Assembly: GCA_000165425.1 (NCBI GenBank)
Contig: CT868208.1
Location: 248,001-312,000 of the forward strand
DNA from: Paramecium tetraurelia
Lineage: Eukaryota
Length of the DNA stretch: 64,000 nt
Reading direction: 5' to 3'
A program made the position numbers and the translations under genes. Below are positions 1-64,000 of this stretch, piece after piece. Numbering within the stretch: the stretch's first letter is position 1; the number at the start of each line of letters is the position of its first letter. The notes beneath the pieces are model-generated. The model was not told where the DNA came from, ran no database searches, and saw only the letters and a program-made list of their open reading frames with translations.

Positions 1-1759
1 TATTTCAATTCTATTTTGAAATACTTCTACTTATTTTCAAAATCAACTATTCTTGGATTTTTAGTTACTATTATTCCCAAACTATCATTTTTTATTCTTC
101 CCTTCTCTTTTTACTCTTAAAGTCTTTCTTTTATCATCATATTTAGCAAAGGTTTCCCACTTTCACAAATCTATTAAAATAATTAGTCATGCAATTTTTG
201 CTCTTGTATCTCTAATTCTTAGTATTATCCTTCCATTAATGCAATTTTCTAGGACTCCTTGTGATTCGAATTTTGTTATTTAATAGGGTTCACAATTTGG
301 TAAATAATAAAAAAGCACTCTAAATATGGAGATATTTTCGGTGTAATTTTTATCACTTAAGATTGCGGGAGCTATTACAAAAATTTTATCAAATTTCTCC
401 ATAACTCTATTAACTCTTTACTTTCCAATAATTCTTTAAAATTGATTGATAAACTGTTCTTTTCTCCTACTTTGGCATTAATGTCCCTTACAAACTGAAA
501 GATATTAATCAGCGCCTTATCTCCATTAAATATTTCATCAGATTTTTAAAACTTCTAATTTATCTCCTTAATAGCTTTCTCTATGTATTCCTATATGTAC
601 TAAACAATTAGTAATTGGTTTTCTTTGTTGTTGCAGAGACTTTGAATAATGTTTGAGAAATTCCTCACACTTTTACTCGCATTCGATAGCAAAGTCTTAC
701 AAATACATTCAACTGATCTTTAGTCCAGCTTTACTTTAAATTAATTAATCTCTTTTTATTTCGTACTGATGTTGGTTATAGCCAATATGAGCAATTCCTA
801 GTGTTCCCCTTGAAATTCTGGTAAAAGATATATTAATTCTAACAAGGGAATGGTTAAGCTATTTTCAGGGCTTTAATTTTATTTTTTGCTTTAGAAAAAG
901 TAGTTGATTGAAGAAGTTTGCAAATTTGAAAACAAATACAACACTTTTAATGACACAACATTATATATTTTGCTAAAGTCTCTTACAAGTCCATTTCGTT
1001 TAACCAAAAATTATGGAGGAAAAGACTTAATTTAAGATTCTTTATATTTATTTGTTTTTAATATCAAAAATAAGGTGTCTATTAATTTGTACTCAATATT
1101 TTAAATATTACATAAGGAAATAAAAAGATTAATAGGGAAATTGATGAAACTATGAGATTCTACATAAAGTAAACTTAGTAGTGATTCGGGAAATTCATGT
1201 TTTACAGTTCCTAATTTTTAAATTATGTGTCTTTAAGTAGAGAGTAGGTCTTTTAAAGCTTAAGATTTCAAATGAGGTTTTTTCTATTAGATCTATTACA
1301 AGAAATCCATTTCCCTAGATTCCAAGTTGAAAATATTTTAACCATTATGATGCATTGGTGAAAAGTTAAATCTAACTGGATGGTTGGAAGCATCGTCTGG
1401 AATACTTTAACTAGCTGGAATGATATTCCCTCCTCCAGTAAATTGTTGAAAATGACTCCTAACATTAAGGAATGGACGTTATGGTTCATTTAATTCTTCT
1501 GGGGTTGGTTATTAGTTAATAGGGATTGAGAGCTGGATTATTTCATTTCTAATTTACTATGAAAGAGAGGCTAAAAATTAATGATCAATTCCATCAATTT
1601 CTTGGGGAAATTTTAAAATAACTTCCATCATCATATCTTCATTGAGAACTTCGAAAACTGCTGGATCAATATCATTTTTAAGGAGATCCTCAATTGTTTT
1701 ACCTTATGTTTTCAAAAGATTATAACTCTTTGGATAAAGTTATTAATAATTTTAATTGT

Positions 1760-1800
<41 letters not shown>

Positions 1801-4800
1801 TATACAGGCTATTGTTGTTCTATTATTTCGAGTTAATTGATAACTTATTGTTCATTATTAGTTTAGTCTTGCTATCCTACATTTTAGAAATCCGAAATGG
1901 TCCAAATTGGGCAAAAAGCAGCAATATCTTGATTAGCTTAATCTAAATTGTAGGATTGAAACAAATTGAATCTCGGAGCTGAGAATTGTTCCTATTACTA
2001 TACCTACTCATTTAATGCATCTTAAGTTGTTTAATATTAAGATTAATTTTATTATACTGGCTGTTATTATTAATACAATACTTACCATTAATTCTAATTT
2101 AAAGATCTCATCTAAATATTTGTAATTTATTCCTGAAATTGTCTTTGTTAGTCTAATCTAACACCATAATGAGATTGTCTATCTGAATAGTCTCTTACTA
2201 ATGAATGATAACTATTCCTAACTATCCTACTTTATGGTACTTGTTACACTTGAGATAAAGATCCGTCGTCATCCATTCTTTGAAAATCCATTCTTACTCT
2301 ATCCCGAAATATATTAGATGGTTATATTCTTAGATCTTATTAAGGAAGGTCTCTGTCTTCTTGAATTACTCTCTATTAAGTAACTTAAGTTAATTCAGTC
2401 CACCAATTTACGAGTTAATAATTCTCAACTTATTTATTCTCAGGTAATAAAAGGCTGAACTTACTTGAGATTTTCGTAAACTGAGGTGAAAATTTAACTC
2501 CAGTAAATTAAATTATTGATTTAGTCATTTTCATGAAGGCCAACTCTTCTTTATTAGTGAGAGGATGGTAATGATTCATAATTTCTTTATTTGGCTAAAA
2601 GAATAAAGTATTTTAATTATTCTATCCAAAATCCTTTTGATAATTCAATTCTTAATTATTTTATTCTATAACTTCCTGATCAATCTACTATTAGTTCTAT
2701 ATTTGTAAGTGACTATATGAAGCAGATTCATCGATAGAATCACTGCTTTCTTCTACATCTTGATCAATTTCTCCAGGTTGATCATCATCATCAGTCTAAC
2801 TTAAATTAATATTTTAAGGATCCTCAGCCTCTACTTGATTATTTCCAATTGCAACCCAACTATTTACTTCTTGATCAAATTCTTCCTCTATTGATTCTTA
2901 TATATTGCTTGAATCATATCTGCTCTCAACACTTTAAATTTCGTGATCATCATCTTCATCATCGTTATCTTCATTGTCAAGTTCAAATTCTCCTTCTTCA
3001 TCTTAACTATTATCAAAAATTTCCGTATCCAAGTATCTATTTCTTCTACGGAATGGAGACCATAAATGTTGTAGATCCATTTGATCTTACCTTAAATTTT
3101 AATTTATTTCTTAATGGAAAGAAAGAGGAGGTAGAGGCCATTTAATAAAATATTTTGCTGGATCTTTATAACTTATGCCTTGATTTGGAATAAGTTGATT
3201 ATTGATATTCTCTGGTATTAGTTAGCCAATCATACCTTGTAGTTGAAAATCATCTATATGTTGTACTTAATGCTATCTGTATTTCACAATTTGAGTTTGT
3301 TTATATAGAAGCAAATAAGTTGCCACATTGAATAGCACAGCAAGTGTCTAATTTAAAATTTGTAATTGATTTTCATGGATATAATATTATTTCAAATCAA
3401 AATTTTTAATACAATCTATTAAGAGTTTGATAAAATTAAATGAATTTTGTGGATCATTTACATTTTTAAAACAAATCTTAGCAACCGATCTGATTTGTAT
3501 TAAAAATACTAATGCGTCTAATAAATGACAAAAATTTTAATCTAAACTTTTAATTCTTTAATCTATTCCATCATAGATTTAATTAATGATTTTTCTTCGG
3601 ATTTCAATTGAAAATGGAGCAATAGAATTATTCGACGTTTGATTTAAAATAATATTATCTAAACATAATTCAAATAGTAAGTTCTTTATTGGTTTCATAA
3701 TTTTAGTTATCAATGATAAAAATGAAATTTTACGAGGGAATTCTGCACCCTTAATATCAAATCCTAATTATTTCTGATATGGTTTAAGGAATTTGCTACA
3801 GTTAATTCTAACTAATTTAGGAATTAGAATAGGATAAAGCCTTATTAATGCTTATAGCGCTTAGCATATCGTACTCCATTAAAATTAGTATGACTCGGTT
3901 TTATCAAAATAAGATACGATTATCTATTCAATTAATAACTTTAATAAAATTGAAGTTTCTTATGTATGCTAAAAATTTGACTATAATTACTACTTATCTT
4001 CGCTCTTTTTATTTTTATACTAGGTCTTATTACTTCTTCTGGAATTCACTGAATCCTTATGTTTATAAAAACTTGAAGGTTCTATACAATCAAAAGTATA
4101 AAGAAGAATACCTTTTTTTAAGATATAGTAATTATTTTAAATGTCAAATAAAGAATTCATAACAAATTGAATCTATTTTTTGTAAAAAACTTAGTTTTAA
4201 ATGGCCCTCAACGCTTAATTATTCTTAGGCAATTTTATTTAATTTTAGATCTGTATGTTATAATGAATTGGTTGAAAGCAGGAGGGATTATGATTTTGAT
4301 GAGATATCTACATTAAATGCTAAGATTATTGCTAAGAGATTTACTTGTGGGCCCTCTCAATTTCTTCATTAGATTCTTAATCATATAAAATCTTTTTGAT
4401 TTTTCCCTCTATTTAAGCTATTACAATATTGAAATCGTGGACAACAGATAACATGAGCCTTGTTAAGCTATAAAGGTTATTTTTTGAATCTCCTTTTACT
4501 TTTAGAAGATAGTCTAATCCTCTCATTTGAGAGATAAACTTACAGACATTCTCTTTATTTATTTAGAAGGTTCTAATTAAAATTTCGATGCAGATTTTAG
4601 AAGTTGTATGATTCTACACTTTGCCTTTCAAAATATTCAGTACTCCCAATAAGATATCATTTAAGATATCATGTTGATGTTTTTATTATCTGTAATCATC
4701 GGTTATGAATATAGTTAAGATTGCTAATGCATGATTGACTGCTCTTATTGTTTATTCATCTTCATATTTTAATAATTCTTAAATTAATTTCATCATTTCA

Positions 4801-7800
4801 ATCACTATATAATCATATTCCTAAACTAAGTTTTGCTATTTATAAATGTAATGCAAAATAGTTATTATTAATTTGATATTATTATTATTAAAGGGTTTTT
4901 TAAGTTTTAATTCGCAATCCTTAAATTTTAACTGCAATTTAAACTATTCTTAAACAGCTTGTTTTAAACACATTAATAATGAGGGCATCATTTATCCATC
5001 AAATACTTTAAACAAGGTTTCCTCAAAACTACTAAAATAAAGTATGTTTGTTTGAATGTAACTTTTGAGTTCCCTTTGTTTATTTTGAATTACATCAACA
5101 ATGGAACCTTTGGAATGCTCATTCTTTTAACTTTCTTTGATCTCTAATCTATTCTATTCAACTTTATCTGAATTATCTGATAACCAAGTAGCAGCCATCC
5201 CTACATCAGGAACCCTAATATTTTAGAAAGCCATCGTTATTGCATCATCCTAAAACCCCATGCATCTTAATTATTCTCTAGCCTAAGTTGAATCATTCCT
5301 TTAAATAAAGTTAAATTCTCCAAAATCATCTCTCAAACTAGAAAAAGAAAAAAAATTTTAGCGATCCCTTTCTTTCTTAATCAAATCCTACAAAAATGTA
5401 GGACTTAAGATCATCATTACTTTTTCAATTAGCACTGTCTATAGGTTATAAATATCATCTGAAGTTGAAATTTGAGTAATTTCTAACATAATTTATATGT
5501 CTGAAATTTGTTAAGGTAACAATGACTATGCAAACTCCTGATTCAATTTATCAAATTTATTGATGTATAAGGCCTTTATGACATTAGAGAAATGCTTAGC
5601 CATAATTTTAAGTTGTTCATTAGCACATTGATTAGATACAGTCAGTTTAGCATATGAATGAAGTGCCTTTTGAAAATGCTTAGTAAACTCTGAATTCAAT
5701 AACTAATTTATAAACTCTAAATTTAAATATCTATTTTCAGGCAAGACCTTGCTCTCCAAAAGATTTGTTAGGAATTCCTCAATTGTAGATATATACATTA
5801 TCACTCCCCATAGATTTTCATTCTCTAAATTTTAACTCATAAAAATAAACAAACTGATTATTTGATTAAATTCGTTCTTTTTTCTTACTACATAATTACA
5901 AGAATTAACTATGATATGCTTCAAATTTTAAATGTAAGGGTAAAAAACTGACTTTTTAAATGTTTAATCATTGAAATTATCAAACTTAATTGATCTTAGA
6001 ATTATTCTAAATAGGCAACAGCATTTATTGTGTAAAGTTATAAGATCTTATTAATCCCAATCAATCTAAGGTGAATTTATTAAATAAAGTTTTAAAATTT
6101 CTAGCAAGTATTCTACATAAGAATAGCAAGATGCCATCTAAAGATTTTGTTATATTTATTTCTCATTACACTTTAGAAATTGTAATGAAAATTTGTAATA
6201 TTTTTCTGTAACAGCATGTTAAGTGTTTTCCAATATATCTCCTATTTATGTTTCCCATTAAGTTATTGCAAGCAAGGTTTTCTTTAATATTTTATTGGGG
6301 TTATCGTATTCATCAAATTGCGTTAGCCATCGAAATACTTTCAATAAATCATTTTAGAATTCAAATGAAGGAAATTGAAAGAACATCAATAATGACTCAA
6401 AAAATCCTCTTGAATTCAAGCTAGCTAAATATGTATAGTGAGGGTAATGGAACATCTTAAAAATGAAAATTGACAAATCTTAAATTTGATTAATAATATC
6501 AAAATATTAATCATTAGCCTACCAATCAGATAAGTTTTATCTATTTTCTATTAAACGCAAATATAATTCCTCTATTACTTAATTAACTATTGAGCATACT
6601 TAAGGCATGACTTTATCAATTTTTTGTGTGTATTTAGTTATACACAAGGCTAAGCTACTTAATTACTCCCTTGATGAATGAATTTAATCAACTAATACAT
6701 TATGCATAATAAATTTCATGAAGGTCATTCCAAATTTATTAAATTGCTCAAATCCTTCTTCATTTAAAGAGATGTTAAAGTAAAATGAAAAAATGGCAGT
6801 CATCATTTTATTATCGATAATTGCAGCCTCCATTTATTATATGATTGAATTCAAAGTTTACGGTAAATGAGAATCAATTAATCTTCCAATTAAAGTAGGA
6901 ACTTCATTAGCTAGATGAGAGACAAGAATTAAAGTCTATTAGATTGTTTCATAAAACTGAGGACTAGATTCTAATAAATGTTATAGTTTCTTAATGATTT
7001 TTGATTCAGAGATTTATCTAGCAAAGGTTGGAGCATTAGCTCTATTATATCTTCTCCCTTAATCATCTCTAAAATGATCATTAATTGATTCGATACAAGT
7101 TGCGATAATTTAATCCTATTCTTCAGCTGAAATTTTGCAGTAGCCCATAAGAGTGGGCTATAAGATTTCAATATCAATATTAATCTAATTTTCTGCAATT
7201 TTAATAAGATCATTAAATATTCTTAGATCTCTTTGGATATTATCCTTCCTTGATAAAACGCTTAAAAATATAAGAGCATTCTAAAAAGACTTCGAAGGTA
7301 ATTATAACTTATTATCATGCATCTAAAGTGCCCTAATTAAGGCTGAGGAAGAACCAAGTGCAATATTGCTCCTGCTTAAGATTTTTATCCAAGGTTCAGT
7401 CGAGAAAATTTCAAAGATACTTTATGCTAATTTTTCATTTTTAGCACACGATTCGTTTAAGATAGTTGGGTGATATTATAATGGATAGGTTTACTCTATT
7501 TCAATTGAATTTGGATTCATGGATAAAACATCATAAATTAATTATAGAAATGCTTCGTCATATTTTTTGGCAATAGTATAAGCCACTTGATTTTCACTCT
7601 ATTTTTCGAGAGCGATGATTTCAGTCAGAGTTTGAAGTATTATAGACAATACCAAAGGATCGACTGTTTTCAATTAAAACAATTTCATATACATTTTAAA
7701 ATGATATTCGTAATCTAATTATTCTTCGAAGACTTGATCTAATATTTGTCCACAATTATTGATTAAGCAAAACTAATAAAGAAGCATATACATGAGGAGG

Positions 7801-8750
7801 GACTGTATGTGCAATGAAATCACAATAGATATTGTAGGAATTTGATTTTTTTTAAATTCTCTATCGATGAGGATTTTATATTTCATGGCATCAACCAGAG
7901 GACAGAGGTTTTAATTTGATGCATTCAGATACGTTTTGGACAATGATAGGCTCGTGTTGGAATTTACATCTGTAATTTCAATATTCTAATTATATTGTTG
8001 ACACTACTCTAATTAAGATGGGTTGATTTAATTCTATCTTGTGTATACCGTTCTTGCACAAATCTTGATATGCTTCATTCAATAAATTTGGTTCCATGTA
8101 TTCTATAACCAATTTAGGAAATTCTTCTATTGGAGCTTCACAAAGGCTTTGATAATTTGGATCTTGACAATAATAATCTATTAACTCTATCTTGGTCGAA
8201 GATAAATTATTGTAATGATCTAGCATAATTCTTGTAAAATATATGGTTCTTGGAAGGTACTCTTTCAATTGTTGATTGCTGAGATCCTTTTGTTACGGAT
8301 TGTTTGTATTCTAGGGTTATTTGTAGAGTTTTAATAAAATTAGCATTATTTACTCATAGACTAGTAAATTGTCTGAGCATTCTAGCATATCAAATAATTG
8401 ATCTAATGAATTAAATAATTTTCTATTTTAATTTAATGTCATACCGATAGCACTCTAATTCCAGCATCTGATTTATAAGAGACAGCAGAGACTGACAGTA
8501 AAAACTAGGATTTAATTTTATTTGATCAACTGCTAATTAAATCTGATAATCAAGCTTATTTAATATTAAAGATAATGATCCCTATGATAATTTATGGATT
8601 GGATGAGTATGATCAAGAGCAATTAACATAAAATCGTCTATAAAACAGGAGGAGTATTCTTGAATTATTTTCAACATCTAGACTTATAAGATTAAATACT
8701 CGCAGTTCAATTTCCTTTGGTTGTTCAAGTAAATAAATGGGAATTTTCAT
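1..8750 (-). CDS. HUWE1/Tom1/UPL1-like giant E3 ubiquitin ligase, 5' portion (HECT domain expected beyond the left window edge)
   Basis: ATG at 8750 (MKIPIYLLEQPKEIELR) followed by a 22-nt intron at 8678-8699. An N-terminal ARM-like segment (LDQLFDMLECSDNLLVYEQIMLILLKLYK) resembles the HUWE1 N-terminus. UBA domain at ~5175-5290 (QLRCMGFQDDAITMAFQNIRVPDVGMAATWL), acidic tract at ~2740-3010, poly-Gln, and two UBM-like motifs at ~1535-1680 (IDPAVFEVLNEDMMMEVI; IDHQFLASLSQQIRNEII). The domain order matches the HUWE1 family. I did not check the frame across the full length. Confidence 0.8.
1763..1796 (-). repeat. (TAA)n trinucleotide run encoding poly-Gln inside the HUWE1-like gene
   Basis: The plus strand reads (TTA)n, which is in-frame TAA=Gln codons on the minus strand. 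Confidence 0.85.
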
Positions 8751-9028
8751 ATTTAAATTAATATAAAAATAATTAATTTATATCTTGACTTCAATATTCT
8801 CTAATAATGAATTGAACTTTGTTCTCTCCTCAACAATAAGCAAGTCAATTGATAAAATACCATTTAGTTTCAATTATAATTTATTAGACTTCAACCAAAT
8901 ACTTTAAGTAACAAAAGTTTAGCCACTTCTCTCGTTGAATATTAAAATTGGATTGGTGAATAATTTAATTCTTTATATAAATAATAACCTCATAAATATA
9001 TATAAATCACATTCTAAAATTTAATCAA

Positions 9029-10527
9029 ATGGGAATTTGCACTTCTCAAAATGTCTCAGAGAAATTAGACGATAAAGAAGAAGATTATTTAAAACTTGAT
9101 TTTAATCGATTTTCTACTTACCAAAAGTTGGAAAATATTGCAAACAATATCGCATCATGTAACAAATCTCACACATATTTAGAATAACAAATTGATAAAA
9201 TATTTTCATCATTAATTTAAAGAATGATTGCTTCTCGATAAACTCATATATTAAAGATATTAGACAATATTGAAAATTAAAAAAAGTAGCAGTTTATGAC
9301 AAAATTAGAACGTATAGATTTTGAATTCATAGATTCTGTATAGAAATTAAATTACAATTTTTAGCTATTTCATCATTGTTATAAAGAAAATTAGACAGAT
9401 GCCTTTTACTCCAACGTTATTTAAAGCACCAATTGCTTAGACTAGAATTTTGATTTAATAAAAGTAAGGAATTAGGAATTAATTTTAGGAACAAAAAGTT
9501 GGAATAGTGTTATTATGTGGAGGTCGCAGTTCTCGATTACCTGATAAACTATTAAGTGATATAGGACTTCCATCTAAGAAATGTGCATTGTAAATAATGA
9601 TGGAAAGACTGAAAAAAATACTTATGTTATGTAATACTTATTATTTAAATGTTTAAGCTTCTAAAAATAAAGATATTGCTCATTATCCAATTGCAATTGT
9701 TCTTTCAGATAGAAATTCGGAGAAGATTTAAATGTATCTTAAATACTAAGGAGATTTTGAATTTTAATCAATCTATTATATAATTGAGAAATAATTACCT
9801 GTGATTGATTAAAAAGGATAGGTAGTATTTGAATAGGAAAATCAAGCTATTATGACACCTGAAGGGACTGGTTCAATTTTTTTATAACTCAATTCATTCA
9901 TAAAGTAAAAGGGTTTTAGATAATTTCAGTAAATTTCCAAACATGGAGTATCTTCATTTCTTGGGTTTGGATAATCTAGTTGGATTGCCATTAGATCCAT
10001 AAATGCTGAATCTCATTTGTAAATAGAAGGCTGATGCATTATGCAAAGTTATTGAAACTAATTCAATATTAGACGACAGGATATTCTATTCAAATAAACA
10101 ATTTAAGACTATGGAAGAATGGGACTCCACCATAACAGAAAATTCATACAACATGACTTAAATGTTACTGAATGATTTATATCTATCAGTTTCATTTCTC
10201 AATAAAATGAAATCGAATCATGAGAAAGCATTAAAGCTAAATTAGAGATACCACTGTATAAAGAGAGGATCTAATATTCAATTTGAAAAACACATTCAAG
10301 ATATAATCGAAGTAACTGATATAACAATTTTACATCAAACAGAAGATTATGCCTTGCTAATTGATGATCCAAGAAGAGCAGTGATCTAGTTGTCCAATGT
10401 ACATAAGAGATACCTCAAATTAGATGGAACTTAAGAAGAAGATTTAGTTGAAATCACTCCTTAAATGAGCTATTGCGGAGAGGATTTAAAAAAAATTGAA
10501 AATGCCACATACCCCTTGATTATATGA
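9029..10527 (+). CDS. UDP-N-acetylglucosamine pyrophosphorylase-like protein with degenerate active site and N-terminal acylation motif
   Basis: Starts MGICTSQ. Motifs KVGIVLLCGGRSSRL, DIGLPSKK, QLPVIDQKGQVVFE..MTPEGTGSIF, EYLHFLGLDN, QFEKHIQD and LVEITPQMSYCGEDL occur in the same order as in UAP1/AGX1. At least one short intron near 9905-9930. TGA at 10525-10527. Confidence 0.8.
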
Positions 10528-11244
10528 AGAAGACAGAGAGCTGTTTGGTTGATATTGACTTTTTTATTAAGATATAAATATTATTGTTTATTATTAGTTG
10601 TTATATATTTTTAATTATATATACTATTAATACTAAAAATACATTTCCCAGAAAATCTAGAAAAACAACAAAAAAATAGTTTTTTTTTATTTGATAAAAT
10701 TAGAACTTGACCTAATAATTCAAGGGGAGGTGAGTCTCCAACATATTTATAATAATAATTATTAGAATTTGTTTATATAAATGAAGCTAATTAATTAAAA
10801 TAATGTTATAATTTTATATCCTATAGAATTAGGTAATAGGAAAGAAATATTTGTTATTTAGCAGAAGAAATTAAGGAGTTATAATGATTATAGAGAGAAT
10901 AATTAAAGCATTCCAGAAAAAGGGAGGAGCCACTTTTTGATCATGGTTAAAAAAGAAAGGGAACTTAATTAATAAGAGAAATAAAGGTTTCATTTCTATT
11001 CCTTGAGACTGAGACTAACTCAGTTGATGCAAAATAATCTTTGGATGAATTTATTTTAGAATCGGATAAAGCTATAGTTTACTTTAAAATTTTGAGTCCC
11101 AATAAATTGTAGATTTTTTAGAATTCTCAACGATGCTTCATAATTTTTTCTATAATAATCGAAAAATTGAATATTTTAAATTTCTTTTATTATCATAATC
11201 AATGTTTCTCTGAATTATAAAATAAATTTAATTCTTTTATTTTG

Positions 11245-12259
11245 ATGAACTATTCTAACTATTCTGAGAAACACAAACGAAGTATATCTCCTATTTTGGA
11301 GAAAACTAGTGAAGGCAGTAAGATGATTCATCATAATAGAGGAAACTATATCAGACATCTTGAATCGTAGTTGGAAAGAGTACAAGTATTTATGTTTGGT
11401 AGGCAGCAACAATAGATTATGAGGGGTGTGAATAAAGGATGAGAGGAATAGAATAATTGATTGAGGTCATGATGAGAGTTGAAGATTTGATAAAGTTATG
11501 AGGTGTTGTAAACTTTGCANNNNNNNNNNNNNNNNNNNNNNNNNNNNNNNNNNNNNNNNNNNNNNNNNNNNNNNNNNNNNNNNNNNNNNNNNNNNNNNNN
11601 NNNTCGACATATAAATACAAAAATGGAAGAATTATATCATAATGAATTAAGAAACATTAATCATCAATGACACGAAACGTAGTATCGATTAGAATTATTG
11701 GAAACAATTTAATAAAAAGAATAATAACCAATATAAGTGGAATTTGAGAAAACTATCAATCGTAAAATCGAAATCATGATGGATGAGATTCAAATAGAGT
11801 GCTTTAAAGGTAGATTTTCATAAATTGGAAGAACGAATAGCTAAATTTGAATTGAAACCAGATACTTAAATAAAAATTCAAGATAACTAGAGTTAGCATA
11901 ATGATAAGAGAGTTGAATAGTAATTAAGTGAAATGAGACGGCTTATGGAGGTGTTATTAAAAGATCAAGATATTTTAAAGAATAATGTTCAAAATTTGCA
12001 TATTGGATTTAATTAGTATAAAGTTCCTGCTTTAACCCAAATTTAAAATCAAGTAAGAAAATCTGTGGTTTAACAACCAGAGGGAGAATCTATAATTTAG
12101 CCCAAAATATTAGCCAAAGATGATAGTAAAACAAGTAAGAATAATAAGAAGTAAAATTCGCAAAGTCGTTCATAATCAAATAAGAAGCTTGGAGATAAAA
12201 TTAATTTTAAATTGAATCGAACTAAAACTAGTAAGCAGATTTTACATTAAAAGAAATGA
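11245..12259 (+). CDS. coiled-coil hypothetical protein interrupted by an assembly gap
   Basis: Starts MNYSNYSEKHKRSISPILE..YIRHLESQLER and resumes after the Ns. An in-frame TGA (~11668) and a frameshift (~11808) near the gap suggest low-quality sequence. Ends with TGA at 12257-12259. Confidence 0.5.
11520..11603. other. assembly gap (N run)
   Basis: Run of N characters. Confidence 1.
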
Positions 12260-12749
12260 TCGAATGTTGTTTTATTAATTCAATAAAAATGATCATATTT
12301 TACTTGTGCAAAGTTGAAACTTTGTTAATTTAAAAGTCATAGTTTAAATTAATATTAGTATTATGGCAAAACAGATATTAATCTCTTCACCAGTTATCTT
12401 TTGGTTTGAGACAAATTTATGATATTGCATTTGGTTTATAAAATTATACCTTTGGAAACTTCCATCTAAATACAAAAATAATTAATGTGGCAGTTTTACT
12501 TAATTTAATACAAATTCTTAATTATTCTTCTTATAATTAAAAATAATTAATAAACAAAATCTAAGACACATCAATTTATTGGAACAGATTGCGTTTTAAA
12601 TATCAAATATAAATAATTATATTTATCAAATTAATAGAGACTTTATATATTATTAAATCTTATTTGCTCTTATATTAATTTTCAGAATATAAGTGCATGT
12701 AAATCAACATTTTTTTCAATTATTTTTTAAATTGATTTAATCAAATTGT

Positions 12750-13566
12750 ATGGCATCAATTGAATAGCTATCTAAGGTGGAGGATCATGAACAGATACCC
12801 TAAGTTGATTCTTCAACTCCATCACATGAATCAGATTCTTCAGACTCTTCCTATGATTTCGCTTAAGACTTAAACCAAAAGCCCTCATTTAAGAGATCAC
12901 CAGAAGAGGAAAAAGAGCTTCTGTATAAATATAGAGGTATATTTTAAAAAATGAAACAATAGGTAAACATGGGCTAAAGTATGCCAAAATATCAAATGAA
13001 TAACGACAGAAGTTAATAAAATAAGTCACAACTACCGGCTGTACCATAAAAAGTGCAGCTAAAGAATTAAATATCAATTTTTCAACTGCTAAGGCAATTA
13101 TGCAGATCTATAGAAAAGAGGGTCGGACATCAAAGAAAATCAAGAGGGATAACAAGAAAACACTGTCCACTAAGTAAGAAATTCTCAACCAAAGTATTTA
13201 CAAATTTTTAAATTTTTAGCCACTTCTGATAAACCAAATTATGATGAATAAAGACAGACAAAAGTTGATGTAGTCCAAGATAATTTGGAAACAAATCTTT
13301 ATCAACAAGCAGAAGAGACTAATAGGAATTAGGCTCTATTAATTTAATAATTGAATACGTAGGTAAATAAACTCAAATTAATGAATTTTAGAATATGTTA
13401 TTATCTGGCAGAGTACAGTAATTGCAATAGGAAAAATAATAATTAAATCAAAACTTCTCCTACCTAACTTATTAATATAACCAATTATAATAAATGGTAT
13501 CAAAACTAAAAATATCATTCATAGATGTCTCAAATGGTGCCTTCGTATTATCGACCTTATCCTTGA
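12750..13566 (+). CDS. homeodomain-like helix-turn-helix DNA-binding protein
   Basis: Contains YAKISNEQRQKLIKQVTTTGCTIKSAAKELNINFSTAKAIMQIYRKEGR. Two short introns (~12937-12962, ~13194-13219). Acidic/Ser-rich N-terminus and Q/N-rich C-terminus. Confidence 0.75.
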
Positions 13567-14806
13567 TTATGATCTTGTATTATTGTATTAAAATATGTAT
13601 TAAATCAAATAAAACAAATCCATTTAAGAGTCATTAATTATTTACAACATCTGAAATTAAGAATGCCATTTTATTTATGTAAATCTAAAATCAAATATTT
13701 TATTCGAAGAAATCAATAATAAATATTATTTTCTAATGAAACTGAAATCAATTGAAATTATTATCTTTAGACTATTCTATTCAAATTTAGAAGAATGTTT
13801 TAATTATAAATATTCCTTAGCCACCCACATATTCTTGTCTTATTTCAAATATTTTATAAAATTGATTATTTTCATCAAAATTAGAAAGGTATATTGTTAT
13901 ATAACTAATATTGAAAAGCAAATCTATATGCTATTACTTCAAATCTATCTAGATGATGTAATTGCCAATCGATTAAATAATCAAACAAAGATCAACTGTA
14001 TATCCATTTATTAAAGTAATTAATATTTAAGGAATTTGAGCTCTTTATTAACTACATATGCTATTATATCATAAAAACATCTTTGATGTTATAGTATAAT
14101 AATCATTTCATTGTTACCTCCGATATTCTAGTTATTTTATAAAAAATTTCCATCTGATTTGCATTAAGGTGTTTTATTCCTTATATAATTGAAATTTTGC
14201 ATATTATATAACTAAGGCCCACCAGGGGAAATAAAGTTTATGACACTTTTAAAAGAATTTGATGTGAGATTGTTTGAGTCATAATTGTTGATTTTTATTT
14301 AGATCTCAATGTTTATTCTAAGAGCTTTTGAGAATACAGAATCCCTGTATTTTGCAAATTATTTTCTTGATACTTAAACCAATAAATATAAATCACTTAA
14401 GCATAGAGTCAACCAGATCTTAATTATAATTGCAAATTCTTAATTCTTTTATTAAATTAGATTATTTACTGGATATACTCACAACTAGTAGTCTAATCAC
14501 CATTCTTCATAGAAAAGTGGATGTCTGATTATTATCTATCAAATCATTAATGAACCTAGATATTCTTAATATCAAATCCTAATTTGTTAAATTAGGAATA
14601 ATATAAGTCTATACATAGCCTTCTTTCCTAAATTAATAGTTTATATCAGCAAAAATAAACTTCGTGTATTAAGGGAGGCCTATATTGACTTATCAGAAGC
14701 TTTATCAGCTGTTGAATTTAATTAAATAGATATATATTGTATTTGGTGATAAATATGACAGTTAATTATATATATAATCAATTTAGAATTTATTATAATT
14801 AACAAA

Positions 14807-16031
14807 ATGGAAATCGATCAAACATGCTCTCAACATCCTAAATAAAAAATCGGCTGGGTTTGCTTAGAGAAGCAGTGCATGCAACGAGTAATGTGTTCAC
14901 CTTGTGCAGTTAAGCATCATGAAAAATCGCATAAAGTAAAAATTTGAATTCACATTTAAAAGTTAGAAGAACTTTCAAATTTATTAGATAATGGAGTTTT
15001 ATAAATGTATTAAAGCAACAGCAAAAATGTAAGTCCTGGTCTTAAATATTTGATTAATGGCGAACCTGAATTAATCCAAGAGGAAAATAGATGCGGAAAT
15101 GAAAATAACTATTTTTAAAGTGTGATAGAGAGAAATCTCGGTGGAGTGCAAAAGAAAATGGATGCATTTAAAAAAGAGTTTTAGGATAAATAAAAGGAGA
15201 TTAAATAAAGTAATTAAGAAGAGAGAAATGAGATCATTACTACTTTAGAATAATTCAATGAAAAAATAAAAGTCTCAGAAGATGTTGGAAATGATATTGA
15301 AGAAGCTTTTAAAAAGATCTAATCATATGTCAACCATAAAGAATACGAATTCAAAAATAATAAAGAAGGAGAGATTGTAAATAAAAAGTAAAAATTTTGC
15401 AATATAAAATTTAGAATTTACCTTCTTAATTTAATGAAGGATAACTTCGTGAAAATGATAAAAACTTATTTTAGTAATGCTTTTACAATAGAATTTTGTA
15501 AGCTATTCGATATGCAAATGGAAACATTAAATTCGAAAGAAGTTCAAGATGTGAATGGATTTTTAGATTATGTGGACAGTAAATGGAAATAAGATTATAA
15601 AAACCTTTAAACATCCATAGAAAAATTCGTTTAAAAATTGCATGAGGGCCTCAAATATATTATTCAATTGCCTTTACAAGAGGAGAAAGTATTAGTTATA
15701 TAATATCTTATTTTAGACCTTAAAGTAATAAATTGTTGTTCCATAATTTACTTCTCCATCAAGAAATCCTGTTTAGTTTCAATAATAGCCTTAATTTGTT
15801 CCATTAACACCTTACAATCAAGTACCTCCTCAATATCAGTTCCATTCATAAGTGCAATTGACTGGTTAAAGGATATATCCGAATTAAAACTAATTCAACT
15901 CTGCTCAAGTGCCATTAGCTGATGTAGAAAACGATTATTTTGCATAATCATAAATAATTTATGAAGAGCCTTAGACGCGGAATAATACAAGACCTGATTT
16001 TGTTAGTTAGAGTTTATAATAATATAAATGA
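14807..16031 (+). CDS. B-box-like zinc finger plus coiled-coil protein
   Basis: MEIDQTCSQHPKQKIGWVCLEKQCMQRVMCSPCAVKHHEKSHK, then a coiled coil and a P/Q-rich tail. Three short introns. TGA at 16029-16031. Confidence 0.75.
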
Positions 16032-16389
16032 TATAAATTTATAAAAAACTAGATACTCCTGTAAAAAAATATTAGCAATGAACTTATTATCAATCATTAA
16101 TTGAGTAATTGGGTTTATAGATCTGTATATAGTTGCCAAAAGTAAGAAATTAAAATATGGTAGGTTAATGAAGGATTAATCTAGATATATACTTTAATAT
16201 AGATAATAGATGGTTAAAACTTTTTGTATTAATTTTTTCTCTTTTTAAGCTATCACTAATTTTGAACTTAGAAAACAATAAAGAACAATCTCTTTTTATA
16301 GAATTATTTTTTATAATGTTTATTTTTTTATATATGCTTTTTGGATTTACTTTATATGATATTTATATAATTTTTAATTTATTATAATC

Positions 16390-18108
16390 ATGGATGATAC
16401 AAGCGAATAGCTGGATCGAATTAATGCTACGGCTGAAAATATAAAACAAAATTCTATAAAAGAAAGCTTGAAAAGGATTTTAAAACTTATAAAGAGTTTG
16501 AAAAAAAATGTTTAAAAATAGAAAAAAAAATTAAATATCCTACAATCATATCTGTCTTTAGGAATAATTTCAATTATTTATTCTGGATTAATGTTTTTAA
16601 TGCACTAAACAAATTAGGAAGTCTATTCATAATTTTTGAACAATTTAAATCAAGATATTATTGTTGATTTTTATATTGAATGGAATGCACCAACTTGTAA
16701 CTCTTCATATGAGCCACTAATTGAACATAAATATAGAAGAGTAATCAAAGGCTGCGATTGCAGTTAAATTAAAAATATAACTTAGGAACAAAATCATAAG
16801 TCAGAAATCTTTATTGAAAAGGAATGTACTTATTCTAATTTGAAGCAATCATGCTTTACGTTTTCTTAAGAACTTTATTCCGATTTAATTTATTTAAACA
16901 ACAATGATTTTGGAGCTCGTATATATACATATCTATATAGCGTTTCTAATTTGTGCAAAAAGAGAAAAGAATGTCTCTTTGAAGAACAATTTTACATATT
17001 GTTAGCAATAGGAAAGGAATATCTGTGGCTCTAAGGTTTAATATTGTTTGCCCAAAAATATAAGCTGTCCTATTTCAGAATTTGGAATAAAAAATAAAGA
17101 AACATTAGATATAACTCTAAATTATACACAATTAGATCTTGGTAACAATATTGTTTTTTTTTTTCGTTCTGATTAAGATAGGTTACCCATTTCTTAAGTT
17201 TATCTTATAAAAGGAGAGAAGATGTGTAAGTTAAATAGCCAAAAAGCCTTTACTGAACAATAAATTTTATCAGAAAATTAACTAGAGGTTTGTAAAGAAT
17301 TTGATAATGTATTCTAAAATGTTTATGCATTATCTGAGGAACAGTTATTTTTATCAAATAATTTACTTTAATATAAAAATGAATTAAATCATTTTTACAT
17401 TGATAAAAATCATAGTTGGACTTTGCAAGCGAAACCTTATACAGAAATAGAAGAAAAATGCTAAGAAAATGACTACTTTGAAAAAATGTTAAACAACACA
17501 TATGAAGAAGACCTTCTTATAATAAAATCAATTCAATTAATTGTAATATTGATTTTACACATTGCCTTAAAACTGGCAGAGTAATACATAATTAGCTAAT
17601 AGCTAAAATAAAATTATTATAGAAATAATTTGATGGTTTAGTAAAATTAATAACCAGCAGATTTCAGTTTTCATTAACAGCAATAATTGAATAAAAATTA
17701 AAATGAAAATATTTAGTTATAGGAATAGGAACCACCTAACATTTCTTAAAATAATTAATTTAGAAAAATATAAATAATCCGCATCATCCACTCAATTATT
17801 TAAGTCATAGTAATCGTAACAATTTATATTCGAATTAATTATTTTATTGAAGAAATTTAATAAATCATAAGTATCCCTTGCATAAAAAATGATGATGCAA
17901 ACAACTACTTAAAATATTATACCTAGGATCATCCAATTTCTTCATTTTTGAATTACTTAATTTTTTTCATAGGTATAGCATACGGTATTAAAATTATAAA
18001 TCCCTGCACCTAAATATTTTGTGGAGTATAAATAAAAAGAATAAGGATTATTCCTAATACAATATGAATATGTGGGATAAAGGCTCTTTTATTTTGAAAA
18101 ATTTGTGA
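16390..18108 (+). CDS. ciliate-type multi-pass membrane protein with a Cys-rich extracellular loop
   Basis: Continuous code-6 ORF with an N-terminal TM segment (YLSLGIISIIYSGLMFL), GCDC, ICGS..YCLPKNISCPISE and C-terminal hydrophobic segments. The extreme 3' end is uncertain. Confidence 0.65.
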
Positions 18109-18159
18109 TTTTCAGTAAGATAATTTTTGCTTATTTTAATTTATTAATATTATTTAAAA

Positions 18160-20185
18160 TGATATAACCAAAAACCTTATTAATTTAATGGTAAATCTGA
18201 ATCTTACCGTAAACACAAAATTTCCTTTTAAAGTGAATTTTATTTAATAAACACCATATTTTTTTATCGAATTTTATCTAAATTAATTTAATTTCAAACA
18301 ACCATCAAAACAAATAGAATTTTTATTATTTGTTAATATTCTTCCATACATCGATTTCTAGTATAGTTTGATTCTTTTTGTATTTGATAAAATTTTATTC
18401 TACCTTAGGACTGAAATTTTGTTCAAAAGAAATAACCTTCTAGAAGACCTTAAAATATTTGTTAATCTTGTTTTTATCAAAACATCATTTGAATCAAGAA
18501 CCAGATTTTGTTTCATAATATGATACTAATAATTCAGTTAAGTGCTTTGATAAAATTTATATTGATTTATTGCTTCAACAGAAATTTCTATTTTACAACA
18601 ACTCTTTAATTTGAATCTAACTTTAAATTGTAAATCTAATTATGCAAATTAATATAATATTAAATCAAACTAAGAAAATTATAATATTTTATGTTTAAAA
18701 GATTTATTCATATTTAATTTTGTACATTAAATAATTAACTCAAAAGAATAAGATTATTTACACCTGCTTTTGTTTGAGTAAGGTTTTTAGCCATTTAATA
18801 ATTTGAAGATTATTGATAACTTCTATACTTAAGAATTCTTTCAGATACAATTTCAAATGAAAAAAGGAATGACCCCACATTGCGTATATTGTGTTGAGCA
18901 ATATTTCACCAAGCTTCTCATACTTCACAATATTCGGTGATTATAAAAAGGATAGATACTTCTTACTTAATACATTCAAATGAGTTATGGACTAAGAAAT
19001 CTAAATAAAGAGACATTCAAAGAAAGATTAAATTATGGTTTCAGAAATGGGATTGGAAATTAATTCGATCTCTACAGATAGTTCTGCTCCATTTAACTTT
19101 TATCGTAAATATACCTTTAATTTTTCAGAAATGCTATGCTGTTGAAAATTCGTAGATTTAGTTGGACCTTGTTATGAATGAACCAAGCGATTATATTATT
19201 TGGAATAAGATCTGTAATTTTATCTATGTTCACATATAGAAATAATTTCTAAATATTAGCAATACAAAATAGTTATTCAGACTCTCCTATTCATTTGAAT
19301 TATATTTAGAATATAATTTATCCCAATTTATTTTTAGGTTGAAGCGCAATAATAGTATGATAAGCACTTAAAAAACACCGTAGACAATTAATCCTTTCTA
19401 GGCAAGATTTCAATAACCATATTTAAAAAAGTATAAATAATGGTTTATCTTAATTAAGACCTAAAATATTACATACTCTTAAGTGGGAGTCATTTTAAAA
19501 CTATTTTGAAAGAGAATCTTTTTCTTATTTATCAAAATGTTTCTGATTCATTGCCATTAATGATAGAGTCTATCTTTAGTTTTCCTTTTGGCCATAAAGA
19601 ATCCAACATTCTGGATAATATTCTTGAACTAAATCTGGTTTTTCTACATAGCCTTAATCATGGCATGAGGGCAATTAGTGAGTAGAATTTGTAAATAAAA
19701 TGAGGAAGTTTCATTTTCAGCTCCTCTTTTTAAATTGTATAAGCATTTCACAAAACTAACTGTGTTAAGCAATCCAGCATTCATCAATTCACTTAAGAAC
19801 TTCAAAATTGTCTATCCTAAATAGGAGTTTCCTCTTAAGTAATTTTTATAAATGCTCCAATTGTCAAAGTATGATTTGATCAGTCAAGCTTAAGTTGCTT
19901 GTTATGATATCTACTTACAATTTTTTTGGTGGACAAAAGAGCCAGATTGTCGCATAAATTCCAGATTTAAGAGGTAAAAGTTTTGCACTTTAAATTATAA
20001 ATTAAATCATAGCAACTTTCACTTCTTATTCAATTTATTGATAATATTCGTTTAAAACATCAACTATCATTAGTAAATCCTTTTTAAAATTGTCTGCTCC
20101 ATCATCACCTACTCTACATATTTATTATTAATCTCAAAATATGCTAATGATCTTATTCTAGTCTTTCAGGTGGTACTTTATGTGA
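18160..20185 (+). pseudogene. degenerate or fragmented helical-repeat-like gene (boundaries approximate)
   Basis: Coding-like blocks (e.g. KTILKENLFLIYQNVSDSLPLMIESIFSFPFG..) and GT..AG mini-introns are present. The 5' part needs several frame changes, contains TGAs, and has an acceptor near 19337 with no matching GT donor. Confidence 0.35.
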
Positions 20186-20260
20186 AATCGGCAGCATATA
20201 TAAAATCAATATTTAATTGCATAAACAATTTAATTTTTCATATTTATATATACGTTAAAC

Positions 20261-23258
20261 ATGCTATCATCATCTAAGCTATTCAATAGTCAATCTCAAT
20301 TAGAATGTAATATCCATTTAAATTGTTTACTTAGAGTGTCTGTTGGATATCTCAACCAAGATTTTACATGACTCAGCAATTGAATCCAATAAGGACTCCA
20401 AAAGCATAGTTTTTAATAGAATCAAAGAAATCACTCTTGAAGCTTTCTCCAAATAGTTTACTGATGAAATCCATCGTTTATAAGCAGAATTAAGATAAGA
20501 ATAAGCATTGAATGATTAAATTAAAAGAGAGTTCTTGGAAAGGGAAGAAACTATAATCCAAGAGTTTGAATCTAAGCAAAGAGAATTTCAATTATAACAA
20601 ATAAGAGAAGTTTAGGAATTATAGGATTTACTAGAAGCATCAGAAACATAACTTCAAGTAAATTTAAATTTCAAAATTAGAAATATTAACAATAAAATGA
20701 TAAGCTTAATAAGCAAATAAAGGAGTTATAATAGAAAGAACAATAATTATTGAAAGAGAATTTGAATGCAAAGGAAAATTTGTAGTAATGTGATTAACTA
20801 TAAAATCTCTTAAATTCTGAGTTGAATGATATGAGATCAAGAAATGAGTCTCTTAATTAATTAAATTAGTAATTAGATAGATAAAATAGAGATTTCAAAA
20901 ATGAATGTGAACTTACATTGAAAGAACTTACTGAAGTAAAAAGAAAATCATAATAGTAAATGGATCTGAATCTTCAATTAGATGAGGAAATTGAATAATA
21001 CAAAGTTGAAATTGAGTAGATTAAAACGAAAAAACACTAAGAAATATCTAAACAAAGAGAACTTCTTGATTAATTAAAAGAAAAGAGTAATCAAAAAATA
21101 AATGAATTGAAAAACAAATTAAAAGAAGCTTAAAATATTGAATAATATTAGTAAGAGCAATTGGATGAACTTTAAGAATTAATTAAATAATCAGAAAATC
21201 AATTAAAGCAGTTATAAATTAATCATAAATAAGATCTTAAATAAATGGAATAATAATACACTAAATAAATTTAAGATTTGGAATAGTAATTCTTAGACGA
21301 AAAATTAAACTTGGAGGAGAATTTAACAACATCTTTTGAATAAGTTATTATAGATAAGGATAGACAAATCTAAGATTTAATGAAGGAAGTCAAAACGAAT
21401 AAAGATAAATTATACCAATAAAATTTAGAATTTGAGAATATGTAAAGATAATAATAGAACCTTGAAATGGAGATTAATCATTTAAATGAGGAATTAAATT
21501 AGTAAAATTACGATTAAGAGGAGTTAGAAAATAGAAATAGAAGTCTAGAATTGGATATCACTAAAAAAGACTAAAAATTAAAAGTTTTACTTTCAGAATT
21601 AGATGATATTAAAGTATTCTAAGAATAAACCTTAAATACCATAAGAGAAAACTAAGACTATATTACTGAAATCGAAAAAGAAAACTAATAACATTAATAA
21701 TTTTTATAACACATTTAAAATCTATTGGAAATTTAAATTAAAGGATCATTTTCTTTTTAAAGATTAGGATAAGAAGTAGAATAAAAATTGAAATAACATA
21801 AGGATGATATAAGAAGATAGAACGAAGAAATAAAAAAGAAAGAGGAATTACATAGTTTAGAATTGTAAGACAAGGATTCAAAACTTATGCTCTTGCAGGA
21901 TAATTTTAATGATGAAAACAACAAAATTTAGTCTCAATTATAAGAATAATAAGTTGAAAACAGAAGATAAAGAAATGAATTTAAATAGAAAATTGATGAA
22001 CAGAATAAAATTATAATTGAGTTATAAAAAGATTAAATTGAGAGTAATAATTAAATTGAATTCCTACAAATTCAGAATTAATAAATTATTTAAGATTTAG
22101 AATCAAATAATGATCAATTGGAATGTGCTAAATTAGAAATCTAAGAAATGATGAAAAAAGATAAAATTTAAAATGAGGAAATAGGCAAAAAAATTAGCCA
22201 TTTGAACAATGAAAACACTTAATTACAAATTTAACTAGAAGAACAGAAATTTAAATAAAAAACATTAAAATAGCGAATTATTAGAGCATTTGGTAGATAT
22301 AAGGAATTAACATCCATTTAACTTATTGAATTAAGAAATTTTTTAATCAATAAATAAAAGTAGTTAGAAAGTGATTGCAAATTAATCTTGCATAATCTAT
22401 ATAAAAAATAATTGCTTATTACAGAAAATAAGATATAAATGATAGAGGATGAAAGATAATATGAAATGGAGTAAATGAATTTGGAAATGGAGAAAAAATT
22501 AGATAATTTCAAGAAGTAATTTAAACAATCAGAATAATTAATATATGAAGAAGGTTAATTAAAATTAAAATAGAAATAATAGCAAATAGAATAATTAATG
22601 ACATCGAAAGCTAACGATTTTGAATTTAAAAATTAAATTTCATTGTTAAATAAGGAAAATGAAGAACTTTAAAAATAATTATTGTTGCAAGAACAAATAT
22701 TTCTAGAATAAAAATAAAATTTTGAGCTAGAATTTATGAATTTAAATAAACTCATTAAAGAATAATAGGAAGAATTGTATTTATTATTAATATAATTAGA
22801 ATATCATAATAGTAGTTCTCTGAATATACAATGAGTAGAGAGAGATAATTCTTTGAATAAAGATATTAAGACTTTAAACTAAAATAAGAAAAAAAAGTAG
22901 ATTTAATTTAATAAGATTATTAATTATAAATTTCACAACTAGAAAATATAATTTAATAGCCTAATAAATTGAAATCTTAATCTCCAAATAAAAATATTCA
23001 AAAATCTCCCATTTAAAATCAGTAACCCAAATTATTAAGTAAAAATTAATAAAATATTGAGACAATAAATCATAAAGTTTTGGAAGTCCAAGCCTAAATT
23101 TATCAACAAAAACACCAAATAAAGCAGTGAATTCAATTGATAATACAGACAAAACGATAGAAGAATTAAGATTAGAGATCTAGTAATAAAAACAAAAACT
23201 AAGTAGAATGAAATTGACATTTACTGAAAGTCAAAAAAAACAGTATAAAAGAAATTGA
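20261..23258 (+). CDS. large E/Q/K-rich coiled-coil protein (~980 aa)
   Basis: Starts MLSSSKLFNSQSQLE, with introns at ~20307-20334 and ~20657-20680. Continuous heptad-rich frame and a C-terminal S/T-P tail. TGA at 23256-23258. Confidence 0.75.
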
Positions 23259-23548
23259 TTACAATAATTTTATTGTGATTGTATACTATTTATTTTATAG
23301 TTAAAAACCTAAGTTATTTACTTTTATTATTAAAAAATATATAAAATTAATTTAATAAATGAATTAAATAGGTAAAAAAGGTGTGATTAAGTCCTTACTT
23401 TTGTTTATTTAAAGATTTTAAATTATTTACTTATTAAAACCCTATAGACACTAATGTTTATTATGTAAATTAGAATAACTAAAAGGTTACTATAAAACAA
23501 ATATCTTAGATAAATATTATATGATATAATGATTGCAATTATGAATCA

Positions 23549-25114
23549 TCATAAAATCACTTCATCCTATTCTGTCTTTTTTTACTTCATTTAAAGTAAA
23601 ATGAAATCTGATCTTTTGTATGATGGTGCTGTTTCAATTTCTCTGAGTTTCAAAGGACCTTTTTTGATCAATAACTGTATAAAAGCAAAAAAATTACTTA
23701 TTCTTAATCTTCTGTTTCTTCTAATTGAGGAACATCAACAGGTTATTAGTATTCAGGAGGTAAGGAGCTTGAATCTCCACCAACGATGTGTATCTCCTCT
23801 TCTGATTCCTCTGTATGTTCAGGAGGTAATGAGCTTGAATCTCCACCTACAATAAGAGGCTCTTCTGGTTCATCTCTGTATTGAGGAGGTAATGAACTCT
23901 CGTCTGCACCCAAAATATGAGGTTCCTCTGGTTCGTCTCTATTTTAAGGAGGTAAGGAGTTCTTATCTCCACCAACTCTTATATGATCATTTCTTTCTTG
24001 CTAATTGATAATGTTAAATCATTACTGTCAAAGCTTCTTTTTCTTCATCGGTTGTTTTGTTGTCAATTTCTTTATCATATAATTCATATAATTATGAGAA
24101 AATAGCTAATTGTTTAAGTAACCTTTAATGTTCCTCAACATAATCATTGTAGGCTAGAACACCATCATTTTTTGCTACTTCAATAGCTCTGTCAATGTCT
24201 GTTACTCTTTCTCTGCATTATTGAGCACTGTATTATAAAGCGAGCAATTAATCACCTAAGTTTTCCTAATCACTTTAGAAAAATTTAATTTACTAATTGT
24301 TTTCCTAATTCAACAATCTTTTATTCAAAGAATTCATTTTCTTTGAGGATTCTTTACTTCCATTCAAGATAAGCTAATCCCACTCTGATCATATCAGCTT
24401 ATGCAACTGGAATATGAGAATTGATATGAGCCTCTAATTCATCCAAAACTACTAGGATTTCATTTCTAACTTCTTAGAATTTCTTCATTTCAATTGGACC
24501 CATATGTGTTTAAATCATATTAGGGTTTTCCTCTCTTTCAATTTCCATTGTTCTTGTTAATTCCAAAAATTCATATTTCTACTCCTTTATATCCTAAAGG
24601 AATGATAGGATATTTTTCATAGCTTATGATTTTTATGCATATGAGGTGCCTTCTGAAACTATTTTTTCAAGTTATTCTTTAACAAATACTGAGACTGTTA
24701 ATGAAATTTTATCATCTCTGACAGTTTCAACGAAGTTCAAAGATTGTCTACATTATAGATCTTCAATAGTTTGAATTCTATTTTTATTGACGTGAATTCT
24801 ATGTTCGATCCATGAAATTAAATCAGACATTTCTTAGATTTCTGTTTTTTTATTGATTACATTCTCATCTCTTCTATCACAATCAGCCTCTTGATCAGTC
24901 TTTGTTTATTTTAATGCCTAAATACTTGCTTGTTTCATCTTAATCATAATTTATGAATCAATACTTTTTATGTTAATACCCATTCAGCATCTAAAGTTAC
25001 AATTTGCTCATGGATATCATCCTTCAGTTCTAAAAGTAATTCTTGCACATGCTTAATATCATTATGTGCCAGAACAACACATGCCAAAAATGCAAAAAGC
25101 ACTATTTATTTCAT
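23549..25114 (-). CDS. secreted trichocyst-matrix/granule-lattice (TMP/Grl)-like precursor with a C-terminal repeat extension
   Basis: Signal peptide MKQIVLFAFLACVVLA. Two acidic coiled-coil halves with sparse Cys are separated by a linker, as in TMP/Grl precursors. Four short introns. Stop at 23549-23551. Confidence 0.65.
23750..23985 (-). repeat. four ~63-66 bp coding tandem repeats (xIVGGDxSSLPPxxxxEPEEP)
   Basis: HIRVGGDKNSLPPQNRDEPEEP / HILGADESSLPPQYRDEPEEP / LIVGGDSSSLPPEHTEESEEEI / HIVGGDSSSLPPEY. Confidence 0.9.
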
Positions 25115-26159
25115 CTATTAATATTATAAAAACGGGTAATTAATATTTTATATCCATTTTAATTTATAACTATAAATATTTCCATTTTTATGCAATTTCT
25201 TATGTATTGAACAATAGATCACTTTTTCAATCTTTTAACATCTCTCTCCTTTGATTATCCTTAAGAATCATATGCATAAATTGAAGGTAACTTATGTAAA
25301 TAATCACTACTATACAAAAAATTATAAAATATGTGTTTATGTCAGAATTATCAATTCCTACATTGAAAATCTTTATTAAAGTAATAAAATACTTTGATAG
25401 GCAATTTTTTTGAAAATAACAATTATAGGATAAAATGATGATAAATAAGTGAAACAGAAGAGAATTGTGAGAAGTTTTAACATCTGCAAAGAACTTGAGA
25501 AATAAGATTGCTTTTTAAAATAGTCACAATAGAACGAAACTAATTTATAACAATAATAGGGAATAAAGGGATTAAATCAAAGGCTTATTGACTAAACAAG
25601 AAAAATATCCATTTAATTTATTTCATTTGCTTAGATAAAATAAAAACAGAAATATAAGAATATTCTCCATCAAATTGTTTTCATGAAAAGCTATGATCTA
25701 ATAGAAAAAAATTAAAGTAGTAAATTACTCTTCTAAATCGAAGATATCATTCTCAAAAATTCTGTTTTTTTTCAGAACTCCATACAACATTAGATAAAAT
25801 TACTTTACCATTTGGAAATAATGATATTATTAAACCTTTTAACGGTGGTTTAACTAATATTTTAATAATTTATAAATTTTATTTTAAGTTATGAGTGAAT
25901 AGTAATTGAGCTGGAGTTATATTGGTCAGTTTTATAGGAACAGCTACAGATATTCAAACTTTTCTTAAGCATAATATTTATGATTACCATAAGTTTAAGT
26001 AAAAATTAATTTGATGTACTTGTCAATAAGATAAATTGATTTTTAACAAAATAATGCATATTAGAGAAAGACAAAATAAGACAAATTTAACTTATATTCT
26101 AAAAGATATTTGATTATCTACACAATTTATAATCTTAGCATTATAAGATATTATATAAA

Positions 26160-27895
26160 TCATTATACAAATACAATACTTTCTTTAGAAATATTTTATT
26201 TAGATGATCTTACTTTTTTGATTTTAATCGATGATGAAGATGTATCTATTAGATTAGATGATGTTTTTCCAATGATTGTAGTTTCACTGCTTTTCTATTT
26301 TTTTATCTTTTTATTTATTGTATTCTTATTCTTTTTTTTGAATAAACCTTTTGATGTAAGAGTCTCTTTATTTTCCGAGTGAATTTTTTAAATATTAAAG
26401 AAATCTAATGGAATATTTTTAATTAGTTTCCTCTTATTTTCAACTAGTATCTCGAAGGTTGATTATTAGTACAAACTTTCTAAATTACCACCAATCTCTA
26501 AAAATGTTCTTTTCAATTTGTAAATAGAATCATTACGTTAGCATCTGATGCAGAAACATAATCCCTTAAATAATAATAATTAAATACTTTGCATTACGGG
26601 CAAATCCAGTTGAGCCCAGAAACATCATAGTCTTTAAATTCATATTACAAACATTTAAAACAAAAATACTTTTAGCACTGAATTTAATTGTCTAATGATA
26701 ATTAATTTACTTACTTTCTATAATATAGTTAGCAGAATAGAGATCTGTATAAAATTATTGTATTTATCTTTTAGAAATTGCATATCTCTATTAGATCAGT
26801 AAATCTTCATTGAATTATTGTAATTTCATATTTGCATGATTGTATTTACATTATTATAAATCGGTTATTTCTATCATTTATCTACAACTATGACACATTT
26901 CAGTTTGAATTGAAACTATTGTTTATGATTCCTCTTGAATGTTCTATTACGAAACGCTTAACTCTAATTCTGTTTCTCGAAGTCTTTAGAAATTTAAAAA
27001 TTAATCAAATTTAAAATCAATTGGAGTTTTGCTTAAATATTTATCGAAAGTAATAGAAGCAAGATTAGCTATTTAATCAATAACTAAATTACTTTCAGAA
27101 TTATAAATGCTTTTTCCAATTGAATCCGCTACTTAATAATCTTAATAATGAATTATCAGCTTTTCTAGATTTTCTAACTCAAATTAATGATGCTAAATTC
27201 GGAATCTTGAAATCCTTAATGCAAATTGTCCTGTCTATTTAATATTATATTAATATAATAAATATCTATTGATTTCTTCTAAATGTCCTATAAGACTAAA
27301 ATTTCAAAACAGAAAAATACTTATTTAATTATTTGGTATTCTTATCCTAAACTTTTATTAAATCATCTTCCAATTCCATAATAACCTCTTGCAATTAATC
27401 AGGCAGATCTATCTTTTACTGCAAATTTTGTAATATTGAGGCTTCTTATTCTAAAATTTCCATTTATTCTTCCAAAGGTAGCAAATGCATATTTTTTAGC
27501 AAAACTTTATTTAATTCCAATCTATCTCCTAATTCTTACTAGCAAATCTTATCAATTATTTCATTCATTAATTCTTAAATTGGCTCGAATGATTTCTCTC
27601 TTTACATTAACAATAAACTTAAGTGCACTCTGATGTTATTGTCATTCAACTTCTAAAGCTAGGACCCATTTTTTCTCAAAGATTTCAATGTTTTATCTAT
27701 CTATTCCTAAATCTAAACACTTCCAAGATTAGAAGCTAAAACTAACATTAACACCTACATTTTTTATATATTTTTTTCTAAACATTTAATTGAAATCTGG
27801 TGATTCTACCATAAAATACCTGTAGGATTCACTTACTCTGGCCAAAAATCAGATGTAACAAAGAGATTCAACTATTTTTATCCATTTTTAATCAT
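26160..27895 (-). CDS. zf-4CXXC_R1 (CDCA7-type) zinc-finger protein
   Basis: CHSCRQ..C..(long insert)..CQKYFCFKCL..NWICPQCKGLCFCIRCQRND, followed by a basic Lys-rich tail. Four short introns. Stop at 26160-26162. Confidence 0.75.
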
Positions 27896-30134
27896 TATAT
27901 TTTTACAACTCAATAAAATGCCCTTCATTAAATCTATAAAAACTGGTTAATTTAATATAAAAATTCAATTTTTCTGAGAAGAAAACTTAAATTAATTTAT
28001 TTGATTATGCCTTCTATTCAAAGAACATTGTTATTTATTCGAACTCTAATCACGATAGAAAAAATAATTAATAAAACCAAAAATTATAATTATCAAAATT
28101 TTATAGAATTCTTAATACTCATATTTACTTAAATTACAAGAATAATACTTTACAATTATAGTTAACCTAAATAATATAGCCAATTAGCTATAAAAATTAT
28201 TATAATAAACATACTGATTTCTATAAATTTCTTCTAATTTTTACTTTCTAGATCTTTTTTCAATAACAGCCTATATAAGCTTGATAATAAAAGTTAATTC
28301 CAATTATATATACAAAGGTCTCACAAATATACTATTTCCTTACAAATGCTGAAAATAAAACTGATTGTTTTAGAAAATCTTCATATCAAAATAATTCTAC
28401 AAGCTTCAATTACATATTTTAGATTTTTGTAAAAATTATTTCATTATTATCCAGTAGAGTGCAGCCATCTATAAAATATCCTATTCTTTTATTAATAAAA
28501 TGAAAGTTTGAGGATGCAGATAATTTCAAAATTGAAATTACAACGAAAGTGAATTACGATAAGTTTTGTCAATCAATTTCTATTCTGAAATAATGAATTA
28601 AGAGATTCATATTTATTAGGATCATTTTAATTGGAATTCTGATTGTTTATATTCCGTCATCAATCACAAAAACTCAGGCTTTGTTTTAGAAATTGAGTAA
28701 AATATCCAATATATGCTGTTGATGTTAGAATTAATTTTATATCTCTCACTAAAATAAATTAATGTGTATAAAGGAATTCTGATATATAAGCTCACATAAG
28801 TGTTGATATACACTGCTTGTCAAAATACAAGCTTACCAAAGAGTCCTATTATTGTGATAAATATCTACTTATAATTAAGCATAATAATTTAATTATTATT
28901 TCATGTTTCTTTGCTTCTTTATTTTTTAAATATTTGATACTTAAAATTCATGCTGATTTTTTCCAAACTTAAAATATTCATATCCAACTATGTAAAGAGA
29001 ATAAGACTTATTGTGTTAATTTATTCATAGCTCCATTTGTGAAAGTAATTTATTTTTGTGACCAATAAATGTTCGAAATATACATTATTCCCAAGATGAA
29101 GTGTCCAATTTCAATATTTTAATGAATTGAAAACAAAGGAGTTTTCTATTCTTAATTTTTATTATAATTTTTATAAACATCACTTTATACTACATTATTA
29201 TCAATTGCATATAAAACATGTAAGTTCATTAAATATTTAAGAAAGATTGAGATTATTTTGAAAATTTTATACTTTTAATCTACAATATAAGTTCCATAAA
29301 TTGGAAATAATTTAGCACTCTTGATCAAAATATTAAATCAGACTTCAAATTATAAAAGTATTTCTTAGTTAAATAAAATACTTAAATATCATACACTTAT
29401 CCATAATCCGATTTTTTACCCTATTCTTAAATCATAAACAACTACTAATTTGAAATAATAAAACTTGAAACACATTAAAAATTTCAGGTTTAAATGGAAT
29501 TCAAATATTTTATTCCAAAATTGGATTCAATCTCATTGATAAAGAGACTCAAAATTTTGGAGAATTTATTTTAGTAATTAGTTTTACTTTTATGCTCTTT
29601 TTCATTTCAGCGCAAAAAATTTAGAACAATTCTCAAAGCTAACACTTTTTCATTTTATAAGGTCATTATTGAACTATAATAGCATTTAATTTTAATAAAT
29701 ACATTTGGATTCTCAATTAAAATATCCTTATAATTAGTTTTATTTTGATAATAATGCTGTTCAGCGAAAGGTTGAATTTAAAATTAAAATTTGATTAATA
29801 CACATCAAATCACTTTTATAGATCACTTACATAATTTCATAGAAAGGTCACAAAGAAGAACGAAATTTTTAACTCTATCCTAATGGTATTTTCACCTTGA
29901 TCAGAGAAATAATAAATAATAAATATAATTGGGTTCTTCGATCCTTATTTACAGAGACACTTTAAAATTAAGAATTCTTTAAATTAAAAATAGAGATATA
30001 TTCAGTAGATAGAAATTTTCTTTTATTTTATTTTCTCTAAATTATTTGTGATTATAATATTACACTTCTTAATACATCATGTATGAATTTTAATATATAT
30101 TTATTGTTACATATAAAAATTTATCTGTTAAAAT

Positions 30135-30556
30135 ATGAACTTGTCAGATATTAAAAGATCATCCAGTGTAGGCAAATCAATTAACACTCAGTCAACGTAC
30201 TCTTCAAAAGGCTCAAATAAATTTACTTACTTTACTGAAACAAAGAGCAAAAAAATTGATAAATCGATTAATGTTCCTTTAAACAGTTGGAGAGAGTTGT
30301 CCTTATTCGAATTGGTTGATGAAGCAATAATTTTGTTAAAAGAAAACAAATCCGCAATTAATGATTAATAAAAAGTGTAATTAGCATTAATATCTAGTTT
30401 AAGAGATTGATTACGCAATACCAAAACTTCAAATAAACTAATCAAATAAAGCAAATGCTATTCTAATAAAGATCTAGAATAATTAAAACTAATATAGAAA
30501 ATATAATATTGTCATAAAACGACTTTTAAAATTATTTATAAGGAGTATAAAAATGA
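30135..30556 (+). CDS. small hypothetical protein (~130 aa)
   Basis: The ORF MNLSDIKRSSS.. extends through TAA TAA and a 23-nt intron (~30374-30396) to TGA at 30554-30556. Confidence 0.6.
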
Positions 30557-31099
30557 CATAATTTTTCATTATTTTTTAAGCTAACTGACAAGAAATTATT
30601 TTCATCCTTTCTAATATTATAATACATTTTTTTCAAGATAGATTTTCAAAAAATTATAATAATGAAATTTAGCCTTGAAGTTAAAATATTCCAACATATT
30701 AATATCCATATTTTCAGTCATTAAATATAATAAAAGTAGAGCTCAGTTTAAGAATAAATCATATGAAAAATATAATTATTATTTAGAAAATAATAAATTT
30801 TATCATACACAAGTTTCATCCTACTAAATTTTGATAATAATTACAAAGATCACTTAAAATTTATGGCTAACATTTAGAGATTCTAATTGTTCTTCAATTT
30901 AAGGGAATTCTAAAATCGAGTTCGAATAATAGGTTCAATTATTATTTGATCTGAAATCCATTACTCATTAAATGGAATTAATTTTACTTATCTTACTATG
31001 ATACAACAGATTTACAATTATTTTCATAATATATAATTGAAATTAAAAGGGTTTGTTCAGATTTAAAATATTGAAATTTCCGTGAAATTTTGATAGTTT

Positions 31100-31830
31100 A
31101 AATAGATATTAAATAATATGATAAAGAAATGAAGCATTTATTACATATTAGATACATAATAACACAATTATAATTATATTGAGAGTCTAAATCTATAAAT
31201 TAAACTAAGATATAATCTAAGTCTAAATATTAACATCTCTAAATTAATATATCTTTCTGAATTTTATTTATTTTAATACAGATTATCTTAAAATGTTAAT
31301 ACAAGTCATTTTAATTATAAATTTGAAAGGTTGCTTAACTAAACTGTTAATAAATTTTCTTACTTTGATAAGTACAATTTGGGAAGAGTGCTTTTAACTG
31401 TTACCCAATTGGCATCTAACTTGATCCAAAATTAATCTAGAGAATTGTTAATTTTTTTTTGACTTAATGTATTATATAACATCAAATGTTATTGTATTGT
31501 TGTCTCTATTATTTATTTCAGATATCCTTTGGCAACTTAAAGTTTTTAGGATAATCAATAAAAAATTACTTATTATTTGAAGCTAATTGCTGTAAGTTGA
31601 CATTTCTATTTCAATATTTTCAAATTATTCATACTTTAATAAGATTTCATTTTATATGTTATTTGTTCTAATTAGCCTGCTGATTTCTATATATTCATCT
31701 GGTTCTTTTTGTCTGGGTATGCAATTATAAATTTCATTGATTTCTGCGTTTAGATATTAGCCTACTTATTTCATGCAGAAATCTATAGATAGTTGTTAAT
31801 TTTATGTGTTATCACTCTCTAGAGATGCTA
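31100..31830 (-). pseudogene. possible hypothetical gene or gene remnant
   Basis: Coding-like minus-strand frame (IDFCMKQVGQYLNAEINEIYNCIPRQKEPDEYIEISRL..) with a plausible GT..AG intron. No clear start found; boundaries approximate. Confidence 0.25.
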
Positions 31831-31956
31831 AAATAAGGCTTTTTATTTAGCTTATCAGTATAAATCCTTAGGGTAGGCTTTAATTTAGTGACACACTTTA
31901 TAATGAAATTTTAGGGGGCTCTTGCAATTAATTATTTTTTTTATAAAACGGATAGA

Positions 31957-34900
31957 ATGAGAACAAAACATCTAGTTTTATTAGGTGTTATCATAATGCA
32001 GGGTATTATATCTTCAAAAACTGGTTAGTTTGCTTTGTGCAAGCAGTGCACTATGATTTGACAACACTTTTGGATTAACAAAATGAACTTGACTGTGACA
32101 ATACTGATTTTGTTTAAATGCTTGAAGACTTTGATTCTTGGAGTGAAATAATAGAATTGTTACAAGGAGGGTAATTGGATGCAGAAATGAAGCAACTACA
32201 AGAGCTTTCTGATTTCACTAATGAAATGATATCAGGTAAATCATTTGACCAAAAAGTTAGCAAATCCAGATGATTTGATGGAAGATCAATAATACGATGA
32301 GTAGTTAGAGTAGATGGATGGGTAATTGTAGACAATTCAAAACTAATACAATGGTCCTCAAAGAAAATTCTTATTCGAATAAAGCAGACAAATTTCAGAC
32401 TAAATCAGAAGGGTGATTCAATCAAGTATTTTATACTATTAATGATTTTCATAGGATCCTTCGAATAAAAGAGATCATAATTGGCTATGTTATATGGATT
32501 GATTGAATATTTATTGAAACAAATTTCTAGAGTATAAAACCAATATTAATAAACAACATAACCTTAACCAAGAGCTCAACCCTAATAAGCTCAACCTTAA
32601 CCACAATAGAGAATAAAGGAATAAAAAGAAAGATTTATAGTCTAAAAAGATAAATGCAGTGATAGATAGATATAAAGAAAAGTGTCTAAATAGAGAGTAG
32701 TCCCTGGAAATTATAGATAAAATGATCATCCAGTGCCAGAAGAAGTAGGCTGTGACATCCCATATCCATAATAAAGATAACCTAAATGTGTTGTCGGTTC
32801 AGATATCGTTTTAACAAGTTCAATCTCTGCTGATTAACCAACCGTTTCAACAGAAGTTAAAAAATTAAAAGACGTTAACGAATATGGTTTTGGTTTTTGG
32901 ATGAGATTCTTAACATTATATCCAGAATAATTGTAAAATGGCTTAACTGATTAATCTTACTTTGTCGCTAAATTGACAAAGAACTAATAGGATGGAGATG
33001 ATAAGATTGGCGATAGATTATTAACCGTATTCTAAACTTAAGAATAATATATCTTCAGTGCTTAACACGATAAACCTGAAAGAAAAGAAGCCACAGCTGC
33101 TATAGTATTTGGAGATATCGAAGCAGTTTGGACATACGTTTATTACAGTTACTCAGCCTTTTCATAATAAGCTATCGGTTTCTACAAACAATCAAACAGT
33201 CAATTAGTTAAATAAGTCACATTGCCAGCATCTTAAGGAACTCCTTAGTATTTGAGATTTGTTTTGGGAGGTCAATATTTCAATTTCCCAGGATTCAATG
33301 GATAAATAAGCAGACCAGTCTTAGCAATTGGTTTTGGAACATATTTGATTAATGAATAAGAATTCTTGTAATATGCTATATCATGCAATCCTCAACCATA
33401 TGTTGCACCATAAAAATTGATTCCATATTAATTTGTAAGAGATTCCAAATATGTCGACATTGAAGATAACAATGCACCACCCACATAAGAATTTATTGAT
33501 TTGTTGTTACCAGATGAATATGCAGTTTAAGGTTGGTTCAAATGGGAGGAAACAGATTTGTAAGAGAACTGGCACACCATGTTCAGATTATCTAATACAC
33601 CCATTAGAAAATAATAAATCTTATTAGGTGAAAGAGTCTTGTCTGCTTGGTTAGGTAAACCAAAGGGAGGTTAAATCCATTTCTCAACATATTCATATGC
33701 TAACATGAAAGGATCTGGTAACCCTAATGCTCATCAATATGTCCAACATTAAGATCAACATTTACACTGGCATTTTGTTTACTTTGGATACAGCAGAGAT
33801 TAAAGAAAGGCATATGCTTAAGTCTTATTCAAACATGTTCATGCCAAATCTTTGAGTTTCGTCAATGTCAATCACTTTGTGTCACCAAAGCATTATTTCT
33901 ACTTTGGAAGAGAAAGACAATTCCCAGTCTACAGTGGATTCATGGCCTACCTTGAAGTATTCTTCTGCAAAGGATCTTACTTAACAAATGTTAAGCCAGC
34001 TTTGAGACCAGTACCAACACCACCACCCCCTAAAAAGAGATGTGTTGAAGGACCAAACAGAATCATCAATGCTAAATATGATAAAGGACCAGTTGTTCAT
34101 GTCGAATTGCACAAAGATGATTTGAAAGATACTACTTAATATGGTTATGGATTCTGGTTCAGATACACTGGTTTGGCAGGTGGATAATATGAAGGTGCAA
34201 GACCAGATTGGTCATTGATTGCTAGACTTACAAACAAGAAAGAAACACCAAAAGATATTAGAGATGGTTTATTAACTATTTTCTAAGGAAAAGTTGGTTT
34301 CTTCTACATCACAGCTAATAATAAGGCTAAGAAATTAGTTGAATTAGCTTAACCATTTGGAGATATTGAAGGAGTTTGGATTTACACCTATTTCAGTTAC
34401 ACTAGATATAAGGCCATTGCATTCTATTAAATTGAAAATTAAGCTCCAATCACCTTAGAAGCTAAAGTTACACATCCATGAATGGGAATAATTGTTATTC
34501 TAAGTTGGTGGAAAGGATCCATAAAATAGATACTATTCATTCAATGGTTAATTCCATAGACCAGTCTTAAGATTAGGATCAGGATCATTCTTTGATACAT
34601 TAGAAGAATACAATCCATTCTGTTTAAGTTGCAATCCTCAACCATAAAAGGATTGTTCAAGTAAAGGTTTGATTAGAGCAGTCTCAGCCAAGGCTTCATA
34701 ATTCAATGGAAATCCAGTTAATTCTGGTGACAGATTTGGAACAACTGAATAATACTCTGTTCAAGGATGGTTCAAATGGAATGGTAAGACATCTGGAAAA
34801 GATTAATTGTTATTCAGATTGACATCAACTCTAGCTGGTGAAGATGCTCTCAATTTTGATACACTCAGTTGTTACTTCGATACTAGAGATTAAACTCTTA

Positions 34901-35538
34901 ACTTCTACACATATACCTACACTGATTAATTAGGGTAATTAATATATATTTATGAAATATTAGATCTGGAAACCCAGAAGTTAGATAGATTGTTGAAGGA
35001 AAAACCTTTGTCAAAGATTGGTTCCATATTTACTTTGCTTATTCTAGAAAGAGTAGATAAGCTGATGTCATTGTTGAACATTCATAAGGAAAGGGAGCTT
35101 TGTCATTCAAGAATGTCAACCATTATGTTGCTCCATCACTTATTCTTTACTATGGAAAAGATCAATTGACAGATGCTTTCGAAGGATTTATTCAAGGATT
35201 GAATCTTTTCGCATGCGACATTACTTATCAACCAACTCCTAAGCCAGTCGAAGATTGCACACCAATGAAAGAGTATTAAATTCTGTTATTTTAATAGTCC
35301 AATCTGTTTAGCTGGTGATTAATATGAAAATGTTTCATTGACCAATATTGAAAACGTTGTTCAAGAATTAGAGAAAAGAAAGTAATTGATGTAAGATAAG
35401 TAATTTGTTTTACCAACTACTTAATGCTTCTGTTTCCCATAATAAGGAAAGAAAGTTCTTCCATAAAGATAAGAAGGTTTGCTTGAAATCTACGATGATG
35501 ATGAGGAACCTTAATAATAAGATGTCGTTGAAGTATGA
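31957..35538 (+). CDS. secreted ConA/LamG-like repeat protein, resembling ciliate extrusome (granule tip) proteins; one +1 frameshift at 34479
   Basis: Signal peptide MRTKHLVLLGVIIMQVCFVQA and a helical pro-like region. Four alternating beta-rich repeats begin EYGFGFWMRF / EYAVQGWFKW / QYGYGFWFRY / QYSVQGWFKW and contain WxxxYFxYS motifs. Five short introns. TGA at 35536-35538. Confidence 0.7.
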
Positions 35539-35925
35539 GTGTGTCATTGATATTATAATAAAACCATTATCAATAAAACTATTAATGAAATCAAATATTT
35601 TGGTTTTAATTACTAATGCATTATTTATTTATATCTAGTTTTTACATATATGGGCAGAGTCGTTCTTTTATATATAAGATAGTTATTATGTTCTTAAATA
35701 CAATTGCGAAAAGATTTTAGAATACACAAACTTAAGAACATTTAAACTTTAAATATTTCTATTATTAAATAGCGATTTTATAAATTTTGTATATCCTACT
35801 TAGTTTATTTATTTTAACATTAAGGTAATACTATCAACAACTGTCGTTGAACATTTCTTTAATTTTAATTTTAATCTCTATAATATATTTTTTCATTCTT
35901 GATGAAACTTCTCTTAATATATTTT

Positions 35926-36831
35926 ATGTAATAAATAAATTTTACTCAAAATGAAATCTCTCACTAAAATTAATTTACTCTTGATGAATAATCAAAAAAA
36001 TATCAAGTTAAAGAGTCAAATGAGTTATAACAATTCAATCCTTTAGGACTGTCCTTATATTTGGAAGCTAATTGCCAACAAGATGTAATAGCAAAACAAT
36101 TATTTTCTCAAATTTTGAAAATGATTGAAGATAAATTGTATGAAATAGAATAAAGATTGGATAATCGAGAATATTTAAATGCCTAAATTAACTTATTGAA
36201 GTTACCCGACTAATATGCTGCATAAGAATACAATGATGATCTATAATCAGATCAAATTAAATAAAGTATAGAAAAAAATTATTTAGGAAAATTTAGTGAT
36301 TTATCTAATCTTGACGCAATTTCTCCTCAAATAGAACAAAAATTCGATATAGATCAGAAATCATCAAAAAAGCCTTTTAGATCTCGTTCGTCAGCCGATA
36401 GAGCCAAGACTGTAACAATTAGAACTGATATCAAAAATACATCTAATACAGATGAATTATGTTAAAAAATGGAATAATTTTAGAATAAATTATGGCTATT
36501 AACAGAATAAATGAATTAAATATCATAACAGGAAAGTTAATTTGAATAGCTAATAAATGATGAAATAAAAGATAGTTAAGATAGGCTAATTTAAAATGAA
36601 TAAGTTATTAAGTAACTATATTCAACAAATTAAGAAATAACCGAAAATTAAAGAGAATTTCTAACACATTTATCATAGGCAAGATAGGAAATTAAGTAAC
36701 AAATCTATTACATATCTTAGTTATTTTTCATCAGAATTAACTCGATTTTAATAGGAGAATAAGATGATAATGTAATAGTTGGAGTAAAATTATTTGGAGA
36801 TTTAAAAATAAATTAAGGAGAATAAGAATGA
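35926..36831 (+). CDS. hypothetical coiled-coil protein
   Basis: Code-6 ORF MQQINFTQNE.. runs to TGA at 36829-36831. The 3' end may change if there is an intron near 36720. Confidence 0.55.
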
Positions 36832-37353
36832 AATAACTTTATAAAAATCATGTTTAGAATGTATTGATAATGATTTTCTGGTGCTTTTAAAGAAATTTAA
36901 AGACTTATATCACGAACTTGCCAAAAAAAAATTTGATTCTAGCTAATAAAGGAAGCCTCTTTAATGAATATTATTAAAATAATTCATTATTAGATTACCC
37001 TCTTCTCCACTATTTCCTAAAAATTATAGTTATTGTTTTTTGTTGCAGAAATTGATCTTATGTAAATAAATGTTGAAAAATAAATTTCCATTAAATTATA
37101 TCCTAAACAATCATTATCTAAAATGCCATAAACAAAATTATAAAATCAAATAACTTCATTCTAGAACATTTTTTTAGTGATTTTTCTAATGAAAATCGTA
37201 AGACTCTAATTTTGTCCATCATCTTCATATTCAAATATGTTGCACTTAATTCTATGCTTAAGCTTTCTGTTTAGTCTTTAATAGAAAGTTAAAGATTTAA
37301 ACCTTACTTTATAAATAATTATTTTTCATTTTAAGTTTAGTTTTTATATAAAA

Positions 37354-40030
37354 ATGTAAAGCAGAGTAAAAAAAAGAGATGATTCAAACAAAGAGATTAT
37401 GAATGTATTAATTGCAGAAGATGATTTGTTCTAAAGTACATGCATTTTTTACACTTTTATAGGGGTTGCTATAGTGGATTTATTATAATTATGTGGTTTT
37501 TAAGTTATTGCTTGCAAAAATGGATTAGAAGCAAGAGATGAACTTTTAAAAGGTGAAAATGAGTTTGATCTAATCCTTCTCGATTTATTGATGCCAGAAA
37601 TGGGAGGACTTGACTTATTAAAAATCATAAAAAGGTATTTAAAAATGATTACGTAGTATTGATAAATTAAAGGAAACTCCAGTGATTATGATGAGTGGAG
37701 ATGGGGAAACTGATATTGTGGCTGCATGTTTAGGAGCTGGAGCATTGAACTATTTAGTTAAGCCAGTAAACTTTAAGTAATTTTAAAGTCTGCAAGAATT
37801 AGTAAAAAAGAAACCTAAAAACAGAAATGTAATTTATTATTCTAAGTAGAACAATTCGAATGAAAAAGGTTTTTATGAAGTTGTTAGAGATTTGGGAAGA
37901 GGAGCTTTCGGCTGTGTTTAATTAGTAAGAAAAAGTACTGATTAAGAATTATATGCTATGAAGGTAAAATTTAAATGAATTTAGGTTATTCCAACTTCAT
38001 TTATGAATGAATAAGAAAAGAAAAATGCTGAGAATGAAGTGAGTTTGCTAAGAGTTCTAACTGCTCCAACAATCATTAAATATTATGAAAGCTTTGCAGA
38101 AAATGATTCATTAAATATCATTATGGAATATGCTGAGGGAGGATCATTAAATGAAAAAATCTCAGAGCATATTAGAGTTGGTTAAAAAATCCCCAAAGAT
38201 TAAATATTAGCTTGGATGGCATAATTAGTAATAGCAATTCATTTTATGCATTCTAAAAATATTCTTCATAGAGATATCAAAACCTAGAATATGTTTTTGA
38301 ATAAAGGTTTAAATTTAAATATATATTATTAGAATAAGTTATTAAATTGGGAGACTTTGGTATTTCCAAGGCATTAGGAACTCATGGAAATTTTGCATAA
38401 ACCTTTCTAGGAACTCCATATTTTATGCCTCCAGAGGTCATTAGAGGTGAACCATATGGAAAAAAAGCAGATATTTGGGCATTAGGTTGCGCTTTGTATG
38501 AATTGGTTATGTTAAAACGACCCTTTTAACATGATGTGATGCAAATTGTATTTGACATGATACAGAACAAACCTTATGATATGGATCCATCTGTAGACTC
38601 AGATCTTTAATAACTCATAGAAAAAACATTACAAAAGGACCCTAATAAAAGACCATTTGTAGAGGACTTGGCTAACATTCCTTGCATTGAGGAAAAAATC
38701 AACTAATTTTATATAGATCATCCAAATGAAAGTAAGGATATGATCTATTCTTAGCTAATTAAATATTTTTCAAAAAGTATTAACTTGGGTAAAATAATGA
38801 CGATGGAGGTAACTCTTAGAATCCAGAAGATAATTGTCTCATGGTTGTGGCTGCAATGATTGATAAAGTTTAACTTAGAAAAATAACTGTAGGGGTTGTA
38901 AATTAAATGTAAGTATAATTATATAAAATTAGTGAATAGATTGGAGTTTTAGGATCAGATATTCTTAGTTATCTTAAATAAAATTTTGATAAAAAAAATG
39001 AAACTGAATTACAGCAATTTGTATCAACTCTTCTTGAATAACATCTAATTATCCCACTCGACAATAATAATCAATAACTGATATCGACTTCTTATTATTC
39101 TTTTCCAATGTTCTTAGAATACATACCTGCAAATAATTATTAAGTATTTACCAGCAATTCTCAAGATATGATGTTTATTCTAAAAAAACTCATTAGGAAA
39201 TTTAAGGAATTCTAAAGAAAGATTACAGAAAAGAAATAACTAAGTTTTGAAGCATTTAATAAATACTTTAATGACTTTTTCTAACTAGTTCATCAAACAT
39301 TGGAACTCCAAAAAGCTACAATGATTGACTATTCTCCTTAAAAGAAACTTGCAGTGTATGTTAATATTTATTAATTAATGAGACTACATCAGTAAATTAT
39401 TTTCATATTGTAGATCATTATAATAGTATTATGTTCAAAACTTGCAAAAAAAGAAAGAATTAATTAATTAACCTTGCAACTTACTATAATAGATAATTAG
39501 TACTGTAATAGTTCCTCATCCCCTTTAATCAGAATTTGCATACTGTATTGGTGGTTAGATTACTACTTTAGGATAAATAAAGCATGGGATCTTGAGAGGA
39601 AACAAAAACACTGAGAATACTCATTTGCTTCCTAAGGATGATCCCAGAATCTTATAATAAGAAATAAAAGGAATTTTCATTTTATTTATTGAAGAATATT
39701 AGGATTAATAATCATAAATTACATAAGAATTGATCTTCTTAGATGAAGGGTAAGTTACTTAATACATCTATAAATAAATATAATAGTTTATTTCTAAAAA
39801 TGTAATACTTGATTTAGCTGAATAAGAGATAGTGATACACCCCTTATTACAAAGTAAATTATTTGTATATTTTAGAATACATGAGTGATTTTGGATCTTA
39901 AAGAAAGTTAATTGAATGGTTATTAGAAAATATTGAAGAGAGATAAGACAGTAAAAAGATTCTCAATTAATTTGATAATAAGGAGTTCTTCATTTTGTTT
40001 AAGGATCCCAATGTATTAACAAAGTATTGA
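37354..40030 (+). CDS. receiver domain - NEK/NIMA-related kinase - DEP - DUF547 protein, copy 1
   Basis: [38 protein letters not shown]. Kinase: [86 protein letters not shown]547: [31 protein letters not shown]. Nine short introns. Confidence 0.88.
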
Positions 40031-40733
40031 TAGATTATTACATATGTTAAGGCTAATTGCCCTATATATTTTATTAAAATTTGTGCTAATTAATCTTATC
40101 GAGTTTTGCTTATTGAAAATAAAAGAAAATACTCATGTATATAAAAAATGGAAGCCTGTCTTATTTAATTATCTTTGTCATTTTACTATGTAATTTTCTC
40201 AGGAAATTATAAAAATGGATGATTTTAAAAATTAGAATATTGCAATAATCAATATTTAAATATTTCGATAATGTAATGGGATATGTGCTTTTAATTTTTA
40301 TTTATTAATTCATTAAATTACATTTTATTTTAAAAAACCCTAGTAACACATATAATTATAATTTGACTCTATTATAAGGTTATAAGGTTTGGAAATCTGT
40401 GAGAAATTATTGAGGAATTTGTTGGAAATAAGATCAAATAACATGAATGATAGGCAACGGAGATGAGAATTAAGAATAGCGAATCAATTTGAAGGCTAAG
40501 AAAATTTATGTTAATAATCTAAAATTAATTTTTTAGTTTATATTAAAAATTTGTTTAAATCCTTGTATAAAATTTAAACATCATAAATGCTTGAATATTT
40601 TATATATATAATATAGTTTTTGTATTGAGATGATCTCAATTGTAATAAAATTCTGACAGTTTATTAAAACAGAAAAATGAATGATTTAAAAGTATATTCT
40701 AGTCTTGAATTGAATTAATTATTAAATAATTTT

Positions 40734-43417
40734 ATGTAAAGGGTGAAAAGAGATGAACAAGCTAAAGAAGTTATAAATGTGCTCCTAGCCGAAGATGCTC
40801 CCATCTAAAGTCTTAATTGCAATTTATCTTATAGGGATTGCATTAATTGATTTATTACAATTATGCAATTATCAAGTAGTGGCATGCGAAACTGGTATTT
40901 AAGCAAGGGATGAACTTCTGAAAACGGAAAATGAATTTGATTTGATACTGTTGGATTTAGGTCTTCCCGAAATGACCGGTTTAGAACTTTTGCAAATTAT
41001 AAAAGCGTAAATTTTTTATATGAGAATCAAGTATTGACAAATTGAAAGACGTTCCAGTGATAATGATGAGTGGTGATGATGAGACAGAAACAGTGGCTGC
41101 TTGTTTAAATGCAGGAGCAGAAGATTATATGGTCAAACCTGTCAATTTTAAAAAACTTTAAGGGCTTTAAACATTCGTAAAAAAAAAGCCCAAGTAACGA
41201 AATGTATAAAAATTATCTAAACTTTTCTTAGAACAACTAAAACGAAAAAGGATATTATACAATAGTTAGAAATATAGGCAAAGGAGCCTCTGGTTCTGTT
41301 GAATTAGTAAGAAAAAGTACTGATTAAGAATTATATGCTATGAAGGTAAAATTTCAATTAATTTAGGTTATTCCAACCTTTTTCATGAATGAATAGGAAA
41401 GAAAAAATGCTGAAAATGAAGTGAGTTTGCTAAGAGTCCTAACTGCTCCAACAATCATTAAATATTATGAAAGTTTTACTGAAAATGAATCTTTAAATAT
41501 AATCATGGAATATGCTGAGGGAGGATCTCTTACAGAAAAAATATCTGAATATTCAAGATATGGAAGTTAAGTGCCCAAGGATCAAATATTAGCTTGGATG
41601 GCATAATTAGTAGTAGCAATTCATTTTATGCATTCTAAAAATATTCTTCATAGAGATATTAAAACTTAGAATATGTTTTTGAATAAAGGTTTAAATTTAA
41701 ATATATATTATTAGAATAAGTTATTAAATTGGGAGACTTTGGTATTTCAAAGGCATTAGGAACTCATGCCAATTTCGCATAAACCTTCCTAGGAACACCT
41801 TATTTTATGTCACCCGAGGTCATTAGAGGTGAACCATATGGGAAAAAATCTGACATATGGGCCTTAGGTTGCGCTTTGTATGAATTGGTTATGTTAAAAC
41901 GACCCTTTTAACATGATAATATTTAAATTATTTTCGAAATGATACAGAATAAACCTTACGATATGGATCCATCAGTTGACTTAGATCTTCAATAACTAAT
42001 AGAAAAAACACTATAGAAGGATCCCAATAATAGGCCTACTGTTGAAGATTTAGCAGCAATCCCCTGCATTGAAGAAAAAATCAATTAATTTTATAAGGAT
42101 CATCCAAATGAGAGTACTTAATTATCGATTTTTCCTAGCAAATTTAATCTCGGTCAAAAGATTGCAATTAGGCCCATAATTACAGCCAGAAACAACAGAA
42201 TAAGTTTAAGATGAAAATTATATTGCTATTTCTGCTGATATGATAGAGAAAATTTAATTAAGAAAAGTAGTATATGGATTCGTCAATTAAATGTATTCTA
42301 TCTTTTTAAGTTTAGTGAATATATAGGTGTTTTAGGTTAAGATATTTTAAATTATCTTTAAAAAGCTTGCAAAAATTAGTTAGAAATTTAATAAGTTAGT
42401 TAATAGTTATTAGAATCCTAACTTATCATACCCTTAGAATCCCAAAAGGATATAACACCTAATCAATATTATTCTTTCCCAATTTTCCTTTAATTTATAG
42501 CAGCAAATAATTATTAAAAATATACTGGAAGTTCTATCGATCTTATGGAAATCTCCGAAAAACTAATTAAAAAATTCAGAGAATTCCAAAAGAAATTTGT
42601 AGATAAGAATACCATAAAGGAAGAAATTTTAGAATAAGGGTTTAAGGAGTACTTTCAGTTAGTTCAAGAAACAACTTAATTACAAAAATCTACAATTATT
42701 GATTACTCTTAAGAAAAGCAATTAGCAGCTTATGTGAATTTATTTTAAATAATGAGATTTCATCAGTAAAATTTAATATTTATATGTTTAGATCATTAAA
42801 TTAATATTATGTTAATAAGCTCCAGTAAAAAGGAGTAATAGAAGAACCTAAATCAATCTTAAAAACCATTATAGGTTCTATTTTACCTCCGCATCCAAAA
42901 ATAGTAGATTTTGCTTATTCAATAAACAAATTAATTACTACTTTGCCTTAAATTAAACATGGAATATTGAGAAAAAATAAACCTGCTCCAAATTTTCATT
43001 CCTTACCAAATAATGATCCAAGAATCCTAACTGTAGATACTAGGGGAGTAATCTTTATTTTTACTGATGAATACTAAGATGCTAATGTTAGTTTAATTAC
43101 TGAACTGCAATTCTTAGATGAAAAATCAGTTTAATAGTTTATTCAAAATCATATTAAATAGTTTATACTGCGAAATGTCTGCCTTGACATTATTGAATAG
43201 GAAATTATAATACATCCTTTATGTTAAAGTATTAAGCCTAAACTAATTTTTAGCTTATCTAAGTGATTTTGGGTCTGAGAAATAGTTGTTTGAATGGTTA
43301 TTAGTAAGAATGGATGATGGGTACAATAAGGAAAAACTCTTACATTAGTATGATTAGTAGGATTTTTATATAAGATTCAAAAATCCTAACGAGTAGAAAA
43401 AGTAACCAAAAAATTGA
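40734..43417 (+). CDS. receiver domain - NEK/NIMA-related kinase - DEP - DUF547 protein, copy 2 (tandem paralog)
   Basis: Same architecture and the same nine intron positions as copy 1. [31 protein letters not shown]. Kinase: [26 protein letters not shown]. Also IKHGILRKN and NDPRI. TGA at 43415-43417. Confidence 0.88.
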
Positions 43418-43579
43418 ATAGTTTAAAATAAAAATAACATATTACACTACTCATTTTTTTAACTTACATTCCAAGCATTCTTTGTTATTATTTATCCAAA
43501 TTGACTCATTTTGAGTATTTGGTGAAGTTGGATATTTAAATTTAATTGCTATATACAAAAATTTATATGAATTAAATAA

Positions 43580-46500
43580 TCACAACTTTAAAAATGAAGC
43601 ATGAATAAAGTTATTTCTATATATCAAACTTAATCTTCGGCCAGCCTCTTAAGGATTCAATACCAATAATTATCTAATGTATGGAATCTTTAATTCTACC
43701 TAATTAACATCCAATTTTCTGGATATAGAACTAGTTTAACTAAAGATTCTAACTTGAAATACATCGTTATATAAATATATAGCTATGAAAAGCATTTTAT
43801 GCTTCATGAATGCTCCTTTATAAAGTAGTTAATATTTGATATATTTTAAATCATTAAATTTATTGACTTTCATACCTTCTTGATTACTAGGTATACATTA
43901 GTCAATCTAATAATGTAAATATAAAGAATGGCACTATTTATAGACTTGAACCTACTTGCCTCTTATATTTAAGGGAACATCTATAGTTTTGCAAGTCTCA
44001 TAAGAATGAATTCGCAGTCTTATAGGCTGCCATCTAAAAGATTGTTAAATTTCAAGGCATGGAATATAACACAAGAAATTACAAGTTCTATCATTGCAAT
44101 ATACTAATTCTGTTACAACAGTTTTGAAATTGTCCAATATAATTAAATTTTCATTTATGTTCATCTACTTAATTATTTCCATCCATAACTTTTTCTCAAA
44201 TACACTATTAGATTTAGATAATAACAATTTATCATATAGCCAGCATTATTTATTTATGTCATCCCCTTAAGATTCATCCATTGATTGATTAAGTTGTAAT
44301 GTTGATTATCTCTAAATAACACTTAAACCTGAGAAATTAGAAGTAACAGATCTCTTAAGAACCTTCTTTGATTCATTAATCTATTTAATATAAAGTTTTG
44401 TTCTATTTCTAAAAGTGTCAGGTGCCTTAATAATTAGGGAATAAATCTTATGAATTTCATTCAACTTCCAAGGTCTGAAGAATTAATCTATAACCTCAAA
44501 GGGTTATTCTGGAAATATTGAATCTAAAAAGTATTAGTTCATGATTAAAAAATCTGATCTGTGAATTGTAAAGTAAAATCTTCTACAAGTATTTTAGTTG
44601 TAGAGATATATTTAAAAATAGTTTTTGATCAAAGAGACTATTATTATAAAGTAGTGTTTATCAATTCTTCTCACCTATTTATATACTACTCTTGAATGGG
44701 ATTTTTATCCTATTACCAGATTATTGTCGTGATATTAATTTGATAATAGAAATTGCTTACGTATTTAATTTTGTGTGATAGGCATTAATTCTAATTTGGA
44801 ATAAGTCTAGGTGGCTTTTAGAACGAATTACTTACATAAAGTATAGATCAATTTAATAGGATCTTCTTAATTAATTTAATATATAAAGAGATGAGACTTG
44901 CTCTTGTTTCCAGTTGGCATTATTCTCATTAACATTATATTAGAATATATCTTTGCAGAGACAAAGACACAACCAATTGATTTAATTTTTGTTTAAATAA
45001 AATATTGTTTCGCTTAAGCAAACTTGTCTTGCATAAATAGAAATCTTGGATCCTTCGATTAAGAAGAACGATTCTCATTTTGATAGAGTTGGAACCCCAC
45101 TAGAGTTTTTTTTAGTTTCATTTTATAATTTAAAATGTGCTAACGCATACTTCTTTCAATTTGGAACAAATGAGCCCATTTTTCTGTTTATTCAGATTTA
45201 AGGAAAAAGGATATCTTTTTAGAGCTGTTATAATATACTAATAGATGTGCTTTTGCTTAAGCATTTCTAAAGTCTTGATGTATTTTCCTTTCATCTGATA
45301 AAATACTCAATTTAGCACCTATCGGTTTGTAAATGGATTAATTTTTTCGAATGAGAAATACTGAATTGAAATGAGGAAACAACGTAATATCCTTTGCATT
45401 AATCGTTTGTTCATTTGTTCTAGAGATATGTTTATTCATATCTTCATGAGACATAATTAGCCTATAGGGAAATTTGGGTTTCCTTGGTTGCTCACGGTCT
45501 TGCAACATAAACTTACCATTTTCATTTCTTAGGAGATAACATTTGGGCAAGTAATTTTGATAAAAAACATAACTATTATTATTTAAGACTCCAAGTATAA
45601 ACACAATATCAATAAGGGGTTGTCTTTTATATTCTTCTATTAATTCAACATCATCTGATATTTGGCTATTACTTACCTCTGATACTTCTTTGAGCCCTTC
45701 TTCAACAAATTCCAAGGATTGTATTATATGATATAGTCTCTTATTTACTCTATAGACTTTATTTAACTTTTTTTAATATGTGTTATCAGTCTCATTTTAT
45801 TTGATTTAAATTCTACAATTTGTAATTTATAACTTTTGTTATAATATATTTTACAATTCTATTAAATCAATCATGTATCCTGTCCTGCCAACAGAGAAAT
45901 TTAAAAAATTTTTCAATTATATGTCAAGCTCATCTTCCCAAAGATCTTTACCAAATACTTATTTTAATTGTAATTTATTGGACAGGGTTAGATAATAAAA
46001 TTACTTATCAATTTTAACTATTTATATTAAAATTAAGTAATCTTCTGTGTAAATCGGTTTATATTCCAACTAATCAAATTTATTTGTTGATAATTCTTGT
46101 CTAAAATGATAATGAGACTCAGTTAAAATCTTTTTGATAATTGGAGCTGGGGCAGGATAGTAATCAACAGGAGGAGTATTAAGTTTGAATTCTGGAAATA
46201 ATCTTTGCAAATAATCCTGTGTTTCTAAAGTAAATATATCTATTAATTAAGGAGGAGCCTCCTATGGACCTAAGTTTTTCCAGTTTGACTTGAGAGTATG
46301 TTTTAATAAAGGTTAAATGATAGGAGTTTCAGGCCCCAGAATTAATTATCGAGATTGTAATTCATTACCTATTATAATGCCAGTATCTTTCAAAGATACA
46401 TATGGGCTATCTCTTTAATTAAGTACCTGAGATTCACTATCTTAACTTGGAGACACTGCCTCTCTAATGGTTCTTTATTTTCTGTCTTAAGCAATAAACA

Positions 46501-49033
46501 AATGCTTATCTTTATTCCTTTTTCGATGTCTCTTTTTACTTAAAATTGGTTTTCTTTCTTGATTTAAAATTTCATAATCTTGATATTGAAAATATTAATT
46601 AATTCTTTCTAATTTTTTCTTATAAATAGAATTGTTATGTTATTGAATCGAAACCTGATGATTCTGTGAAACTGACTTAAATTTATAACCATTCATGGTC
46701 TTAATGTAACTTTTTCTTTTAATTAAAAAAAGGACTTTAGACAAGAGTTATTGATAATATTAAATATCTTCTTATTGTTATATTCTTCGTTTTTTGGTTT
46801 GATCATTGTTAACATTTTACCTTTTTTGATCTAGGACCGTTGTATTGCCCTTACTTACTCTATAGAGTGTTTACTCCTTCCTGTTCTCGATCCACTCACT
46901 CAATAAATCTTCTTGAGTCAGATATATAGTTAGTAATTAATCAAACAAATTCATCATGTCATCATAAGCTTTTATTTCTCTATAATGTTCAAAAAGTGTA
47001 TCTATAATAAACCTAAATTAAATCTTTCTTGTATGATTTGAAATTTCAATAGATCCAATCATTTGAAAGGCTGATTACCGTTTAAGATTAAAGAGATTAT
47101 TTTTTATCTGTTCCAAATTAATTTGATGATACTCCTCATTTTTTGATGATTTTTATAAAAATTATCCTCTAATTCTAGGATTTTCAAGAATCCATTTGGA
47201 TGTTTCAAAATCTGTGAATAATTTATCATAAAAATGAATGGGATACCATTCCATTGTATCTGCCGATTACAATAACTTATATATGATTTTATTGGCTTCA
47301 TTTTCAAGAAGTTTTTACTCCACAAGATCTTAAAAAGTATTGGATCTGCTCAAAAATTGTTATTATTTATTGTTTATCATAACTCTATTAGGTGAATGCT
47401 GATGTTTCCGTTCTAAGAACTCATTTTTTTGTTTTTTAGAAACTTGAACATAGGTTTTAAGCTTCCCTTTAATCTTCTCAACAGCCTCTAACAATATATC
47501 CATAGTATGAGTTTCCAAATATTTAGCAATAATTGAATCATGAGGAGAGTATGTTTTTATTGGTTCTTCACTTTCAGATGATACAATTTTGTTTTCCTCT
47601 TACTTAGTGATATCTTCATCATTATCGTTTGTTAGAGTACTTATTATTGGCTTTGTGAAGAGGGTAGTTGTTTAAATTTCAGGAGCTAAAATTTTCCTTT
47701 AGGAAATTCTCTCAATTTTTTAAGTACTAGGATAGCCAGGTAGTTTCTTGATATCTACTTTTGTCGTTATGTTATTTCTAGAAGGTTCTCTAATTTAGAG
47801 TCGAGATGGAATAGTTAGTTGAACTTAGTAAGTTGAGGTAGTTTAATTAGAAATTTCCTATTTTACAAATTCGACCCGCTTAAATTATTTGACTTCATAT
47901 TATGGCCGAGCAATTAGTAATTCATTAATGACATTGGGAATTTGAGTATCTTCTAGATTCTTTAGAGTGCTTTGGTCTAAAGAAAGTATTTTAGTATGAA
48001 ACCTCTCAGTATTTTTTTTGGATAAAATTGAGACACCCTAAGTAGGACTAGTTAGCTTAGAAGTGCATTAAGAACTTGTAGGTCTTTTCGATTGATTCTT
48101 AATAATGAATAAAGACTATATGGGAGCATCTTTACTTAGAAGAGTAGGTTTGCTAATAGATGAAGGTGTGGTTAGTTTATCTGCTTTATCTACTTTTTTA
48201 GTAAGCTTTGGAGCTCTAGCTGAGTCTACATCAATAATATAATTGTTATGTGCAGTTACTTTAGGTCGAAAAGATTAGAGAATTTCTTCACGAGCTGTTA
48301 TTTAAATTGGTTAGGGTTGCTCTTCCTCTTCCTCATCCAGGCTTTGGATTTCAATATTTACAGATATCTTATCATTTAATATTTCATACAATCGTTTATA
48401 TTCTTGAGTTCTCTTCTCATTCATCCCAAGTAATTCTTCAGATAGATGATAGCATTAAAAATATAATTATGCTGCTTCCCTGTCTTTATTCTAATTATGA
48501 TAAATTTTGGCTTAGAATGAGAGTGCTTGTAATAAAATTAATTAAAACTTTTCAGGGAACTGCTTATAGAGATAAAAAGTCAAACCAATTTCCTACATTA
48601 GGTTCAGCAACTTCTCATTCAAGAGCACAATATTTTAAATTTTGCTAAGTCGACCATTCTCTATGATATGATTCAAGATTTGGATTTATGTCATAATAAT
48701 GCTTCTTTGATTTGTTTTTTACAAGGGAAGCAATTGTATTAGTAGATTGTAGGCAGATTTATTCTTATGCCAAAATTCATGATACTCTGCATACAACATG
48801 TAAGTAGAATATTTTACATTTAGTAACTCCTCCATATCTAATTTAGAGGCCAATTAAATGGCTCTTTAAAAGTATTTTTCACCCTACTGATTCTGTAATA
48901 TTTATTATTGACCTGTTTGATTTAGAGCCTCTATTAGAGTCACACATGATTGAATTGTATTTGGAGCATTTTTGCCAAACTCAGTAAGAGCATCCAAATA
49001 AGAACGCTCAAGTTGAAGGAGTGACAATTTCAT
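43580..49033 (-). CDS. large hypothetical protein (~1800 aa) with N-terminal TPR-like helices, a low-complexity middle and an IQ-like motif
   Basis: ATG at 49033 (MKLSLLQLERSYLDALTEFG..GEKYFQRAIQLA), an S/T/P-rich region, and AVEKIKGKLKTYVQ at ~47450-47490. The supplied ORF 45338..45715 is part of it. Stop at 43580-43582. I did not verify continuity at every position. Confidence 0.6.
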
Positions 49034-50340
49034 AAATATTTTTATTATAAAATTCAATGTATATTTAATTGCCAATAATTTATCTCCCTTTCAAGTTTAC
49101 TACTGTTAAATTGCCTTTTAACTAAATGCAAAGTAATGAATTAGCAAGAATAATTAAACATGCATTTAAAGAGAAATTTATAGTAATTTCACTTAAAATT
49201 GATGTAATAATGCAAATACTAGCATTCAAAAAATTATAAATTATAAAGGCAATTTCATAAAAATCAAACAAAAATAGGATAATTCATTACTATTCTTTCT
49301 CTTTTATTAATTAATGTTCAATGTCTTAATAAAGTAATCTTGAAATTTCATTAGTTAGTTTTGCTTGGCTAATTCAGTATATTTTCCTTTCCACATATCA
49401 AGTTTCTATGTTTAATGATTTTATTATAAAAACTTCATTTTCTACATTCTGTGGAGTTTAACATTAATGAAATAAATTATTTCAGTTTTTTTATCAGAAT
49501 CGTTTACAGCAGAAAAATTATAAAGATAATATACAGTACTATTTTTATTATTACGTTTCAACTACATATTTAGGTATTTTTCCTTTATAAATACGAATAT
49601 GGTTAAAGCAATTGAATTTAAAATTGGCCTACTCCTATAATTTGAATTATTCTACTAATTTAGAATAATTTTTTTATAAATTTTGAATGCAATTTGAATG
49701 CTTCTAAATCATATAAATGTTTTTATTAAATAACTCTTAATGGAAAGAAAATCTTTATTGATTTTAAATTTAATATTTAGATTAGAAAAAGGAAAAAGGA
49801 AGAACAATAATAAATCTCTTAGTATTTAGTCTATTTATTAATATTCACTATTTTTAATATTCTAATATATTTTTATTTTATTTATTTAATTTTTTTAGAT
49901 TTAGAATTGCTAATAATTTTATCTAGAATAATTATTGTGCAGCAGATATTTATTTTTAAATTATTATAAATTTGAGTTGTTATCTTTTTAAATGTATATT
50001 TATGATGTCGAATTGCAAATTATAATTGATCACAATATATTTTTTTACTGAAGATAACTATTTGGAAGTATACAATTTTCAATTTATTTCCCTAACGCAT
50101 TTATGTTAAGCCATTAAAAAATTAAATCTCATTAAGAAACCTTTATTTCCATAATTTTCTATAACATTTAGATGATTAATTAATTGAATTCATATTATTC
50201 TATGGAAACAAATGATATGTAATTTATCATTGAAACTATAACGGTCCAACCCGAAAGAAACCTATAATTATATCTCACAACTATAACTATTACGTGGAAT
50301 GTGTGAGTTAAACATTATTAATTTAGTAATATAAAAATTA

Positions 50341-51735
50341 TCAATTCTCCACAAATGATAAACTTAATTTCTCGTATCCTTTTCCAATTATATCCTACTC
50401 ATCTAAATCTTGTTTATTATACACATCTTTTGACTCTATCATCTCCTTCTCTTTTATTGTCGATAGAAATGGTAACAATATCAAAATATATACACTGGTC
50501 ATTGTTATCATTATCCACAAATTCTCAAACGAGGCTTCATTTATATCTATTGAAAATAACAAATATCATACTCATAAAATACATCAATATTCCTCCAATC
50601 TGTCTGGCCACTAATTAACCTAAATTGATTGTGGACATCAATAATGCATACATTGTACCTTCTATTTTGGATGGACAAATCTTGCATGCCAGAACCAAAA
50701 TAGGAAGCATGTTCAGTTCGGCTACCAATTGCATTAGTAAAGTATCACATAATGAAAATGCTTCGTCTTTTATGCCTAATTCAACATTCCTCCTGGTCAC
50801 TTACAAGATCTATAAAGCATTAACAACACTATAAGTTAATGTTGTTACAAAGAACACAGACTTGAATGAATAGTTTTTTAAATATCTATTAAATATACTC
50901 ACAGCTGTGATGTTAGCCAAAGCAAATAGGAATTTGATCTTACCCAAAAATTCAGCTGTGTAATGCAAATAGACTGTTTAAAAATAAAACATTGCTGTTG
51001 AAGTTGATGGTTACAACATAAAACAAAAAATAAACACTATTGGTTTGTATATGGCTTTGATATTCAAGAATCGATGTAATTCTTGTAATTACTTCTTAAT
51101 ATCCATATCTTTATGCTGACCCTCATTCAAAAACAGAGAGGCTCCAGCAATAATCAAAGGAAATATTGAAGTTATTCTGAAAACTAAAATAGCTGTTGGA
51201 CATACTTTATTATTTCTGCAAATACTTCAAAGAGTAACCACTAAGATAGCTTGTCATGAGAGTTCCAAAGGCTTTAAAACCAAAAAATAGACTGACATTG
51301 TTGGTTGAACTATCGTTGCCGGTTGAGATCTCAACCAATAGAGCCTCTTCATTGTTAAATAGCAATACCTGCAACAACATTACAAAATGCTATACAAATT
51401 TGAATGCTCAACAGAATAGAGACACCTGCAAAGGCATCCTTCGTACCATATATGGAGAGAGCATAAAAGAGCACAAACCCCATGAGACCAAATATAAAGA
51501 GGTAGCTCTTTCGTCTGTAACCGCAAATTGGAAGCAAATCTGTGCAGAGACCCCATATCGGTTTGATTACCCAAGGTATGCTGATGATGCCTTGTATGTA
51601 TGTCATTTCAGTGGGGTTCATTCCATAATCTTCTTTGAGCAAGTACGAAATGGCCAACTCTGAAAGGTTAATCACTCCTTGAGAGAATGCCACCAAGCAG
51701 ATGACAGCATACGTGGAGTGCGATTACTTTATCAT
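50341..51735 (-). CDS. folate/biopterin transporter (BT1 family, MFS)
   Basis: VAFSQG..ISIPWVIKPIWGLCTDLLPICGYRRKSY and LVLACKICPSKIEGTMYALLMSTINLG. Short introns. Stop at 50341-50343. Confidence 0.92.
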
Positions 51736-51780
51736 ATATTTTAAATATTATATATGCTTATTTTAATAATAAAACGAATT

Positions 51781-53069
51781 TCAATCATAAACTTATTAGA
51801 TTTCGCATTCTCTAAGTTACTTCACATTCTTCAATTTCAGCAGGACTGGGAAGCAGAGGATATTTGCCATAATTTGAAAGTATCTAAGCCAGCAATTTTC
51901 ATTTGCTTTGATCTGTTCCATGGTTAAATGACTAATTTATTGTGCTCCACACAAGGACACAAAGGTTAAATTTAATGCATATGTGATACCTTTATAAGGC
52001 AGTTGCTGTGTGATGAGTAGATTAAGGCCGATGAAGTAAGTGATGTAGCTGAGCAACATTGAAAAGCTAATGAATATTTCTTCATCTTTAAATAGTTTGA
52101 CTCTAGATTTCATTACTTGTAGGATGCTAAGTGTTAACAACATAAGATTGAAAAAAATCATAACATTTCTTACGACTTGGATTAAATTAAAATTATACTA
52201 AATTTTCTATATAAGATTTGGCTTAGAACAGCAATAGTAAGAATGGCAGGAATAAAGTAGCGTAATGGATGCTCAAAGATTACTTAAGGTTATGGGAAAT
52301 AATTATGATTGTTGAATTGGAACCATGATAAAAGTGCCAAAATTGAACATCCAAAAAATCGTTTACGATATTGCTTACTAAATAAAGCACTCGTTCTTCT
52401 ATTCAATTGACTGTATGTTTCGTTGTTAGATATGTAAAAGTATTCAATCTCTTTGATATTACCTGAAAATTAATTCTTAATTATCACTCTTCCTTGAAGT
52501 TCCTTGAACTTTCTGTAATAGTACTCCAAAGTCTGTTTGCCATAAATTGTAAGGAACGAGAGCAATCTAATTGAATTAGTCAATATTACAAGACTACTGA
52601 TCACTATTTGTTCATCCTCCAAATTCTAATTCCTAATATAACTTACTCTTAACAAAGTCCCGAAAAAAAAACAGATTAATGGATTATTGTTAAGATACAC
52701 AGATCTTTCTTCTTCCCATCCCACTTATTCTCTGATGAATCTGATCGTTAACAACCAATCACAGCCTACGATAATTCCAATTATGCAAGTAAAGATCTTA
52801 TAGATTAATTACGATGAGTAATCTTCAGTAGACAATCCAATAAATCCCACGGCCAACATCAACGTATTTATTCCCATCAGTTTGAATCGAGTAACTTAGA
52901 CCATCAATGGAGAAAACAACCAACTACAGGCCAATCCAATGTAAGACCACTCATAGTCCAATAAAGGAAAGTCCAAATATTGCATGCACACATAACCAGT
53001 AACTATCTATGGGATACTTAAAACTACGCTTTGAGCATACAACCTCCAAAATGATTTATACTTGAACAT
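51781..53069 (-). CDS. divergent multi-pass membrane protein, MFS-like
   Basis: Starts MFKYKSFWS with a 20-nt intron. Many hydrophobic segments fall in two halves separated by a hydrophilic loop. Includes the supplied ORF 51937..52161. Stop at 51781-51783. Confidence 0.6.
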
Positions 53070-53082
53070 TATTTTATAATAA

Positions 53083-53550
53083 TCATTTGTTGTTTTTATT
53101 TATCCCCAAAATTTCTTCATATTCTTCCTATGACACTATGTGGGCATTCTTGGGAAAGTAGAACAGTTGAGGTTCTCTATCAATCAGTCTTTCTGCTTCC
53201 TCTCTTATCCTCTGCAATTTGTCTCTTCAATAATTTAATTGCTTACCCATAATACATATCATATTGATAGCCGCACACAAACCCCAAAGGAACCAAAGGA
53301 ATTATGGGCAATGGACTCTAATTTAAATTATCATCTGTCTTACCTTCTTTTTCAATGCCCCCATTATGCAGAATGGAAATATAAGAGCATAAAAGGAAGC
53401 ATACCAATGGAAAAATTCTTTGCCTGAAGCGAATTACATAGCCATTTAAGTTTATCTTTATTTTAACATCATGTCCAACTATTTCTTTTGCATTTCCTTC
53501 TACATTTCCTTTTAATTCTCCTTCATTCCTTTTGCAATAGATGATCCCAT
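53083..53550 (-). CDS. PLGRKT: plasminogen receptor KT (PLGRKT/C9orf46) homolog
   Basis: MGSSIAKGMKENQKEM..RQTQMAMQFASGKEFFHWY..GALKKKSPLPIIPLVPLGFVCGYQYDMYYG..LQRIREEAERLI. This matches the recalled PLGRKT motifs RERQMAMQIAWSRE and PIVPLSFILTYQYDLGYG. Two introns. Confidence 0.85.
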
Positions 53551-53718
53551 GTTGTGAAATTTATAATATTAATTTTTATTGGATTTCTTTTTATTCTTAC
53601 TTTTTCGATTATCTAGTTTTGGTTCCTTTGCTGATGAAATGGTTAAAGATTTGGATTACCTAAGTGATTTGGCAAAATGGTTATATATAAATAGTTTTTG
53701 AAATAAATTTATTTAATA

Positions 53719-55553
53719 ATGGGAGCAACATGTTGCAAGTCAAATTTGCAAACTTAAGATGGTATTAATAATTATCGATTGGCTTTAATAGAACTTTCTG
53801 TTCAATCAGCAGCTTTCGGAGATAATGACTAGGGATCTTAAAAGAGGGTTGTTAAGTAAACAACTGCTAGCAAACGTTAAGCATATATTCCAGCACAGAC
53901 ATTCGGGTTAGGATTGAAACAAAAACTTATCCGATGATGGAAAGGAAGTGTATGAGGAACCAAAGAAGGTTTCGATGAAAGTCTCAAAGGAATTGGAATA
54001 ATTATTGGAGCGATAGAATTCTGACACCGATAGAAAGAAAATTCTCGAATAGCAATCAGGATAGAGTATAAATAACATGAGTTATCTTAGAAATGGATCA
54101 AAAGTTGCACATAAATGTTGATGTTTTTGTATAATTGAAGAAAGGTCAAATCTCAGATCATTACATCACTGGTAAGGTATTGGGAGAAGGTGCCTTCGGA
54201 AAAGTGTGGAAAGTGACACACAAGAAGACTAAATTAGATCGTGCCATGAAATAATTAAAGAAGACTTCTATATTGAAGGAAGACAAAGAAAAATTATTTT
54301 CGGAAATGAATATACTAAAGAATTTAGACCACCCACACATTGTAAAATTGTATGAATTATTCGAAGATGACAAGAATTACTATCTGGTAACCGAGTAAGT
54401 ACTAAATTCATTGAGGATAGGTATTGTTCTGGGGGAGAACTATTTGATCGAATCAAGAGCTTGAACTTCTTTAGCGAAAAGAAGGCTGCAGAACTAATGA
54501 GACAAATCCTCAGTGCTGTTTGGTATTGTCACAACCAGAAGATCGTACACCGAGATCTAAAACCAGAGAACCTACTCTTCGTATCCGATTCCCCTGATGC
54601 TGATCTTAAAGTAATCGACTTTGGAACTTCTAGAAAATTTGAAAATGGAAAGAGAATGACTAAGAGATTAGGCACTCCCTATTACATTGCACCTGAAGTC
54701 CTATTGGAGAATTACAATGAAAAATGCGATGTCTGGTCCTGTGGCATTATTCTGTACATTTTATTATGTGGATATCCTCCTTTCTCTGGTCGAAGAAAAT
54801 CTGAGATTCTCAAGAGAGTTAAAGCAGCTCAATTAAAATTTGACCATGAAGATTGGGCTCACATTAGTTAGGATGCTCAAAATCTTATCAAGAATATGCT
54901 CAATCCCAACCCAGCTAAACGTTTAAGTGCTGAAGAAGCCTACAATGACAAATGGATTTAAAATAATGCACCTTCCAATGTCATTAATTAAAGAGCACTA
55001 CAAAATCTATAGTAATTTCATGCCAAAAGCAAATTCAAATAGGCAGTTCTGACCTTTATGGCTACTCAAATCATTACTCAATAAGAATAGGATGAATTAA
55101 ATAAGACTTTTAAAGCTATTGATAAAAATGGAGATGGTAAATTATCAAGATAAGAGTTAATTGATGGTTATACTCAAGTTACTAATAATTAAGAATTAGC
55201 AATCATCTAAGTTGATCACATTATGGAGTTGGTTGATATCAATCGTTCAGGGGAAGTTGATTTCACTGGTAATACTATTCTCTATTTTTAGAATTTCTGA
55301 TTGCTGCTATGAATTAAGAAAAGTTTCTGTCAGTTCAAAAAATGGAATAGGCATTCAAAGTTATTGATTTGGATGGTGATAATTATATTTCCAAAGCAGA
55401 ATTACAAAATGTTATGGGTGATATTGATGATGAGGTATTTAAGTGTAATTTAACCAGATTTGGATACAAATTTTAAAGGAATGCGATAATGATAATGATG
55501 GCAAAATTTCATTAGAAGAATTCTCATCTTTGCTCCAATCTAAAGTTTTATGA
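53719..55553 (+). CDS. calcium-dependent protein kinase (CDPK)
   Basis: MGATCC acylation motif; GEGAFG, HRDLKPEN, DFG and GTPYYIAPE; junction region and EF-hands DKNGDG, DINRSG, DLDGDN and DNDNDG. TGA at 55551-55553. Confidence 0.95.
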
Positions 55554-55616
55554 TTTCATAGAGATTGCTTCATAATTATTTTTATTATATTATTATTATT
55601 GTTGTGAAATGCACTC

Positions 55617-55936
55617 TCATTTTCTTTTCCTGGGTTCAGGCACTGTTGGATTCAAATCTGCTAATTTTTGTTTTATATAAATATTCCTTAATTAATTTGC
55701 ATCCTCATAAGGTCCAGATCTCTCAGGGCATTCCAAAAAAAACCAAAGGATCTTTATTTTAATATCATTTATCCTTACATTCTCAACTTTACATACTCTC
55801 TTTGGTAAATCATCTTTCACACTCTTCTCCTTCAAACATGATACAAAGTTTTTTTCTAACCAATTGCATTCATTGCTAATATGGTAGGACACATATTTTA
55901 CACATCATTAAGTGGTGGGCGATATTTGACTTCCAT
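55617..55936 (-). CDS. small twin-Cys (CX9C) mitochondrial protein, COX6B-like
   Basis: MEVKYRPPLNDVNECNWLEKNFVSCLKEKSVKDDLPKRVCKVENILWFFLECPERSGPYEDANQLRNIYIKQK.., 88 aa with two introns. From memory it resembles the COX6B-like subunit of Tetrahymena complex IV. Confidence 0.6.
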
Positions 55937-56113
55937 AATATTTATATTAATATTAATTAAATTCAATTCATTAAATTTCTATTTCATTATTCTTTAGCAT
56001 TTAGTATCAATAGAAAAAGTAGTGTATTTTAGGTTGACACATTTGATAAAGAAGAGAAGAAACTAATTGATTATACAAAAAATATTAATGTCACATAAAT
56101 TTGAGATAAAATA

Positions 56114-56764
56114 TCAATCACATTTTTAACTATAATAATTTTCTGTTTGATTCCAATTGCTTTTTTAGATATCATTAGTATTGCTAATTTTAAGTAGAAT
56201 TTAGATTAAATCAAGCAAAAATTTCATTTATTATTCTTCTGATATGGTTTAATACTGTGGTACATGTATAAATATAGTTTGTGGATTCTGCTTTAATGAT
56301 TGATAATATAGATAATTGCAAAGGAATCGACCTGGATTGTACGATTTATTTACTTAATATCCTAATTGCTATAATTAGGATATAATTTAAGTAATATTTA
56401 AAGTGGATTTTATCTATTCATCCATATCTATTTCTTAATCTATTTTCACTCTTCTTATTTTGCACCCATTAAAATCACTTAATTCATAATCCAATTTATT
56501 GTAAGCACATATCTCTAATTGAAAATTTTGAAGTTCATTAAACAACCCAATATGAATATTTATAGCATTTTTATTATCAATTTGACTTAAATATTCATCA
56601 CATGCTTCTTTGGTAACTTTGAGAACTTGAATGGATTGTATATTCAATTCTTATTTTTATTATTGAGACAATTATTATATTAAAAGTGCACTTGGGTTCC
56701 TCTCTGTTTTTCCCCATTCACCAAAACCAGACAGATTAATGTGCTTGAAATTATTATTTTACAT
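56114..56764 (-). CDS. pyroglutamyl-peptidase I (peptidase C15)
   Basis: SGFGEWGKTERNPS, IHIG..FQLEICAYN, NPGRFLCNYLYYQSL and IFIHVP. The Glu/Cys/His triad is present. Intronless. Confidence 0.9.
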
Positions 56765-56885
56765 AAATATATAATTAAATAATAATAAACTTATTAATAT
56801 AGTAAGAGAATTTATATAATTGCTCTAAAAGAACAAAGGATTATTGGTAAACATTGATAGGTTATGTACTTAATTATAATTAATT

Positions 56886-58476
56886 TCATGCAGGTAATGC
56901 TATTTAATAATGTCCTGGGCATAATAACAAAAAGATTTTTTCTACCTTTACTCCTTCATTATTTTTAGGTAGATATTCCTTCCTTTCATAGCTAGAATTT
57001 TATAAATCTATGTAATACAGGATAATATGCCTAAGATTAGTTTAAAGAAAATGATTACAATTTAAAATGTTCAACAATTGTCCTTATCAACGTTTCATTA
57101 TTGTTACACTCCTATTCCCAAGTTAAGAGATCTTTCGTAATATTTAAATCTCCAAGCTCTTTAAACTCTTGACTATTATGAAAGATATGAGCAAAGTATC
57201 TTCTAAAAACTAAAATAGTGAGTAAGTAAAATAAATAATCTGGATCCCTCATTTATTTTAATAATTCTTCTTTTGTTTTTAATTGCTAAAATTACCAAAT
57301 AAATTCTTAAACTATTTTCTTATTCTCTTTAATTTCAATATTTTAATATTTTATTTTTGCAGAGAGTTGTTCAACCTCATTAATAAACTAATTTTTTCTC
57401 TGTTCATCTCTTAGAAGAATTGATAAATATTAATATAAGAAAGATGTATAAAAACAATTTCCATCTCCTCTAATGTTGATATGGCCAATAATTTCTTTCT
57501 TAAGTTATTTAATCTACTTTGAAAATTTGTTCTGGTTTCTTCCAAAATATTACTTTATTGTACCCTAAATATTCTCGACTTCACCAATAAAATATTTAAA
57601 TTAATTCCCAACTTATCTACCTTTATAGGATTTGTTAGCAATTTGGTTAAGCAAATCTACATCATCTTCTTTTAAGTATTAGTATCTTTCTATAAATTCA
57701 GGTACATTTACTACATTTTCTACATTTTAGTCACCAATTATTTCTTATTATTCCATTTAAGCAGGTTCTTCTTGTTACTATTGTTGATCCAATTTGTTCG
57801 AAGAAGAATCTTCTAATTAAACTTCTACATTAACTTTTACTATTTCCTCTTATTATTATTCTTAAACTTTTACTATTTCTTCTTATTGTTATTCTTAAAC
57901 CTCTACATTGACTTTTACTATTTCCTCTTATTATTATTCTTAAATTTCTTATTTCTATTGGTTTATACTATTTTATTATGATGTTTCCACTTATCGTTCT
58001 GCTTAATAATTTTCTTCTTTCACTTGATTCACCTAAGGAATAAATTGTTGTTTTAAGTCTATCTGTAAAATTTTAGATTCGTCATTATTCTCTTAAATAT
58101 GATTCTTATTTTAGTGATCCTAATTTTAGTCGGACTCATTTGTCTATTATTACTCTTATTATTTTGACTTACTATATTATGATTATTGTTTATCTTGGAA
58201 TTTTTTATTTAACAATTATTAATATTTCTAAGGCTTCTATTTTTAAATATCTTCCTCTACCAAAGTTCCCTTTTTTATCTCAGAATTAGTAATCTTTTTT
58301 TTGTTACTTTTAAGTCTATATAATCTATATAATATATTCAAAATAAATATTAGGACATCAATATGTTTCTAGAGAAAGAATTTTATTATTTTGAAGGGGA
58401 ATCCAAAAACCACCTCTAATATGCTTTTTTTCTGCCTCAATCTAATAGGATTTTAGTTTGAGGTTGTGTCTTTCAT
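56886..58476 (-). CDS. otubain-like deubiquitinase (peptidase C65) with a long Q/E-rich N-terminal extension
   Basis: IRGDGNCFYTSF (catalytic Cys) and LLCPGHYQIA (catalytic His). Stop at 56886-56888. Start codon inferred. Confidence 0.82.
57822..57942 (-). repeat. three coding repeats QEQQQEEIVKV(NVEV)
   Basis: 33/45-bp units such as acttttactatttcctcttattattattcttaa are repeated three times on the plus strand. Confidence 0.85.
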
Positions 58477-58971
58477 AGTGAATATTATATTAATTAATGA
58501 CGATATTTTTTTAATTACAAATATAAATAAATAGAATTACAATTATGTAATAAAAATTAATTGATGTAATATATGAGATTAATTTATAAATAGTTTGTAA
58601 TTTATTTTAAGTAATATATTTTAATATTTATAAAAATCTCAAATTAGATAATTTATTAATACCCTAAAGAATTCTATTTTAAAGTATCTCAATTCATTAG
58701 TAATTACAACATTTCAATTATTTAAATGAATATGTTAATTAAATATAATGTTTTTTACCTAATCACTTTTAAAGAAATTGGAATAGTTTTGCATTCACCT
58801 AGATACTACAATAATTCAAATATATTAAATATCATCATGATTTTGGTATTATTTAACTTCACATTCCATTAAAATAATCATAGTTTGTTACCGACTTTAT
58901 CGAATGTAACAAATAATCATATATAGGATGATTGGCAATATTTAAATAGTTTATAAATATCATTTGATATA

Positions 58972-59343
58972 TCAAATACCATGGACTTTAATGTTATCTT
59001 ATAACGCTATTCCTTCTTCCACTAAAAATTTGGCAATTTACTATCTATTATCTCCTGTCAATCTAATTGTGACTTAATCTCCATAGTCTTCATCTTTTGA
59101 AATAATACCACCAGTACAGTTAAATTGCTATATAACTAAGATATTAATAATACTTTCTTCCAAAATCTAATAATCTTATTTAAATCAAATTCATCTGGAA
59201 TACCAACAATAATCGTTTGTGTTTTTCTAGCGCTTCTCTTTTTTAAATGAATATCTAATATTAATTATATTCTTACGAATGACAAAGTTGAAGTTTACCA
59301 TTTCATCAAATTCATTCTAATTGTCAAATTGGTTGTCAGTCAT
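58972..59343 (-). CDS. SUI1: translation initiation factor eIF1 (SUI1)
   Basis: IHIHLKKRSARKTQTIIVGIPDEFDLNKIIRFWKKQFNCTGGI..IRLTGDNRQQIAKFLVEEGIALQDNIKVHGI. Two introns. Confidence 0.92.
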
Positions 59344-59681
59344 TCAATATAAATTTAAGCTAATTTATTTATTATACAATAAACTAATAATACTTCTCAA
59401 TAGAAATAAATATCACATTCATCAATTATAAGATTATAGATGATCAATTCTTGATTTTTATTGGCTATTACATTAAATAACTAAGGGAAAGTTCCTTGTC
59501 CTAATCACAACAGTTTGCCTTCTGCCATATTTAATTTAAATTTTTTAATAATTATTGGACTTCAACTAAGTAAAATGATATTGATATTGAATTTCTATAA
59601 ATTTGATCAACATAGATAGGATTTATCTTAAAGATCGATCCCTTGTTATATGATTACAAATGAAGAAATTTAAAATATATA

Positions 59682-60933
59682 TCAAATTTTTTTCTTTCCA
59701 CCAGATTTTTAAGTTTATTCATTCTTTTTATTGGCTTTTCCTTTTGCTTTGCTGTTGTTTGGATGAATTATTTTTGTAGTTTTACCAAAGAAATTCTCCA
59801 ATCTACTTTAGAAACCAGTAGTATCCTTTTTAGCAATCCTTTTAAGTCCATTATCGATTCTTGATTCTGCAAACCCTTTTTCTTCAACTAGGAACTTTTT
59901 AAGATTCTCAACATCTGGTTTGTTCCAAGTTAACTATGATTAAGGTAAATCAAAATTTTACTTAAATTTCTTCTCCCTTTTAAACTAATGGGGTTATAAA
60001 TAATTCTCGACTGTCTTAATACAGAAATTTTGTAGGTACTGTATATTTAGGATTTTATTTATTTTTTTCTCTTTCTGCATTGACTTTTTAAACATGCTCC
60101 AAAATTCCCTCTATGCTTTTGAACTCTTTTATTAACTTATAAGCTGTTCCAGGACCAATGCCTTCAATCTTTTCAGTATAATCGCATCCACACTAAAATA
60201 TTAATAAAACAACATTTACTAAAATGCATAGATCTACGAATTACTCGTATGTTATTTCTAACTCTTTCATCATATCATCATAAATTATTTCATAAATTGG
60301 TTCCTTCTTTGTATTGAACCCTCTTAATAACACTGGTGTTCTGAAAGTCAAAGCATCCATATCCTCAGTGGCTGTAGCATATATCTTTCCTGCTCTACAC
60401 AATTCAGCACATTAAGCTTCTGCTTCACAGGGTGCTATAATAACAGGACATCCCATTAATTTGAGCATTTTGATTGCATCTTCTTTCATGACACTAGATA
60501 TAGTGGTGGTCCTTTGATGTTGAAGCAAAGCCTATTGCATATCACCCTGTTCAAGAGCCAATTCAGTTTTGACTTAAGCCTCCTCTTTTAATTTCTTTCT
60601 TCTTGCCAACTCACCACTTTTTAATAAAGGTGGTTTTCCATCAAATACCCAAACAGGTTTAATTCCATTCTCAAGAAATTGCAATGTTCTATTAAATAAC
60701 CCAACCAGATGTCCAGTTCGGTTACCATCCTTATCTGTCAACTCTATAATTTGTGTTTATCCCGCAGATTGTGTTTAAATTAAAAACTAATACATAGCCA
60801 TAGATGCATCACAACCGATAGTTCTATATGTAAATGATTGTTATTACCTGCCTGCAAAATAGTCGAGCATCAAAGTCCTAAAACAATTGGGTGCTTTTTC
60901 TTTCAGAAATTGCATAAGTTAATGAATTCCCAT
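59682..60933 (-). CDS. FEN1: flap endonuclease 1
   Basis: [73 protein letters not shown] and the PIP box QSRLENFF. Confidence 0.97.
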
Positions 60934-61004
60934 ATTAATTAATTAATTAATAAAAGCGCCAAAGTTTAATGTGATTTTATATATATATATTTTTGGAATG
61001 ATCA

Positions 61005-61906
61005 TCATTTTTATGTGTCAACAAAGACATAATTCTTATTTAATTTTTCAATATCCTTCTCCAATTAGGCTAACTCCTTCTCACATTGCTCTTTCCTAAA
61101 AGGGAATATAGATTAATGAGTACTTTCTCTTCAATCCAACAGTATCAATCATCCTAATATGTGTAATTGATTAGTATTCTTTGTTAACTGATTCCCATTT
61201 CTTTTTTAATCCCTTTTTTAATTGTTCGACTTCTTCTTGAGTCATCAAATATTTTTGTTTATCCATTTCTTCAGCCTCACTTATGTGCATATTTCTAATA
61301 ATTTCATATTCACTTGAAATGCTTTATTATATTTTTGTAAGATAGTCAGGTACCTTACCAAAGTCCTTTTTCTCAGTCCATGGTTTCTCATCTACTATTT
61401 GCTTTGGAGCACTTAGAATATTTTCAACTGCATTCGTCACTATGTAATTTTTATTAGATTTAAGGCCATGAATAGGCTTTTCATCTTTTTTAGGTACTGG
61501 AGGTCTGACTGAAGGAGGATATTTATATTGTTTGACTATTTATAATTACAAAACATTACCTTCAGGCAGTTGGTTTGATCCCATTGTTCCAGTATTTTTC
61601 AATCTGAACATAGTAGAATCAGGTTTGTATGATCCTATAAAATTTCAAAGTGAAATTACCCTTAGGTCTTCCGAGAGAGTTCGACTATCCCTTATGAGAG
61701 TGTGGTCCCCTAACTAAATCAAATTCTCCGTTGATATTATTAACCTGAATAAATAATACAACTACTTTAGGTCGACTAGTTGTATGGTTATTGAATGTGC
61801 TGCCAGTTGGTGTCAATCCACTTGGATATGCCGATCTATACATCGGTTCTTTAGGAGGAGGTACATATTCCTTGGGAATCAAGTTATATATGCTTTCCTG
61901 TTACAT
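61005..61906 (-). CDS. ENKUR: enkurin (axonemal microtubule inner protein)
   Basis: MQQESIYNLIPKEYVPPPKEPMYRS, KNYIVTNAVENI, KDFGKVPDYL, LKKKWESVNKEYQ and C-terminal EKELAQLEKDIEKLNKNYVFVD. Confidence 0.9.
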
Positions 61907-61948
61907 AATTATAATATATTTAATAATAAAATACCATTATTATTTTAA

Positions 61949-63445
61949 TCATTATAGATTTACTTCAAATTTCTAAAGAAGAGGGTTATAGTAATCAATA
62001 TCTTCCTTTTCTCCAGTGTATTTGAGCATTTACTTCACTGAGCTTATGATTTCCTATTAATCTATTTACACATCTAAATCTTTATAAATTAATTCCAATA
62101 AGATAACATCGATCGACTCGATAACAATCAATCCCTTTCCCAACAAATCAAAATAGATTTTCTCTAATTGCTTTTCTTCAAAATTATCATACTCTTCTGG
62201 ATCAATCAAGGGAATCACTTCTACATATTCCATTCTGAGTTTTTTAAGACTCTCTAATTTTTCAACGCACTTGTCAAAAACTCTCTATTTGAAAGCGGCA
62301 TCAGTATTTCTCCTCAATAACTATTTGATAATCTAAACAGAAGTTTCATCAATTTCAAACTGTTTATTTTTATCCTTATGTTTTAATCCCTTTCTTTCAA
62401 GGATTGGGAATATGATGGATAATCCTCCTATTGAAATTAACTTCTAACAGTTCTCCTTATGATTATTAATAGCCAAAAGCATTAAACTATACGCTCTTAT
62501 AGATTAGGAGGTCTTTCCTTAAATAATCTTGATCATTAGTTGTAACCCTTCGTAACTTTGAAAGTATTCTTAATTTTCTTCTTAGATCAACAGTAATGTA
62601 AGTAAATCATATACATTATTTAATATTTCCTTCTCTTCTGCAGTTTCTGGATCCTTTTTTCTGTACTAATTCAAGACCATTAATAAACTTTCGATTCCTC
62701 CGCTTCTACCTATGATTTCCAAGTTTTCCTTTGTCTACTGAGTAAGTACCACCAATAGTTCAGAAGCGTAGAGTCTATTGTCATCCAAAGTTTGACTGTT
62801 GTCTTCCACTCTTTTCACCAGGTACTATATGATTTTGGATCGAAGACCGATCTCTTTGCTTATTGATGATTTGATATCCACCATATTTTCAATTACTTCA
62901 AAGCAATCATGCAATAAATTAACTTCCTCTTGAGATTTCTCTTCGTTCTTTACAATCAGTTCACCCAACGATTCAATCAAATAATTTCGAATGAGACAAT
63001 CGTATAATTGAATTATTATTTTAGGTTCAACTTCACTTTCAGGAGCGACCAATTCCTTCAAAAATTGAATGACATCGTTCGAAATAGACTCGTTATTGTG
63101 TAATAACAATTGGATCACTATTGGAAGAGCATTGCTGCTATAAAATATTGGATATAATTGGGGATATGCAGGTAAGATGAGAAGTTTTCTTAAATCCTCA
63201 TCTAAGTCAACTTCTGAATCGATGAACTTTTCAGGTTGGTTCGGATACCTCATTCTCTAATCAGAGTTCAGTTTGTAATTATTTTCCAATTGAAATATCA
63301 TTTCCCTCAATTGTCTTTCATCGAACAATTCAACATTCTATTCTCTGAATTACATGTCCTGTTATTCATCATTTCTATCATCATCGTATTCCATATCCTC
63401 CTCAATATCTTACTATTACAATTTGACTCTCTTTCTCGGGTCCAT
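61949..63445 (-). CDS. CTNNBL1: beta-catenin-like protein 1 (spliceosomal Prp19-complex associated)
   Basis: RMRYPNQPEKFIDSEVDLDE, AYPQLYP, LLLHNNESIS, DDNRLYASELL, YRKKDPETAEEKE and YEGLQLM. Confidence 0.93.
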
Positions 63446-63753
63446 AATTATATTAATTATTAAAAAGATAGAAGCAAAAATTATATAATTATCACTCAGA
63501 ATACCTCCTCAACAGATCATTAATTCTGTAATACAGAACATCATATTTGGCTATAAAATCATCATAAAAATTAAATAAATTAATGTAAAATTCTATTTAA
63601 TACCCCTTATTCATTTTCCCACAAATTATGGTATTCATTCACATAATAAATCCATTTTCATTACATAATATCATTAAATGACTGGAAAAGTACAGTACTC
63701 AACTAACCTTTGTAAAAGATTATTTAATTAGTTTTAAATTTTTATTTATAATA

Positions 63754-64000
63754 ATGGGCTCATGTAATCAATGCCTGTAGAAGCAAGAGCCACTCAAATC
63801 AGGAAGGATTTAAAACATATTTTTTAAGTAATCCCCATAAAACCATAGAATGGCAATCAAAATTTAATAAGCCTATAGATCTTACATTATCCGATCAAAA
63901 TTAAAGTACTTCAATATAGTTATTTATAGCTTAAAATAGGCAGAAAAAAAAGCAAGGAACCAGATTAAATGTAATTCAACTGAGGACATTATTGTTGAGT
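63754..64000 (+). CDS. 5' end of an N-myristoylated IQ-motif protein (partial)
   Basis: MGSCNQC.. followed by the IQ motif AIKIQQAYRSYIIRSKL. Runs off the window. Confidence 0.6.

Follow-up and report, generated by a model that had tools for sequence, protein, structure and literature searches.

Tandem Paramecium genes encode receiver-NEK-DEP-DUF547 proteins, candidate response regulators with a kinase output

NIMA-related kinases (NEKs) have an N-terminal kinase domain; the rare exceptions named in the available text of PMC2031824 are all from Tetrahymena. Ciliates possess 44-83 or more histidine kinases (PMC1557398; Stentor preprint), and the downstream part of oomycete two-component signaling is called poorly known in the accessible sections of a Phytophthora sojae study (PMC10072465). 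One protein combining a receiver with a NEK kinase has been tabulated: PITG_03934 of Phytophthora infestans, an 897-aa protein classed OTHER/NEK with a Pfam ResponseReg domain in Table S1 of a 2010 paper (PMC3019232). Its table row lists neither DEP nor DUF547, gives no function and makes no link to ciliates, and the protein is not discussed in the portion of that paper available to us. The visible sequence of PITG_03934 closely matches P0327, a member of the four-domain family described here. The original prediction for this locus knew of no characterized protein with this layout; literature searches returned no functional study and no description of the four-domain architecture or of the GSPATT gene ids, but the receiver-NEK combination was already on record.

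We analyzed a 64,000-nt window (the whole stretch of Paramecium tetraurelia contig CT868208.1 under study) containing two neighboring genes, g1 and g2 (Table 1). Models translated in code 6 from the gene coordinates are open in both cases, and the proteins are 66% identical. Nine GT-AG introns, all 21-28 nt long, interrupt each gene at common positions. The g2 model matches P. tetraurelia GSPATT00011221001 (P0009) exactly, whereas GSPATT00011220001 (g1) is annotated at 838 aa instead of 822; the 16-aa surplus equals the length of two in-frame introns (27 + 21 nt), and g1 orthologs from four sister species have 822-823 aa. The two genes are tandem and expressed: in both raw-read runs, stranded poly(A) reads covered g1 and g2 on the sense strand without interruption, with zero reads in 40194-40635. 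Loose read ends agreed with 5/18 predicted splices in the two genes. Two contig runs were informative for one splice only.

Table 1. Positions of genes, domains and a shared block in the window.
Feature	Coordinates	Strand	Details
g1 = GSPATT00011220001	37354..40030	+	10 exons, 822 aa, REC-NEK-DEP-DUF547
g1 introns	37436-62, 37635-56, 37829-49, 37964-84, 38307-32, 38732-54, 38909-32, 39392-413, 39854-75	+	
g1 receiver domain (aa 15-134)	37396..37804	+	three exons; predicted phospho-acceptor Asp68, codon 37582-37584
g1 NEK-type Ser/Thr kinase domain (aa 150-404)	37871..38682	+	catalytic residues intact
g1 DEP domain (aa 453-530)	38850..39107	+	diverged; under Pfam cut-off
g1 DUF547 region (aa 590-795)	39285..39946	+	
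g2 = GSPATT00011221001	40734..43417	+	10 exons, 819 aa, layout as g1
g2 introns	40810-34, 41007-31, 41204-31, 41346-66, 41689-714, 42114-38, 42293-315, 42766-91, 43229-53	+	
g2 receiver domain (aa 13-132)	40770..41179	+	predicted phospho-acceptor Asp66, codon 40954-40956
g2 NEK-type kinase domain (aa 148-402)	41253..42064	+	activation-loop Thr309
g2 DEP domain (aa 451-525)	42234..42481	+	detected by family profile and Atlas only
g2 DUF547 region (aa 586-789)	42662..43324	+	
Identical 82-nt block	38285..38366 = 41667-41748	+	g1/g2 kinase regions, intron 5 included

The code-6 translations, Pfam and comparison with relatives bore out the predicted REC-NEK-DEP-DUF547 layout, with DEP weak here. 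Full-length proteins scored 78-82 bits for Response_reg (cut-off 30.2) and 224-231 bits for Pkinase. The DEP and DUF547 profile matches were obtained in part: DUF547 passed its cut-off of 27 in the g1 ortholog P0003 (36.4 bits) and fell under it in g2 (25.4), while DEP in P0003 reached 18.5 bits, under the 32.7 cut-off, and was unreported in g2. As the DEP domains of g1 and g2 are sub-threshold, they owe their confirmation solely to relatives (with Pfam scores reaching 62 bits), the family profile, which matched the DEP domains of DEPTOR and P-Rex1 in a PDB profile search, and the ESM Atlas, where DEP+DUF547 clusters were found at 0.91/0.90. The order of DEP followed by DUF547 is weak in Paramecium and clear in relatives. 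No HisKA/HATPase or Glutaredoxin match was found by Pfam on full-length proteins, and the best 60 of 234 matches in the PDB profile search included no solved DUF547 relative. A Pfam DUF547 search across the genome gave zero matches and missed g1 and g2 themselves, and is therefore uninformative on further copies. A third copy of the gene is present on a duplicated contig. The receivers of g2 and its duplicate share 119/120 residues, yet 27% of the codons for shared residues differ; identity is 88% in DEP and 83% in DUF547. The 82-nt block shared by g1 and g2 probably reflects gene conversion between their kinase regions.

The receivers have every residue expected of a canonical phosphorylation site: an acidic pair (E22-D23 in g1, E20-D21 in g2), the phospho-Asp (D68, D66), a Ser/Thr (S98, S96), an aromatic switch (Y117, Y115) and Lys-Pro (K120-P121, K118-P119). 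The pocket is thus complete, as had been proposed. We considered g2 Ala22 as a loss in the acidic pair and rejected it; E20-D21 is present, and Ala occupies the third position in 7/110 relatives. This set comprises 110 proteins with a full receiver ahead of a kinase and is redundant (28 remain at <70% receiver identity); in it the phospho-Asp and Lys-Pro were each retained in 110/110 and the Ser/Thr in 109/110. Ciliates, Chromera and oomycetes alike retain all five canonical residues. Family receivers also separated from 22 Paramecium hybrid histidine kinase receivers with a bootstrap of 99. Together with the invariant phospho-site, this separation lends support to the predicted role as a phosphorelay output. 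The distance from the receiver Lys-Pro to the kinase G-loop was 35-40 residues in 27/30 measurable proteins and 44-68 in the other three.

The NEK assignment of the kinase was upheld. NEK1 was the best solved relative (E 1.4e-58), followed by NEK7 and NEK2, and the top 16 PDB sequences were all NEK1/7/2 (202-157 bits), ahead of PLK2 at 143. The catalytic residues of g2 (K178, E196, HRD 273-275, N280, DFG 293-295) are kept in 103-110 of the 110 relatives: Lys and Glu in all, the HRD and DFG Asp in 109 each, and the activation-loop Thr in 108. The G-loop aromatic residue is mostly missing (Phe in 6/110). We rejected NEK7-type "Tyr-down" autoinhibition as a family-wide lever: Tyr211 of Paramecium is Phe or Ser in several relatives. 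The kinase begins at residue 148-150, behind the receiver, so g1 and g2 are atypical NEKs, probably outside the named subfamilies (NEK1/3/5, 2, 4/11, 6/7, 8/9). In a kinase tree, 17 family kinases fell on one side of a branch (support 97/91) against 16 other NEK-like kinases, a reference set without NEK2, 4 and 11. A single origin of all NEK-DEP-DUF547 kinases had a p-AU of 0.32, and FastTree placed the Tetraselmis kinase among other NEKs.

The architecture extends well beyond this locus, a spread that the original prediction missed. REC-NEK-DEP-DUF547 proteins also occur in Tetrahymena, P. bursaria and Chromera and widely in oomycetes, and by sequence alveolates and oomycetes have inherited the architecture as a single kinase lineage. 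For Tetrahymena one cluster was found, with EAR86994 as the ortholog. Tetraselmis and Telonema have NEK-DEP-DUF547 proteins without a receiver, which leaves unsupported the idea that REC-NEK replaced a glutaredoxin module. The Nyctotherus cluster begins at the kinase, with the receiver missing, and six family proteins have degenerate receivers, indicating that the kinase can last without the switch.

We propose, with a probability of about 0.5, that g1 and g2 are eukaryotic response regulators in which the phospho-Asp gates the protein's own NEK kinase. A sensor histidine kinase would pass a phosphoryl group to Asp66/68, via an Hpt domain or directly. The phosphorylated receiver, held ~15 residues from the kinase N-lobe, would then change shape and switch the kinase; our guess, at about 60:40, is that it relieves inhibition. 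Ordinary activation-loop phosphorylation at Thr309 would follow, and DEP-DUF547 may bring the kinase to a membrane or to a partner. In a bolder form, which we consider unlikely, the architecture dates from the alveolate-stramenopile ancestor and is the main histidine kinase output, Asp phosphorylation gates the kinase in cis, and >120 Paramecium hybrid sensors converge on three proteins without a recognizable Hpt.

It is somewhat unlikely, though conceivable, that a relay phosphorylates the receiver to control dimerization, location, partner binding or stability, with catalysis set separately by activation-loop phosphorylation. The invariant pocket fits this equally well, the activation-loop Thr is retained as described above, linker length varies among some members, and DEP domains have been proposed as membrane-targeting modules in the accessible part of PMC13621322. 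However, the receiver immediately precedes the kinase at near-fixed spacing, DEP is distant in sequence, and in Paramecium DEP is the more eroded domain.

A rather doubtful alternative, compatible with the other mechanisms, is a mainly ciliary or basal-body NEK that couples sensing to cilia length or swimming. Hyaloperonospora brassicae, Bremia and two Peronospora species, none of which is known to have flagellate stages, retain the gene with an intact receiver. Retention in downy mildews without zoospores makes a ciliary role doubtful and weakens the ciliary framing first given to these genes. In the available text of PMC3019232, H. arabidopsidis lacks zoospores and has only three NEKs. The P. 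infestans ortholog spans just 0.78-1.31 across three expression columns. In favor of a ciliary role, ciliary length is under NEK control both in Tetrahymena and in Chlamydomonas (PMC2031824, available text), and P. sojae requires a hybrid histidine kinase for zoospore chemotaxis (PMC10072465, accessible sections).

We think it decidedly unlikely that, at least in ciliates, the receiver needs no input from a relay and serves for structure or docking, as a sink for phosphate or as the target of small-molecule donors. Pseudo-receivers usually lack the Asp, whereas the five canonical residues persist throughout the groups named above. Donor searches in the P. tetraurelia genome, all weakened by introns and code 6, lend this reading some substance and count against the proposed relay: of 126 HisKA matches, the 125 readable loci are all hybrid, with no REC-less histidine kinase among them; Pfam PF01627 gave 0 Hpt candidates; and an Hpt motif gave 6 genome matches versus 2 in a reversed control, none in an Hpt-like frame. 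Missing or degenerate receivers in some members point the same way. Oomycete histidine kinases, however, bear Hpt domains of their own, and the named carriers of the architecture come from lineages with histidine kinases, according to the available text of PMC6324907 and PMC3019232.

Finally, that REC and kinase are separate genes joined by annotation is highly improbable: no single read spans the two, owing to the 58-nt read length, but g1 open frame 37649-37978 contains the second receiver half and the kinase start, read cover is continuous, and the fusion turns up in independent predictions from many species, one of them a transcript-derived ORF marked complete.

The family offers one concrete, conserved candidate output for ciliate and oomycete histidine kinases that may relay environmental sensing, with a single Asp to mutate in either of two tractable ciliates. 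Direct gating of the kinase by the receiver would mean a His-Asp relay wired into a NEK and would provide a handle on the uncharacterized DEP-DUF547 module; failing that, the proteins would still be an undescribed NEK lineage common to alveolates and oomycetes.

Relay-end receivers govern kinase cascades in yeast Ssk1-Ssk2 and Rim15. Ssk1, however, targets a separate MAP3K, Rim15 belongs to another kinase group and has a C-terminal receiver, and neither is a NEK or has DEP-DUF547. Among plant ARR response regulators, ARR1, whose output is DNA binding, was the top solved match of the oomycete receiver (E 3.6e-17), with a small lead over a bacterial hybrid kinase receiver (1.4e-16); bacterial response regulators were nearest to the g2 receiver in the ESM Atlas. 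Plant class IV glutaredoxins (GRX-DEP-DUF547) have the C-terminal DEP-DUF547 pair in common with g1 and g2, but their glutaredoxin domain has no counterpart here; in the available text of PMC13621322 they are known from genome data only, so no function can be transferred. Dictyostelium RegA likewise has a receiver that ends a His-Asp relay and governs an enzyme output (PMC6324907; PMC4758236), in that case a phosphodiesterase and not a NEK, with no DEP-DUF547. NIMA-related kinases, NEK1/3/5 and NEK8/9 being the most similar, resemble g1 and g2 in HRD-I-K-x-Q-N, DFG and the activation-loop Thr; unlike them, the g1/g2 family has a receiver ahead of the kinase and a branch of its own.

Two adjacent genes, g1 and g2, had been predicted to fuse a receiver (REC) to a NEK-type kinase, a DEP domain and DUF547; both encode real, expressed proteins, and the layout is distributed more widely than the original prediction knew. 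The AT-rich ciliate DNA was translated with code 6. The two proteins are 66% identical and intron positions are the same in both genes. The g2 model matches GSPATT00011221001 (P. tetraurelia) at every residue; g1 is GSPATT00011220001, whose public annotation has 838 aa; the 16 extra residues correspond in length to two in-frame introns. Orthologs of g1 in P. primaurelia, P. pentaurelia, P. octaurelia and P. sonneborni have 822-823 aa, and the stop-free in-frame introns at 37436-37462 and 37829-37849 are spliced in the sister-species models. The public g1 annotation appears to keep both. Two stranded poly(A) runs gave sense-strand cover of g1 and g2 with zero reads in between, and 5 of the 18 predicted splices were matched by loose read or contig ends. 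Because the reads are only 58 nt long, we infer a single transcript for REC and kinase from the continuous cover and the one g1 open frame joining both. At 41038-41134, four read variants occurred at about a third to half of the depth; the two checked (41038 and 41050) match a duplicate of g2 on contig C236, which suggests that this copy is expressed too. The genes between 54371 and 63508 are ordinary neighbours.

Features of the window (window positions)
Feature	Position	Strand	Details
63-nt tandem repeat	23750-23976		3.6 copies, 75% matches
Large gene	32301-35166	+	repeated aromatic-rich units of ~200 aa; no Pfam match
g1	37354-40030		822 aa; nine GT-AG introns of 21-28 nt spliced out
g2	40734-43417		819 aa; nine GT-AG introns of 21-28 nt spliced out
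82-nt identical block	38285-38366 and 41667-41748		kinase regions of g1 and g2
1836-aa frame	43580-49090	-	faint TPR match only; conserved on duplicate contig
Calcium-dependent kinase	54371-55297	+	
Otubain-like peptidase	56989-58638	-	
XPG/FEN1-type nuclease	59953-61017	-	
CTNNBL1 homolog	61952-63508	-	

The domains of these proteins are visible in automatic annotation. In the Paramecium proteins, Pfam scores were 78-82 bits for Response_reg and 224-231 bits for Pkinase, and NEK1, NEK7 and NEK2 were the nearest solved structures, which bears out the predicted kinase type; the kinase is an atypical NEK, probably outside the named subfamilies. The DEP and DUF547 assignments fared unevenly. DUF547 scored above the Pfam cut-off in the g1 ortholog (36.4 bits) and below it in g2 (25.4 bits), whereas DEP fell below the cut-off in the g1 ortholog (18.5 bits) and had no reported match in g2. 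A putative DEP in the Paramecium copies is supported by relatives, where it reaches up to 62 bits, by the family profile, which matches the DEP proteins DEPTOR (E 3.5e-7) and P-Rex1, and by Atlas clusters that assign DEP plus DUF547 at 0.91 and 0.90.

Two exon searches found three copies each in the P. tetraurelia genome. On C236, the third copy has 92% identity to g2 and the same two neighbouring genes, with no g1 copy beside it; the contig carries a duplicate of the region in which g1 has been lost. Of the domains, the receiver has changed least between g2 and this duplicate (119/120 residues identical), and 40% of shared-residue codons differ in their kinase regions. Accession numbers of the pair are adjacent in five species, suggesting that the tandem is older than the aurelia radiation. 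Between g1 and g2, 25% of shared-residue codons differ in the kinase region, compared with 43-50% in REC, DEP and DUF547, which diverge freely, and with the 40% given above for g2 and its duplicate. This low synonymous difference, the 82-nt block and an identical intron 5 make gene conversion between the two kinase regions probable.

In full-length searches, REC, kinase and DUF547, in many cases accompanied by DEP, turned up together in P. bursaria, three Tetrahymena species, many transcript-sized records and two EukProt proteins (P0021 and P0133). When 1.84 billion representatives were searched with a profile, the best 150 matches (42 scanned with Pfam, all 150 with custom domain profiles) added oomycetes and Chromera velia Cvel_4985, the latter with a weak, interrupted DUF547 and no DEP match. 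With a Phytophthora boehmeriae query, the matches listed placed the layout in Phytophthora, Nothophytophthora, Peronospora, Bremia, Hyaloperonospora, Albugo, Pythium, Globisporangium, Lagenidium, Aphanomyces, Saprolegnia, Achlya and Thraustotheca. In the capped lists of all these searches (22 clusters name-checked), no carrier bore the name of a diatom, brown alga, dinoflagellate, apicomplexan or rhizarian, which is not to be read as absence. NEK-DEP-DUF547 proteins without REC occur in Tetraselmis, Telonema and a Nyctotherus cluster (P0153) nested inside the family. In Cyanophora paradoxa (EukProt, P0224) a different kinase precedes REC-REC-DUF547, a second and apparently independent kinase-receiver-DUF547 combination. 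An IQ-TREE analysis of 36 sequences placed 17 chosen family kinases on one side of a branch (support 97/91); joining three REC-less outsiders to them was neither rejected (p-AU 0.32) nor demonstrated. FastTree (103 sequences) recovered the same family split with support 0.84, placing Telonema with the family. The simplest reading would be vertical descent from a common ancestor of alveolates and stramenopiles.

A full receiver lies ahead of the kinase in 110 of 421 collected proteins, a redundant set of which 28 remain below 70% identity. All 110 receivers have the phospho-acceptor Asp and the Lys-Pro, 109 have the Ser/Thr and 109 the Tyr/Phe; catalytic kinase residues are present in 108-110. 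Because this set was picked by receiver profile, six relatives with degenerate receivers (P0230, P0246, P0247, P0248, P0262 and P0266) are absent from it. These members and the REC-less Nyctotherus P0153 are candidate natural loss-of-switch variants.

Our main reading, to which we give a probability of roughly 0.5, is that a His-Asp relay would phosphorylate Asp66/68 and thereby switch the adjacent NEK, probably by relief of inhibition, with DEP-DUF547 serving as a putative address module. Autoinhibition of the NEK7 type, through Tyr97, was rejected as a lever common to the family, as the aligned residue is Tyr211 in Paramecium but Phe or Ser in several relatives. That phosphorylation governs location or assembly, rather than catalysis, we consider unlikely. 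We are similarly doubtful of a mainly ciliary output, as first envisaged: NEKs are ciliary regulators (excerpts of PMC2031824) and a histidine kinase of P. sojae is required for zoospore chemotaxis (excerpts of PMC10072465), but downy mildews retain an intact gene, H. arabidopsidis has no zoospores and still possesses three NEKs and four histidine kinases (excerpts of PMC3019232), and expression of the P. infestans ortholog ranges only from 0.78 to 1.31 across three columns.

The relay reading calls for a phosphate donor. At least 126 HisKA matches are present in the P. tetraurelia genome, 27 of them adjoining receiver matches when paired by coordinates. Retrieval and scanning of the other 99 loci showed a downstream receiver ending about 40 residues or less from a stop in 98; the remaining locus was not readable throughout. 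The top 30 receiver loci examined were all C-terminal receivers of hybrid kinases, and genome-wide no REC-less histidine kinase was detected, against at least 125 hybrids. Hpt was not found there with Pfam or with an Hpt motif, in searches weakened by introns and code 6. The Paramecium donor would be an undetected Hpt, a hybrid kinase in trans, or none. Oomycete histidine kinases bear a fused Hpt, so that the relay is complete on paper in oomycetes. A receiver functioning without relay input is, in our judgement, improbable.

An artefactual REC-kinase fusion is scarcely credible. KP and the G-loop lie 35-40 residues apart in 27 of the 30 proteins that could be measured (34 taken, 4 unmeasured). 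A receiver tree separated 34 family receivers, together with P0258 and four Cyanophora receivers, from those of 22 Paramecium hybrid kinases (bootstrap 99), so the family receiver is no fragment that strayed from a ciliate sensor kinase. Among solved structures, the oomycete receiver matched Arabidopsis ARR1 best, with a narrow lead over a bacterial receiver.

As far as our searches reach, REC-NEK has been tabulated once before and no study of it was found. Table S1 of PMC3019232 lists PITG_03934 as OTHER/NEK with ResponseReg, outside the six domains that paper calls novel, and its accessible text yielded no discussion of the protein. The literature searched described neither the four-domain protein nor its gene ids; Bemm 2009 (Paramecium kinome) and Wloga 2006 (Tetrahymena NRK, cited in PMC2031824) might mention it. 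The main text of the Stentor kinome preprint (10.1101/168187) contains neither "receiver" nor "DUF", and a listing in its Table 3 or supplement is possible. According to the accessible parts of the sources, the NEK kinase domain is N-terminal, barring rare unnamed Tetrahymena cases (PMC2031824); Tetrahymena has 70 histidine kinases, all but one hybrid, and apicomplexans and Symbiodinium have zero (PMC6324907); and PMC1557398 counts 83 histidine kinases and 39 NRKs. Further sources, also in part, were PMC10072465, PMC4758236, PMC4709007 and PMC5975490.

Class IV glutaredoxins are described as uncharacterised in excerpts of PMC13621322, and response regulators in those of PMC6324907 as transcription factors or as working through MAPK, cAMP or Raf-like kinases. 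The proposal that REC-NEK replaces a glutaredoxin module is unsupported, since NEK-DEP-DUF547 proteins without REC exist in Tetraselmis and Telonema; the REC-NEK protein itself is not a glutaredoxin. It would most plausibly work as response regulators with enzyme outputs do, to be compared with Ssk1 and Rim15.
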